Shown piece by piece: positions 1 through 64,000 of a stretch of 64,000 nucleotides of DNA (positions within the stretch are counted from its first letter, which is position 1; every line of letters starts with the position of its first letter). The translations under genes and the position numbers were made by a program. The notes under the pieces are model-generated. The model made no database searches. It was given only the letters and a program-made list of their open reading frames with translations, and was not told the origin of the DNA. Origin of the DNA: Octopus vulgaris (Eukaryota); assembly GCA_951406725.2 (NCBI GenBank), contig OX597814.1, positions 51,894,001-51,958,000 of the forward strand. The letters run 5' to 3'.

Positions 1-781
1 CTGTTTTGTTGCATGGACTCCACTTGAGAACCATTGACATAAATCAAATAGTTGCGGTTGTTTTGCATCCAGGCTACATTTGATTGTGCAGATCTATTAT
101 CTTAAATGTTCCAGCCACACCACTAATCTATGAGTGGGCTTACAGTATACAATGTGATATTCCATTTTAAAGATGGTCTGGTAGGATTTGAGAAATATTT
201 TATTGTTATTTCTAGCAAGTCAAGTCACTGTATAGAAGCTCCCCCAATGGTTCAAAACAGTAGCAGTTATTTGATATAGTCTTATTTTAAATTTCATTAA
301 TGCTTTTGTTGCAGTTATTGACTAATTATATCTAATTATTCTCATTATATTTGCCCACTTTTCTTTTCCAATAAACATAAGATATTGCTACAAAAATGCA
401 TTTAATATAACAGTAAATAACCACAGAAAACAGTAACAAAAATAATTAAATGGGGCATACAGAAAATAAACATATAAAAATTATTTGAACACACATACAC
501 ATGAATTAGTGTAAAGTAACACATTCATACTTGCACACATACAATTTCATTGTAAAAATACTTCTTTTTTTTTTAGCTAGTGCTAGCACAGAAAAGAAAT
601 ATGCATAAGGCTTAAGCAAAATATGTTTAAAATATGTCTACATCTTGTAATAAATGTTAATTAAAATGTTTCAGAAATAATGCAATCATAAATTATAGTC
701 TCTCATTTAATAGAAATTAATTTTGTTTCACATTAAACAAAGTAAATAAAGGAAAAAATTTAGCTGTTCTTAAAAACATAC

Positions 782-948
782 CAAATCCATTTGGGCAAAT
801 ATTTTCTCAACTCTTTTTTCTGGAGTATCTTCATCTTCCGGTAAATCCATTAAGTTACCCACCATATTATAAATAGCACCTACAATATCAACCATCTCCT
901 TTTTGGTGATATATCCATCGTTGTCAAGATCATACAAGTTGAAAGCCC
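782..948 (-). CDS. NCS1: NCS-1/frequenin-like neuronal calcium sensor, internal coding exon (EF-hand 3 to start of EF-hand 4)
   Basis: Reads (W)[55 protein letters not shown], closely resembling NCS-1 [15 protein letters not shown]...TPEKRVDRIF. Acceptor tttag (950-949), donor gtatgt (from 781). 167 nt, phase-compatible with the 11154-11232 exon. May be a paralog rather than the strict ortholog. Confidence 0.96.
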
Positions 949-2616
949 CTAAATTATAGAAGAAAGAAATATTTTACCAATTTAGCTCAAATAAGAAAAA
1001 TATTCTCCAAAAATCATTTAAAAATGGAGCACATTTTATCAAACATGCTTTAATAAAAGAGCTTCAAATCCTTGATTACCCCCCCCCCCCCCCCACTACC
1101 ACACACCTTATATGGTAATACAGGCAAAGCTATAGTGGAAGTGTCAAAACAACTAAAACATTGTATTCTGGTGTAACAAATATCTGAAAATAAGAAAGGT
1201 ATGCCAACATATTTGAAATGCAAGCTTTTACAATTAAAGCAAAATTAAAACCAGCAACTTGAAACACATTGGTATAATATATGTATGTACAATCATATTT
1301 AACATGTTCATATACACTTGAAAGTGGGAAGAGCTTGTGCTTTGTGGAAATAGTCTCAGGTGTAAGTTCTTTTGTTGTGGAAAGATCATTTGTAGCTCAT
1401 GAAGCTTAAGGAGAATTTTTTCCCAGGACTATATCTGTAGCAAAAGGACATAAATGTGTAAAATATGACTGTACATGCATGTATTTTATTCCATGCAGCT
1501 TTGTGCACCTACAGATAGTTAATTCCAGCTTGACAAAGCTTTGTGCACATGAGAAAATGTACTACTTGCTGTTCTTATATATATAAGATCAACTGTTCTT
1601 ACAGGTCTGTGAAGGACTGAATCAGTATTCATAACTTGAAGGACAATGATGCAGAAATGCATGCATCTTACAATTGGAGGATGTGTGAAAAAGCCTAGTG
1701 ATGTGTTTTCACACATATCAATGAAAAGAATTTTCTGCAGAGACTATTTCCACTGTGAAAGGCCTTCTGACATCCAAGTATACAAGAACATGTTCAATAT
1801 GATTGTACATACATATATTTCATTCAACACTGCTTCATAATCCTCCAGTTAATTAAACATTAATATAATATATACATACAAACATTAAGTGCCAACACTT
1901 ATTAGTGGTTAAGATATTTACTCTTAGATCTCACTATGAGGTACCTTATGTAAGTATCTTCTATTGTAACATTTGCTTTACAAATACCTTGTGAAGAATT
2001 TGGCACTCACACACATGCACTCATATATATGTGTGTGTGTTTATGTTTACTGGTGAATCAAGTTGCATCTCCTCGTCTCAAAAATGTAACTTAGCAACTC
2101 ATTAATTAGAGATCAATAAAATAAGTAGTGAAGTCAATATGACTGGTTATGGCAATCCATCAGCATGGTTGCAGTCCAATGAGAGAAACCAGTAAAAGAA
2201 TACACCATCAATCTCACCAACCATCACCCTTGAAAATATTCCTTAACATCAACACCAGGAAAGACATCAATTCTAGTACTTAAACAATTCAGTTACATGA
2301 GAGCAGATACAACAGTACCACTGTATTTTTATCTTAAGCAAACCCTGTGAACACATCCATGTAATTCATCTAACAAGCTATAATAATTTCTGGCTTGATA
2401 CCCTTTCAGCTCTATAAACTTAATGATCATAGTCACAAGGCAAATAATCCTGCTAGTTCTTTTGCCATCTGGCTGTCTTCATCACATTCTCACACACCAA
2501 TGAATAAAACAAAAATACATTCAGAAACTTCAAAAAAGATCCAGTGGAACCATTTCTACCGAAAGATATATTTACAATTTATAGAATTCAATATTATAAT
2601 CATAAACATAGATACC

Positions 2617-2851
2617 TATTTCTTTACTACCCACAAGGGGCTAAACACAGAGGGGACAAACAAGGACAGACAAACGGATTAAGTCGATTACATCGACCCC
2701 AGTGCATAACTGGTACTTAATTTATCGACCACAAAAGGATGAAAAGCAAAGTCGGCCTCAGCAGAATTTGAACTTAGAATGTAACGGTAGACGAATTACG
2801 GCTATGCATTTCGCCCGGTATGCTAATGTTTCTGCCAGCTTGCCACCTTAT
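2617..2851 (-). mobile_element. tRNA-derived SINE with 17-bp target-site duplication
   Basis: tRNA-like head (ggtggcaagctggcagaaac...gttcaaatt) and a central ttttcatccttttgtggtcgataaattaagtaccag block shared with other copies. TSD tcataaacatagatacc at 2600-2616 and 2852-2868. Confidence 0.85.
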
Positions 2852-3664
2852 TCATAAACATAGATACCACAATGTTTATGTTCAACAAAATCATTGTAGA
2901 AGCATTCAAAATATTTCATAAAGCAACATAAAAAACTACAACCTTAAATACAAGAAATAAAATAGCCGACCTAATAATAACTAGCAACAACCTCATATAA
3001 AACATGCCAACACTATACACAACAGAAATAAAGTTCAACATTAAGAAACTAAACAAGGAAATAAAGAAAATAACCATAGAAATGCAGGACATTTTCTTTT
3101 TTATCTAATATGAATCTCAAAATAAGCAGTAAAATGCGATACAAATTAAATGGCAGCATCAACATATTTAACAATGGCCATACCACATTACATTATAACA
3201 ATAACATCTTCAAAAATAAATGAGTTTAGTTACACTCAAACAACAAGTAAACTCAGTTATTGTACATGTTCTCAAAATCAATAACCAAAAAGAAGACAAC
3301 AAAGAAGATGGAAATGCTAAAGACAACACACACTGTCTACGTAGATCATGACAGAAAAGTAATGAGGAATGTTAAAATCTTAAAAGTACATGGCCTGATA
3401 AAATTGCAAGTATAAATCTCAAACAATTAATGTCTGAAAAACACTATTGTACCAAATAACATCTTCAGGCACACATTGCCAAATCCCCAGTATAAAGAAA
3501 CTGAGTAGAATAAAATTTTAAAGTCTAATGAAATTCAGACTTAAACAGCAACATACAGAACTCATAAACTTCATACAAAACTATGGACATTATACAGCAA
3601 TGACTGCAACACTTCAGGGAATATAACGAGGGAGTCTCTTTGTGGCTGTTCAATCTGCTAGAAA

Positions 3665-3915
3665 TCATCATCGTCATCATCATCGTTTAACGTCCGTTTT
3701 CCATGCTAGCATGGGTCGGACGGTTCGACCGGGGTCTGGGAAGCCAGGGGCTGCACTAGGCTCCAGTCTGATCTGGCAGTGCTTCTACAGCTGGATGCCC
3801 TTCCTAACACCAACCAGTTCATGAGTGTAGTGAGTGCTTTTTACGTGCCAGGGGAGGCTGGCAGCAGCCACAATCGGTTGGTGCTTTTTATGTGCCACCG
3901 GCACAGAAGCCAGTC
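3665..3915 (-). mobile_element. 3' end fragment of RTE LINE, (GAT)n tail
   Basis: Reverse complement matches the 3' UTR and tail of the RTE at 31890-32230 (acccatgctagcatggaaaacggacgttaaacgatgatg). It interrupts an older repeat continuing at about 3625-3663 and 3916-4090. Confidence 0.85.
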
Positions 3916-6367
3916 AATAGTGGTGCAAATTTCTCTCAAATCACACCCACACCTAACCATCATATAAAAGAAAAATTAAATTGGATATTAGGTGTCTGAA
4001 AAACAGAAAAGAGAGGATGGTCATGCTAGAATATTTTTGATCATAAGTCTGATCAACCAGAGCCTGCCTAGTGCAAAACAACAACACTATTAAACTCAAA
4101 TAACAAAAACTACGCATACACTAAAAATTTTCTATGACTTAACCTTTATCACCAACTCCCATATTCTCCTTTCTTATTTATAAAGGAAGTCAGACAACTA
4201 CAGTTAATCAGTGCATTCATCACAAATCTCATTCAAATGAAATACAACAAAATCCTCCAACATACATCCTTCTAGCTATCACACCAGGAATGCTTTTTCA
4301 CACAGCTCAACTTTTAGTTATCAACAAAGAAATACAAAATTCTGGTTAGCAAACTACCTCTCAAAAGTACAATAACATCATAACTATAACCTGTAATTTC
4401 TAAATGGATTACCGAAAGGATCCACTTTTTCTTTTATTCTTTAACTTAAACATTCACGAACAGATGACATTCCCATGAAAGAAACAGATTCCTAAAACAT
4501 TACTTGTACTTCTTCCCACTGTTTTTCAGGAATAGGTGCACAACTACTCAAACACTATATCAGCTCCTTAGAAAACTGATTTCAGTAAAACTAAAAATAG
4601 CATCTAGTAAGTCTTCTCTTTATAAAAGTAACAAAAGAATACAAGATATAACAAATTTTCATATACAATACAGCAACTCATTAGAAAGAGGGGTGAGTGG
4701 GAAGGAAGAAAGAAAGAGAAAACAGAGAAAGAAAAAGAGATGAGAGAAAGCAACAACAATACTAAGGACTACCTGCAATGCTCAACAATAATCACAACAT
4801 ACATAGAAGATATAGTGAAAAAAAAAGCATAAATGAAATCATTTCATGAACACTCCAGCCTCTTAGCCAGATACATACTATCTCTTCTCTCTTTTCCTTT
4901 TCTATTGTAAAACAGTAGTTTCACCAGCTCAGACTTGGCTGATCTGATGCTACCTCTACTTGGGCACTTCTGAATCACTTACCACCCTTATAGTGTCCAC
5001 TCCCTACCCATTCCAGATCCCTCACTAACCACTATGATCAGTCCGTTTTCATTAGAACATTGGCTCATTGGCATTATGTTCCTGTCCATGGTTTTTCTGC
5101 AGCTATTGATTTGCAATAATTCAAGTACATATATTGCATTGACTACACCAGTCTTAAAGAATCTATGAAGTCTGTAAATACAACCCTTACTCTCCACTAA
5201 ATCAATAATAATAATAAAAAGGAACTCTGACAGGCCCACATTTTTCTGATACAAAAAAAGAAGACAAAGTGCAAAACAACATATTAAATCCATCAATGAT
5301 TATGCTGCTACTATCTCTCCATACAAAATCATAACATATCAAGAATATAAAATAGCACATTTTGCATCATCATAGTCTACACACAGACTGTATCCATTCA
5401 GTACAATCTATACAGTGAAACACAAAACAAAGAAATAAAGACTACCTGGATATTTGAGAAGGAAAGTATCTTGTCATAACAAGCTCCAACTCACACAGTC
5501 CCTCTCATTATATAATAAATGTTCTTCAAATATGTAGAAATATCTACAATACCATCCCAAGAATAATATTCTTCCAACTTGATTTACACAAACACAAAAA
5601 TAATTGCATCAATAAGCTCTAAACATTATAGAAGGGCAACTGTTGCATGCTGAAAAAGTCTACCTTGTGCATCTCTAATATGGCCTCAATGATGGAGTCT
5701 CCAAGTAGTTACTCTATCAGCTATAACTGAAAACCAAATTTCGAAATATTGCTTTACTGCCTTAAGAGTGGATAAATACCCCAGCTAAAGTAATTTTGAA
5801 CATCCCAGGAAAACTGGAACAGTTAGATTGCTGGTTAAACAATAGATGTTTATCACAGAGATATATTTTTTCAACACATGTGAATGCCATTAGAAAGCAA
5901 TAACTCTGTATGATATAAGCTCTGATCCATGAAAAAAGAAGTGCTTTTCAAATTACTTACACAAATGCGATCAAACAATATCATTTACAAAAATTCTACA
6001 TAAATACACTAGATTTCACAAATAATCATAAAAGCATAATGCACTGTTATTCCTAATGTCAGAACTCCACTTGATACAATTTAAGAATCTTGATGCTTCA
6101 CATACATAAGTAGATCTTATTAAAAAATATCTTTATGGAGCTAAAAAATATCATGCACAACTTCCATGTTGCAATAATTAAGGAAAAAATTTTCATTTAC
6201 AAGAGACCACATTTCCAAAGAGATTGGACAGACCTTATCACAAGGGAGAAGGCTTCATAACATAGATTTAAAAAAAACAAAAAAAACATGATGCAACCAT
6301 TACATATATACCAAAAGTGATATTCAAAATGTAATAGGACATTCAACACACTAGAAATGTAGACAAT

Positions 6368-6535
6368 CATCATCATAATCATTTAATGTCTGTTTTCCAT
6401 GCAGGCATGGACAGTTTGACCAGAACTGGCAAGCTGGAGAGATGTACCAGGCTCCAGTTTGATTTAACTTGGTTTCTACAGCTGGGCACCCTTCCTAATG
6501 CCAACCACTTTACAGAGTATGATGGGTGCTTTTTA
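6368..6535 (-). mobile_element. Diverged RTE 3' end fragment
   Basis: catcat tail, ttttccatgc, cttcctaatgccaaccact motifs as in other copies. Confidence 0.75.
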
Positions 6536-7671
6536 CAAAGCACATTAACATATATCACACCTCATCAGCCATTCCACTAGGTTACACATCTTAACTACAA
6601 CACCTTAACACTCTCATAAACAGTATAATTGAAGAATAACTTAATGCACATAACTTATTCTGGTTTTCTGAAAATATCAATAATAATTTGAGAAGCAATA
6701 ACATCACAAATTATCTTCACATCCAAAACAGGCCACACACTACACCAGCCAGCTACCATAATTTATCAACAGACATCACTTTCTGCTCCACACACCTAAC
6801 TACCACTAACCTTTGGCAAACAATCCTATTACCCTGAGACTACCTGCCACATATCAAAACACACACACACACACACACACACACATCAATGAGCAAAAAG
6901 AAAACACTTTTCACAAACTAAAAAGAATTAAAAATACCAGTGGAACCAGTTCCACCAGGAAATAGAATCAAAACTTTCAGAATTCAATAACTCCAGACCA
7001 CAAACACCAATTCAGTGAATTATAAATGCTTCTATAAAGCATATTTCGCAAGGCAACATAAAAAAATAAAACCCCAGTTATTCAACAAAAAAATAACCAT
7101 CTCTATAAAAAGTAGGGTCAACTTCAAATTCTATACCCCAACATTGCACACAAAAGAAGTAAAATTCAGCATTAAATAGCTAAAAAAGAAAATAACAAAA
7201 AAAAGTAACCATAAAAATACAAAAAGACACAAACTAGTAAACATTTGTATTTAACAAACCACAAAACAACTGGTAGAATACTATATAGAGTAATTAGCAT
7301 CATCAACAACAATGACTACATCACACTCCATGTCACAGTAACAATCACGATAACAAGCAATCATTTCTTGAATATCAACCACTAAAATCAAGTGCACGAT
7401 AACAAAAGTTATGTATTTTCAACCTTGATTATTATTTTGATCCTTTCTATCAAACTCACCCCAAAAGCAATTAGGAAATCTAAAAACTCAAATGCCTTTA
7501 GGCTTTGTGAAATTACAGACAAACCATATAAAATACCTATGGCCTGAAGAAATCAATGCATTCATCAACATTTACAACTACTTGTACCGACACTGTTAAA
7601 TTATGGAAATGTGAAAGCCAGGCAAAAATCATAGTTCTAAAGCTCAACACAATTTTAAAAAGCCCAACCCT

Positions 7672-7711
<40 letters not shown>

Positions 7712-8072
7712 CCTCTCCAAATCACAACATTTGACCACTACACTCACATGTACCAAGCAGAAAAGATACTTGATGGTTGCAACAACAATAACAAAAAAAA
7801 AAAAAAAATTCTTCCTATATACACCATTCTAACTACTATAGACATACATAAACACTTTCACCCATTGCCTTCTATCTACTTATACACAAAATACTCAACA
7901 ATTCCTTAAGAAACAAATCAAAACACTGGCTAATAAATTACCACACATATATAAATCACAAAAACAACACTTCTAAAGCTTGTAATTTCTCAAACGGTGT
8001 ATCACTCATTTCAGTCTATACAATCTTTCTGTACTTCCTTAAACATACACACAGCCTGAAATACAGATGACA

Positions 8073-8196
8073 GCACACTCACACTTAGCTACTTTTCCTC
8101 CTGACACAACTGCACAACTTGAAATCTACATCAGGCACACTCACACTTAGCTACTTTTCCTCCTGACACAACTGCACAACTTGAAATCTACATCAG
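8073..8196. repeat. Perfect 62-bp tandem duplication
   Basis: gcacactcacacttagctacttttcctcctgacacaactgcacaacttgaaatctacatcag at 8073-8134 and 8135-8196. Confidence 0.95.
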
Positions 8197-9539
8197 TCAC
8201 CTAGAAACCTGGCTCCAAAACAGATTTTAAGTAGCATCAACCAAATCCTCTTTCTCTCTTCTAACCAGCAACACCATCAAACACAAGCAACTGTAACATC
8301 CAACAACATAAACACACACACGTAAGACAAAAATATTATGAGTTACATAAAACACAACCACAACATTCATAATGCATAGCAGTAAAGAAAGTAAAATGAT
8401 GCACAAACATGCCAATAACACTCACAGGTATCACATTTGTTCAATAAACAATAACAATAAGAGCCATTGTGGGCTATATTTGTCCTACTATTACCCCAAT
8501 GTCTCCACAACTCCTCACTATAAAATACTAACAGCACACTGTGCACCATTGCAGGTTGTACTCGGATCAGACTCATAAACAGCCTACTCAACAAAACAAA
8601 AAAAAATACTAGAAATAAAAAAAAAACTGCTTAGGTATTCAAGGAACACAATTTGTTGTCATGAGCTTCAATAACCACAGCCCTTGTTACTATATGAAAA
8701 AGAAAACACTCTCTATTACCAAAACATAATATTTTAGGGCATTACTATAACAAATTCCTAAAAATACAATCTCTCTTGCTTAGACCAGATAAGCAACAGA
8801 AACTCATTCAAACAGAAATAATTGCAATATCAATAACTCCACAAAGTCTGTACAAGCTTTTACATTACTAATAATAAATCCAGATAAGTAGCAACTGTTG
8901 CACTCTGAATAACTCCAGCTTGCTGGCATCAACTATAGCCACTGCAAAAATCTACAGGATGCAGAAATAGACTGGATAGTGGATAGAGTACATGTCCATA
9001 TTGTCACATTACACCCTATATGATTCATTATTATATATCAGAGTGTGCAGCATGGTTATCAGCAAGACGGAGGCATGATATAATTAGAGCATCAGATCCA
9101 TGGGTCATGCATAGTTATTTAACTGCCTATGGGTTACATAGTAACAAGGATATAGAAACAGACTAGACAATGACAGAATAGCAATAAGGCCAACCTGTTA
9201 AAATTATCTCCTAGTAAACAACTGTATGATGGATAAACAATGTAATCCTCAACCAGATGGAGGTATCATCTATTCAGAGTGTTGGATCTATGGGCTGCAA
9301 CTAGCATTTCAACTAACTACCTCTGTGTTGTAAACCTACTAACTCAGAGTTCACTGGAGTTATACAACAACAGTAAAATGGTGAAGAAAAAATGAAAATG
9401 TTCAAACTAAAGAGATTACAATTCCTGAGGGTTTGAATATTTTAATGCACTTAATGGTATTTATAATCTCAAATCTAAAGCAATGGTAAAATTTTGTTGG
9501 GTATTGGTATGGGTATAAGAACAGCTGTGGGTATGGGTA

Positions 9540-9930
9540 CAGGTATGGCTATGTGAAGTTTATTTCTTAACCACATAGATTTGGGTTCAGTCCTACTACA
9601 CAATACCTTGCACAAGTTTTCTACTATAGTTCCAAGCCAACCAAAGTAAATCTTGGCAGATGGAAACTGAAAGAAGCTTGTTGTATAAATATGTGTTTGT
9701 CTGTGTGTATGTTACTGACTCCTTGCCTTGTCATCACATGATAGTTGTGAGAGTCACCATTATGCACCCGGTGTTCTTCATTTCCCCTCATGGGAAAATA
9801 TTAACTTACTTGGAAACAGAAAAGGGTTGGCAACAGGAAAAGAATCTGGCTGTAGAAAATCTGTCTCAACAAATTCTGTCCAACCCATGCAAGCCTGGAA
9901 AAATGGATGTTAAGACAATGATGACGATAG
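9540..9930 (+). mobile_element. tRNA-derived CORE-type SINE with RTE-like 3' tail
   Basis: ggttcagtcc B-box region, accttg(g)caagt..tctactatag CORE-like block, (TG)n spacer, ends acccatgcaagcctggaaaaatggatgttaagacaatgatgacga like the RTE 3' end. Confidence 0.7.
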
Positions 9931-11153
9931 TAATAATTGAAGCAGACTTTCACCATCCTTGTAGCATCTCGCCTTTTCCAGATAAATATGTTGCCAATCT
10001 TTTCTATCCAGAATTGCAACATTCTGGAACTTCCTCTCTGCTCATCTCATTGCAGTTGTTGTTTAGCTCTAGTTCAGCACTGGCTGAGTAGACCTATGAC
10101 CGAAGGCATTCAGACAATGACCAAACTCTCTCTTTTTAGTTATAGTGTATTTAAGATTGCATTATCCAGTAACTTCTTATTGCAAAATTGTAGGGTGTAA
10201 TTTGAAGGAGATTTCACTGCTATTTCAAGCAAGGTAAGCAATTATTTAGAGATTCCTTAGCTGGTTTTAATTATACTTTTCCAAATTAAACATCAACATC
10301 TCTAGTAACTGAAGAATTCATGAGTTAAATGTGAATCCTACACCTTCTATTCAGAATAAATAAATAGAATGTGAATCTATCGCTATACTAGATGTCCCCA
10401 AACTATAACTATGTACTCTATGTAAATAACTTTCTTTGCAAGCTCAAACTAGATATAATTATGTCCATAGAATATTTACAGTTTGTATGTGAATGACTTA
10501 GTCTGGAGAAACATTGCAGTAAATAGTTAATGATTTGTCTTTTATCCTCGGGTTATTTCTGATTTATAATTACTACTTTAGTATTAAACATAGTTAATGT
10601 GATGCTTCAATGACAGCACATTCAGTTTCTCACAGGATACATCTTTTATATGTAATACATCAATCAACTAATTGACTTTGATATGGTATTCATAGATTTA
10701 GACCACTTCCTTGTGTTTTATATTTCTAGTAGACAGATGGATGTTAGTTACAATAGTATACTATATTCTAGTTAAACATCTGCAATAGTTTATAGAAGAT
10801 GTAAACAAAACTGGCAACTGAATTCTTTATTCACCAACACAAATAATAAATAGAACATTTCTAATATTTGGTAAGGAAGGTGAGTTCTGATGGGGTGAGG
10901 GTCGGTCAATTTTAATAGATTTCTTAATAGACCATATCACTGGAATTATGTAATTCAATTGATTTAAATATTTTGTATTTTATATAAATGGTCAAAAGAA
11001 AATATTTTGTATATTTCAGTTTAACCAATTTAAGATGAAATCTAAAGTTTAAAATTTGAAAAAAAAATTTAATTTAAAATTATAAATGAGTATGCTATAA
11101 CTCCCTTGTATCCATTACTAAATAAGTAAAAACAAAAAAAGACAAAAACTTAC

Positions 11154-11232
11154 AGTCAAGTTTTTCGTCCAAGGATCCTCGGGAAGTGATGGAGAGAGCT
11201 CGAATGAACTCATTGAAAGTAATAAATCCATC
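11154..11232 (-). CDS. NCS1: NCS-1-like coding exon (EF-hand 2 second half)
   Basis: Reads DGFITFNEFIRALSITSRGSLDEKLD plus T of a split Trp codon. Acceptor ttgcag, donor gtaagt, 79 nt. Completes the canonical EF-2 loop DDNKDGFITFNE. Confidence 0.96.
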
Positions 11233-13409
11233 CTGCAATGAAGTTCAGACAATACCAAAAAAATCATGAATTTTAATGCTCAGGTTTGGAGGAATTATAT
11301 CAAATGAGAAAATATATCAAATATATAGGCTTGAGAAGTTTCCTCTTTATAGACTAAATCTTAAATCCCTCAAATCCATTCAATAAGTACTTTTCTTCTT
11401 ATTTTTCATTTTATGGACTTAAACTCAAGTTTACTGGCAAGAAAATGATTTATTTTGATTGTGGTACCACAACAAGGCCATGGCTTACTCTACCACCTGC
11501 TCCTTGAATTAACTCTGTTGCAACTATTTCTTCTACAATCACATTTCTGCCCCCATTGACCTGCACATCATCAGGTTAGGTATTAGCCACATTAGTCCCA
11601 TCAATAGAGGAAACATTCAATCAATATATATGAATAAGCTTTATCTTTTTTTAATTAATTTATTTCCTTAAACTATAAAACACATATCTACCAAATGTAT
11701 TACAAGACAGTAAACAAGCAAAATTCAATTATATTTAAAATCACTGTTTTAATTAACCCATTAGCACCCATGGTCTTTTTTAGGACCAGAAGGACAATCC
11801 ATCATATTTCTGCAACACCTGTATTTTTCTGAGATATCTTTAGTTAGTCATCAAGACTGGAGTGTCTTTCAAATATTGTAATAAAAGTATTTTATATATT
11901 TAGTATCAGATAAAGTTGTATAAAAAAAGATTTTAGGTTATAAATTAAATTAAAAAAAAATTGGACACTATATGGCAAAAGAATTTTTGAAACTCTTTGC
12001 TTGTGTTTAATATACTAACATGTTTTCAAATATGCTGATTTATACCATGGAATTTCTAAAGGTCTTGCGATTTAGATATAAATGTTTAAAGAGAACCTTT
12101 AAGCAATGCTGGTGAAAAGTCAGGCAAAATATGATGTACATAAGTAAAAAACAAAGACAAGATATTGTTTAACCATATTATTGATAAGCCATTCTCACCT
12201 ATCATAATAACACTTTCTCTGAGCACTTGGATTATTTTTTATCTTATATTTTGGGAAAGATTCTCCCTTTCAGCTATAACAAAAAGTATTAAACAACCTA
12301 TGTAAGATAATACAGTATCATGTTTTAGTTCTTATTTATTGGTATCACCTTACATATTTTGCTTAAATTCTTACCCTCATTGCTTAAAAGGTTATTTCTT
12401 AAGCATATCATTTACTCCTTGCAATACTTCAAACAAATTGCGATATCCTTTCAAAGCATCGGAATGTCATTAAAATAAAATTCTAGTATTCAAATTTGAT
12501 GAAGTAAAATTATTCCAATAAACTAAAACAGAATAAGGAATTTTTTCTTGAAATAAAGTTCTTTTCTGTAAAGGGAGAAAAAGTTTTCAACTTCACTTGA
12601 TATGTTATTTGGCACTTGTTCAAGAACTAGAGGGATGAATGATGTTGACAGATTTGAACTCAAAACTGTAAAATAAAATAGAGTGGCTATCAACATTCTA
12701 CACTCACTGCAATATACAAAGCCTTGATAAAATAATGATTTCATTTCAGCATCCCAACAGCAATATATTTAAGATACATATTCTTCAGATTCATATCATA
12801 TATCTAAGCAAACCACACTTATTTCTAGTCTGTACAGCTCCTGAATATAGAGAATTATGGTATTATCACCATGCATAATACAAGTTTTTATATACAGAAA
12901 GAAATTTAGAATTATCAATACAGACAGTCACTTTCAGTGTATCTACAGAATTCAGCTGCTAAAATAACATTGTGAGTTTATCAACAGACACAAAATCATC
13001 TGAATAGCAAAACTTATCTTCTACCTTCCTTGATCATTGGTGATCTAGCCTTGGGTATGAAATGTATAAGCTGGATGTACTACCATCCTGTCATGAAAGT
13101 CATTATTCTACTTCTTGTTAGTTTAATCACTACAAAGGAGAGACGTCATATTAAGACGTTAATATAAAGAAAGATGTCATCTTTATCTCTTGCAGCAATG
13201 ACAGGAATCACACAAAATATGTTCAAATATATTCAGCTAGCTCAAAGAGTCAAATAACTGAATGAATCTATGCAAGAAACATTGGGTGAAAAATTAATTT
13301 CATAAAAGATACTGAATAATAAAAAGAACTAAATTTAGAATATACTATTGTGAAGATAGTTCGTCTATTTATCTTCCTATCTATATCTGTAAATTTCAAT
13401 TATATATGT

Positions 13410-13600
13410 CATTTAACATTTGCTGGCATGGGTTGGAGAGTTTGACAGAATTTGACAAATTAGAGGACTACATTGTGCACTAATGTCTGCTTTAGCATGG
13501 CTTCTGTAGTTACTCTTCTTAATGCCAACCACTTTACAAAGTATAGTGGGTGCTTTTCTTGTGGCACCAACACTGGTGAGGTTGGCTCACAACTTGCAAG
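13410..13600 (-). mobile_element. Diverged RTE 3' end fragment
   Basis: gctggcatgggttgga...cttaatgccaaccactttaca...gggtgctttt. Confidence 0.65.
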
Positions 13601-13739
13601 TCTCCAATAAAAGAACTCCTGTAATTGAAAGAAACTAGCCGGAAGAGAATGGGTAGTAGAGTAAAAAAATAACAAAGCAGACACTATTAGAGGAGAGAGT
13701 ATGAATAGAACAGGGAACAAATTAGTGTCTCAGGGTTAG

Positions 13740-14240
13740 TGAGAAAGGGTAAGATAGGGTGCTAAGGGTGATAAAATGGGTTGTGTAGGTTCCAGGACCA
13801 TCCCATACTATAATGACAAGTATAAATGGAATTTGTGCGGAAAAGGGAACTTGAAAGAGATAGAGCAGATGGTGAGGATCTGGAGAGAGCCAGCAAAGGA
13901 TGAGAGATGTAGGGTTTGTGGGGGAAAGTCAGAAATGAATAGATAAGAGGGTCTTGAGGTGGTGGGGAAGCAAAAGGAGAGAGAGTAAAAGAAAATGAGG
14001 CAGAGAGTGGGGGAGCAATGAGTGAACACAGCAAGAACAGGGAGAAAAGAAGCTGGAGGGTAACATAGAGGTGGGAGGGAGTAGATGGTGAAAGTAGTGA
14101 GGTAACAAGAGAGGATGGAGGGAGGAGAGCACCATAGAGGTGGAGTAGGAGCAGAAGATGAAAGCAGTGAAAGCATTCCCAGGAAGAAAGGCTGAGGAGA
14201 GAAGACAGTAAAAGACAGGTAGGGGAGGAGTAGTAAGTGA
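13740..14240. repeat. Purine-rich low-complexity tract
   Basis: G/A-dominated plus strand; explains the Leu/Ser/Pro-rich minus-strand ORFs. Confidence 0.75.
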
Positions 14241-14249
14241 ATTGCAGCA

Positions 14250-14735
14250 AGGGCATCCCAGCCATCAACATTCCTCTTCTAAGCATTCTTTCTACCATGC
14301 TTGCCTGAGAGATCGGGGTTTTTTTTCCTCAGAATTGTGACTCCAGTTGTTGAGTTACTCATCTTTTTAGCTCTTTTTGTGGGGTTCAGTTTCTCATGAT
14401 CAGATTTCACAGTTTCATTCCATGTATTTCTAGGATTTCCTCTTCCACAGGCACCAGTCACTTTGATTACGCAGCACTGTTTTATGCTGCTTTTCTCTTC
14501 TATACACATCACTTGCCCATATCAATGGAGTTTTCTCTCCTGCAATCTACATCTGATACCTCTTATAAATAGCTTTTCTCTAATTTGTACTGCATCTTTC
14601 ATGCACTTTGACATCATACATCCAGCAAAGCATTCTTGCCTCATTTCTTTCAACTCTTCGCAGATCTTCAGCATTCAAGTCTCAGGTTCACTGTCCTTTG
14701 CACACAAGCATCATGTAATATGCGCTTCACTCTGA
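14250..14735 (-). mobile_element. Old RTE LINE ORF2 C-terminal fragment
   Basis: GACGRGNPRNTWNETVKSD resembles the RTE C-terminal GRGRPRKTW motif seen at 31299-31760. Confidence 0.75.
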
Positions 14736-17700
14736 CAGCAAAGGTAGTAGAACCCTGAACTTTTTCTAACCCTTTCTTAACACACACATAAGTTGATATT
14801 TTAACTTCCCATTCATAATGTAAAACAATATAAATGAAAAGTATAAAGCAATGGCACTACACTTCTTTGAGATATTTCATTTTACACCTGATTGATTGAA
14901 ATTAAGTTTATGTATATAACTCTGGATTTAGGCTAACAATGGTAGAAGTAAACATCAGAGTAAACATTATAATTATTATCAATATCATGGATCGACAGAA
15001 ATGGTAAAACATCAGACACAAATCCCTGAGGAATTCAACAGCAATATTGATTTCAAATCCAACCAATGTCAACTTTGTCCATCTATTATTGGGATCAATC
15101 CAGTCAACTACTCTCCCAAAATTTGCAGTCTTGTAACAATGTTATGAAGTAATACTTCAATTGAAATACTTTATTAGAGTTTTTTTTTTTGTTTTTGGTT
15201 CTTTTGTTTTTTCAGCCATCTCAGCCTTATAAAAATGAGCTCCAAGAATCAACTGAAATTATTATGCCAACTATTTAAAACATTGATCTAGTGTCTACTT
15301 GAAAAACATCAGCACTAATTGTATCATTACACCAACAATGCAAAAGTTTTTGAGCATGTTCCAATGCCTATTTAATGATTTTTTCACTTATGTTGGTAAT
15401 GACCCTGGAAAACGGACTGAAGGCCACCACTTCTATTTATCTTACCCTTATTGTATTTATTAAAAAAAAAAAACCTGAAAATATTATCATAACATTTGTA
15501 GCATATTGAACAAAATTCTTTACAATGTTTAATTACACTCTATATTCTGAATCCAAATCTTTTGGAGGTTGACATTTCTTTTTGCTCTTTCAGGGGATAA
15601 TAAGATAAGTACCAGTCAAATATGAGGTTGAATATTTAACCACCTCCTGTTTCCATCTCCACAGTTTGTGACTGTGTTTACATCAGAAATCCCTAATATC
15701 CTTAATAAACCTTAGTTCCATTTTGATAATGTCAACAGACATATATTTAGAAATCTAGGTAAAACACAAGCAGTGATAAATTTTTGTGTTTTCTGTCTTA
15801 TTTATATCTAATCAGTGTTCAGGATAATGGTGTATAACAACAAGATCTTTTGAAAAATAAGTTGAGTTCTTTTCACAAACACATCTTTGAAACACACAGA
15901 TTATATTGGTTATATGCCATACTCAATGGACTATACTACACAAATATAATATTTTGAGACTTAGAGACAAATCTCTTCAACTCAAGAATTTGTGAAGGAC
16001 TTTGATGGCAACTTTCTGCATATCCATTGATTGGTTCTCAATCCAATGTCCTTCAATCTCTTGAACAGCTGTTGTAATGCTGTAGCAAGTATTTCAATAA
16101 CAGTCATACATTTGCCTTGCAGATCTCTGAATTTTTTCAGTTCTCTTGCCACATACAGTAGTTTTGCAGTACTTTTTAGATATTATCTCAATCACCACCA
16201 CCACCATCATCATCATAGATGTTGTTGATGTTTTACAGCAGTTTTTCCAAGCTGACATGTAGAATGAGTCAGGGTTTTGTCTTGTTGCCCTTCTTGTTGC
16301 CATCACTGTTAGTCACATCTCTCAACATACAGGAACATGGTGTATATATTCTAAAACCAAGATGTATATGATATCATTATTGCCATTATCACTGAAATAC
16401 CAGATTAAATAAGTCGTAGTATAGAATAGTATGCATTTAGGTTTTGAGTTGAATTCCACTTTGTCTATAAAGGTAACTCTAATCCATTCCTAAAGTAAAT
16501 ATATATCCCTTAGCTGCCTTTAGTGGAGCCCATTCTGTTGCAAACCTCTGACTTGGTTATTTAGTCTGAGAATAGTTCCTCACTTCCTACAATAGTAATA
16601 ACACTTCCTTCACTGACTAAACCATAAAAAAAATAAATAATCCAGTTATAAATAAAGTAGGCCCCTTAAGTATAATATAGTTAACTGAATCAACAATAAA
16701 CTTGTTAAATTTCTGGACCTGTTCGAAAATGAGAAATTATTATCATCATTATCATAACCATTGTTACCACCTCCACCACCATTACCATTGCCACCCTCAA
16801 TTTCACCACTATCATCATTGCCACTATTACCTTTGTTACTATTATTGATATAACAATTAACTCACCACCACCTTTATCATTATCTCAATTACCCTCAATA
16901 TAATCAAGGAGATGATCTAGTAGAAATGGTTGAGTTTTGAATGAAATATTTAATGCATTTATTACATCTTTTAACATCTTGAATACAAATCTTTTGGGAA
17001 ATGGCTGGCATTCAACTCTTCAGGGTTGATAAAATAAAAACCAATAATATACAAGGTTAATTCAATTTCCAACATCACTTTGAATAAATTTGTTAAAAAT
17101 CATTTTTACAATTCTTACTAAGTTTTGACTGCTTAATATCCCCTGGGAAAAATGAATATACCAGTCTAATACTGATATTGATCTCAGTAACTATACACAT
17201 ATTTTGTAAATTATGTCCTCATGCCATTTAAGACATTTTTTATTATTATGATAAACTGAATATGTAGGCCTCTACTAAGAATTTCTTTTCTGGACTCTCT
17301 AACAATCAATCTTATTACAGGAAATATTCTGATGAGAATTGCTGGGCATGTGTTTTCCTGAAAGTAGTCATTAATCTGGGTGCTTGGAACAGAGCAAACT
17401 CCACTATAAGTATCCAAAGGATGAGAGATAATATTAAACAGAGGTATGTGCTAGGCCAAACAAATCTACAATATAAATCTTTCTTTGTGTAAATCACTTC
17501 ATCAGAGAAATCTAACATTTTGAGGCCCATTTCTAACAAATTCTACCAAAGTTTTCTGCCATAAACATCTCCCACTACTACTACCATTTGATACCACTTT
17601 GTTACAGAAAAGGCATCACCCATCCAATTTATTGTAAATATCCAAATTTATAAAATAACTTACTTGTTATTTATCTTATAGTCAGGAGGGAAGGCAGTGT

Positions 17701-17759
17701 CCATGAGCCATTCATTACAGAGCCTCATATATTGGTGGGAGGTGGAGAAGAAGGTATCC

Positions 17760-17978
17760 TTAATCCTTCAAACTGGCCATATACAGCCTAACTATTCTCC
17801 CTATTTATATGATCAGGCCAGATATATCCAACCTCTCACACTTACCCTATGTTATCATTCTAAAAATATACAATCACATCAAAGTCTTATAGCCATGAGA
17901 TAGTGCATAATTAATTCAAAATATTGTGAATAAATAAGAATTACATTTGACAGAATAATCTGAATGCTAAAAGGTTAT
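17760..17978. mobile_element. Degenerate TTAA-type (piggyBac-like) MITE
   Basis: About 220 bp, begins ttaatcctt and ends tgctaaaaggttat, resembling the TTAACCCTTT...AAAGGGTTAA ends of other MITEs here. Confidence 0.5.
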
Positions 17979-18134
17979 AGTCTGTTTGAATCTCTTGCAA
18001 CAAAGTGGACTCAGCCAAAAGCACTGCACCCTGGGGATGATGTCAAATTGGGAAACAGATCAAGTTTATCACTCAAGTAGGCCATAGAATGATTTGAACT
18101 CAGAATGTGAAGAATTGCAATAAATCTCTCAAAT

Positions 18135-18275
18135 GGTCGGAGTTAAGAAAGGCATCCAGTTATAAAAACCATGCCAAAGCAGACACTGGAGCTTGATGTT
18201 GTCCTTGGACACATCAGATCCTGTTAAACTGTTCAACCTATGCCAGCAGAGAACATAGACATTAAATGATGATGA
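18135..18275 (+). mobile_element. RTE 3' end fragment
   Basis: aaggcatccag...aaaccatgccaaagcagacact...aacctatgccagca...(gat)n. Confidence 0.7.
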
Positions 18276-20499
18276 TCCAGCTCTACTTATCCACTACCAT
18301 GATTGATGCTGTTTTATCAACTCTAGAAAGATGAAAGCAAAGTTGACCTTGGTGAGATTTGAACTTAGAGTGCAGAAAACCATAACAAATACTATAAGGC
18401 TTTAAATCCAACACACTAACAACTCTCTCAATTTGTCACATATTTTTACACATGTAACTGGCATATTTCTAAGAGAAACCAATTAAAAGGGTAATATTGG
18501 GGAAAATTTTTTTTGCTTTTCATAAAATTATTCCATTGTATTATCAACAGCTTGTGTTTCTATACCAGATGATGACAAAAATATAAAACATATTTAATTC
18601 AACATCAATGTTTAATACCTCTTAATCTTTAATATATTGATTTTAAAGATTTATTTTAAAATAGGTTTCTAAATAATAAATATCTTCTACGTCAGTTTGA
18701 AAGAAGGCAGAGACAAATGGAGAGGGGGAAAGAAAAGTAGTGGATGAAGCACATGAAGTGAAACAGGAAGGAAAAGGAAGAAGAAATGGAGGGGGTGGAA
18801 TCAGAAGGAAACAGAAGATGGTGGGGGAGACAGGGAGAGAAAGAAAGAGAAACAAGGAGGAATAAATAGGTGACAATAATTAGGGGAGTGATGGTAGATA
18901 GTTAGAATCTTTAGCATGTCTGATAAAATACTTTGTGTTCAAATCTAGCCAAGATTTATTTTACCTTTCATTCTTTTGAGGGTAGGTAATAGGTGCCAGT
19001 CAAGTACTGGAGTCAATTTAATTGACTATAACTCATCCTCCAAAATTGAGGCCTTGTGTTTATGCTTGAAATCAATAATTGGAAGTGAATAATAATTGTT
19101 ATATAACAAACTAAATTATAATTTAATTCAAGAAGAAAAAAAATTATTTAAAAAAATACTGGGATTAAAAGGAATTCCTCAGAGTATAGTCATCTAGAAG
19201 TTGGTTCTATAATATCAATTTCTTACATGGCACAAAGTTATAGTAAATGGTGTGAGCAGTTCACCTATCTTTGCAATTATTGCTCAACACAGGTTAGGCT
19301 TTGCTAGCCATTGCTGTTGTGTTGAAGAGGAGGCCACATCAGTTGCTATATTTTGGAGACTTCCACACTGTAATAAAGGATGATGACTATACAAATTTAC
19401 ATTATGAAATCGAAGATCCACCAAACCTAAAGGGGGCAGAGATTCCTAAAACAATATTGTATGATGTATCTCAGTTGCAATTGCTTGATAGAATATTAGC
19501 CTCGATATATAACTGATATTTATTTATCAATCTAAAAGCAATGAAACTTGACCCTATCAGGATTTGAACATGGAACAAAGATATAAAGCAAAAAACTATT
19601 CCTGTCTGACACTACTGTTTCTTCCCATTTGTCTTTTAATTAGTTTTAAAACATTAAGCATTTGTTAACAACTATACAAATAGAACACATCTAAAGTTGT
19701 ATTTCCATCTGCGGAACCTGCTCAAGAAAATTCTCTTTAAACAAAATCTAATTTAAATTTATTGGCTCATTTCATCAAGTGTATTAACACCCACTTAACT
19801 ATGTTTTTCATGCAACAGGCATCCCTGGGTATTTTCACCTGAAAATTCATTCAAGTCATTATGCCGCTCCATGTTCATTCATAGTAAACTTATATCATTC
19901 CTGTCATTCTAAGATTGGCAGCAAGGATTAGACTATGTTCTGCAGTTGAGGCCTAATAAGACCAAAAACATGTCATCTCACTGCAAAAGATCAGACTCAC
20001 TCTCTGCTGGTTTCTATATCTAACTTATTTCAATTAATTCCAAAGTTATTTCTTTAACCTTTTTTAAAACTTGTATTAGTAATTTAGATAATAGCTTAGC
20101 TCTTTGTTGAAAGTAGAGTTCTAATTGAAATTTCTTGGCTTACTTGCATGAACTACGTCAACACCTACTTTACATGTTATTCTCATGTGACAAAATATAA
20201 TACTTGATGAGAAAAGGCCTGTTAGTTTTCTTTTTAATGGGAGATGTAAGGCTATTCCTAGAATCTAAAATTCTACTGCTTAACTTGGTGAGCACAAAAA
20301 AGGGTTCATGTAGGAAAATCATCATCATTATATGTCCATTTTCCATGGTTTGAATGGGTTGTCACAATTCAAGTTGTTCATATTATGAGCCATTGCTCTC
20401 AGTCACTTGCTCATGAGTCATTCTGGCTTGGCCATAATGACTAGATGCCTTTCTTATTGCAACCATTATACAGACTAATATTTTTCTGGTGGCACCAGT

Positions 20500-20975
20500 A
20501 CTTGAGAAGTTAAGTCTTTGCAAACCTAGAAGAAATTCCCAACCTTACACGTTCTCCACTTGTTTGCTACCCACCAGACACATTTTTCATAATTTACAAA
20601 ATCTACTTTCTCTGTTAATCTACCCAAAGTATGTTCATAGCTTGCATTGGTACTCTGTGTAAAATATCTATTACCTCTTTTTCCACACATCAAGTAAGGT
20701 AATTTCTCTGATGGGAGCAGAGTCCTATCTGTTTTGCTGTTTACTAACACTTTAGTCTCTGCTAAGTTAACTTCGAAGCCCTTTAATTACTGGCTTTCCT
20801 TCTATCCCTGAAATTTCTTCTCTTATCCTGCTATAGATATAACTATAAGAACAAGATCATCAGCATATTGAAGTTCCCATGGTCACCCAATTTTAAACTC
20901 CTCTGTCATGGCTTGGCAGCTTTGATAAATAGAAGGGAACTGAACACTGAATAAGAGTGGATCCGTGTACATACA
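20500..20975 (-). mobile_element. Decayed RTE reverse transcriptase fragment
   Basis: Minus strand reads WELQYADDL at about 20855-20880, followed by VNLAETKV-like and Cys-motif remnants. Confidence 0.75.
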
Positions 20976-21476
20976 TGCATATTTTCACAAAGATAATATC
21001 TTCAGAAATCACAAGTAATTGTATGGTGCCAGTGTTTAACTTCAGTTTTCAATCCTAATAAACAAACAAAAAATAAATCTCATCCAAGATAGGATGTCTA
21101 TTTACAGCAGGATTAACTTCCTCGTGATACAAAGAAACATGTAAAATTGGTTTGAATTTACTAACAAAAATTTATCACTTAGCTGACTTTGTATAAAAAA
21201 AATTGATCATAAAACGATATGAATATTATTTTTTACAGATATAATGGTTTTATTTCATGTTGGAGAAAAATGCATTCTCAATCTTTGATTTGAAAAATCA
21301 GAGAACACCCTGTAAATAGCTTGTTTGAATAACATGTAAATATAGTAGATATTTTCCATCAGTATACAATTTTTAACTGCTATATTTGTGGAAGGACATT
21401 AATATATATATATGATAGTAGGAATGAAGATAAAGACTCTCTAAGCACTCATATTCCAAAATGTAAGTTAACTCAC

Positions 21477-21566
21477 CTTGTTATCATCAAAGACATTAAA
21501 AACAAAACTAGCAAATCTGCTGGGGTCTCCATGAGGGAAAAACTGTTGGTAGATTGCCTGGAATTC
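21477..21566 (-). CDS. NCS1: NCS-1-like coding exon (EF-1 exiting helix to EF-2 loop)
   Basis: Reads [30 protein letters not shown]. Long polypyrimidine tract with tttag acceptor, gtgagt donor, 90 nt, phase 0/0. Confidence 0.96.
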
Positions 21567-21996
21567 CTAAAAGAAAAAGAAGAAAAAATACATTAAAGAA
21601 ATTTTAGATAAAATATCTTGCAATAAAATAAACATTAGAGTTGGACAGCCATAAATTTAAGAGGTTGACTTATATGATAACATAGTAATAACTGCACATT
21701 ATTATATCCTGTCATAACAGAAAACCTGTAACAGCTCACTTCACTCAGATTACAAATTGGAGTAACTCCTATTTTATGAATGAAGTGGTTAGCAGTAGAA
21801 AAGGTATCCAGCAATCATATTGGCAACTGCATATTCATTGAATATGGCGTCCCAAAGATATAAAAATCAATGTAAAAATCATCAGCAGCAGCAGTAGCAT
21901 CAACCTAATTTCTATTAGTTCTTCCCAGTAAAAGTCAAACAAGCTTGCTCAAAAGTATTATTTTTCTGTTTCACTCTTTTGCATCATCCTACTTAA

Positions 21997-22388
21997 TCTC
22001 TCTCTATATAAAGCTGAAGTTGTCTGTGTATGGCAGGTTTGGTAGCCCTCAACTAACACTATCTCCTCCGAGATCCTGTGGCGCAAGTTGACCAAAATTG
22101 AGAGTCTGATAGAAGAAAGCTTGCTCTTCCTTCTGTAGAAGAAAAAATTCAAATCGGACCATGTTAACACCAAAAATTATTTACATCAAAAAGGTGCTTT
22201 TTTTCTATTAAAATCTCTATATTTTACGATTTTTTGACTGCTGTGTCGCCATTTTACGATGTATTTCAACCAGAAAAATGTTCACTTAAAGAGAATAACA
22301 AGCTACATAATGCAAAATTTTTACTTTTCAAAAATTCCAATTCTAAAGGGTTGAAAGAAACCCGAGCAATGCGGGGCGATACTGCTAG
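21997..22388 (+). mobile_element. Non-autonomous Helitron
   Basis: Starts TC after A (a|tctctctctatataaagc) and ends with hairpin cccgagcaatgcggg followed by CTAG|t. No TSD, A/T insertion site. Confidence 0.8.
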
Positions 22389-22886
22389 TATTTTTTAACA
22401 TTAAATTTTCCTCAAACTATCTTTTAGTTGTGTGTGTGTGTGTGTGTGTGTGAGTGCACGCATACACACACACATTGCCTCAGATTCTCAATTCCTGTTG
22501 GAGCTATAGGGGCATATTGCTAGTTTAAATAATGACCTAGTTGGTCATTATTTGAACTAGGTGGAGCTCATGTCTCTTGGGCTGATCATAGCCAATTTCT
22601 TCCAGAAAGGGAAAGAGAGCTAAGCAAAATGTTGGGGAGAGGAAAAGAAAGTGAATCACAACCCACTCCCATCCAGTACAAGATTAGTACTTTACCAATC
22701 CCAAAAAGATGAAAGGCTAAGTTAACCTTGGCAGTATTTGAACTCAAAGCATAGAGAACAGGAATGAAAAACAGCAAGATACTGACAAAGTAGCAACCAA
22801 GCCAATTCACCTTATATATATGTGTGTATGTGTAACGGATATAGAACATGTAGAATCAAATCAGTATGATGTAGCTCACGACCAAA

Positions 22887-24150
22887 TGTAGTGTGTAGAT
22901 GTAACGCTTGAAGGTTCTTATACTGGAGTAACCAGTGAACATCGAAGAATCAATACCAAGAAGGAAGAAATATGAATTTACATATATTTGTTCATTTGCC
23001 TGACAAGTAGTTAGAGTGACAGTAGTAATTGTAAAGATAGTGACAAAAAGGTTAGCTCGCTAGTTAGTAGTTGATAGTATAGAAGTTGCTGTCTACCATT
23101 TGAGAGGGAAAGAGTAAGGAATGCACAGTGCTGATGAGAAAGGAAGAAAGGAGAAAGGTGGTATTGTCTTTCTTGCAGGCAAAAACTTCTCTTCATATGT
23201 CGAGCAAAGGGTGAAGGGAAGTGCTGCTCTTGGTCATGGTTGATGCAAAAGTAATGTAGGTCAGTAATGTAGGTTAAACCCTTAACAAAGGCCTGACCTT
23301 TCCTTGACCAGCACAGATCCTTGGGATCAAGGGTTTCCCCATCAATCTGAAAAAGCTGAAAAAGTAGTGTTAGATGCTGGACATGCTCTTCTTTCATAGT
23401 ACTTGTGATGTGTAAGTCATCAATATAGGCATAGACGAAGTTGAGACCATGAATGACTTCATCTATAAACCTTTGAAAGGTGCTAGTTATGTTCTGCAAC
23501 CCAAAAGGCATGGAAAAAAACTCAAGGGAACTAAAAGGTGTAGTGACAGCAGTTTTTGGAATATCGTCCATGTTGAGAGGAATTTGGTGATATACCCAGA
23601 TGAGGTCAACCTTGGAGAAAATGGTGCATCCATGCAAGGTGGAAGAAAAATCCTGCAGGTGTGTGATAAAGCATCCATCCAGAATTGTGATAGCATTTAA
23701 CTGCCTGTAGTCCCCACCTGGATGAAAATCAGTAGATATTTTTTGAACTAAATGAAGGAGTGAAGACCAGGGGCTAGTTGAAGAACAAATAAGCCCCAGT
23801 TGCAGCATGTGGTTGAATTCAGCTTTCGCAACCTTGAGTTTATCTGGAGGTAAATATCAAGAACAAGCAGTAGTATTGTGGCAAGAGCCATAAAGGCTAA
23901 AGGGAACAGGGCAGAGTTATGCTCCCTCATTCTATCGTCAGTAGGTTGTGCTTCAATGGCACTTCCATTAGGGATGTATAAAAACCCTAGTCAGACATCC
24001 ATTCTCTTTTTCTGTTTCCTTTTCTGGGCAGGCAGTTTGTCAACTGCCAACACAGCTAGGACTGTTAGCTCTCTTTTACTCCAGGCCATGACAACTACCA
24101 TGCTATGTAGCTAGAGCAATGCTCACTCTATTCTTTGAGCATGAACCTTT
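22887..24150 (-). mobile_element. Gypsy (Ty3) LTR retrotransposon relic, RT fragment
   Basis: ORF 23011-23808 contains SPWSSLLHLVQK, DYRQLN, FSKVDL, DIPKTAVTTPF, MPFGL, FQRFID and YAYIDDL, the Gypsy RT motifs. RT similarity ends near 23345. Outer boundaries approximate. Confidence 0.85.
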
Positions 24151-25494
24151 GACCTTCAATGACTACTGGCTTAATTACTAGCCACACTGACTGTCTAAAT
24201 TCCCTAATGAGGGAACAAACAGTTTGTACACCTTTTATATTATTTTGCATGCACCTTTGTAAAACATGATGATATAAAATTTGTTACACATAACCTTGTC
24301 TGAACATTGTTTGTTGCATACACATAAACACAGCACAGCATTAAACAAATGAACCAGACTAATGCTTGACTCTATCCTAAAGTTGAACTATGATGACAGT
24401 GGGATCAGCTGTGGCCATCCTTTTTTTATTTTTTAGGTATAATGTAACTAAGACTATGTTATTCAATGTGTTCTTATTTCCATTTTTTTTTTAAACTGTA
24501 GAGTCTGATATGGCTTCTATTTCTAGCAAGATGAGCAACTGTATAGTGGGCTCCTTTGTAACTTTACCAGTTGGATTGTTTTACGTACAGTCAATGTTCT
24601 GTTAACAGGAATATCTTCAACGTGTCCTCATAAACAAAATTTTAGACAACAGTAAACTTGTGATGCTTCATAAAATAATCTGTTCTGTGTGATTTGGATA
24701 CACTACACACGCTACATAATTCCATAACATTTGCCTTTTTATTTCAGCTTTAACATTGATTAGTAGTAATTGTAGTATTAAATTCGGCTTCAAATGGATA
24801 ATTTAAGAATCTAGAAATAGTTATTTCAAATACTGTTCTTATCTACAAATATAAAATCCTTTCATACAATGGCTTTACAACCTTTGTGTTATTTGTAAAA
24901 AAATTTGTAGTGATTTTATTCAGAGTTTTTATGGAAATAAGTATTGCTTGCCCAGCCAAGTTATTCAAGGGAGTAATTACAATGATTGGCAAGCTTCCTT
25001 TCGAAGCTAATCCCGTAAAACCTTCAATATACATTGGTGATCCCTTAAACTTTTGTTAAAAGTTTAATAGGAAAAAATCTCATGACTAACTCAACAGACG
25101 AAATTGTTAGAGAAAGCATCATTGGCAGCTAAGAAAGCTGGTAATTCCCAACTATTTCAGGGAAACAATGTCACAAACTATGATGTGTTTGTTAGTTTTG
25201 ACTTGAGTTAGCTTTTAATAGTACATAGACTGCCTTTTCTTGGGACAATTCCAGACAACTAGAGAAGTGTGCTTACAAGAATTAAGTAATTTCCTGGCTT
25301 GGTGAAAAGCCATTAAGAAAGTGAGAGTTGACAAATCTAATGTGAACTCTATATTCTACAGCAAGTAACAAACAGATCAAACAATTTGGATACTTCTTCA
25401 AGCTATAATGCTTATTATCCTAGCTAAGTTAGAATAATAGTTTTAAATATTCATCTTTTTGTCTATTGTAGATAGGCAAACATATAGTTAAATA

Positions 25495-25660
25495 AAGAGA
25501 AGGAAAGTAAAAAGGTGAAGAAATGAAGGGAGGAAGAGATAAAGAGGTGAACAAATAAAGAGAGAAAGATAAAGAGGTAAAGGAATAAAGAGATAAACTG
25601 GTGAACAAATAAAGAGAAGAAGTGGTAAAGAAATAAAGAAAGGAAGAGATAAATAATAAA
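25495..25660. repeat. Purine-rich minisatellite-like tract
   Basis: Repeated gagataaagaggtgaacaaataaaga-like units. Confidence 0.7.
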
Positions 25661-25679
25661 GATAATAGTAATATTGAAC

Positions 25680-27125
25680 TTATTGTATACAGTGCTCAGG
25701 TGCACTACAACTCATCAGAAAAAGTAGCCAAAAGTGCATGAACAGTACATAGAATGATGCACAGGAAGCAAGTTAACCCTTTCATTACCGTATTTATTTT
25801 GAGATGCTCTGTCTTTCTTTCGATTAATTTTAAATATAACAAAGAATTTAGTAAAATAACTTGGCTATCATCCAGCTAGTGTTAGGAACACAAATTGTGA
25901 CTAATGATTAGTGGAAGATTTTAATTCAAAATTCAGGAAAACAAGACATTTGTACTACAGAGCCAGAGGCAGTTTCAGCCAGGTTGGTATCAAAAGGGTT
26001 AAGGGCTTCAGATGTACTGTTAGTGAATTTCAGGAAATAGGGAAGTTTTGAAGGATCTAGTGTCCAGACAGCTAACAACTGATGTGGGTAGTTTATTCCA
26101 TGCTTCAGCAATCCTGAATGTGGAAAAATGTTTCTGAAAGTCATGGGAGCTGTGTTGTTTATTGATTTTGTAAGCAATTCCATGAGTGTTAGACATATGG
26201 AATTCAAAAACGTGCTCAAGGTTGTTGTTGGAAAGATGGTGGATAATCTTGTGGGTATCTACCAAGTCAGTTGTCAGACATCAGAGTTTTAATGCCTCTT
26301 CCCAAGGAAGTCAGATGTTTAGAGTATGGTAGATGGAGCATGACAGCAGGTTTCTGAACAGTTTCCATGAAATGATAATCTGAGCAAGACAGGGATTCCA
26401 GACTGGTGTTGCAAAGTCTAAGCATGGACATACCATAGCCATATACAGTTTAAATAGATAGCTGGAGAGTAGCTGACAAAGGTCTTACTGGATGATGCTA
26501 AGACACCCTCAGCCTTTTTGGCAGTTTTAGAGATATGGTATGTCCAATGCAAATTACTGTTGACAATAATACCCAGGTCATGTTCACTAGTGGACCTTTT
26601 AGGACTGATGTTGTTGAGGGAGTATGTAAAAGCTGGGTTTTCCCTTTCAAAATTCATGGTGGTGCATTTGTCCACAGCCAGCTTGAGTTTCCTGTCAGTA
26701 ATCCTTTGCATGAAAAATGTATAGCATATAGGATCTGTTCTTTTGATCTCAAGGTACAGATTAATGTCATCTGAATATTTAAATACTGTAACATTCTTGG
26801 CATCTATGTTATTAATGTATGCAATAAACAACAAAGATCCAAGAACAGGTCATTGTGGTACACCAGATGTCATCTCATAGGGTGAAGAACATTAGAACTG
26901 TGACTACTTTTTGACAGAGAATGAAGGGCTTCAACCAGTTATAAAGGTCATCTTTCATACACATTGCAGAGAGCTTTGCCATAAGTCATTTGTGTGGCAC
27001 AGAACTGAAGGCTGTAGCAAAGTCAAGATAGATCACATCCGTCACATGAGCTGTCATCAGTGATTTGGGTGATGTTTTCAAGAAACTTGATGAGTTGACC
27101 TCTAGAGTTAGGGATAAATCTAAAT
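25680..27125 (-). mobile_element. CR1-group LINE, 5'-truncated RT and 3' end, interrupted by a MITE
   Basis: LFIAYINNI...KYSDD (RT), DLGIIV, and HFSTFRIAEAWNKLP C-terminal motif. 3' end gtgcacctgagcactgtatacaataa. Confidence 0.85.
25777..25998. mobile_element. piggyBac-type MITE with TTAA target duplication
   Basis: TTAA (25773-25776) + CCCTTT...AAAGGG + TTAA (25999-26002), inserted in the CR1 3' UTR. Confidence 0.9.
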
Positions 27126-27248
27126 TTACAGGTAAAGAGATAAAGAATTAAAGACAGAAAGAGATAAAGAGGTGAAGAAATAATGTCAGGTTGGCAGGGA
27201 GAGAAACAAGACATGAAATATATAGTTTTATGTAAGAAGAAAACTTAC

Positions 27249-27297
27249 CTCTTTCTTCAAAACTCCACTTGGGCAATCTTTCATGAAATCCCTATAC
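27249..27297 (-). CDS. NCS1: NCS-1-like coding exon (non-functional EF-1 loop, CPSG motif)
   Basis: Reads G + YRDFMKDCPSGVLKKE, with the NCS-family KDCPSG signature. Acceptor ttttacag, donor gtaagt, 49 nt, in frame with the next exon. Confidence 0.93.
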
Positions 27298-27704
27298 CTG
27301 TAAAAGAAGTAAATTATTGAACAGAGAATCACTATCAATAAAATAACTTTCAAAGATTAAAATAAAATTTAAAACATGACAGCAGAATTATTACTAATCT
27401 TATTTACTGACTAATAATTTGCTGAAACCATAACAATTTGATATCACAATATTTGACTATTTTTATCTTTCTTTTCATTTTTTTTATCTAATTATTTACC
27501 TTTCTTATAATCAAAGATACATTTTCATTATGAACAGTATAAACTGTTGGAAAAAGTTTTCTGCCAAATATTGATTAACTTTTTAATATATTTATAGCAA
27601 GCTAATCATGTTCACTGTCAACTTTTCTACTCAGTAATCAGTCTGCACGTATGAATTGTACATTGGTTAACAAAGTTGATTTGCCAGATTTATTTAAAAT
27701 AGGA

Positions 27705-28160
27705 ATTGGCATAGGCATTCATTCCACAACCATGTGACTTCAGGTTCAGTCCCACTGTGTCAAACCTTGGGCAAGTGTCTTCTATTATAGCCCAGATCAG
27801 AATAAAGCATTGTGAATGGATTTGGTATAAAATCCCAAAAGAAGCCTCTGTGTGCGTGTGCATGTGTGTAAGCATCTGTTGTGTCTGTATGTGTGTGAGT
27901 GTGAACATGTGGTGTGTGTGTGAGATTTTGTGACATTGTCTTTACATTGCGTGCTAAGTTACCATCAAACAAGCAATTTGTTCCTCTGCAATCTCTCACA
28001 AAAAATTATCTGTTCATATTTAAAGGACTGTGGGAAATATTACTTTGCTTGGAAACAGGTGAAGTTTGCTAACAAGAAGAGCATTTGGCCATAAAAATCT
28101 GCTTCCATGAATTCTATCTGACCCACATAAGCATGGTAAAATGGGCATTAAAATGATGAT
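27705..28160 (+). mobile_element. tRNA-derived CORE-type SINE with RTE-like tail
   Basis: ggttcagtcccactgtg...accttgggcaagtgtcttctattatagccc, (TG)n, tail gacccacataagcatgg...ttaaaatgatgat. Confidence 0.75.
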
Positions 28161-29679
28161 GTGCACACATCATATATATGCATACACACATATATGGGGG
28201 AAGAGAGGAGGAGAGAGAAAGAGTGCATGTGTGTGAGAGGAAATTAGTGAGAAATAGAAACAGACATACATGAAAATTTACAATGATTTATGTGCTGTGG
28301 TTAACATTTTATTACTAATAGAGAAAGTTTTTGAACTGTCAACATGATCTATTTTGTAATATATTCATTAATATCTATATTACAGACAAGTTTATTTATT
28401 GCCATCATCAGGCACAACATTCATTACATTTATATATGTTTATACACGTATTAACAATGGATTTGACTTTATAAAACTCTACTTCATGTAATGATCTCCA
28501 CGATGCAAGCATAGATCAACCCATGTTATTCAAGTCTGAAAAGGATAGTTGAGAAGGTTGTGGCATAGTGGATAAGATCATTGGAATCTCAGATGAAAAA
28601 ATGATATCAAGTTGACACCTGTACACAGATAAGAAAAGCATGCCTCCCCACCACCTTCCTGATGAATATACATCAACTTACTCAAAGTAGAATGATTTAC
28701 CAATACCTAACAAACTTGAAGTGAATGTTAGTGAGAAAACTTTCTCCAAAAGAAAAAGAATCTATATTCTCAATATTTCGATTGTCATTTTGTTTAGCCC
28801 CGAGTCTGCTAATACTATTAAATAAGTTCCAGCTTAGACCATTTCATCTTTAGATGTTGTAAAAGATATATGCAAAATGTTCTTCCTTTTTTTCTTTTTA
28901 AAACAGTAAGGTGTGATTTGAAGATTTTGCTGCTATTTCTAGGAAGTTGAGACTACCTTGGTTGGCTTTTGTACAAATATTTCAATTTATTAAGGTAGAC
29001 ATTGTGTGACAAGAAGAAAACCTTCTCTAAGAAGAGTCTAAATGCATTTTTTCTTTCCAGCTGAAACCATTTCAGTTAAGACACTAATTACCCAGGAAGT
29101 CTTTGAATCCAATATAACCCAATATCAAACAAACAAACCAATACTTCAAGAGACTGATGCCCAGTTTTGTTAAAGCTTTTAGTGCATTGATTCAACTAAA
29201 TTTTAGTTTACATCTACCTGAAGCTATATTAAACTTACAAACTTTATTTGTGAAGGTACACTGTCCTTATCTACAGCAGCAAGCAAATATATGGAAGATA
29301 TTTTATACCAAACTCAGTATATAAAAAAAAAAAATATGTATAACCTATCACCCTCATCCGTTAATTTTCAGGTGCTATATTTGATGGTTCTCAAATTAAA
29401 ACTTGCTATGCTAATTGTAGTTACTTTAAATAAAAATATTCATAATAATTCAAATTATGTGATAGAAGCAGAACAATAGCAAAATAGGACTATCCACAAC
29501 TACTGGAATATCTAATAAATAAATTATATGGAAACAGTATATGCTCTTTCCCTCTTTTCAGAGAAAAGATCTTTAAGCATAAGGAAAATACACACACACA
29601 CACGTGTGTGTGTGTATGTGTGTGTGCGTAAACCCGGAAGCAGTTCTCTACCCTTCAGAAGAACAATCATCCACATAGA

Positions 29680-29872
29680 AGGCACTTGTGCCAGTGACGC
29701 ATAAGAGAGGCCCACTATATTCTTGGGGTAGTTGGTGTTAGGAAGAGTATCCAGCCATAGAAACCATGCCAAATAAGACTGGAACCTGGTACAGCTCTCT
29801 GGCTTAGCAGTGTTCCAGTCAAACGATCTAACCCATGCCAGCATGGAAAGCAGATGCTAAATGATGATAATG
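29680..29872 (+). mobile_element. RTE 3' end fragment
   Basis: ttaggaagagtatccagcc...acccatgccagcatggaaagcagatgctaaatgatga. Confidence 0.75.
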
Positions 29873-29912
<40 letters not shown>

Positions 29913-29964
29913 TATATACATACATATATGTACATACCTACATATATATGTATATATATGCATG

Positions 29965-30492
29965 TATGGCTACAGGACATCAAAAAACGTCAACAAAATG
30001 AGAAACAAGAACATAAAAAACAAAAACATAGAAAATGCTATTTTTTGAACAGCGAAAGAAACAAATAAAGAAATGAGACAGGCAACATAAAGAACATTCC
30101 ATTCATCAGTTGTCCCCTGTTTTATCTACTGTGTGTTTCGAAGGTAGGGACAAGATGCAACTTCATTAAAACAGTCCTCCCCACAAAGCAAATTAGATAG
30201 AATTTGAGAATTTTTTGTGGAGGATTAAAGTGGTAACAAAAGCAAGACAGTAAGAGAAAAACAGTAAAAACAAACGGTGAGGGCTGTTAAGCCAAGACGA
30301 TGTGAAGTGGTGAATGCTGGAAAAAAGAGCTTTGAGAAGAGACAGGCAAAAGCACGTCTTGTCTTTAGGAAAAAAGTGGAAGAAAGAAAGCTGGATAGCT
30401 GTTGGTCACATGTGAGCAACAAGAGAGTCAAGGAGGAAGAGTGAGAGAGAGAGAAGGAACATTTCTCATTTCTTTTATGTCCTGTACCCATA
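29965..30492. mobile_element. Unclassified about 530-bp repeat with 16-bp terminal inverted repeats, inside a (TA)n microsatellite
   Basis: tatggctacaggacat (29965-29980) is the inverted complement of atgtcctgtacccata (30477-30492) with 1 mismatch. TA-rich microsatellite on both sides. Confidence 0.7.
30099..30224 (-). ncRNA. Candidate permuted hammerhead-like RNA motif (degenerate copy)
   Basis: Minus strand: AUC-uuguccc-ua-ccuuc-GAAA...uaaaacag-gggacaa-CUGAUGA. Stem I 7 bp perfect and stem IIIb 8 bp perfect. Proximal stem III mismatched, consistent with CpG decay. Confidence 0.5.
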
Positions 30493-30562
30493 TGTGCATG
30501 TATATATACATATATATATGTAGGTATGTACATATATGTATGTATATATGCATATATTTATA

Positions 30563-32230
30563 TAAGGTCTTTAAGGGACAACCTGCTGAGAGCCATGGAC
30601 CAGATCTGTGGTTGGTGCAAAGTCCCCTCTCGACCCAAAATAACGTGGTAGTGGAACAATGTTGTAGACAGGGCTATTAAAGAAAAGAGACAGGCTTGGA
30701 AGGTCTGGAAAAATGGTGGTAGCAGGGAATTGTATCAGACTACCAAAAGAGAAGCTGGGAGACAGGTTTATTAAGCCAGAGGGGAAGCAGATAAGAAAAA
30801 ATTTGCCAATGTTCTGCGCCATGAGGACCAAAGACTTGAGGTATTCCGTGTTGCAAGACAGTGTGTGAGAGAGAATCGTGATATGGTAGGAGAGAAATGT
30901 GTTCGCATGGATGATGGCTCACTTGCGCTGAATGAGGATGCAAAGACAAATCACAAATGCCTTCAGGTAGATGGCCCTGCTTGATCTGTAGAAAAGGTGT
31001 AGGTAGAAACTCTATAAGATGCACCAGGTGTAAGATATGGACACATAAGAGGTGCAGCAATGTCAAAGGAAGGCTAACTGGGAAGATAGTTTTTGTATGT
31101 GGCAGATGCTCAGGAGCAATAAACACTGAAAATGCTCAGAGACCAACTTCTGCCACATTCCAGGGAGAAAAACTAGAAATTGTTGATAGCTTCCGTTACC
31201 TAGGTGACCAAGTCAGTAGCGGGGGCGGATGTGCTGAAAGCGTAACTGCTAGAGTAAGAATAGCTTGAGCAAAGTTCAGAGAGCTCTTACCTCTGCTGGT
31301 GACAAAAGGCCTCTCGCTCAGAATAAAAGGCAGACTGTATGATGCATGTGTACGAACAGCCATGCTACATAGCAGTGAAACTTGGGCCGTGACTGCTGAG
31401 GATATGCGTAAGCTCGCAAGAAATGAAGCCAGTATGCTCCGATGGATGTGTAATGTCAGTGTTCATAATCGACAGAGTGTAAGTACCTTGAGAGAAAAGC
31501 TGGACCTAAGAAGCATCAGTTGTGGTGTGCAAAAGAGACGTTTGCGCTGGTATGGTCATGTAGCGAGAATGGATGAAGATAGTTGTGTGAAAAAGTGCCA
31601 CACCCTAGTGGATGAGGGAACCTGTGGAAGAGGCAGACCCAGGAAAACCTGGGACGAGGTGGTGAAGCACGACCTTCGAACTTTAGGTCTCACTGAGGAG
31701 ATGACTAGAGACCGAGACCTAAGGAAGCATGCTGTGCGTGAGAAGACTCGGCAGGACTAGTGAGACCATTACCCGCGGACTCTACCTGGGACATAGCCAG
31801 CCCACTTATGCATACCTTTCCTTCTTGTGTCACAAACCCTACTTGTGAAGACCTGTTGAGGCAAGTGAAAATCAAAATCATTCAACATCAATGGAAATTG
31901 TAGCTGTGATACCAGTGCCGGTGGCATATAAGAGAACCATCCGAATGTGGCCGTTGCCAGCGCCGCCCCGACTGGCCTCCATGCTGGTGGCACGTAAAAA
32001 GCACCATCCAATTGTGGCCGTTGCCAGCTTCATCTGGCACCTGTGCAGGTGGCACGTAAAAAGCACCCACTACACTCAGTGGAGTGGTTGGCGTTAGGAA
32101 GGGCATCCAGCTGTAGAAACACTGCCAGATCAGACTGGGCCTGGCACAGTCTTCTAGCTTCCCAGACCCCAGTTGAACCGTCCAACCCATGCTAGCATGG
32201 AAAACGGACGTTAAACGATGATGATGATGA
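30563..32230 (+). mobile_element. RTE-clade LINE, 5'-truncated with internal RT deletion, intact 3' UTR and (GAT)n tail
   Basis: EN-RT linker (WNNVVDRAIKEKRQAWKVWK), PHD-like Cys/His cluster, FRYLGD, RLYDACVRTAMLH, RRLRWYGHVARM, GRGRPRKTW. 3' UTR has ~55-bp subrepeats and a gatgatgat tail. In-frame stops present. Confidence 0.92.
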
Positions 32231-32659
32231 TTATTATTATATGATCATATGCCATGCATCCATTTTCAAGTAAGTTTTATCTCTCTCTCTCTCTCTCATA
32301 TTAAAGGGAAATGCAAACTGATTAAAATTAGTTCGTATGAACATGAGAGAAGTGGTTTTGTTTGTCTCGTGTGTATATGTTTAACCCTAGGTTGGACCTG
32401 CTGAAGAAGATCAGACCTGGTGAGTTCTTGACTCGCTAAAAGAATATCAGAAACCAATTGGTCCAGGAAACTAGATGGTAAATGTTTTTCATTTCCAAAT
32501 TTATTCCTGTTGAATTTTATCCCCAAATTTTGTGGTTATAGAACCTATCTGTTCTTTCTAGTGTGTAGAATCCCTATAAGTGGATTCCTTATGTGTTTAA
32601 ATATACACTATATCGTGTATATATATATATACACACATACACACACAAACACTCATTTA

Positions 32660-33195
32660 TATATAATGAACACCACCTTTTCTTTTTCATGTAGAATGTG
32701 CTGAATATGCATTTGCAGGGGATCTAATAGCATATTCTGAACGCCTTACTTCCCTGGGCATGGACACATTGAAACTCCGATGTTTGGCAGCTGACTTGGC
32801 AGACACCCATAAAATTATTAACCATTTTACAAACAATAACTCTGAGTAACTTTTCAAACTCCACCTGTCTAACACCCGTGGACATGTTTACAAAGTCAGA
32901 AAACAGCACAGCTCCCATGACTTTTGGAAACATTTTTTCACACGAAGAGTTGCTGAAGCATGGAACAGACTGCCAGCATCAGTTGCTAGTGTCGGACCAC
33001 TGCATCCTTCAAAACTTCCATGCTTCCTGAGATTCGCCAACACTACACCTGATTTCCTCCCCTCCATACACACACAAGCATGTATCTGACTCATACACTG
33101 TTCACTTCCCAGACATTTGTACATTACTGCATATGCTTTATATGCACTTTTGACAAGTTGTGGTGCACCTGAGCACTGTATACAATAATTTCATT
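32660..33195 (+). mobile_element. CR1-group LINE 3' end fragment
   Basis: Same family as 25680-26290 but opposite strand: aaacagcacagctcccatgactttt...gttgctgaagcatggaa...gtgcacctgagcactgtatacaataa. Confidence 0.88.
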
Positions 33196-33869
33196 ATATA
33201 TTATATATGAATTCTATAATTTATTGTACTTTACTTCTTGAACATCTACAAAAGTATGTTGAAGATCCCCATATTCAAATTCCAAGAAAAAAAGCATGAA
33301 AGTATAGTATAGGTGTAGTTACAGGAAACCTGTGACCTAGTAGTTTGACAACTGGAGAATGATAAAAGATATAACTGGAATCAACGTGATCAACTAAAAC
33401 TGTTAATGGTAATAGACAAGCATAGTTGCAATCCAAACCAGAAAAATAATAAAAGAATATCTATGATATCAAGTGGAAAGTGAAAGAGTTAGAAGAATAA
33501 TTCCTGTCTTAACTGAGTTTGCAGTTTGATTTCAGTTGGAGTCTGGTTCAACTGAAACCACACTACTTCAGCAGAAGTCTGATTCAACCAGGCTGAAAAT
33601 TCAGTCCAGTTTCTGACTTGTGAGGAAATAACTTTATTATGATATACAATTGTAACAGAGGGTTGGAGGTGAAATTGTTGGTTGAATTAAAAATAATGAA
33701 ATTGTTTCAGTCATGAATATAACATTATGAAAATTCGTTTTGGAAGGAAACAAAATACTTATGCTATTGTAACAGAACCATCATAGAAATACAGCTTGAT
33801 GAGGTAATTATCTAAGAAAAAAAATATTTACTAGGTCTTCAAGTTTATCATTTAAAAGCAGTTTGAATC

Positions 33870-34247
33870 AAATGGCATGTAAAAAAACACCATTTGAGCG
33901 TGATCATTACCTGTGTCACTTTAGTGGCACTTGTGCTGGTGGCACATGAAATAACATTCTAGCAAGGTCATTGCCAGTGCTGCTGGACTGGCTCCTGTGC
34001 AGGTGGCACATAAAAAAAAACACCATTTGAGTGTGGCCATTGCCAGTATCGCTTGACTGGCCCTCGTGCTGGTGGCACGTAAAAGCACCCACTACACTTT
34101 CGGAGTGATTGGCATTAGGAAGGGCATCCAGCTGTAGAAACTCTGCCAGATCAGATTGGAGTCTGGTGTAGCCATCTGGTTCGCCAGACCTCAGTCAAAT
34201 CGTCCAACCCATGCTAGCATGGAAAGCGGACGTTAAACGATGATGAT
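33870..34247 (+). mobile_element. RTE 3' UTR fragment with subrepeats
   Basis: Repeated ggcac(a/g)taaaa..caccatttgag units and tail acccatgctagcatggaaagcggacgttaaacgatgatga. Confidence 0.85.
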
Positions 34248-37200
34248 TAGTTCTTGGTTGATTTTTGTATAAATTTCTTTCATATTTTACAATTCAGACA
34301 CTTGAAAGCTTTATTTTGTTACATTCCAATTGCTAAACTAGCAACATTATTCTAGTGATTTACAATTCTTAAACGATATAAAAATTCTTCAAAAGGAGGA
34401 GGATAATGAGGATTTCTTCTTGGTCTATACTTTTCCCAAGTATATAAAAATGAACAGGTGGATCAAGGGCAGACAATCTTCACTAATAAAATAGTCAGGC
34501 TATGGTTAATCCATGACTACAAAAAGAGTAATAAAGAAAGATGTGGGAAGGATAAAGAAAGACAAAAAGGAAGAGGTATGAAAACTACTTCAGAAGCAAT
34601 AAGCATTAGTTTAGCATAATCCTTAGATTTTCTCAATATTTAATCTATTAAATTCTAAGAGAATGAAGTGTCTTATAACTCAGTACTCCACATCTATGCT
34701 AATACGCTTCAACTAATCTTTGGTTCTTCACAGTTTCAATACTGTTACTAATCTCTAAATGAGCTCATGTTTTCTGTTGCTGTTTTGAATCTTTTATCTG
34801 CATTATCACATTGAGAATCTGCAACTATCATCTTTCTTTTATAAAGAATAGAGGAAATAAAACTTTCCTGAACAGCCTTTCTCTAGAATCTTCATTGTTA
34901 AGCAAACAGAACGTGTTTTTCACAGAAAGAGCCATGGGGAGATGTGTGTGTGTGTGTGTGTGTGTGTGTGGTGAAAGAGAGAAGAATACACTGATATCTA
35001 ACCGACTACATGCAAAAATACTATCACAGAAAGTTGTTTTTGGAAGTTAAATTCCTTGACTCGCCTACATCTATTTTCATAGGTGTATTACTGTTAGCAA
35101 TATAGGTATTTTTATAGGTATTACTGTTAGCAGACTATAATTAAAATTTTGCTCTTAACATTATCATCATTGTTATTGTTATTATTTTTGTGTTTACTTT
35201 ACTATGCTTGCACAGGTTAAATGACTTTATAGAGATAAATGTTTTTAAAAGGCTGGAGGCTTTTCTTGTTTCCAAGCAAGGTCTATCAAATGAATCACAA
35301 CCAAGGCATGTTTTCATGGAAGACTGTAAATAAACTTACAATCAATGCACAAATATCAAGATAAAATGAATACATATTCATACACACAAGTAGAGAGACA
35401 CATACACATGCAAAAACACACACAATAAGCTCCTTCCAGTTTCTGTCAACCAAATTTCACTCACATGGCATTGGTTAATATTGAAGAAGACATCATCCAA
35501 CAGTATCCATCCAGTAGTTCCAAAAAGAACACTTAACCATACAACAATGCCTGCACCATTGTATATGTATGTATATATTTTATCATGATTGACGTACACT
35601 GTTGTCATTTGTTACAGATTTCCAATCGGCGAAGTTGTTCACTACATTTCTAACAACACGAGAGTCAATGGAGCATCTGTAACTCAGTGTATGACAAATA
35701 TCACAAGAGACTTCTTATGCAGAATGCTGATTTTTCACTTTATTGAATGAACTTATAGATTGAAGAAAGTATTGATTATCATCTACATTTACCGTGTCTT
35801 TATGAAAAATTGCTGTTAGGGCATCTTTAAAAGGTAAGCATCTGATTTTGTGATCTTCAAAGAAAAAGTACATTTCTTTGTACAAACATTCAGGAGAAAG
35901 TTCTACAGAAATATCAATGGCCAATATATGAAAAATTCACTTTAGAACCACACCTATATCATGAATGAAAATTTCTGTTTTCTAAAGTACTAAAGAATAT
36001 ATTAAAAAGTAAACAATATTGTTGCTGTTCTTTTAACTACAAGTAATGTACTCAAAATCACAAATAAGTTAAAAAACCAAGATTTTTTTAATGGTCCCTT
36101 TATGGTTATGTTTAGCATTGATATACAAGTACCATATAGATGTAGTTAGCTCATAGCCATTTTATTTGTTGCTGTTTAGCTTTAAGTCAACTCTGATTGA
36201 GAAGACCTGTAACCAAAGGCATTCCATCCATGACATTCCCGTAGTTTTAGAAGTGTCTCCATCTATATTATCTAATTAGCCCTTCCTTTGTTTTAGGGAG
36301 TTGAAGATGTTTGGGGAAGGTCAGTGGTTTGCCTTTATCAGAGTGAATGATCACGTTGAGGTTCTGAGACACTTGATAAGCTAAGTGTTTGTTATAGGCC
36401 AGATTCTGGTTTGAGTCATTTTACTTCACTTATTCTTTGTGTCTGTGATTTCAAGCAGTAGTTATAATACTAGAAATAGCTTGGCTCCATCAAATTGATT
36501 TTTCCTTATCATACTTTTAAAGTCTTTACTGATGATCAAATGACCCATTAAGAGTTATAAGACATTTTACTTTTCTCTATAACAATGTAAACAGTACATT
36601 TAGCATTCAGAAATATATTCCTTCAATACTAGACATATACTTCAATAAATAATCAAGAAATTCGTTTAAAATCAAATCTCAAAGAAACTAGCTCCAGTGA
36701 GTTTGGCAATGTTCTTTATTTCTGAAAAACCATTAACAGTTGGCCTAAAAACCCAGTTCTTCTGAATCTAAAACAAGAATCAGGTCATAACCTCTCTAAG
36801 TTTCGCTTGAAGGAAACTATCCAAACTTTAGGATAAGAATTGACATTTCTTGCTTCAAAAGATATTAGAATTTGAAATTTATCAATAATATAATGGAACA
36901 TGATGGTTATACAGTTTACTGACGGGCAGCTAATAGGATTCCTGAAATAACAAAACATGTTAGAAAATTTTCACCTAGATAGAACACCAGTCTGTATCAC
37001 CATCTTAAGGCATGGGGTCACTGAGCATTTACCTCTGACCCCACTGGTGGAGGGGTCCAATACTTATCTATGTATGCTGTGATTTTGCTACCAATAAGTA
37101 TATGTAGGGGCCCTTGTGCATTGATTTGCTGCTAAGATATTTCAGCTGGTCTGTCACTCCGAGAAAGTAATTTAACTCAGAATGCAAAACAAATGAATCA

Positions 37201-37324
37201 GTTGTCAATGTTGACCCAGGTCAATGCCAATCAAGCAGATCTCAGGTGAAAGTTGTTCCAGCCTTTTCTTTCACACAAGCTGAATCTAGTACTATTGTAT
37301 TTAAAGTATTTTTTGCCTTTTTAA

Positions 37325-37541
37325 CCCTTTTGTTACCATATTTTTAATGAAATACACAATCTTTGTTTCAATTAATTTTGAAATTGATGTAGGATTTAGT
37401 AAAATAATTTCATTATTAAGCTTTTGTCTGGAGCATACATTAACATAATATTTTTATGGATGGTTTTAATTTAAATAACTTTAAAGCAAGAGATTTCTAT
37501 CATAATATCAGAGCAGTCTCAGGTAGATTAGTATCAAACAG
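37325..37541. mobile_element. piggyBac-type MITE (TTAA)
   Basis: TTAA 37321-37324 + cccttttgttaccata...gtatcaaacag + TTAA 37542-37545. Colinear with 25777-25998. Confidence 0.8.
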
Positions 37542-37856
37542 TTAAGGTTGTGTGATTTTAGGGCTATTTGGTTGGTATTTCCAGCAAGTTGAGTAATTAT
37601 GTGAAGGCTGTGTCACTGGCTTGATCAGTTGTACATTTTAGATTGTAGATACTTGCAATAGGTACATGTAACCCTTCCAATACATGTCACAACTAGTGAC
37701 TAAAAAATCCATCAGTTTACTGGATGAGGACATTGTGGACATACAGGTGTAGTAAAAATAAGACCTATTAAAGCATGGATAAGAATCTCAGAGAAACCCA
37801 CAGTCAATACTATCTAGAAAAAATGGGTACTATTAGGTTATCTGCCTATTGAAATA

Positions 37857-39145
37857 TGAGGTCTGATCCAAAAAGTATCCGGATTAGTGCTATAAAAACA
37901 AAACTACAACACATACCGATTTGGCATTTAATCTCCTTCAAAGTAGTCTCCTTTGGAAGCCATGCACTTAATTCGGTGTTGTTTCTATTGATGAAAGCAT
38001 TTTTGGAACTCGTTTTCTGGGATAATCAGCAGCTGCCTCATCGCATTCACTTTGATTTCCTTGACGTCCTAAAATTTTCCTTTCAAGTAGGATTTGATTT
38101 TTGGAAAGAGGAAAAAGTTGCAAGGGATGAGATCTGGGGAATACGGTGGCTGTCAGATCAGGGGAATGCTGTGCCAAGCCCAAAACTGCCACACAAGCTG
38201 TGCTGAATGGGCTAGTGTGTTGTCATAGTGCAATTGCCACTCACTTGATGCATGCAATTATGGCCTTTTACAATGAATAGCATCCCACAAATGCCTCAAA
38301 ACGTCATGGTAGTATTTCTTGCTTACTGTCTAAACAGTTGGAGCCTATAAATGATGAACAATCCCCTTGTAGTTGAAGAAAACGGTCAACAACATCTTCA
38401 CATTGCTTCAACTCATGAGAGGTTGGAGTCTTCCACTGTGAAGACTGAGCCTTTGTTTTGGAGTCATAGCCATAGACCCATGATTCCTCACCTGTTATGA
38501 CCATTTTCATAAAGTTTTCATCATTCTCAACACAATCAAGGAGATCTTGTGCAACTGAAACCCAAGTGGTTTTTTTGGGTCAGCTGAAAGCAGTTTTGAC
38601 ACAAACTTGACAGACATGCATCTCATACCCAAATCTTCAGTGATAATGGACTGAACTGAACCATAACTTATCTGTACGTCCTCTGATGGCTCATGGATGG
38701 TGATTCGACAGCTGCATACACATCTGCGATATTTATCTCAATTCTGCTGGTTGTGGGTCTCCCAGAATGTTTGTCATTTTCGTCATTTTTGTGGCCATCT
38801 TGGAAATGTCTGAACCACTCATAAACTTGTGTGTGGCTCATACACTCCTCTCCATACACTTTCTGCAACTTTGCATAGGCCTCTGAAAGGTATCGCCAAG
38901 CTTTTGACAAAAGTTGGTGCAGATGATTCTCTGCTCAACTTTCTCTGCCATGGTCAATGCAATGATCACATGCTACAAATGTTTCTTCCAAACACTGTTG
39001 TAAACAACGGAACTGAGCTAGAATGTTAAACTTTAGTGTGTATGCACAGCAGAGCTCAAGGTCAATCTGTGCCAAGCAACTTCACCCTGTGTGCTTTAGC
39101 TTCGTTACTATGGCAACAGTCCGGATACTTATTGATCAGACCACA
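37857..39145 (-). mobile_element. Full-length defective mariner transposon
   Basis: About 28-bp TIRs (tgaggtctgatccaaaaagtatccgga / tccggatacttattgatcagaccaca) with TA on both sides. Transposase fragments VYEWFRHFQDG..SGRP (HTH), ITGEESWVYGYD..QSSQWK and HSPDL; several frameshifts. Confidence 0.93.
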
Positions 39146-39429
39146 TACACATCGTTGTGCATCATCAGCATCCTTGAACTATGGATCATAGTGAAATCAT
39201 CATCATCATCATTTTAATGCTTGTATGGAATTTAATGAAGCAGATTTTCTATGCTCAGATGCCCTACTTGTTGCCAACCCTCACTTGTCACCATCAAGGT
39301 AATATTTCCCCCATGGTGGGACATGCTTTTACAGAAGCCAGGAAACAAAGACACCAACTGTATGGCTGATGCTCATTTACAGCTATCATGCCCTGCCAAG
39401 ACAAGGAGACATAAAACACACCCATGCAA

Positions 39430-39464
39430 ACACATACGTACATACATACATATATATACATACA

Positions 39465-39501
<37 letters not shown>

Positions 39502-39570
39502 ATACACACATTTTACACATACACACACGTACATGCATGCATGCACATGTATACACACACACACGCACAC
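39430..39570. repeat. (TACA)n/(CA)n microsatellite
   Basis: Directly visible; source of several spurious ORFs. Confidence 0.9.
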
Positions 39571-40019
39571 AGCTTCTTCCTGTTTATGTCTATCAAATCC
39601 ACTCACAAAGCTTTGGTCAACCCAAGGCAAGAGTAAAAGACACTTGCCCAAGGTTCCCCACAGTGACACTGAACCTGAAACTATGTGGTTAGGAAGCACA
39701 TGCAGTCATGTATCTGGAAAAATAAATGTTTGTAGGCTTAAGGTGACCTTGTTCCAATGGATGTATAATGTTAGTGTGCATGAAAGTTATAGCACAGGTG
39801 AACTGAGAGTAAAAATAGACAGAAAAATCAGTCATAGTGTACAAAAGAGAAGACTATACTAATACAGACATGTGATGTATATGTAAACTGATAGCTGGAT
39901 TAAAGAAAATAAAGGGATGCACATAGATTACAACAATAGATATGTAAGTCTTCCCTTATTTTCTGCAAGCTACTAGTGCTTGTAGCATGGATCTGATCAA
40001 ATGTAGCTGGGTATAATAA

Positions 40020-40870
40020 TTCAAAGTAATAAAAGATCAACATCCACGTGGCAGACTTAGTTAGAGTAATGAGAAATGTATCCCCACTATGTCAACCACA
40101 AGAACAACAACGCATCCAGCACTACATATCTCGAATGCAACGTTCCGGATACACACAGTATGATAGAATCAGAGTGTACAAAGAAGCGAAAACAAGATTC
40201 AAACGCATTCTAAGAGATGAGAAAAACAGTATATGCCCCCTATACTGCAACAAGTTCTGAAATAGGTTGGAGAGGGAGACCAACAAAAGAAATAAAAACA
40301 ATACTTGGTATGATAACAAAAAGTTTCACAGCGTAATGTTTGTTGATGCTACACCTAAGAATGAATTAAGTAAGGCATTTGAGAAAATCCTGCGTACAAC
40401 TGGTCTTAAGATCAAAGTTGTAGAAAAGACAAGTAGGACTATCAAATCTGTATTACGTACATCATATCCATTTGATAGAATCACGTGTCCAAATAATTGT
40501 GCAGTATGTTCTGCAAACCCACATGTGAACTGCAAAATGAAGAGCACTGTATATCAGATTAAGTGCCAAGAAGGAGCTTGTGCGATCATCCCAGAGTCAT
40601 ATATTGGTGAGACTTCTAGGAGCATCAATGATAGGTTCAAAGAACACCTGGACAACTACATTGAAAAGAAACCAAACTCCATCTTTTATCAGCATGTTGT
40701 AGACTACCTCAAGGGCTCTTTAGGGAGACTTAAGTTAAACATCTTTTCTACAAATCCCACTGATGTAATGCTGAGACAAGTCACTGAAGCTGTCTGTATA
40801 CAAGAATACAAACCCGCTCTCAACCGTAAATCCAAATTGGGTAACACCTAGATTCCACTCAGGAGTACCC
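40020..40870 (+). mobile_element. Penelope-like element 3' fragment (RT C-terminus, Cys linker, GIY-YIG endonuclease)
   Basis: RMQRSGY, CPNNCAVC..NC linker, VYQIKC...YIGETSRSINDRFKEH...EAVCIQEYKPALN. One internal stop at about 40258. Confidence 0.9.
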
Positions 40871-41139
40871 CTCTATAACAACCCCTTTCTCTCATTTCAT
40901 GTAGAAATCCATACATACATGTTGATATGCATGATACTGAAATACATATATGTAGTTATATATAACCATATGAGCGGACATAGTTTGATACGTATATACG
41001 TATGTGTAGATGTATGTGTGTGTGTATATGTGTGTATGTGTTGTGTGTTACTGGATACTGGATGGTTTCCATGTTGAAGCTCCTAGGAGCTTGTTCACAA
41101 GTCATTATCCATTAGTACAATTAATTTGTCATGTGTCGT

Positions 41140-42137
41140 ACAACACTTCGACTGTTGTAGCTAATAGTAACAGACAGGGTCAAATTTTGCAGGAAGCTTC
41201 ATCCAGTGTTTGTCAAGCCTGTTCTAAGGCATTGACTGATGGAGCTGCGACCACACTGTTTGGCAGACTGTTCCAGGTGGTGGTCACATGCTGTACGAAA
41301 AAGCAGCTTCTTTTGTTGAGCCTGCAGTGTGATCTTTCCAATTTCAAGCTGTGTCCTCTCGTATTTCTGCTTTGGAAGTAGTTGAATCGGGGGCAGCTGG
41401 TCAGGTACTGGCTGTGTGTATACTTATACATGTTGATCATATCCCTGCTGAGACGTCGATGTTTGAGACGAGGCAGGTTTAGTGCAGCCAAGCGATCTGG
41501 ATATGGCTTTTCTTTCAAGGATGCAATGCGTTTGGTGGCATGCCTCTAAAGATCCTCCAACTCACAACACATTGCCTTATGCTGGGGTTGCCAAACTGTG
41601 TGTCCATATTCAAGAATCAGGTGAACTAGAGACTTGTACAGTTGGACGAAGACAACAGGGGTGATGAAATCAAATGATCGTTGGATGTCTCCAAGGATTC
41701 GGTTTGCTTTTGAGGTCGCTTGGTTTATGTAGTTCCTGAAGGTCAGCCTTTTGTCAATCAAGATGCCAAGATTCCCCCTCCACCTTACTTTCTACTAGCT
41801 CCACCACAGACCATTCCCCTTGTGCATCCTGGCCTCTCATGTAGTATTTCCTGTCTGTCTTTGGGTTCCCCACTCTCAAGACAGAACACAACTCAGGATG
41901 GAACTGCATTTGCCAGTTCGTCAACCACTCATGAAGGCAATCCAGATCATCATCATGCAGCGTTGCCATGGTCACATTAACATCATTCCTTGTGAAGATC
42001 TTTGTGTCATCATCAAATAACCTGACATGGCTCTGGACATACTGAGGCAGGTCGTTTATATACATGAGAAACAGTACTGGGCCAATGACACTGCCTTGTG
42101 GGATGCCACTTGTCACCTCTCCCCTCTCTGACTTCAT
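41140..42137 (-). mobile_element. CR1-group LINE RT C-terminal fragment
   Basis: SGIPQGSVIGPVLFLMYINDLP, LFDDDTK, LEYGHTVWQP, TRGHSLKL, TWNSLP. Confidence 0.9.
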
Positions 42138-45100
42138 GTATCATATATATATGACACATAGTGTCATATATATATGTATAGATGGATAACCATATATGTG
42201 TATACTTTAAGATTATATGTATATTTGTGAGTGTGTGTAAGTGTCTATATGATTGTGTGTACTTGTATATATGTATAAGTAAGGTTATATTTGCATATAT
42301 GTATCTAAGATGTTGTATCCATTCACCGTTAGACAGTGGTGAGAGGGACAAACGCACACACACACACATATATGTGTGTCTATATATATGTATATGTATG
42401 TGCGTGTGTATACAACTTTCAACAAAGTAAAAGTCATGTATACAACTTGAACAGACACAGATCAGTACATAAACATACGTTCACATGTACATACACATGT
42501 ACACACACAGAGACATGTCTACACACCTAAATACTCACGTAAACACATAAGTACATACATACATACATACATACATATCATGAAATAACTGTTACTTTCT
42601 CAGATGCAGCATGGAATTTTGTCGGTGAACAGGTCATGGTCTCAAAGCGGCAAAAATATTTTGACAAATTGAATTTAAATGTTGAAGTAAATCTAACGGT
42701 TTTTGTGTGTTTTAAAATGGCTTATAAACACCTTCCATGTTGCAATTGTTTTCATTCCTGTGCACGATCTTAGATCAGGTCACTTGCTATGCAAGTACAT
42801 CTCTGTAATAAAATAATAGATTCTTACAAATGTGGTTTGAAAATGGACAGTAATTCAAGTATAGAGAAGTAAGAATTTCAAATTACAATGAGTCTGTGAA
42901 GTCAACTGAGTAAGTCATGCTTTGTAGAAAATGTAGTGCGCAAAGTCTTTATGAATTGAAGTTCTTCTTTGAGTGCCTGACTGATAAGATTGAATAATGT
43001 TGCTGTGGTGAAAACGAGTGAAGGGGAGGAGGAAACTAAAATTAAAGAAAAAATACTGTGAAATGGTTTAACATTCAACTTAGACCTGTCCTCTCTTTTA
43101 GATAAGCTGAATTGAGGGCTTTATATAAAAAATATTCTAATGATTCCTATGGAGCTAACATTCATTGAAAAGAAAGTACATAGTGAAATAGCTTGTTAAT
43201 GCTTTGCATATTGGTACTTCACATTGTTACTCATTATGTGACAGATTGTGAAGCTGGTTAATAGTGAAGTTATAAGGAAAACTTTACTTTCTTTAATAAA
43301 GGCATAATTAATTTCTGTCAGAATAGTCCATTATTGTGTCAATTTGTTTCATGAATAATCACAAATTCCATCATGGTAATAACAAAGAATTCATTAGTTT
43401 GATCTGAATCACAACACTTAGCAGCAAAGAATGCTCCAAAGGAATTTAGATGTTTGTTGTCATTGGACTAGCAGCAAACACTTCCAGCAGAATGTGTACA
43501 TACTGAATTAGATATTGGTACCAAACAATTTTCAAAAGGAAGTAGGATTTTATTGTTGTTCCCTTGTGAAAAACTGTCAACCAATGCTAGCAGAAGACTG
43601 GGAAGAAGTAGTCAAATCTGATCCCAGGATGCTAGACATCATAAAAATGGTAAAAGATGATAATAAAAGGTGAAACACATTGTTGGAACTGATCCATCCA
43701 ACTCATGATAGCATGGAAGAGCATAACTAAAATCTTGATAATTGAAGCTTCCTATGCTGACATTTAATTTGATCTGTTGTCCTATAATGAGTGAATGACT
43801 AATTCAATGAACATCATGCTTTACTGCACCTTGCCACTAGTTATTGTCAATGATAGAAAACATGGGAAAGTTATGTACCAAAATGAAAGACAATATGAGC
43901 AAATTAAGCGCCAAAATGTAACATGACATGGGAGAATTATGTACCAAAATGTAAAATTCTAACCTAATTTAGGATACTTATCTTGAGCTATGATATTTCT
44001 ATTATGATTTTCTTATTTTACATTTTTCTCTGTTTCATAATTCAGCTAAATATGGCAAATATTATTTTTGTATCTCAACCATCAGCAATTCCTTAGTTAT
44101 ATGCCATTCCTAGAGTAAGCTACTAAAACGGAATATAATTACTTGAAAAATAGCTACAATAATGTTCTTTGTCAGGAATTATATATATATATATATATAA
44201 CAGGAATTTCAAAGTATTTTCTTGGAGACTGATTCCATTCTCTTTGACCACAACCAACCTCAGTAACCAAACTTAACTAAATTTATTGCATAATTGCAAC
44301 AATACAGCATATTTGAAACTGGTAATTCTGCATTGATCTATTTATGACTTGAGGCACTTATACATTTGTTTCCAGTCTTCTGGCCATGGGAAATATTACA
44401 TTACTTGGAAATATGCGAAGTTTGGTGGCAAGAAGAACATCCTGTCATAGAAAATCTGCCTCAACAAATTCTGTCTGACACATGCAAGCATAGAAAAGTG
44501 GGAATTAAAATAATGACGATGATGATGACGTAGGATTGTGTTTGACTTAAAATAGGGCTAAAATATTCCTTATACACCAAATCAATATCCAATTGGAACT
44601 TTTCTAGTGTAGCAAATCAATATACCATAATGTATTTACAGTAATAATATTAGTGCTAACATTAGGGATATTTGATTGTTACTCGTAGAAATCTATTTCA
44701 ATGGCAGGAAAACAAGGAAAATATTGACAATCTCTTAGAATTTGCACATCAATAGCTATCTCAACATTCTGTTTGAAAAGAAAGTGGGATGGAAGAAATA
44801 TGAAATCAGTTCAGACCACTTTTGAGTGTTTCATATGAAAAGTAAGAAAAAATGAATATATCAAGTATATACATTGATGTGGGAAGTAACAGTATAATAG
44901 TACTTCATATTACATGTGACTGTTGGTCACACTGATTTTGAAAGAGTTCTGGAGACAGAATACTTTGTAAATCAAAATATGCAGGTATTAATCTTAATAG
45001 ACAACAAAAACAATGAGAGAAATATCATTTCTTTGATGAAAAACATTACAACACTGAATACTTTGAAGGAAATACTAATAAAGTAAGAACTAGCAATAAA

Positions 45101-45661
45101 ATAGCTCTTAGATGTGCGTCATCTAGGAAAATAGTTATTCTGAAATAAAACTGATTTAGAGCAAGATTCTAGAAACTTTAGACAATTTCTCTGCCATACA
45201 AAAAATACATGCTCCTCTCAGAGGTTAGCAATACTAAAGTATCCATTCAAATTCTTTTTTGCTGGTTTCAGTAATTAAATAGTAGCAATACCGGGGCATA
45301 TTTTTCAAATATTTTAATCCACCTATTATTCTGTCTGATATTCATTTTGTCAATTTTGATAAAGAAGAAAGGGAAAAGGGACATAACTACAACAAATCAA
45401 AGTACAAGGTTTTTTTTTTTTTTGATGCACCAGTTTTGCACCTCATGCTGAAATATATGCACAGGCATGGCTGTGTGTTAAGACATTTGCTTTTCGACCA
45501 AATGGTTTGTAAGCAGAGTCAGCCCTTTAAAATAAATTTGTTCTAATGTCTGCAATGTGCTATTAACTCATTTTTTCTAGTGAGTAAGCATAAGCATATT
45601 TGCTAGATAATTATGTGGTATTTTTCTGTAGTGCATAAGAGACATGTGTTGTAATCATATA

Positions 45662-46715
45662 CATAAGGGATGGTATTGTCTATGATTGCCCAAGTTATAT
45701 TTTACATATTTCTCCTTTAGGTCCCAAAATGAGCTTTGATAGAGATAAATTGTGGTTGGGAGATAACAGTTTACTTAAAGTATCTGCCCTCAACTTCCAC
45801 CAAGGCCTCCAGAGGGCTCTGGAACCTGGTACATGCACTCCTCATTGTGTCCCTGAGATCTTCAAACACCTCTTTGGTCTTGGCCACCAGATCAACCTTG
45901 GTGTTGCAGGCAGAGTGGTTAGTGTCTTTCACAACTGTGCTTTATACACAGTAATCCACGGGATTTCAATTAGAGGAATTAGGTAGCCAGAAATTGGGGG
46001 TTGTAGAAATTCTTTGACAACCACTTCTGACTCTTTCCAGAGGTATGACAAGGAACTGAATCCTGCTGCCACACATATGGCTTTCCAGCAGCAACTCATA
46101 GTCTCCAGCAGCTTCACGTAGCTGCCTGAAGTGAGCCTAAGGCTCTATTCAAAGATGTGGAGCGGCATTATGTCATCCTCACTAGAGAACATCACAGTTT
46201 GGGAGAACTTGGTTTTTATGATATGTGGGATATCACATGGATTGTAGGCAAGCCACCTGTAGTTCTGGATGTTGTGTAACTGATCCTGGCAGATGTTCTT
46301 TTCTTCTGAGAAGAACCAGATCATCCCTGGCTCAACAGGATGCCTCAGCTTTTCCAGTGGTTTCTTTGCCTTCGACTAGCAGTCCCCTTTGGTCTTGGCT
46401 GTCAGAATTTATCCCTTATATCTCTTGTATGAATGATAGCAAAAGCCCTCATTCAGGGCTAACTTCATGGAGATGACAAACACTCATCTCTTGCCAAAGC
46501 CCAAATTTCCATGCTCATTTTGTCCTGCAGTTGTTAGATAAATTCTGGTGTGTGAATGCAGTCACAACACATGCTGTGTCCTTTCCTGCTGGCCATAGCT
46601 TCATGGTCTCCATTGCAGATGTCCATATCATTTTCTTACAGCCTTTACAGTGTTCACAAAACACTGGTCAGCAGTCATGATGCTGATATTTTGATATTGG
46701 GTGTGAATTGTCATG
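45662..46715 (-). mobile_element. Decayed Tc1/mariner-superfamily transposon, probably maT (DD37D)
   Basis: Minus strand reads GKPYVWQQDSVPCHT and, after a frameshift, WLPNSSN*NPVDY, resembling the QQD..APxH / WPPxSPDLNPLD motifs. Boundaries approximate. Confidence 0.6.
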
Positions 46716-46779
46716 ATACAAGTAATTCTTTCCCAGTATTCAAATGACTTTCAGTCTTCCATGTCAGGTGACTTTTCCT

Positions 46780-49217
46780 CAACAACACCTTTAATTTTAT
46801 GCTCTCCAATGCCATTTACTCAAAATGGAAGATATAATTCCTGGAGGACTGGGTCGATGCCCATCCAAACCACATCATTTTCTTTGTCCTCACTGAAACC
46901 CATCTTAGTAACCTTCACCTGGAAGCCGAGGTGAAAGTTAAAAATTTCAAAGCCATTCGTGCTGATCGTGCTGGCAGAAGAAAGGGTGGGACTGCCATTT
47001 ATGTTCTTGATTCATTCTCAACAGAAGCTATGAACATATTTTCCAATGGATACTGCGAAGCAGTCACTGTATTCAGTCAAACCAACAACTTAAGAGTAGT
47101 TGGGCTCTACAGACCACCCCAAACGCCCCTACCATGCTTCAAGGAATGCCTCAACAACATAAAGTGTTTCATTCAGCAGTGTCAACCTGACAACATTTTA
47201 ATGATGGGAGACTTCAACCTTCCCAGGGTTGACTGGTCTACAAACAGTCTGCCGCCAGGTTCTTCTCCCTCAACCCCTGACAGGGGGGCAGTGGAATCGC
47301 TTCTTGACTTCATGAATGATTTCTTCCTGTCCCAACTGGTGCTCGAACCAACGAGATGTCACAAAAACGTCTTAGACTTAATTTTCCGCAATCACACTGA
47401 TACTATCCACAATATTGCAGTGGAGAAAACCCTACTCTCTGATCATGACATGGTTCTCTGATCTGAGATTTCAACGGTCAAAATGCAAAACAAATGTCAT
47501 CCCTCCTGTTCATACATTTGACACTATGGATTTCCACAATGCAAACTGGGAAGCGATCAATAATGATCTTGCACAAGTCGATTGGTCCTTCACGCACACA
47601 TACACACCCACTAACATCAAAAACATCAAAAAGTCCTGGCAGTCATTTGTAGACACCATTACAAACATATGTGCAAAACACACCCCATTTAAGATCTGCA
47701 AACAAATCTAAGTGTCGAATCCCCAGAAATAGAAAATCTCTCATCAGGAAAATTAAAAGAATCAACAAAAAAATCAACAAGCTGAAATACTGTCAACAGC
47801 AACACACCAACCTGACTGCCATCTCGTCGCTAGAGATTAAAAAACAAACTCCAAAACAACATGATGTCTATCATCAATAGTCAGAGAAGAGCTGAAGAGG
47901 CCTGGGCCATTGAGAAGATCAAACTCAATCCCAAAGTGTTCTTTTCATTTGCAAAAAAACACAGAGTCACTGGTTCTACTGTTGGCCCTCTGATTGATGA
48001 AAATGGTACTCTCCAAGACAATGCCAAAACCATGGGAGAGATATTGCAGAAACAATATTGCTCTGTTTTCAGCAATCCTGATATGACTGATCTGGGCTGT
48101 ATCAGTGATGTTACTCCCCAATATACTTTATCGGACAAAACCTTTGGCGCTCCTGATGTCTTAGCAGCAATAAAGGAAATGAAGCATAATTCAGCAGTAG
48201 GTCCCGTAGGTTCCCTGCTTGTATCTTGAAGATGTGTCAACACCAACTTGCACCCCCTCTAGCCAATCTGTGGCGGAACTCACTGGATGCAGGATATATA
48301 CCAGAAGACCTTCTATCCCAGTCTGCTGTCCCAGTTTTCAAAAAGGAAACAAATCGCTTGCCGTGAATTACCGTCCAATCTCACTCACCTCTCACATCAT
48401 TAAGGTATTTGAGAGAGTGCTGAGATCGCGTATAACTCACTTCCTTGAGAGTCATAATATGCTGAATTCCAACCAGCATGGATTTCGTAATGGAAGAGAT
48501 TGCCTGACGCAGCTACTGCATCATTTTGATGACATTTTGAGAGCCTTGATTTCAGCAAGGCCTTTGACAGAGTTGATCATAAGATCCTTTTGAGAAAACT
48601 GTCCAATATTGGTGTCACTGGAAAGCTGCTGCAGTGGATCAAGTGCTTCCTGTCTAACAGAACCCAACATGTTGTAGTCAAATCCAGCCCAGCCAGGAGT
48701 CAAATCCAGCCCAGCCAAAGTCAGCAGTGGTGTCCCACAAGGCACTGTGTTGGGCCCACTTCTTTTCATCATCTACTTAAATGATATTACTGACACCATC
48801 AAACAAAGTAACATCAGAACCTTCGCTGATAATTCCAAGCTCCAGAAGGTCATCAATGGCGTGGATGGCCGAATAAGCCTTCAGTCAGACCTACTGGCTG
48901 TTGTCCAATGAGCGGAAAGGAACAACATGTTGCTAAACGAAGACAAATTTGAACTGATCCACTTTGGAAGGGAGGACGCTCTGAAACTCCCATACACCCT
49001 TCCTTCTGGAGAAATTCTCATGGCATCTAACAACATCAGACACTTGGGAGTAACAGTGGGCAACAACATAAGCTGGGCTACACATATAAGCAGCAAAGTT
49101 GACATGGCCCGCAGAATGTGTTCCTGGATTCTCAGAACCTTCCAGTCGAGAGATTCCCACACCATTATCCTTCTCTTCCCCACTTTTGCCCGACCCCACC
49201 TTGAATACTGCTGTCCA
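46780..49217 (+). mobile_element. CR1-group LINE ORF2 (APE endonuclease and RT), frameshifted and 3'-truncated
   Basis: RADR..GGTAIYV, LYRPP, MGDFNLP, LDLIF, SDH (APE); NYRPISLTS, QHGFR, DFSKAFD, GVPQGTVLGPLLF, FADN, HLGV, RPHLEYC (RT). Confidence 0.93.
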
Positions 49218-49490
49218 ATATCAGTGTCAATCGACACTGGAAAAAGTATATGTATTTGTGAAAGGAGCTGACTTCTCGTCGACAACCATGATTGTCACAC
49301 GCTGGTGATAGGTAAACACCTTTAAACTCGAGTCTGTGTGTATCATGAGTTGAAGACGGGGAGGACTGACTTCCAGATACTCACAGATAGTGTGTCTATA
49401 GCCAGCTGGAGGAGATATCTTCCTGGGGCTACAAACTACAGTAGCATCCACCCTTAGGGGTTAGCCATATTCAAATGGCAAATATGCGTC
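49218..49490. repeat. Unclassified GC-richer repeat fragment
   Basis: Abruptly replaces the CR1 RT and abuts the (TA/GATA)n tract. Possibly the 5' end of a second Hero-like copy (inference). Confidence 0.35.
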
Positions 49491-49515
49491 ACTATATATA
49501 TATAGATATATAGAT

Positions 49516-49548
<33 letters not shown>

Positions 49549-49574
49549 TATATATATATAGATAGATATATATA

Positions 49575-50117
49575 TCTTGCAAACAACTTGCACATGCAAG
49601 TGCTACCAGTTAAAAGCTCCATATATCGGAAGCTAGCAAGTGTATGGGGTCATCAGGAGAGAATGCGCGCCGTTTCGGGGCCTACCTCTCGACGGCATCA
49701 ATGCGCACCGGCCCCCCTCACTGATATGAGGCCCCGCTTGCTAGATCAGCTGGTTATGAAGAACTCAATATACTTCTAGCCATCGCTCATCGTCTCTTTT
49801 TACCCAAACCAGTGGCTAGCCTTCTCCACTGTAGATTGGATATCAGTCATGGTGGTATTGACTTTACGATGAGTTAGGCCTAACGATAACAACAGTCGTC
49901 TCACGCTGTGTCCTACAAACCCTCTACATCCGACTTTGATAGGAAAATATTCCGCTTTCCAGCCTACGTCTTCACACTCCTCGAGGAGGTTTTCCTAATG
50001 GTTTAATTTTCGAGCTCGAGCGGCGTCCATATTATCTTCGTGAGGAACCGTTAGCTCGACTATATTTACAACTTTCTTTATTTCACACCACATCAAAATA
50101 TCTGGTTTTTTCGAAAC
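49575..50117 (-). mobile_element. RLE-type (Hero/NeSL/R2-like) non-LTR retrotransposon 3' fragment in a microsatellite
   Basis: KPDILMW..KKVVNIVELTVPHEDN..ARARK..LEEC...GWKAEYFPIKVGCRGF...ASHW-WVKRDDERWLEVY* is a PD-(D/E)xK endonuclease C-terminus. Stop at 49765-49767, 3' UTR to about 49575, (TA)/(GATA)n on both sides. Confidence 0.85.
49633..49744 (-). ncRNA. Candidate permuted/pseudoknotted hammerhead-like ribozyme in the RLE retrotransposon 3' UTR
   Basis: CUAGCAAG-c-GGGG-CCUCA-uaucag-UGAGG-GGGGCC-g-GUGCGC-auugau-GCCGU-C-GAGAGG-ua-GGCCCC-GAA-ACGGC-GCGCAU-UCUCUC-CUGAUGA-CCCC-auaca-CUUGCUAG. Every capitalised arm has a complementary partner and the core motifs GUC, GAAA and CUGAUGA are intact. 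Confidence 0.6.
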
Positions 50118-50609
50118 TATATATATAGATATATAGATATATAGATAGATAGATATCTCACTCACACACATACATACACACTCACACACACACATACACA
50201 CACACATATATATACACACATATATAATGAGAATATGGATTGTGTATAAATGGTTTTGAATGTCCCACTTGTCATACCAATATAGTTTTTTTCTTCCACC
50301 AATGCTATTGTTTTGTAGATTATATCTTTTATGCAATGGGTTTCTAGATGTTCAGTTATTTATGGTGTGAATGGTTTTTGGCTTCCTGTGTAGCTGTAGC
50401 TAGTTTTTGTGCTATAGAGAAGCATTTGCAGATTAAGGAAGTTTTTAGATCTGAGATTGAACAACCACAACTTAAAGTACATTTCTCAAGGCTGACATAA
50501 CATTTCAAAAGTAAATATACAGAGAAAAGAACAAATGTGAAGGAAAAAGTTTAGGCTATTTGTTGTCTTACTAAATAAATTGAAACATAAATGAACTAAA
50601 TTTACATGG

Positions 50610-51905
50610 TACTATAAAAAGAAAACTACATCACATATCAATTCAGCATCTAGTCTTCTTCAAAGTAGTCCTTTGCTGAAGCCACACACTTTACCCAGCA
50701 GCATTTCCCTGGATGGAAGCATTTCTGGAACTTCATTTCTGGGATAGGGAGCAGCTGCCTCATCACATTTTCTTGGATTACTTTGGCATCTCAAAACCTT
50801 ATTCCTTTCAAGTGGGATTTGACTTTTGGAAAGACGGAAATGTTACAAGGGGCGAGATCTGGGGAATATGCTAGTTGTAGGACATGGGAAATGTTGTACT
50901 TGACCAAAAACTGCTGCACAAGCTGTGCTGAATGGGTAGGTTCACTGTCATGGTGGAGCTGCCATTCACCAGATGCATGCAATTCTGCCCTTTTCTGACA
51001 AACAACATCCCACAAATGCTGTAACATGTTATGGTAATACTCCTTGTTTACTGACTAACCTGGTGGAACATACACATGATGAACAATACCCCTGTAGTCG
51101 AAGAAAACTGTCAACATTGTCTTCCTTTTGCTTCACCTCAGTCATGTTTTCTTTGATGTTGGAGAGGTTGGGGGTCTTCCACAGTGAAGACTGAGCCTTT
51201 GTTTCAGGGTTATAGCCATAGACCCACAATTCATCACCTGTTATGACCATTTTCAAAAAGTTTTCATCTTCCTTGACACAGCCAAGGAGATCCTGTGCAA
51301 CTAAAACCTGATCTTATTTCAGGTTGAGTGAAAGCAGTTTTGGAACAAACTTGGCAAACACACATCTCAAACCCAAATCTTAACTAGAAATGAACTGAAC
51401 TGAACTATAGTTAATATTCACATCCTCTGGCAACTCATGCACAACAATTTGATGGTCTTTACAAACAGCTGCATAGACATCAGTGATGTTTTTACCAGTT
51501 CTGCTGGTTGTGGGTCTCCAAGAACAAGCAGTGTCATTGTTGACATTTTGTCAGTCATCTTGGAAACATTTAAACCACTCATCAATCATTCCTCCACATA
51601 CAGTCTCTGCAACTTTGTATAGGTCTCTGTCCAGGTGTCACCAAGCCTTTTGCAAAATTTGATGCAGATTCTCTGATCAATTTTCTCTGCCATAGTCACT
51701 GATGAAACCCCTCTAGTGTGGTGGGATGACCACATTCTACACACTTTACCTCCAAACATTACTATAAATGATAGAAGTGAATAAGAATGTTATAACTTAG
51801 TGTGCATGTGAATCAAAGTTTAAGGTCAGTTTGTGCCAAGCTGCTTCACTATACTTTAGCTTTGATACCATAGCAACATTCCTGATACTTTTTGATTAGA
51901 CCTTG
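50610..51905 (-). mobile_element. Second defective mariner copy, same family as 37857-39145
   Basis: VITGDELWVYGYNPETKAQSSLWK, WQLHHD, YSPDLAPC. Right TIR ctgatactttttgattagacc; left end eroded. Confidence 0.88.
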
Positions 51906-53179
51906 TCAGCAACAGAAGTAACAGATACTAAAACCATCTTTAAAAAGCTTTCACGGTTCCATAATGTACATATGAATAAAATATTTCTCTACATTGCTAG
52001 AAAAAGTAGTAGTGATTAAACAATGAGCACAGATGTAGATTCCTGCATACATTAATAAATACAAAAATGAAAAATAACAGGTGCATGAAAACATATTCAC
52101 ATATGTATGCATGTGTTATCTTTCAATCATTTGAATTCTTCATATAATGCAGAAACTGTTTCTAATGAAGAAACAAAGCTTCATTGTTGGAAATTAGATA
52201 ACAATGCTAAAGAGCTACATGTTGAACTTTAAGAAATGCCTTCCATATTTTTACTGTTTTACAGATTGTATTTGCAAAGAGTGCATTAGCTGATCTTTTT
52301 GTTTGAAACCCCCAGTTTTTTTAGCTTGCTACTTAGACAATTACCAACATTGTGTTCTTCTTTTATATGTATGTATATGTATCAGTATTCTGGACAATAA
52401 AAGCAACTTTAATATAGAACAAATATCAAAGTCTAGGAATGAATACCAATTCTTCAATATGTCAACACAATATAGCATAACCACCCCCAACCGCTTTTGA
52501 TAGTGACATTATGGTTATTTTTCTCTGTTTGTATACATGTTGATAGTAAGCATATATTGGAGGAACAGCAGAAGACAGCACTATTGTGATACAGTGACCA
52601 CTATTCTAGGTAAAATTCTATTTTAGTTTCATTATATTACTAACCTTCACTGATAGGTACAGGAATAAAGAACAACGCATTAGTGTGAATGGAAAGTTCA
52701 GTGTGTGCATGCTGAACAGGAATATATGTTTGTATAATTGTAAAAAAAATGTAACATTATGTATGCAACATGCATAGTTTATATGCATGACTAGCTATTA
52801 CAAAAAATGAATATATGTACACATCAGTGTAAATCTATAGAAGATTGTAACAGGAAAGCAAGGCACCCTTAGATGAATAGAGAAATACGTGTGTTCATTG
52901 CCTGTGTACTTTCTCATGTTTATATATTTATCCATAGGTGTGTGTTTGTGCATAATGTACTTATGTGTATGTATGCAGACCTCTGTGTATACATACTTGC
53001 ATGCACATGTCTGTGTGTATATGTGTATTCATGTGTGTGTGGTGAGTCAAGCTGCAACGTTATTATTGTTGTTGTAAGCAGCAGCAACAACTTTACCATT
53101 TTTTATTTGCTACTAAAAGAACAAACACAAAAATATTACAATGAAATTTTTTTTTTTAAGCTTGTTGATAGCAGGCAAA

Positions 53180-53800
53180 AAACTATAAACTGAACTCTGC
53201 CTGGACGACATGCTTAGTAGTATTTCACCCTTCGCTATGTTCAGAGTTCAAATTTTGCCAAGGTTGACCTTGCCTTTCATCCTTTTGGGTTGATAAATTA
53301 AGTATCAGTGAAACACAGAGGTGGGGGTCAATGTAACTGGCTAGTCCCATCCTCCAAAATTTCAAACTTTGAGCCTTTACTAGAAAAAATTATAATTATT
53401 ATCAAGGTGGCAAGCTGGCAAAATCGTTAGTGCCTCGGGCAAAATACTTAACGGTATTTCGGCCGTCTTTACATTCTGAGTTCAAATTTTGTTGAGATCA
53501 ACTTTGCCTTTCATCCTTTTGGAGTCAATAAATTAAGTTTCAACTGATTACTGGGATCGATGTAATTGACTTATCCACTTCCCCCAAATTGCTGGCCTTG
53601 TACCAAAATTTGAAAAAATTATTTATTATCACAAGGGCAGTGAACTGATAGAGTTAGTATAATATCAGACAAAATAGTGTGTGGTATTTAATTACACTCC
53701 TTTACATTCTGAGTTTAAGTTACACTGAAGTCAACTTTGCATTTCCTATTTTCAAAGTTCAAATATTGAGATAGATATAATTGACTATACCAATTCTTTA
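53180..53800 (+). mobile_element. Three head-to-tail tRNA-SINE copies
   Basis: Three successive gagtt(c/t)aa...aa(c/g)t(t)tgc(c/a)tttc blocks at about 53245, 53480 and 53712, same family as 2617-2851. Confidence 0.75.
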
Positions 53801-55189
53801 AACAGAAAAGAAAAGCGATCTTCTGCTATTGTTAGAGATCAATATTATTTTATTTTAATATTACCAGTGGTAGCAGCAACTACAATAATTTGATCATTGA
53901 TCTGCTCAAACTGAGTTGACTGGAATTAAATAACAACAGAGATTGCTAACAGTGACACACAGCCAGAAACTCCGTGGAGAGCAGAGTTGTTTAAAAGCAC
54001 CTCTAGTACTGAATTGGCTCATATTTTATTGACACTAGAAAAATACAATGATAAAATTTAAAGACATATTTTTATTTTAAGATTCACTTAGTCATCAGCC
54101 CATTGCACTCCTGAACTGCACTTAATAATACCATGTGCACTAGTGGCACCAGTGTTAGTATTGTATAAGGTAGCAGATCAATACAGCTCAGAAACAGGGC
54201 AAGCACTAATTTTAGAACTAGACAGACAACATTCAAACTAATGTTAAATATTTTGTAGAAAATTCTTTCAGATTCTTGAGCTATATGGATTATTGTTTTT
54301 TGTTGTTCTTTTATTTCATTTTAGTGATGGGGAGGTGCTCTGGCATCTAAATGGTTCTGTCCATATACCAACGTTGCAGTGTTTCTGGAAAAAAATAATT
54401 CCAAATAGCTAAAGTCCATCTGACAGTAAACATTTACCACAAAAGAACAGCTCATCATTGCAGTTTGAAAAAAGAAGAAAAAAAAAAGAAAAGCTTTGCG
54501 TATCAAATCAACCTTTTATTAGCATGAAATATCATGTGTTAATATTTCAAATTCTTTGAACTATTTATCTCATGCTAACTACCACAGTATAGCTTGTTCT
54601 AATAGAACACCCACCTTTAAATGAGGATAAATATTACCTCTCAGTATTAATACTGCCTCTGTTGCTAATATATATTCTTTGATATTTTATTCTATCGTCT
54701 CTTTCAGTTTGTTTAACTTCAATTTTTCCTGACACTAGAAACCTCATTTACCTGATACAGAAAACTTGGCAAAGCCTTCTGATTAGAGATTAGAAGAAAT
54801 GATAGAAGTAGTTTAGTATATAAATACAGCTTTAAAATATTCCAGGTTCTCACAAAGCCAATGAAGGAAGCTTCTATCTGGTTAATTTACAAAAAAGAGT
54901 AGCCAAAGCTTCCTCATATCACCTTCAACTTCAAAATGAAAGAATGCTTTAGATTATTGTCCTGTTAATTTCAATGTTTGACCAGCACAACTATCTAATC
55001 ATTGAGTTATCATATAAAGTAGAAAAGTATTCCACAGACAAATTTACCGTTAATGCAAGTGGAATTTATGTGACAATATGACAAAGCTAAAACTTGGAAT
55101 TACAGGTACAGCCCATCCAATAGACTTCTATAATTCCCCTCTCTCTCTTTTGGAGAGGCACAAGCACCTACACGCACATATACACACAC

Positions 55190-55340
55190 GGCAGTAACTT
55201 CCGCCTGCCGAATTCAATCACAAAGCTTCGGTCGGCTCAGGGCTATAGCGGAAAATACCTACCCAAAGTGCCACGCAGTGGGACTGAACCCGAAACCATG
55301 TAGCTAGGAAGCAAGCTCCCTAACCACACAGCCATGCCCG
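55190..55340 (-). mobile_element. tRNA-derived CORE-type SINE
   Basis: Reverse complement ggcatggctgtgtggttagg...tcgggttcagtcccactgcgtggcactttgggtagg; CpGs retained, so probably young. Confidence 0.8.
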
Positions 55341-55595
55341 AAAATACATTGAATAAATTATGTCTGTAAGAAAAACATATAGGATGGTGATAGTGGGAAA
55401 GCCCTTGATCAAGATTGACAAGGGACTAACAGTATGACTGTGCCTATAAAATATTGAACACCCAGTACATAGATACCAGATCCATTTCCACAGCAAGAGC
55501 CTCATTGCATATTTGAGTAATACACTTAAATCTCTGTTTCTCAGCTCACCTAGCTGTTAGCCATGAGTACCAATCATCTAAGAATATCACTTCAA

Positions 55596-56175
55596 CATCA
55601 TCATCGTTTGATGTCCGCTTTCCATGCTAGCATGGGTTGGACGATTTGACTGAAGACTGGTGAACCAGATGGCTGCATCAGGCTCCAATCTGATCTGGCA
55701 GAGTTTCTACAGCTGGATGCCCTTCCTAACACCAACCACTCAGAGAGTGTAGTGGGTGCTTTTACGTGCCACTGGCATGAGGGCCAGTCTGGCGGTACTG
55801 GCAATGGCCACTGCACATGAGTCAGTCCAGTGGCACAGATAACGACCTCGCTTGAAAGTTTTGTTCATATGCCACCAGCACAAGTGCCAATAGGGCAACG
55901 CAGGTAATGCTCACACTCAAATGGTGCTTTTTACATGCCACCGGCATGGAAGCCAGACAGCTGCTCTGGCACTGATCCCACTTGGATGGAGCTGTTAGTG
56001 CTCCACTGGCACAGGTACCAGTCATTGAATTTGGTTCAGTTTCGATTTCACTTACCCCAACAGGTCTTCGCAAGCAGAGTTTAGTGTCCAATGAAGGAAG
56101 ATTGGCATTGGTGCCCATCAAATTTGGTTTGATTTTAAATTCAATTTCGATTTCACTTGCCTCAACAGGTCTTCG
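55596..56175 (-). mobile_element. RTE 3' UTR fragment
   Basis: catcatcatcgtttgatgtccgctttccatgctagcatgggttgga tail, subrepeats and duplicated tttcgatttcactt..caacaggtcttcgc. Confidence 0.85.
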
Positions 56176-58035
56176 CCTTGTGGGAGAAAATTTTGTGTGT
56201 TTATATTTTGTTGCATGGCTAGACTGTGAGCACTTTGTGATGATGTGAAGTATTGTTTAGAACTGCCATGAAACTGGAGCTAAGCACTGGCCCTCAGAAG
56301 CACCCTGGAGTTAAGTAGACATCTTTTTACATTACTCAATACACAAATTTCATTAGTTTTGTAAAGGATATATGGTAAAATGTAAATATATATTGTACTC
56401 CATTCTGATAAAGCTTGAGGTTAGCAAGCAGGTATAAAGAGAACAATACTAGATTAAATATTTTAGAGAACTTAGTTCTAAACCTCTACTCTGCATTCCA
56501 TTAGCACTTCTGAGGTCTAAAATATGTAACAGTAATATACCAGGTGTTAATTATATTAATTGTAACACTATCAAAACAAGCCAAGCTGACAAAATATGTA
56601 GTACACAAATCCTCCACTTGATTAGAATGAAGTTCAAAACTCCATAACAAATCAAAAGAAATACAAAAAATACCTCTTCCATCATTACATAATGCATATA
56701 AACTTGATCCACTAACTGCCCACACAACAAAACTATTGTTACAGCAAGATCCAACTCACTATCCTCGTCACTCCTTGTACAATCAACCCCAGATAGACAC
56801 ATCTGTACCACTCCAGAACACTACTATAAGATCATACCAAAAACACTATTTCTTCAATTCATTCTAGACAAACATTAAAGCCACACATAAAAATAAAAGC
56901 AATGTCTTTAACCTCATTAATTCTCAACAGAGTTGAAAGAAACACCACAAGCAATGATGCAGAAGAGCATAACTGTCGCATAACAACAAAGTGCACACTG
57001 CCCAACTCCACTATGGTTACCACTTAAATTGCATACAAGAGTATCTCTTGAACATTTGGTTAGCAATGTTACAACCTCCATGCAATGTCAGATGGAAGAA
57101 ATTAACTGTTACAATGCATAAAAACCCAAATATTCACATGAGGTGTGAAAATACTGAAGTATTCCAAGCATATAACACTATGCTGTATAACACTACATGT
57201 CTACAGAACACATACAATTGTAATACACTAAGCTTTCAAATGTGGAAAACATTACAATGTTTGGAGTCAGTAGCACCTTAAATGTTCAATTTATACCTAT
57301 AACCTAAGTCAACTTCAATGACAACAACAGTAGCCTTGATTAATTAACATTTTTTCTTTGTTGTTAGATTACACTGCTATCTTCTAATTAGCAAGAGGAG
57401 GATCTGTGTGCCACATATTTTGCCAGCTTGTGTTAATAATGGTTTATTTTGATAGTGCTACAATTAATAGAATTAATAAAAGATGAAGTTAAAACCAACT
57501 CCAAAGTTTTGCAGATGGTTTTTTGAATATTCTATGAGATGGTTCATCAAAAGTTGTTTATGGTTTGAGGAGGATTCTTTTCACAAGACTTTATGAAAAT
57601 AATTTTTTTAATGCTTTGGTTTGGCAGAAAGGTCTGTACTTATGACCTTCACAATGTCCTCAGAGCAATGAATTCAATTTGGTTGTTGTTCTTAAACAAC
57701 TACAAATGGATTGTTGCATGAAAAATATAAAAAGAAGTTGAATTCTAGAGAAAAGTCATTCTGGTGAAGAAGAACTAGGAATTTGAATAAACTCTATACA
57801 TTGGACTGTTATAGCAAGAATAAAAGGATTATTTGACAAGCCAATAAGGGAGTCTGTGTGATTGCACAACATGCTAGAAATAACAACCAAATCTCCCTTA
57901 AATTACACCCAACTGTCTTAAAAAAGAATGACATAGTAGAGGATCACAACTGACTCAGAGCTAAACTACTACAAGGGATAGAATGAAAACCCAAAAGTAA
58001 AGACTCCATGATACTCAACATCAAGAGGCACTACA

Positions 58036-58262
58036 TCATCATCATCATCACCATCATTATTTAACATCCATTTTCTATGCTGGCATGGGTTGGACAGCTT
58101 GACAGGAACTGTTAAGGCTAGGGACCACACCAGACTCCGTTGTCCATTTTGGCATGGTTTCTACAGCTAAATGTCCTTCCTAATGCCAACCACTTTACAG
58201 AGTGTACTTGGTGCTTTTTACATGGCACCAGTACTGACAGGGTCACCAGGTAACTTGCAAGA
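58036..58262 (-). mobile_element. RTE 3' end fragment
   Basis: (cat)n tail, gctggcatgggttgga, ccttcctaatgccaaccactttaca. Confidence 0.75.
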
Positions 58263-60410
58263 CAAAAGTCCTTCAGCTGGGAGGAGAGAGTAATAGTGGT
58301 GGTGTGTGTGGGGGGACATTGTGCCAGTTGATGAGAGATTAAAGCTGTAGAAGGTCAGGGGTAGCCATGATGTAGTAGAGTAGATATATGAATATTCCAG
58401 TTGATAGAGAAAGGAGGGTGAGTGAGAGAGAAAGAGTAAGAAAGCAAATGAGTCAATGAGTAAGATAAAGAAAGCAATAGTGAGAGAGATGGTGAAGATG
58501 CATTGGAATGTGTCCTCAAGGAATATTGGGGCGGTGTGTGAGAATTAGTAAGGTGATCCAGAAGTTTGGACTGGGTGGGTGGGCAGGATAGAAGTGACTG
58601 AGGCAAATGATAGAGTGAAATAAAAATATTATTAAGCTTAACTTCAATGAAGGAACACATTTTGTTTTTACTTTATTTCACCTACCAATATTTTTAGCAA
58701 GTTAACATTGATTAAATCATAAAAAAATAGTAATAAAAGAAATAAACTTTTAGCAATTAGTTTGCAAGGTTAAAAGAAAATGGGATAAAGAAAGACTATG
58801 TTTATTGATTATAACTTTGGGCTACAAATTGTAAGAAACATGTAAAATGGTCTGTCACAGAACACACAGCAGCTTTGCAAGGGTGAGGAAAGATCATGTT
58901 GAGTGATTGGGCTGGAAAGGATAGTGAGTAACTCGAAACCTTGAGTTGTCAAGGCAGATTGATATAATGATAATTCTATAGGGAAATAATCTGTGTAAAA
59001 ATAAATTAAATAAATATATAAGAAGCAATATATATAAAGATCAATATGCACAACTTTGATAAATATTGCAAAAGGAATAATTTATCTTTGTAATTTTATG
59101 AATTTTTGTAGAGAGTGAGTCAGAAATTACCTTGTGCACTAATTAGAAGAATGACATCTAATGATTATATTTTTTAATGGAGAGAGATGGGGTGGGGACA
59201 GAGGTTACATAGAGCATAATCAGGGTTATTTGCAATGTTATAAGTATTCATGGCATTTAATTGCTTTTTAATGTTAAGAGAAGATGGACAATGATCATAA
59301 ATTTTGCAGGTTTCATTAGACTGATAAAGTTGACAACTGGCAGCCCTAAACAGATTCAAAACAAAAACAATTTTAGAACTATTTCTGAAAGAATGAGAGA
59401 CAACTCCAAGTATGTTTTGGTCTTATGACAATACCATCAGTGAAGTGTAGGCGTCACTATACTTGCTGAAGCAATAATGGATGTATCACTAAACAAATGA
59501 ACAATAATGCCTAATGGTAGGTATAAATACAAGGATTGTTCAAAGACTAAATTACTCTCAGATACCATCCATATGAAAAACAATAGCTAAGCCAGTGTTG
59601 ACATATTTAATTTAGGGAGTATGATTAAAGCTAAAATGAAGTAGAGAGAGAAGTAGGGAGGAGAGACAAAGAGAGAGAGAAACAGACAGACAGAAAATAG
59701 GATAGAGATAGCTGAGTAAAGAGAGAAAAAGCAGAAAGAGAATGAGAACACAATAAAGTGAGAAAGCAAAGTAAAGAAAGGGAAAAAGAGAGAGTAAGTA
59801 GGTAAAAAGGGAGAAAGAAAGGTTGGCATAAAAGAAACAAGATAGAGAAAAAAAAAAAGGAAGAAATGATGAAGAAATTGAAATTGGATTCTAGAAGCAT
59901 TAAATAGTGTTAATTTTTTTGTTGCTAATTAATTGGCTCTATTTGACATATTGAAATTCTCCAATTTTGGCTTTAAAACTGACAGTAAATACTCTTTAGT
60001 CTCAGACTTCCTTTGAGAAATAATTTTCTTGGCAGTTCAGTATTAATCATCATTAGCTTTAGGAAAATGTGGCAGTTTTGTATTAGTTTGACAGTAATTT
60101 CTTGGCTCTTGGAAGTCAAATTTACCTCTGTTTTCCCCTTTAACACATCCCATCAAAACAATTTTAAAAGCTGATTGAATGATGTCCAAGCCAATCATTG
60201 AAAACACTTCCCACAAGCCTCCACATTGTGGTTTACTAACTAGAAATAACAGTCAAATCCCACACAAACTACACTTGACCAGTCTGAAGCAGTGAACTGG
60301 TGGAGTTGTAAGAGCATCAGATAAGCTACCTTGTTTCATCTCTTTGCATTTTGAATTCTTGGGATGTAGACTTAATTTGTCACCCAGTTTAACACCACCA
60401 TTTATTTGGT

Positions 60411-62047
60411 CCCTTTCGTTACTATATTTCTGACCAAAATACACCCCTCATGAGTTTCAATTAAATTCTAAAATAATCATGAATTTAGGCTTGTTTCATT
60501 AAATAACTGTAACTTTTTTACTTATCAACATTTTAATGTGATATTTGGAACATAATTAAAGGAAGGGTTCTTAATCAATTCTATTGCATAACTTTTGACT
60601 CAAAGTGACTTTAATTACAGGTAAATCCAGGTAAATTGAGCAAAAGGTAAAAATATTAAAATTTTAAATTGAGCAAAAGGTAAAAAATAAAAATTTTGTT
60701 TAAACATCACTATAGAAAATGAATCATCAGCTAATATTCAAATGGGTATGCAACAAAATTTTGATAAAGAAGAATTGTGCACATCAGTTGAATTTAATGC
60801 ACAACAGGTGTACCATAAAGGTGGAATAAATTGAAATATTGGAATCCACCGTAAGTTTGACCGAACTAAAGAAATCGGTCAAAAAATAATATACGGCCCT
60901 GGTTATGGTATGGAAGTGATAAATTCCAGACCACATCGTTCCCTAGGCCATGCTGACTAATATTATTTTCCCTGTATAAAAACTAAATCCACAACAGTAC
61001 CCAGTAATTTGCTTCACAAATTTCCCAAACTTTGAACCCCGATTTTGGGTTTGTTTACAATCTGCGTAAGTTTGTTTCCACATTGATCGCTTCAAACAAT
61101 AACTTCCAGACCACATCGTACCCTAAGCCATGCTGACTAACATTAGTTTCCCTGTATAAAAACTAAATCCACAACAGTACCCAGTAATTTGCTTCACAAA
61201 TTTCCCAAACTTTGAACCCCGATTTTGGGTTTGTTTACAATCTGCGTAAGTGCGTTTCCACATTGATCGCTTCAAACAATAACTTCCAGACCACATCGTA
61301 CCCTAAGCCATGCTGACTAACATTAGTTTCCCTGTATAAAAACTAAATCCACAACAGTACCCAGTAATTTGCTTCACAAATTTCCCAAACTTTGAACCCC
61401 GATTTTGGGTTTGTTTACAATCTGCGTAAGTGCGTTTCCGCATTGATCGCTTCAAACTAGCATACTGAAAAAAATAAAAGTCTAATGGTTTCACTTCCTA
61501 AGAAAGGCTATAGATAAACTTTATCTCCTCAGAAAAATTGCTAATAAAAACATTTAAAAAGTTTTTTTACTTCATTCCGATGTAAAATCGTCTTCGCTGT
61601 CGCCTTCGCCGCTTTGTTTCTTCGGAAGGCGCTGCTTTCATTTTCGGATAAAAAAATATTCATTATTTTGTACACCACGTGCTTTAGTACCTATTTCATT
61701 CTTTTTCTCGATATCCCCTATTTTCCGTTGACAAAGCTTTAAATTCGGAATCAATGCTTGATAACATGAAACTCCTATCCATTTTCAAAGTTGAAGAAAA
61801 ATCGATGCCGTAAAACATGTGGAAAAAAATCTCCCAAAATTCACTGAGTTGAGATATCACTTCAAGCAATGTCGGATACTATAACTTAACTATTTACAAT
61901 GTGAAATCACATGCTTTAACGAATGTACCAACGAGATTTGGGTTCAAATTTACATTTAAATAACAATGGGTTCTAACGGCCGGGTATGGCCGGGTTGGTA
62001 CTTTGAACCAAAAAATTGTTCGCCGGCTGCCGGGTTAGTAACGAAAG
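60411..62047 (-). mobile_element. About 1.6-kb non-autonomous piggyBac-like element related to the TTAA MITEs
   Basis: Perfect 12-bp inverted ends ctttcgttacta / tagtaacgaaag, followed by TTAA at the right end. Left about 90 bp resembles MITE 37325-37541. Higher CpG content than flanks. Strand assigned from putative transposase remnants. Confidence 0.7.
60924..61457. repeat. 180-bp tandem repeat, about 3 near-identical copies
   Basis: Units start ttccagaccacatcg at 60924, 61104 and 61284; only a few substitutions between units. Confidence 0.97.
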
Positions 62048-62934
62048 TTAATTCATTCTGTTGAAAGTATTAAGGCCAGGCCACTGATCTAAGAGTAACT
62101 TCCACCCATCTTCTACTGGTCTTAAAAACTCTAGATAAAAATAAAGTCATGGGTGCAGCCATTTCTTCCTGGAGTTAAACCAAAGAATTTTATAACCAAA
62201 TCACTGCAAAATTGATAGAAAGATACCAATTGTATCACTACTACTACTACTACAACTATTACCACTACTTAAATATTGGTAAAAGAATTACAAGAAGAAA
62301 GTATGATTTGGGAATCGAAAAAAAGCATTGGATCTTGATTCGCAACTGAAGGACTGAAAAAGTTATCTTGTTATAAAATTAGTGATTTGAGTGAGGAAAT
62401 GTTTTTATAGTAGTGGTATGCAGAAAATTAGCAAGGTATCCACAGTGGTTCCTCATCAATTCATTGTGTATAATTATATCACAGTGAATACATTATGTGT
62501 AATTTCATCACTTGGTAATTTCATTGCAAGGTAATTACATTACATGCTAATACATCATCATACTTTTATCTACAGAGTAAATACTTTGTAAGACATTATT
62601 TCAAGTTTTTATTCACAGAATAAATATGCCACATTTCATTAACAATAAAATAGAAATCCAAAAATAAAGAAATTCCATCCAACATACAAGAAATTTTTAG
62701 AAATCTTGATAAAGAGATAAGCAAACAATATATCGTAGGTGCAGAAATTTTGCATTGTAAAGAGAAATATAAAGAGAGTATTCCATGGATTCATTACATC
62801 ATCAGTGAATATCAAAATCACAAAATACTGGGTTAAGAGGAATTACTTTGTCTGTTTAGAACACTTCATCCTTCCTCTAATTAAATTTTACTGCATTCAA
62901 TTTGTTTTGTTTTTTTTAGGTGAAGGTGCAGTTT

Positions 62935-63506
62935 GATGCTGGTGCCATGTAAAAAAGCACCCAGGTCATTCTGTAAGGTGGTTGACATTAGGAAGAGCAT
63001 TCAACTGTAAAAACTATGCCAAAACAGACCTCACAATCGCTGATGCCATGTAAAAAGCATTTAGTCCACCTTGTAAGGTGGGTTAGTATTAGGAAGGGCA
63101 TCCAGCCATAGAAACCATGCCAAAACAGACAGTGAAGTCTGGTGCAGCCTTCTGGCTTGCCAGCTCCTGTCAAACCATCCAACCCATGCCAGTATCTAAA
63201 ATGGTTAAATGATGATGATAATGATGTCTGTAAAAAAGCACCCAGACCACTCTGTAAAGTGGTTGGCATTAGGAAGAGCATCTAGCTATAAAAACTATGT
63301 CAAACGAACCTCACCAATGTTGGTGTCATGTAAAAAAGCACTCAGTCTATTCTGTAAGGTGGTTGGCATTAGGAAAGTCATCCAACCATAAAACCCATGC
63401 CAAAACAGACAGTGAAACCTGGTGCAGTCTTCTGGCTTGCCAGCACCTGTCATTCCATCCAACCAATGTCAGCATGGAAAACAGATATTAAATAATGATG
63501 ATGATG
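62935..63506 (+). mobile_element. Tandem cluster of RTE 3' end fragments
   Basis: Four gtaaaaa(a)gca..ctgtaa(g)gtgg..ttaggaa units and two (gat)n tails at about 63215 and 63500. Confidence 0.8.
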
Positions 63507-63819
63507 AAAATGTATGACAATGAATTTACTGATGATGTATTAGCTCAAGGTGTAATAACCCAGCAATAAAATTATAAATGCTGTATTTACTACAATCAAT
63601 TTACTGTATACAGTTTACTGCTGGGTGGCTTTTAAGTTCGCTCCTGTGGAGGGCTCTTCATAAGGCCTTGGGCCCAACAATAACACTTCATGCACTGAGT
63701 ACATATTAAATTTTATTAAACTTGAACAATATTTTTCAAGCAATGAACAATTTTCATTAAAACAATTATATAATTTGTCAACTTGGAACTTATTGCAAAG
63801 CTGCATGATAAACAACAGT

Positions 63820-64000
63820 ACCACCACCATCGCCACCACATCTGCCATATACACCATTCAGACCTCTGACACTATCACCATCAATACCTTTGACTTCGCC
63901 ACTTTCCCCTACCACCACCACCACCATCACCTCTGTCTTTCACATTGCTTACTTTCACCATCATCCTTGACCACCTCAGCTACCACCACCACCACCATCA
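63820..64000. repeat. Degenerate (CAC)n tract
   Basis: accaccacc runs to the window end. Confidence 0.8.

Follow-up and report, generated by a model that had tools for sequence, protein, structure and literature searches.

Two motifs on the minus strand of a 64,000-nucleotide stretch of Octopus vulgaris DNA (contig OX597814.1; the window) have the blocks of a hammerhead core arranged non-circularly as S-G-C (type SGC). In both, the 5′ strand of stem II sits upstream instead of 3′ of CUGAUGA, and two added helices, IV and V, lie between A9 and G10.1. This helix order is apparently undescribed, and at the termini of a group of animal retrotransposons it is the structure, not the sequence, that is retained. 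It is proposed, with a probability of about 0.52, that the motifs are pseudoknotted, self-cleaving hammerheads of the SGC/CSG kind, in which the ring is opened between A9 and G10.1 and which fold within one copy. A preliminary description of this DNA had placed both motifs on the minus strand, and their ends were confirmed; helices IV and V were absent from it. No published account of the helix order was found in the literature searched, which excluded most subscription journals and Repbase Reports, and type SGC itself was traced only to Eckert et al. (2023). Among the papers listed on octopus hammerheads, titles and abstract openings point to none on this motif.

Motif B (49646..49735, minus strand) shares an identical 131-base stretch with dozens of copies elsewhere, and 49735–49646 was parsed completely. 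In the direction of transcription, IVa (49735–49732) and hairpin V (49731–49716) precede the upstream strand of stem II, IIa (49715–49710; strand 'B' of the preliminary description), which adjoins the foot of the long stem through a 0-nt linker. Strand X′ (49709–49703) and a 6-nt bulge are followed by III′ (49696–49692), by C17 (49691) of the cleavage triplet GUC, by one strand of stem I (49690–49686) and, after a 3-nt linker, by II′ (49682–49677). The GAA of GAAA (49676–49674) then leads into III (49673–49669), X (49668–49662; formerly 'IIIb'), I′ (49661–49657), CUGAUGA (49656–49650) and IVb (49649–49646). By analogy to the published SGC and CSG ribozymes (PMC10085705), the scissile bond is predicted to follow GUC, at 49690..49691. 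The RNAfold centroid for this motif pairs CUGA with upstream sequence; single-strand folding cannot represent pseudoknots. By eye, no match to a kink-turn was seen at the III–X joint.

Motif A (30099..30224, minus strand) is a decayed copy with the same helix order, its positions taken by hand from the printed sequence: IVa (30224–30221), V (30220–30181), IIa (30180–30176), X′ (30174–30167), U16.1 (30155), C17 (30154), a stem I strand (30153–30147), II′ (30144–30140), GAA (30139–30137), X (30124–30117), I′ (30116–30110), CUGAUGA (30109–30103) and IVb (30102–30099). Stem III is broken by an A/C pair adjoining A15.1-U16.1, and this copy was rejected by both parsers. Of its 30 nearest family-A loci, the strict descriptor recovered stems I and III in five, of which four also possess upstream stem II and X; a sixth match belonged to a different family.

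The hammerhead traits CUGANGA, GAAA, NUH and stems I to III all occur in the architecture, as do the type-SGC order, short I–II link and helix X, but block C is interrupted, in that the stem II strand does not directly follow CUGANGA. If stem II is sought in the sequence that follows CUGAUGA, it cannot be formed in motif B (0 bp) and amounts to 3–4 weak pairs in motif A; that reading was replaced by the upstream pairing, which shows covariation. Downstream stem II amounts to 0–2 bp in 13 of 14 metagenome matches, the exception being locus L169, with a downstream score of 4. In L144, both pairings appear by eye to be available.

Across 24 selected loci, GAAA is present in 23, position 7 is U, C, A or G in 16, 5, 2 and 1, and position 17 is C, A or U in 14, 7 and 3 and never G. 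The pair G10.1-C11.1 was a parser requirement. In a set of loci selected visually and with the descriptor, helices I, II, III, X, IV and V pair with their own partners at 97–100%, against 40–66% between unrelated elements. The native upstream half beats all chimeras in 23/23 cases, although the tolerant parser labels 82 of 478 chimeras 'full', and the junction linkers measure 0 nt in 20, 21 and 22 of 23. Stem III comprises 4–9 bp between distant strands and is not palindromic.

Controls support the earlier proposal of a mobile-element ribozyme family with a common helix order and natural covariation. The strict descriptor found 16 cores, 14 of them with upstream stem II, in 60 metagenome loci (176,435 bases), and matches thus exceed the shuffled controls: 20 dinucleotide shuffles gave at most one core each and no stem II. 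The shuffles were scanned before a change to loop length in the descriptor, and zero at stem II means zero at all higher levels. Genome-wide, a sequence-only S-G-C pattern matched 1330 times, compared with 37 for the reversed control. An Rfam scan returned simple-repeat noise and neither motif.

That the motifs reflect chance complementarity, or the remains of decayed ordinary type I minimal hammerheads that duplication has rearranged, is very improbable and has been largely refuted. Folding energies of three stretches of the window show no excess stability over shuffles (z −0.48 to 0.13) and the window copy of motif A is broken, as this reading would have it. Against it, six helices covary in a fixed order, and the stem II lacking from every shuffle is equally absent from all 159 viral and prokaryotic core-pattern matches examined with the strict descriptor (79 viral and 80 of at least 120 prokaryotic), where one bare core at most was found. 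Two tolerant 'full' parses from this set score 65–67, compared with 75–113 for the 23 natives.

Motifs A and B belong to two separate high-copy families, with 2061 and 2233 first-look candidates, figures that are not copy numbers. Motif B lies in a 5′-truncated family-B copy (49569..50118, minus strand), which matches the terminal part of an intact unit (L065) at 97.5% identity across 551 bases; it comprises the end of the ORF, to about 49765, then the 3′ UTR with the motif, and its 3′ end adjoins a TA-rich repeat. The family is a young non-LTR retrotransposon of the restriction-like endonuclease (RLE) type: it has a single ORF encoding reverse transcriptase (RT), a zinc finger and a C-terminal zinc knuckle (CCHC) and PD-(D/E)xK motif, the last seen by eye, and 5′-truncated copies occur. 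Its best solved relatives, weakly matched, are R2 proteins. It probably belongs to the HERO clade, a label based on its dispersed insertion and on the occurrence of relatives in lancelet and fish.

Related metagenome elements, at 39–64% protein identity, carry the complete motif in 13 of 24 cases, 111–259 nt past the protein match; ten gave no parse and one a partial parse. The motif lies directly 5′ of the ORF in four further contigs, and the architecture also occurs in other repeat families of the octopus genome. No relative of the family-B protein was found in viral contigs. The unit is spanned in four contig sets tentatively taken as RNA; contigs cannot reveal RNA ends.

Family A consists of non-coding units of about 700–740 nt, both tandem and inverted, and no linked ORF was found in 90 loci. 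Its partial copy in the window (29886..30454, minus strand) adjoins a short inverted piece (30470–30564). A young GIY-YIG family, considered as a partner for family A, is present at 40261–40851, and no hammerhead of either order was linked to it within 30 loci, the minimal order having been checked in seven; one nearby match belongs to a neighbouring family-C repeat.

Long family-B copies are terminally duplicated, with a motif at both ends, and continue uncut across the predicted cleavage site. The upstream run passes through this site in 18 of 30 copies possessing a 5′ UTR, and none of the 30 starts at it, nor do 5′ ends pile up; cut linear RNA is therefore not the visible template. Variants private to both ends of one insertion occur in 4 of 15 pairs, and in seven the upstream copy is nearer to another copy's end than to its own. 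Furthermore, at 42 of 48 3′ junctions at least two bases agree with the unit that follows, compared with 8 of 48 when a shifted control was used. The uncut run-through and duplication fit a circular or uncut tandem template, and the pattern is also explained by an uncut tandem transcript combined with template switching. That the element inserted independently a second time, at its own 5′ terminus, is disfavoured, since a start close to the junction was seen in only one of 30 copies. Upstream and downstream copies were also compared for a 5G/6G difference, as a sign of a fixed tandem master, but it proved to be mixed among copies. The retention of the motif at element ends hints at an unrecognised copying route.

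All genomic 3′ ends fall past the cut site. With no 5′ end at that site among the 30 copies, this would suit a fold of hammerhead descent whose unaided cleavage is rare or absent and whose main role is that of a protein-binding signal, steering the element protein to internal priming about 120 nt downstream, or one that cleaves only with protein. There is precedent in a Penelope-like element whose hammerhead cuts only with protein, whose uncut RNA is the main substrate and for which no reads terminate at the hammerhead site (PMC11167929). Such a signal is nonetheless quite unlikely here, as conservation resembles that of a catalyst, with position 7 free and the NUH rule kept, and the pattern holds both across the divergent proteins and in non-coding repeats with unrelated flanks.

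Whether one copy suffices was addressed with a rigid-helix model using ideal helices, assumed geometry and 14–20 starts for hard cases. The preliminary description held that a single molecule probably cannot close the core, which is borne out only in part: as drawn, links fall short by about 31 Å in B, 35 Å in L132 and 11 Å in L169, but monomers of A1, A2, C and the L138 type close. B closes once about 4 pairs open; this costs about 10 kcal/mol, to be set beside the roughly 17 that stems I and II provide, with pseudoknot loops unscored. Published SGC-1, which does cleave, is itself about 27 Å short in this model, and in the cases that fall short removing the III–X links gives immediate closure. 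A ribozyme active only as two copies, with the apical loop (S, G) of one docked into the base of the other (IIa and I′-CUGAUGA), in trans or between the terminal copies of a longer-than-unit transcript, could account for the open links, and would leave a single-copy circle stable while the two-copy precursor is cut. Arm lengths are narrow (15–20 and mostly 12–21 nt, with a loop of 17–21 nt), each long insertion supplies two motif copies, dimers have precedent in Penelope-like elements (PMC4209133) and amphibian retrozymes (PMC7229834), and Eckert et al. give no concentration test (PMC10085705). This alternative is tentative and on balance doubtful, because several monomers close outright and B after modest fraying in what is a crude model, and because known dimeric minimal hammerheads have type I order and an absent or short palindromic stem III, neither of which the octopus motifs share.

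Under the single-copy reading, folding would probably be slow or strained, with added stem IV as the RNA path into and out of the ribozyme and hairpin V connecting it with the 5′ strand of stem II. From the observed sequence, covariation, position and terminal duplication, it is proposed that the ribozyme delimits the unit in RLE (HERO-like) retrotransposons as well as in several non-coding repeats, and that it would cleave after NUH. Cleavage of the upstream copy may release element RNA with a short leader from a host transcript, and cutting of both copies would give RNA of unit length, which could be circularised by a host ligase. Reverse transcription may then prime internally, some 120 nt beyond the cut site on its 3′ side, pass more than once round the template and rebuild the duplication. 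A broader scheme, in which a split-C, five-way-junction hammerhead is standard in a widespread RLE clade and in parasitic non-coding repeats and two-copy cutting yields a unit circle for rolling-circle copying, is unlikely; if such copying with internal priming is true, a LINE-class element would regain LTR-like ends each cycle.

Both motifs are intronic and in sense orientation, upstream of four coding exons (27296–27249, about 21560–21465, about 11235–11150 and 946–782) of an NCS-1-like gene (782..27296, minus strand). The shared strand noted previously was confirmed, and the condition of a transcript start further to the right agrees with a first coding exon ~137 kb right of the window. The suggestion that an active copy could cut NCS-1 pre-mRNA is unsupported, because copy A is broken and the repeats occur at thousands of sites; the sense placement of both copies probably arose by chance.

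If correct, these assignments would widen the known range of non-circularly permuted hammerheads, so far a few RNAs from the environment, to thousands of animal-genome copies and show that the CUGANGA block can be split, against current assumption. Dozens of natural variants could settle the question of monomer or dimer for knotted hammerheads. A copying route is also suggested for RLE retrotransposons, through terminal duplication, internal priming and perhaps circular RNA, in carriers related to the R2 elements employed for gene insertion.

The closest known systems are the non-circular type SGC and CSG hammerheads of Eckert, Friedrich, Weinberg and Weinberg (2023; PMC10085705), known only from metatranscriptomes and metagenomes, respectively, and from no known-organism genome. 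They have the same stem I–II linker and helix X and cleave at 0.004–0.19 per min. The octopus motifs share with them the S-G-C block order, the about 3-nt stem I–II link, the full core, the short III–X links and helix X, which bridges stems I and II on their remaining sides; the former 'IIIb' corresponds to their stem I–II helix. They differ in the upstream 5′ strand of stem II, the two helices between A9 and G10.1, the presence of both III–X links and their location in animal retrotransposon DNA. Eckert et al. assumed that block C is uninterruptible, and their patterns would miss these motifs because CUGAUGA(U)G and stem II were required.

Like Penelope-like elements (PMC4209133) and non-LTR retrozymes (PMC7229834), the octopus families place the ribozyme in a terminal repeat at both ends, include longer-than-unit, tandem and inverted copies, and invite proposals of a circular RNA template and possible dimers. 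Those hammerheads belong to the circularly permuted type I and their stem III is short and palindromic, in contrast with the non-circular octopus motifs, and the autonomous octopus carrier has a restriction-like endonuclease, not GIY-YIG. According to two reports (PMC7650587, PMC13725137), R2-type RLE elements carry a 5′ HDV-like ribozyme; family B resembles them in its single ORF with RT and restriction-like endonuclease, and in a ribozyme just 5′ of the ORF that could free the RNA and help translation. It differs from them, as there described, in having a hammerhead, dispersed insertion and a ribozyme encoded in the 3′ UTR that comes to lie upstream through terminal duplication. The PK hammerhead (PMC11300833) similarly combines the core with extra helices and pseudoknotting, but its A9–G10.1 is continuous, and its own 'helix IV', a stem-loop attached to helix I, is distinct from the octopus helix IV.

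The flagged motif is real: judged from sequence, it is a putative hammerhead-class ribozyme of a new topology variant in a new genetic setting. The preliminary description placed two minus-strand CUGAUGA motifs here, and both are recovered with matching ends, motif A at 30224–30099 and motif B at 49735–49646. Both also show the helix order claimed for them: triplet and stem I strand, stem II strand and GAAA, then second stem I strand and CUGAUGA. Motif B is intact. Stem III of motif A is broken and both parsers reject it; of the two window copies, only B could be active. The motifs represent two separate repeat families, A and B; first-look candidates number at least ~2000 for each. In the 2.8 Gb genome, a sequence-only pattern for this S-G-C block order gave 1330 matches versus 37 for a reversed control. 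An Rfam scan of the window motifs returned no match. Within 49746–49716 and 49645–49630 (minus strand), motif B has an outer 8-bp helix that extends stem IV, which with hairpin V lies between core positions A9 and G10.1. Complementarity between the hairpin V region and the CUGAUGA strand also allows an alternative, inactive fold. Elsewhere (L001, contig C29:26431613–26432057), a unit of ~157 nt covering the 5′ half of motif B occurs three times head-to-tail.

The window is an intron-rich stretch, and one of its exons is identical to octopod NCS-1. The first coding exon lies at C1:52,094,616–684 and the next exon found at window position 27296, so both motifs between them are intronic and sense, as had been proposed for the NCS-1-like gene. 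This placement needs no explanation, because there are thousands of copies. Neighbouring repeats include the GIY-YIG end of a Penelope-like element (40261–40851, plus strand) from a young family whose reading frames stay open for as many as ~1000 residues; no linked hammerhead was seen within 1.5 kb of copies of that family. By-eye labels identify fragments of an APE-type LINE (46838–49220, plus), an RTE-like element (30570–31760, plus) and an LTR-type reverse transcriptase (23011–23856, minus). A 180-bp tandem repeat (60919–61457) has three copies that are 97% alike.

The ORF of family B, of which open copies are present, has ~1150 residues and encodes a zinc finger, reverse transcriptase (RT), zinc knuckle and PD-(D/E)xK endonuclease motif; motif B lies ~70 nt beyond its stop codon. 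Relatives occur among fish and lancelet proteins, and family B is probably HERO-like. That label also draws on parts of PMC9004415 and PMC4640811. The family A unit is non-coding, spans ~700–740 nt and occurs as partial, tandem and inverted copies; no linked ORF was found at 90 loci of A1 and A2. Further motif-bearing families in the genome comprise A2–A4, non-coding family C and a second restriction-like endonuclease (RLE) family, D. Family C is young, with a perfect motif, a long hairpin V and 2358 first-look candidates (L265:790–930; L321–L326). At L156:5000–5100, the motif lies 1.65 kb beyond an RLE ORF, inside a different repeat whose flank is presumably Ngaro/DIRS-like; carriers may include other retroelement classes. 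Truncated family-B copies on C29 (L061–L063, L067–L068) are amplified inside larger segmental repeats. At L064, inverted copies stand back-to-back with identical outer flanks, either a duplication or an assembly artefact. Pieces of another RLE-type element with a 960-residue RT ORF (L065:2–2884 and 8830–10000) bracket a tandem family-B insertion.

A metagenome scan with the family-B protein supplied 60 loci. Under a strict descriptor these contain 16 cores, all on the coding strand, and the upstream stem II strand accompanies 14 of them. Twenty shuffles gave at most one core and no stem II, an enrichment that favours the family suggested earlier. Among the 24 loci matching through the protein end, 13 (two near-identical) carry a full motif 111–259 nt downstream, one a partial motif, and 10 lack a parse; in these 10, flanking sequence is under 110 nt in two, the contig stops within the motif in one, and two look degenerate by eye. 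On four further contigs, the motif lies just 5′ of the ORF. Covariation was assessed in 24 loci chosen by eye and descriptor (17 metagenomic, seven from the octopus genome), 21 of which parse fully. Pairing statistics cover 23, omitting L136, where the upstream part is absent. Native pairing in each helix is 97–100%, versus 40–66% across groups, with 3–5 pair types at most positions. The native upstream half outscores every chimera in 23/23, yet 82/478 chimeras pass a loose threshold. Linkers of 0 nt join A9 to IV (20/23), IV to V (21/23) and V to II (22/23), with a parser that penalises longer ones. The 24 selected loci vary at position 7 and have no G at position 17; G17 does occur in two old family-C-like copies that were not among them. 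In a test of specificity, strict matches with stem II numbered 0 among 159 viral and prokaryotic core-pattern matches examined.

The preliminary description held that a single molecule probably cannot close the core, which could instead form between two RNA copies. That geometric concern is genuine: in hammerheads, stems II and III are stacked coaxially and stem I runs alongside II (PMC4209133, in part), and helix X ('IIIb' in that description) must reach from the far end of III to those of I and II. A crude rigid model of ideal helices leaves B ~31 Å short, L132 ~35 Å and L169 ~11 Å, but it closes, fully or nearly, A1, A2, C and the L138 type. Published SGC-1, which cleaves, is ~27 Å short in the same model. 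Opening two pairs in III plus two in X or II lets B close; this would cost ~10 kcal/mol, compared with ~17 from stems I and II. At L131:2840–2945, the link between stem III and X carries an inserted small hairpin, showing that insertions are tolerated there. For an element that makes circles, a partner-dependent cleavage switch would be apt, and we allow it about one chance in four; the portions of Eckert et al. consulted give no concentration series (PMC10085705). We favour the in-copy fold, since several members need no adjustment to close in the model and a single architecture is common to all.

Family-B units are 3737–3738 nt long. From 71 candidates, 40 were scored; of the 30 best that include the 5′ UTR, 18 continue upstream past the predicted cut site into the previous unit's end, seven begin between that site and the unit junction region, five begin further in, and none begins at the cut site. 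Of 15 insertions compared at both ends (17 tried), four have private variants common to both (2, 10, 3 and 12); the nearest match is the insertion's own other end, alone or in a tie, in eight, and another copy is closer in seven. At 3′ junctions, 42/48 distinct cases match 2–9 bases of the next unit, versus 8/48 in the control. Shared variants and junction matches suggest that the terminal duplication is rebuilt repeatedly, with reverse transcription probably priming internally, ~120 nt 3′ of the predicted cut site, like a Penelope-like element reported in part of PMC11167929. An RNA cut and then ligated would supply a circular template compatible with this pattern, and such circles have precedents (PMC7229834 and PMC4209133, in part). 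Uncut tandem RNA with template switching also fits the pattern, as gene conversion does the variants common to both ends.

The literature searched, including parts of PMC13725137, PMC10162972, PMC7650587, PMC11300833 and bioRxiv 10.64898/2026.07.22.740005, yielded no account of the split-core topology and none of a hammerhead from a HERO element; Repbase Reports, subscription journals and the rest of the PMC10085705 supplement may contain one. In the portions of PMC10085705 used here, Eckert et al. (2023) named the S-G-C order type SGC and reported it from metatranscriptomes only. There, stems I and II are linked by ~3 nt, and an extra helix, equivalent to X, connects their other sides. At L136:3690–3757, the S-G-C core has both stem I and stem III; no upstream stem II partner was found, and this may be another variant. 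At L144:2520–2610, the stem II 3′ strand can pair with the upstream strand or, in published SGC style, with the bases that follow CUGACGA-U; this element may be an intermediate between the two forms or may switch between them. In the motif described here, stem IV (4–10 bp) starts directly after A9 and its partner strand lies at the motif's 5′ end; from the stem IV 5′ strand, hairpin V follows directly, then G10.1. Together with the upstream stem II strand, this order amounts to the SGC/CSG ring with its opening moved to the A9–G10.1 step; RNA would enter and leave via stem IV. Eckert et al. took CUGANGA and the strands on either side of it to be indivisible, and their search patterns require CUGAUGA(U)G plus stem II; unlike that undivided block, the octopus motifs carry the stem II 5′ strand upstream.

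Follow-up and report, generated by a model that had tools for sequence, protein, structure and literature searches.

A hammerhead-like motif in the 3' UTR of a HERO retrotransposon of Octopus vulgaris is probably an active ribozyme of a new topology, which the element would use to produce a circular RNA as its template. The window, by which we mean the whole 64,000-nt stretch of DNA that was analyzed, contains this motif. Judging from genomic copies of the element, cleavage at the predicted site (49691/49690) is very likely, and the RNA, once cut, would quite likely be closed into a circle.

Results

We found all the core motifs and helices that an earlier sequence-only reading had drawn on the minus strand at 49633-49744 (Table 1), and a script verified all pairs in the seven helices. 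The motif begins 20 nt after the stop codon of the element, at 49767-49765, as that reading had said. The key bases are H17 at C49691, GAAA at 49676-49673 and CUGAUGA at 49656-49650, and the predicted cut falls between 49691 and 49690. The G10.1-C11.1 pair, previously given as absent, is present, as G49715 of the bridging strand pairs with C49677 directly before GAAA. The GGGGCC/GGCCCC helix is stem II and carries this pair, so that the abutting helices stand as they were drawn while the claim that they replace stem II does not. A stem II that continues directly after A9, between CUGAUGA and GAAA, was rejected, since direct pairing amounted to 0 bp in 35 of 38 cores and 2 bp in the other 3. 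The GUGCGC/GCGCAU helix had been taken for an extension of stem III; it corresponds instead to the 'I' helix of type SGC, which ties stems I and II. In the junction, the strand after CUGAnGA forms helix a with a second upstream strand, and a hairpin occupies the remaining gap, so that no base is left unpaired.

A descriptor of the core plus the perfect four-way junction had one match in the 64-kb window. Applied to both strands of 100 equally long first-order Markov mimics, it gave 0 full and 9 core-only matches, a control of specificity only, since the descriptor was derived from the observed motif. Folding by minimum free energy (MFE; z = -0.38) favored a rod with the core paired; because pseudoknot-free folding cannot draw the two pseudoknots, it misses the proposed fold and is uninformative. 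Rfam had no family matching the motif, only microsatellite-driven miRNA/snoRNA matches below gathering, and gave 0 matches to 15 related loci. We noted that the side-hairpin loop (49721-49726) is complementary over 6 bp to CUGAUG of the core, also in the close relatives L124 and L125 with changed sequence. Such pairing could possibly form an inhibitory fold, or off-switch.

Table 1. Features of the HERO copy and its hammerhead-like motif, in window coordinates.
Feature	Position	Strand	Remarks	Evidence
5'-truncated HERO non-LTR retrotransposon copy, 544 nt	49575..50118	-	End of RLE domain (premature stop, frameshift) and intact 3' UTR; between TA/TATC microsatellites	
ORF stop codon TGA of the element	49765..49767	-	Motif begins 20 nt later	Read from sequence
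Closing helix, 5' strand	49737..49744	-	Partner 49640-49633	Scripted pair check
Helix a, 5' strand GGGG	49732..49735	-	Open arm of four-way junction; partner CCCC 49649-49646 right after A9	Scripted pair check; covariation
Side hairpin CCUCA-UAUCAG-UGAGG	49716..49731	-	Fourth junction arm	Scripted pair check
Stem II, 10.x strand GGGGCC	49710..49715	-	G49715 = G10.1	Scripted pair check; 37-core comparison
'I' helix, 5' strand GUGCGC	49703..49708	-	Partner GCGCAU 49668-49663	Scripted pair check; covariation (helix 4); PMC10085705 (available part)
Stem III, 5' strand, and GUC triplet	49691..49696	-		Scripted pair check
Stem I, 1.x strand GAGAGG	49685..49690	-	Partner UCUCUC 49662-49657; first base is start of retroposed 116-nt products	Scripted pair check; boundary searches
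Block G: stem II 11.x strand GGCCCC, GAAA, stem III 3' strand CGGC	49669..49682	-		Scripted pair check
Stem I 2.x strand, CUGAUGA core, helix a 3' strand CCCC	49646..49662	-		Scripted pair check
Closing helix, 3' strand	49633..49640	-		Scripted pair check
Fixed 3' end of element (reverse-transcription start)	49572..49575	-	116 nt after cut; at tandem loci runs straight into own 5' UTR	

The assignment of the host to a HERO (RLE) element was borne out by its full-length units of 3738 nt (L032, L034), which carry a single ORF of 1112-1175 aa. The ORF has an N-terminal zinc finger, an RT (RVT_1 match), a CCHC motif and a PD..D/ExK-type endonuclease; the zinc-finger and endonuclease motifs were read by eye and are presumptive. 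R2 proteins were the best PDB matches of the ORF (E 1e-17), and in a by-eye comparison the RT motifs closely resembled those of HERO-1_BF and HEROTn (available part of the PMC7650587 supplement). According to the accessible text of PMC4640811, the HERO clade is mostly non-site-specific, and some members target microsatellites. Named homologues were from fish and lancelets. The octopus family is young and abundant: there were 497 exact copies of the 28-nt core genome-wide and 2202 candidates at first look, and the 40 that were scored were 99-100% identical. In 30 older copies the motif consensus was unchanged from the 5' strand of the closing helix to the middle of its 3' strand, and both flanks differed. 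A second HERO family in the same genome (L111, L112, L116, L120, L122), with ~63% DNA identity over the RT region, has the same motif and the same tandem junction. The HERO copy of the window adjoins a decayed APE-RT non-LTR element at 46838-49271 (+), by its motifs presumably CR1/L2-like, and a broken transposase remnant that we take to be mariner-like lies at ~50670-51710 (-).

We compared 86 HERO-like loci, namely the best 80 of 174 confirmed metagenome loci, five loci of the second octopus family and the window. In this set (best 80 of 174 metagenome loci plus 6) the core was present in 38 of 86 loci and the perfect four-way junction in 31, with differing helix sequences; shuffling of the upstream 100 nt gave the junction in 143 of 3100 trials. 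The core was absent from 48 of these 86 loci, most of them members of a separate 28-row clade or short contigs, and the core-less L141 and L173 still showed head-to-tail junctions. Covariation among homologues had been named by the sequence-only reading as a check on the motif. In a plain, unfitted MAFFT alignment of 13 members, to which the window does not belong, 30 of 38 pairs were compensatory, in all six helices including both pseudoknotted ones, and helix a (helix 1 of the alignment) was compensatory in 9 of 9 pairs. Paired cells made up 89.8% of this alignment as compared to 30-47% when it was slid (0/500 shuffles). Alignment A4 was fitted to the model and is hence secondary evidence (26 of 28 pairs compensatory), and the MAFFT alignments A2 and A5, in which the mixing of short- and long-hairpin groups misaligned helices, were excluded from the pair counts. 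In the nearest relatives, GGGGCC/GGCCCC of stem II is replaced by GGGCUC/GAGCCC (L124) and GUGUCC/GGACAC (L125).

A relaxed whole-locus scan of the same 86 loci (best 80 of 174 metagenome loci plus 6), at a score cut of 22 that we chose ourselves, identified 40 loci with 37 distinct cores, the upstream helices of L135 and L137 being mis-assigned and L198 and L199 being weak; the reverse strand gave 0 of 86. H17 was C in 17 of the 37 cores, A in 13, U in 7 and G in none, though G was permitted. All four bases were seen at N7, C3-G8 was changed to U-G twice and to U-A once, G10.1-C11.1 was G-C in 35 cores and G-U in 2, and GAAA was invariant. The NUH rule, a free N7 and C3-G8 covariation are rules of hammerhead catalysis, beyond those of folding. 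The variants UUGACAA and UUGAAGA (U3-A8, U3-G8) were found in L136, L152, L127 and L128. A covariance model of the 13 fish-like members found 45 places, with L124 at 8e-4, while the window's own motif was unmatched at E<=1. A C-terminal tree, from which 8 loci with short open frames were left out and in which the deep split was weak (79/90), had the full motifs in a 60-row group; the other 28 rows held only the weak L198/L199 and L196, whose motif lies 1.2 kb downstream. With weak deep support, the window's element grouped with fish and lancelet relatives in this tree. A scan of IMG/VR gave 35 pattern matches, none of which was confirmed.

L141, L146, L173, L182 and others of the 28-row clade had neither a hammerhead core nor an Rfam match, and this clade may use another, undescribed self-cleaving RNA. 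Among 30 distinct motifs (L129-L193), the loop that separates stem III from the 'I' helix was kink-turn-like in 18, and the side-hairpin loop was self-complementary over 6 nt or more in 15, hinting at kissing dimers.

Cleavage of the RNA would be expected to yield some 116-nt insertions, made when reverse transcription begins at the normal 3' end and runs off at the cut. Copies that lack the two bases before the cut were sought by a pattern; it had 10 matches, 8 of which started exactly at G1.1 and ended at the normal 3' end or at most 2 nt from it; 7 of these had unrelated flanks ending in AT and 1 followed an internal fragment. The other 2 matches were substitutions in longer copies, and a control pattern at -6 had 1 match, an internal deletion. 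We also performed a boundary scan open to 17 positions (-4..+13), which gave 32 matches, 30 of them examined. Here the script called 16 truncations, and 7 of these lay at +1. Inspection by eye showed 3 of the 16 to be longer copies that had diverged or been rearranged; of the other 13, 8 started at +1, where ~0.8 per position would be expected if uniform. Both searches together gave 13 distinct loci that start at +1, exactly at the cut that had been predicted after C49691. Structural stalling is an unlikely cause of these starts, since by that point the RT would already have displaced all downstream partner strands. As indirect evidence, the +1 insertions strongly support cleavage in vivo, and the 116-nt insertions would preserve a record of past germ-line cleavage.

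Head-to-tail junctions from 3' to 5' end, which suggest a circular RNA intermediate, had been missed in the sequence-only reading. Each of the 19 exact matches to the element 5' start followed on a 3' end of this element, always at the same junction; the overlaps ranged between 21 nt and ~2 kb, and 16 of the 19 extended past the cut site. Tandem source loci had overlaps of ~1.7 and 2.0 kb, and L034, L032, L035 and L103 were longer than one unit, with two ribozymes around an intact ORF. We also sampled copies by means of an internal 5' segment (116 candidates, of which 40 were scored and 30 used; loci partly shared with the 19). The 5' boundaries of these 30 copies were scattered, 13 crossing the junction and 10 crossing the cut, and none of the 30 stopped at either. 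In all 11 distinct loci the two repeats belonged to a single subfamily, and four of these loci share non-young variants. The first base after the 3' end tracked the junction base of the subfamily (T 16/16; C 10/14; C 25/26), and the 3' flanks matched the 5' start over at least 3 nt, and up to 10 nt, in 52 of 56 cases. The junction was kept in copies ~80% identical and in distant families, and no scar was seen at the cut or at the junction. Head-to-tail signs were detected in 15 of 80 metagenome loci (best 80 of 174), whose short-read contigs may collapse repeats, and in L111. Taken as a DNA record, head-to-tail starts that run through the cut probably point to a re-ligated circular RNA template.

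A 5G/6G difference between repeats at four loci was considered as a linear-precursor marker and dropped as homopolymer noise, because there were 78 exact 5G copies genome-wide, including downstream copies. Run X1, which is only guessed to be RNA, held a 1283-nt contig at depth 76 that closes on itself over the ribozyme, the junction, the 5' UTR and the ORF start; it may be a circle or a genomic tandem array.

Discussion

The proposed cycle would start from a genomic copy longer than one unit with two ribozymes flanking an intact ORF, as seen at L034, L032, L035 and L103. Its read-through transcript would be cut at both ribozymes into a 3.7-kb monomer starting at G1.1, the ends of which would be re-joined by the ribozyme or by a host ligase. 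Priming by the RT-RLE protein would take place internally, at a site 116 nt past the cut, and would use AT-containing targets and short microhomology; the fixed site is seen in the copies, and the mode of priming is presumed. From there RT would pass the re-joined site and usually drop off early, leaving 5'-truncated copies like the one in the window. Occasionally it would go more than once round and regenerate source copies with two ribozymes, a pattern that is seen in the DNA. On cut, unligated RNA it would run off after 116 nt, as in the 13 insertions. The priming site of a doubly cut monomer lies only 116 nt from its 5' end, so full copies would be made only if the ends were re-joined. A circle could thus account for the 116-nt products of unligated RNA, for ordinary truncated copies and for the longer-than-unit copies that renew the two-ribozyme sources.

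The ribozyme might also cut while the templates stay linear. Copies longer than one unit would then come from uncleaved read-through of tandem loci or from precise RT jumps between cut ends, and the cut would serve turnover, release from host transcripts or copy-number control. R2-type RTs do jump between templates, and there are tandem source loci whose overlaps measure ~1.7 and 2.0 kb. Of the hundreds of copies only ~13 have their boundary at the cut, most insertions passing the site uncut, and uncleaved oligomeric templates are described for Penelope in the available text of PMC6765202. However, unless a circle or a jump comes in, the overlap is bound to get shorter; yet both copies of ~80% identity and distant families have retained the junction, and a scar is seen neither at the cut nor at the junction. 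We consider linear templates unlikely. An R2-like role in 5' processing or translation, in which the upstream ribozyme sets the RNA 5' end 116 nt before the 5' UTR, perhaps for cap-independent translation, and the downstream copy stays uncut, would suit the tandem layout, which places the motif upstream of the ORF. R2 uses its 5' ribozyme in this way (PMC13580325 and PMC7650587, available parts), and self-cleavage can promote cap-independent translation (PMC13725137, available part). Long insertions would then be expected to end where the upstream copy is cut. Of 19, however, 16 extend beyond this point and none ends at it, which contradicts a 5'-end role of this kind. We hold it to be improbable as the explanation, though it could be an added function.

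Two further explanations can be given. The 3' UTRs of RLE elements bind RT, and the motif, with its k-turn-like loops (18/30 distinct motifs) and self-complementary hairpin loops of 6 nt or more (15/30), might be a non-catalytic protein-binding scaffold for RT recognition through a k-turn and a palindromic loop, the 116-nt copies being stalls of RT at the structure. This leaves unexplained the NUH rule (G in 0 of 37), the invariant GAAA and the C3-G8 covariation, as well as the stop at a single predicted nucleotide at which the partner strands would already have been displaced by RT, and we find a scaffold quite improbable. A chance arrangement in a GC-rich hairpin would agree with the MFE z-score of -0.38. 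It has against it the 0 full matches in 100 x 64 kb of controls and the covarying homologues in 31 of 86 loci (best 80 of 174 metagenome loci plus 6), and it is refuted by the conservation of the junction, the covariation and the hammerhead rules in 37 cores, which leave chance a negligible probability. A ribozyme that makes a circular template is the reading we adopt in what follows.

The blocks of the motif run S-G-C, with an 'I' helix, and the C-G-S order of types I, II and III (Rfam hammerhead clan) was not found, as the sequence-only reading had noted. Such an order is not without precedent, since site-GAAA-CUGAnGA is the published type SGC (HRIMA-1), for which cleavage was demonstrated (Eckert et al. 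2023; PMC10085705, available part); order alone is thus not new. New is the wiring, in which the chain is opened between A9 and G10.1 and clamped by a perfect four-way junction. In the available part of PMC10085705, CUGAnGA is assumed to be contiguous with stem II ('blocks cannot be interrupted'). The HERO motif has the hammerhead core CUGAnGA/GAAA/NUH, stems I and III, A15.1-U16.1 and a stem II with G10.1-C11.1 next to G12; the core presumably stacks on this stem. With types SGC and CSG, as far as the same part describes them, it shares the site-GAAA-CUGAnGA order, a short linker between stems I and II, two pseudoknots and an extra helix that ties the far sides of stems I and II and abuts stem III. 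Unlike in type SGC, block C comes in two parts, with the 10.x strand placed 5' to the cut site, and the four-way junction closes the gap. It is therefore SGC-like in working, yet lacks an uninterrupted block C and is not filed as SGC. Types SGC and CSG are known almost only from metatranscriptomes, with no SGC from genomes of known organisms in the available part of the paper, whereas the HERO motif sits in chromosomal retrotransposons.

In the open literature, to which subscription journals and Repbase Reports do not belong, no paper was found that connects HERO to hammerheads, to hammerheads with a four-way junction or to circular intermediates. The searchable literature on the HERO clade (HERO-1_BF, HEROTn), with which the element shares its RT motifs, mentions no ribozyme, tandem junction or circular intermediate. 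Related sequences could sit in the supplements of PMC10085705, and tandem HERO copies may have been noted elsewhere. The six listed hammerhead permutations rest on an assumption that the motif violates, which is why patterns derived from the list miss it. If our reading is true, a non-circularly permuted hammerhead is present in chromosomal genomes at hundreds to thousands of copies.

Penelope-like elements have another RT and, in GIY-YIG, another endonuclease than HERO, which combines a HERO RT with an RLE. They are likewise autonomous retroelements with a partial tandem layout, a hammerhead in the repeated end and a proposed circular RNA, but their hammerheads are minimal, of classical types, with slow dimeric cleavage (PMC6765202, available part). 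Retrozymes also have hammerhead-cut monomers, circular RNA and tandem genomic copies, and an internally deleted 1.25-kb HERO unit is similar to them; in contrast to HERO, they are non-coding and non-autonomous and have classical hammerhead types (same part of PMC6765202). Head-to-tail copies spanning two ribozymes, a feature of the retrozyme and Penelope-like mode, were found in HERO. R2 with its 5' HDV-like ribozymes is, like HERO, a single-ORF RT-CCHC-RLE element with a self-cleaving RNA, but the ribozyme is of another class and at the opposite end, R2 is rDNA-specific, and head-to-tail read-through of the cut is undescribed in the R2 literature as far as it was accessible. The available part of a 2026 R2 review (PMC13580325) mentions neither 'hammerhead' nor 'circular'.

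The usual view of non-LTR elements is that priming occurs at the 3' end of linear RNA. In HERO, priming appears to be internal, on a template that continues across its own ends. Extending this with somewhat less assurance, we favor the view that a whole RLE non-LTR clade replicates via a ribozyme-made, protein-coding circular RNA with a fixed internal RT start, its hammerhead having a doubly pseudoknotted topology beyond the six thought possible, perhaps tuned for ligation. The idea of a circular intermediate, proposed for Penelope elements, would become directly testable in an R2 relative. As R2-superfamily proteins are under development for gene insertion, one that possibly accepts circular templates is of practical interest.

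Internally deleted head-to-tail units of ~0.6-1.5 kb occurred at L048, L050, L052, L056 and L058 and in contig 1 of run X1, and are candidates for non-autonomous, retrozyme-like derivatives. In one young copy (L039, G000:C11) the 5' part was inverted, so that two 3' ends face outwards. Finally, the HERO-like 5' UTRs (L034:3085-3300, which is the unit 5' UTR, and L111, L129, L152, L161, L173 and L193) contained repeated GGAAAGAC-type motifs, several as small hairpins, which are possible protein-binding or internal translation signals.
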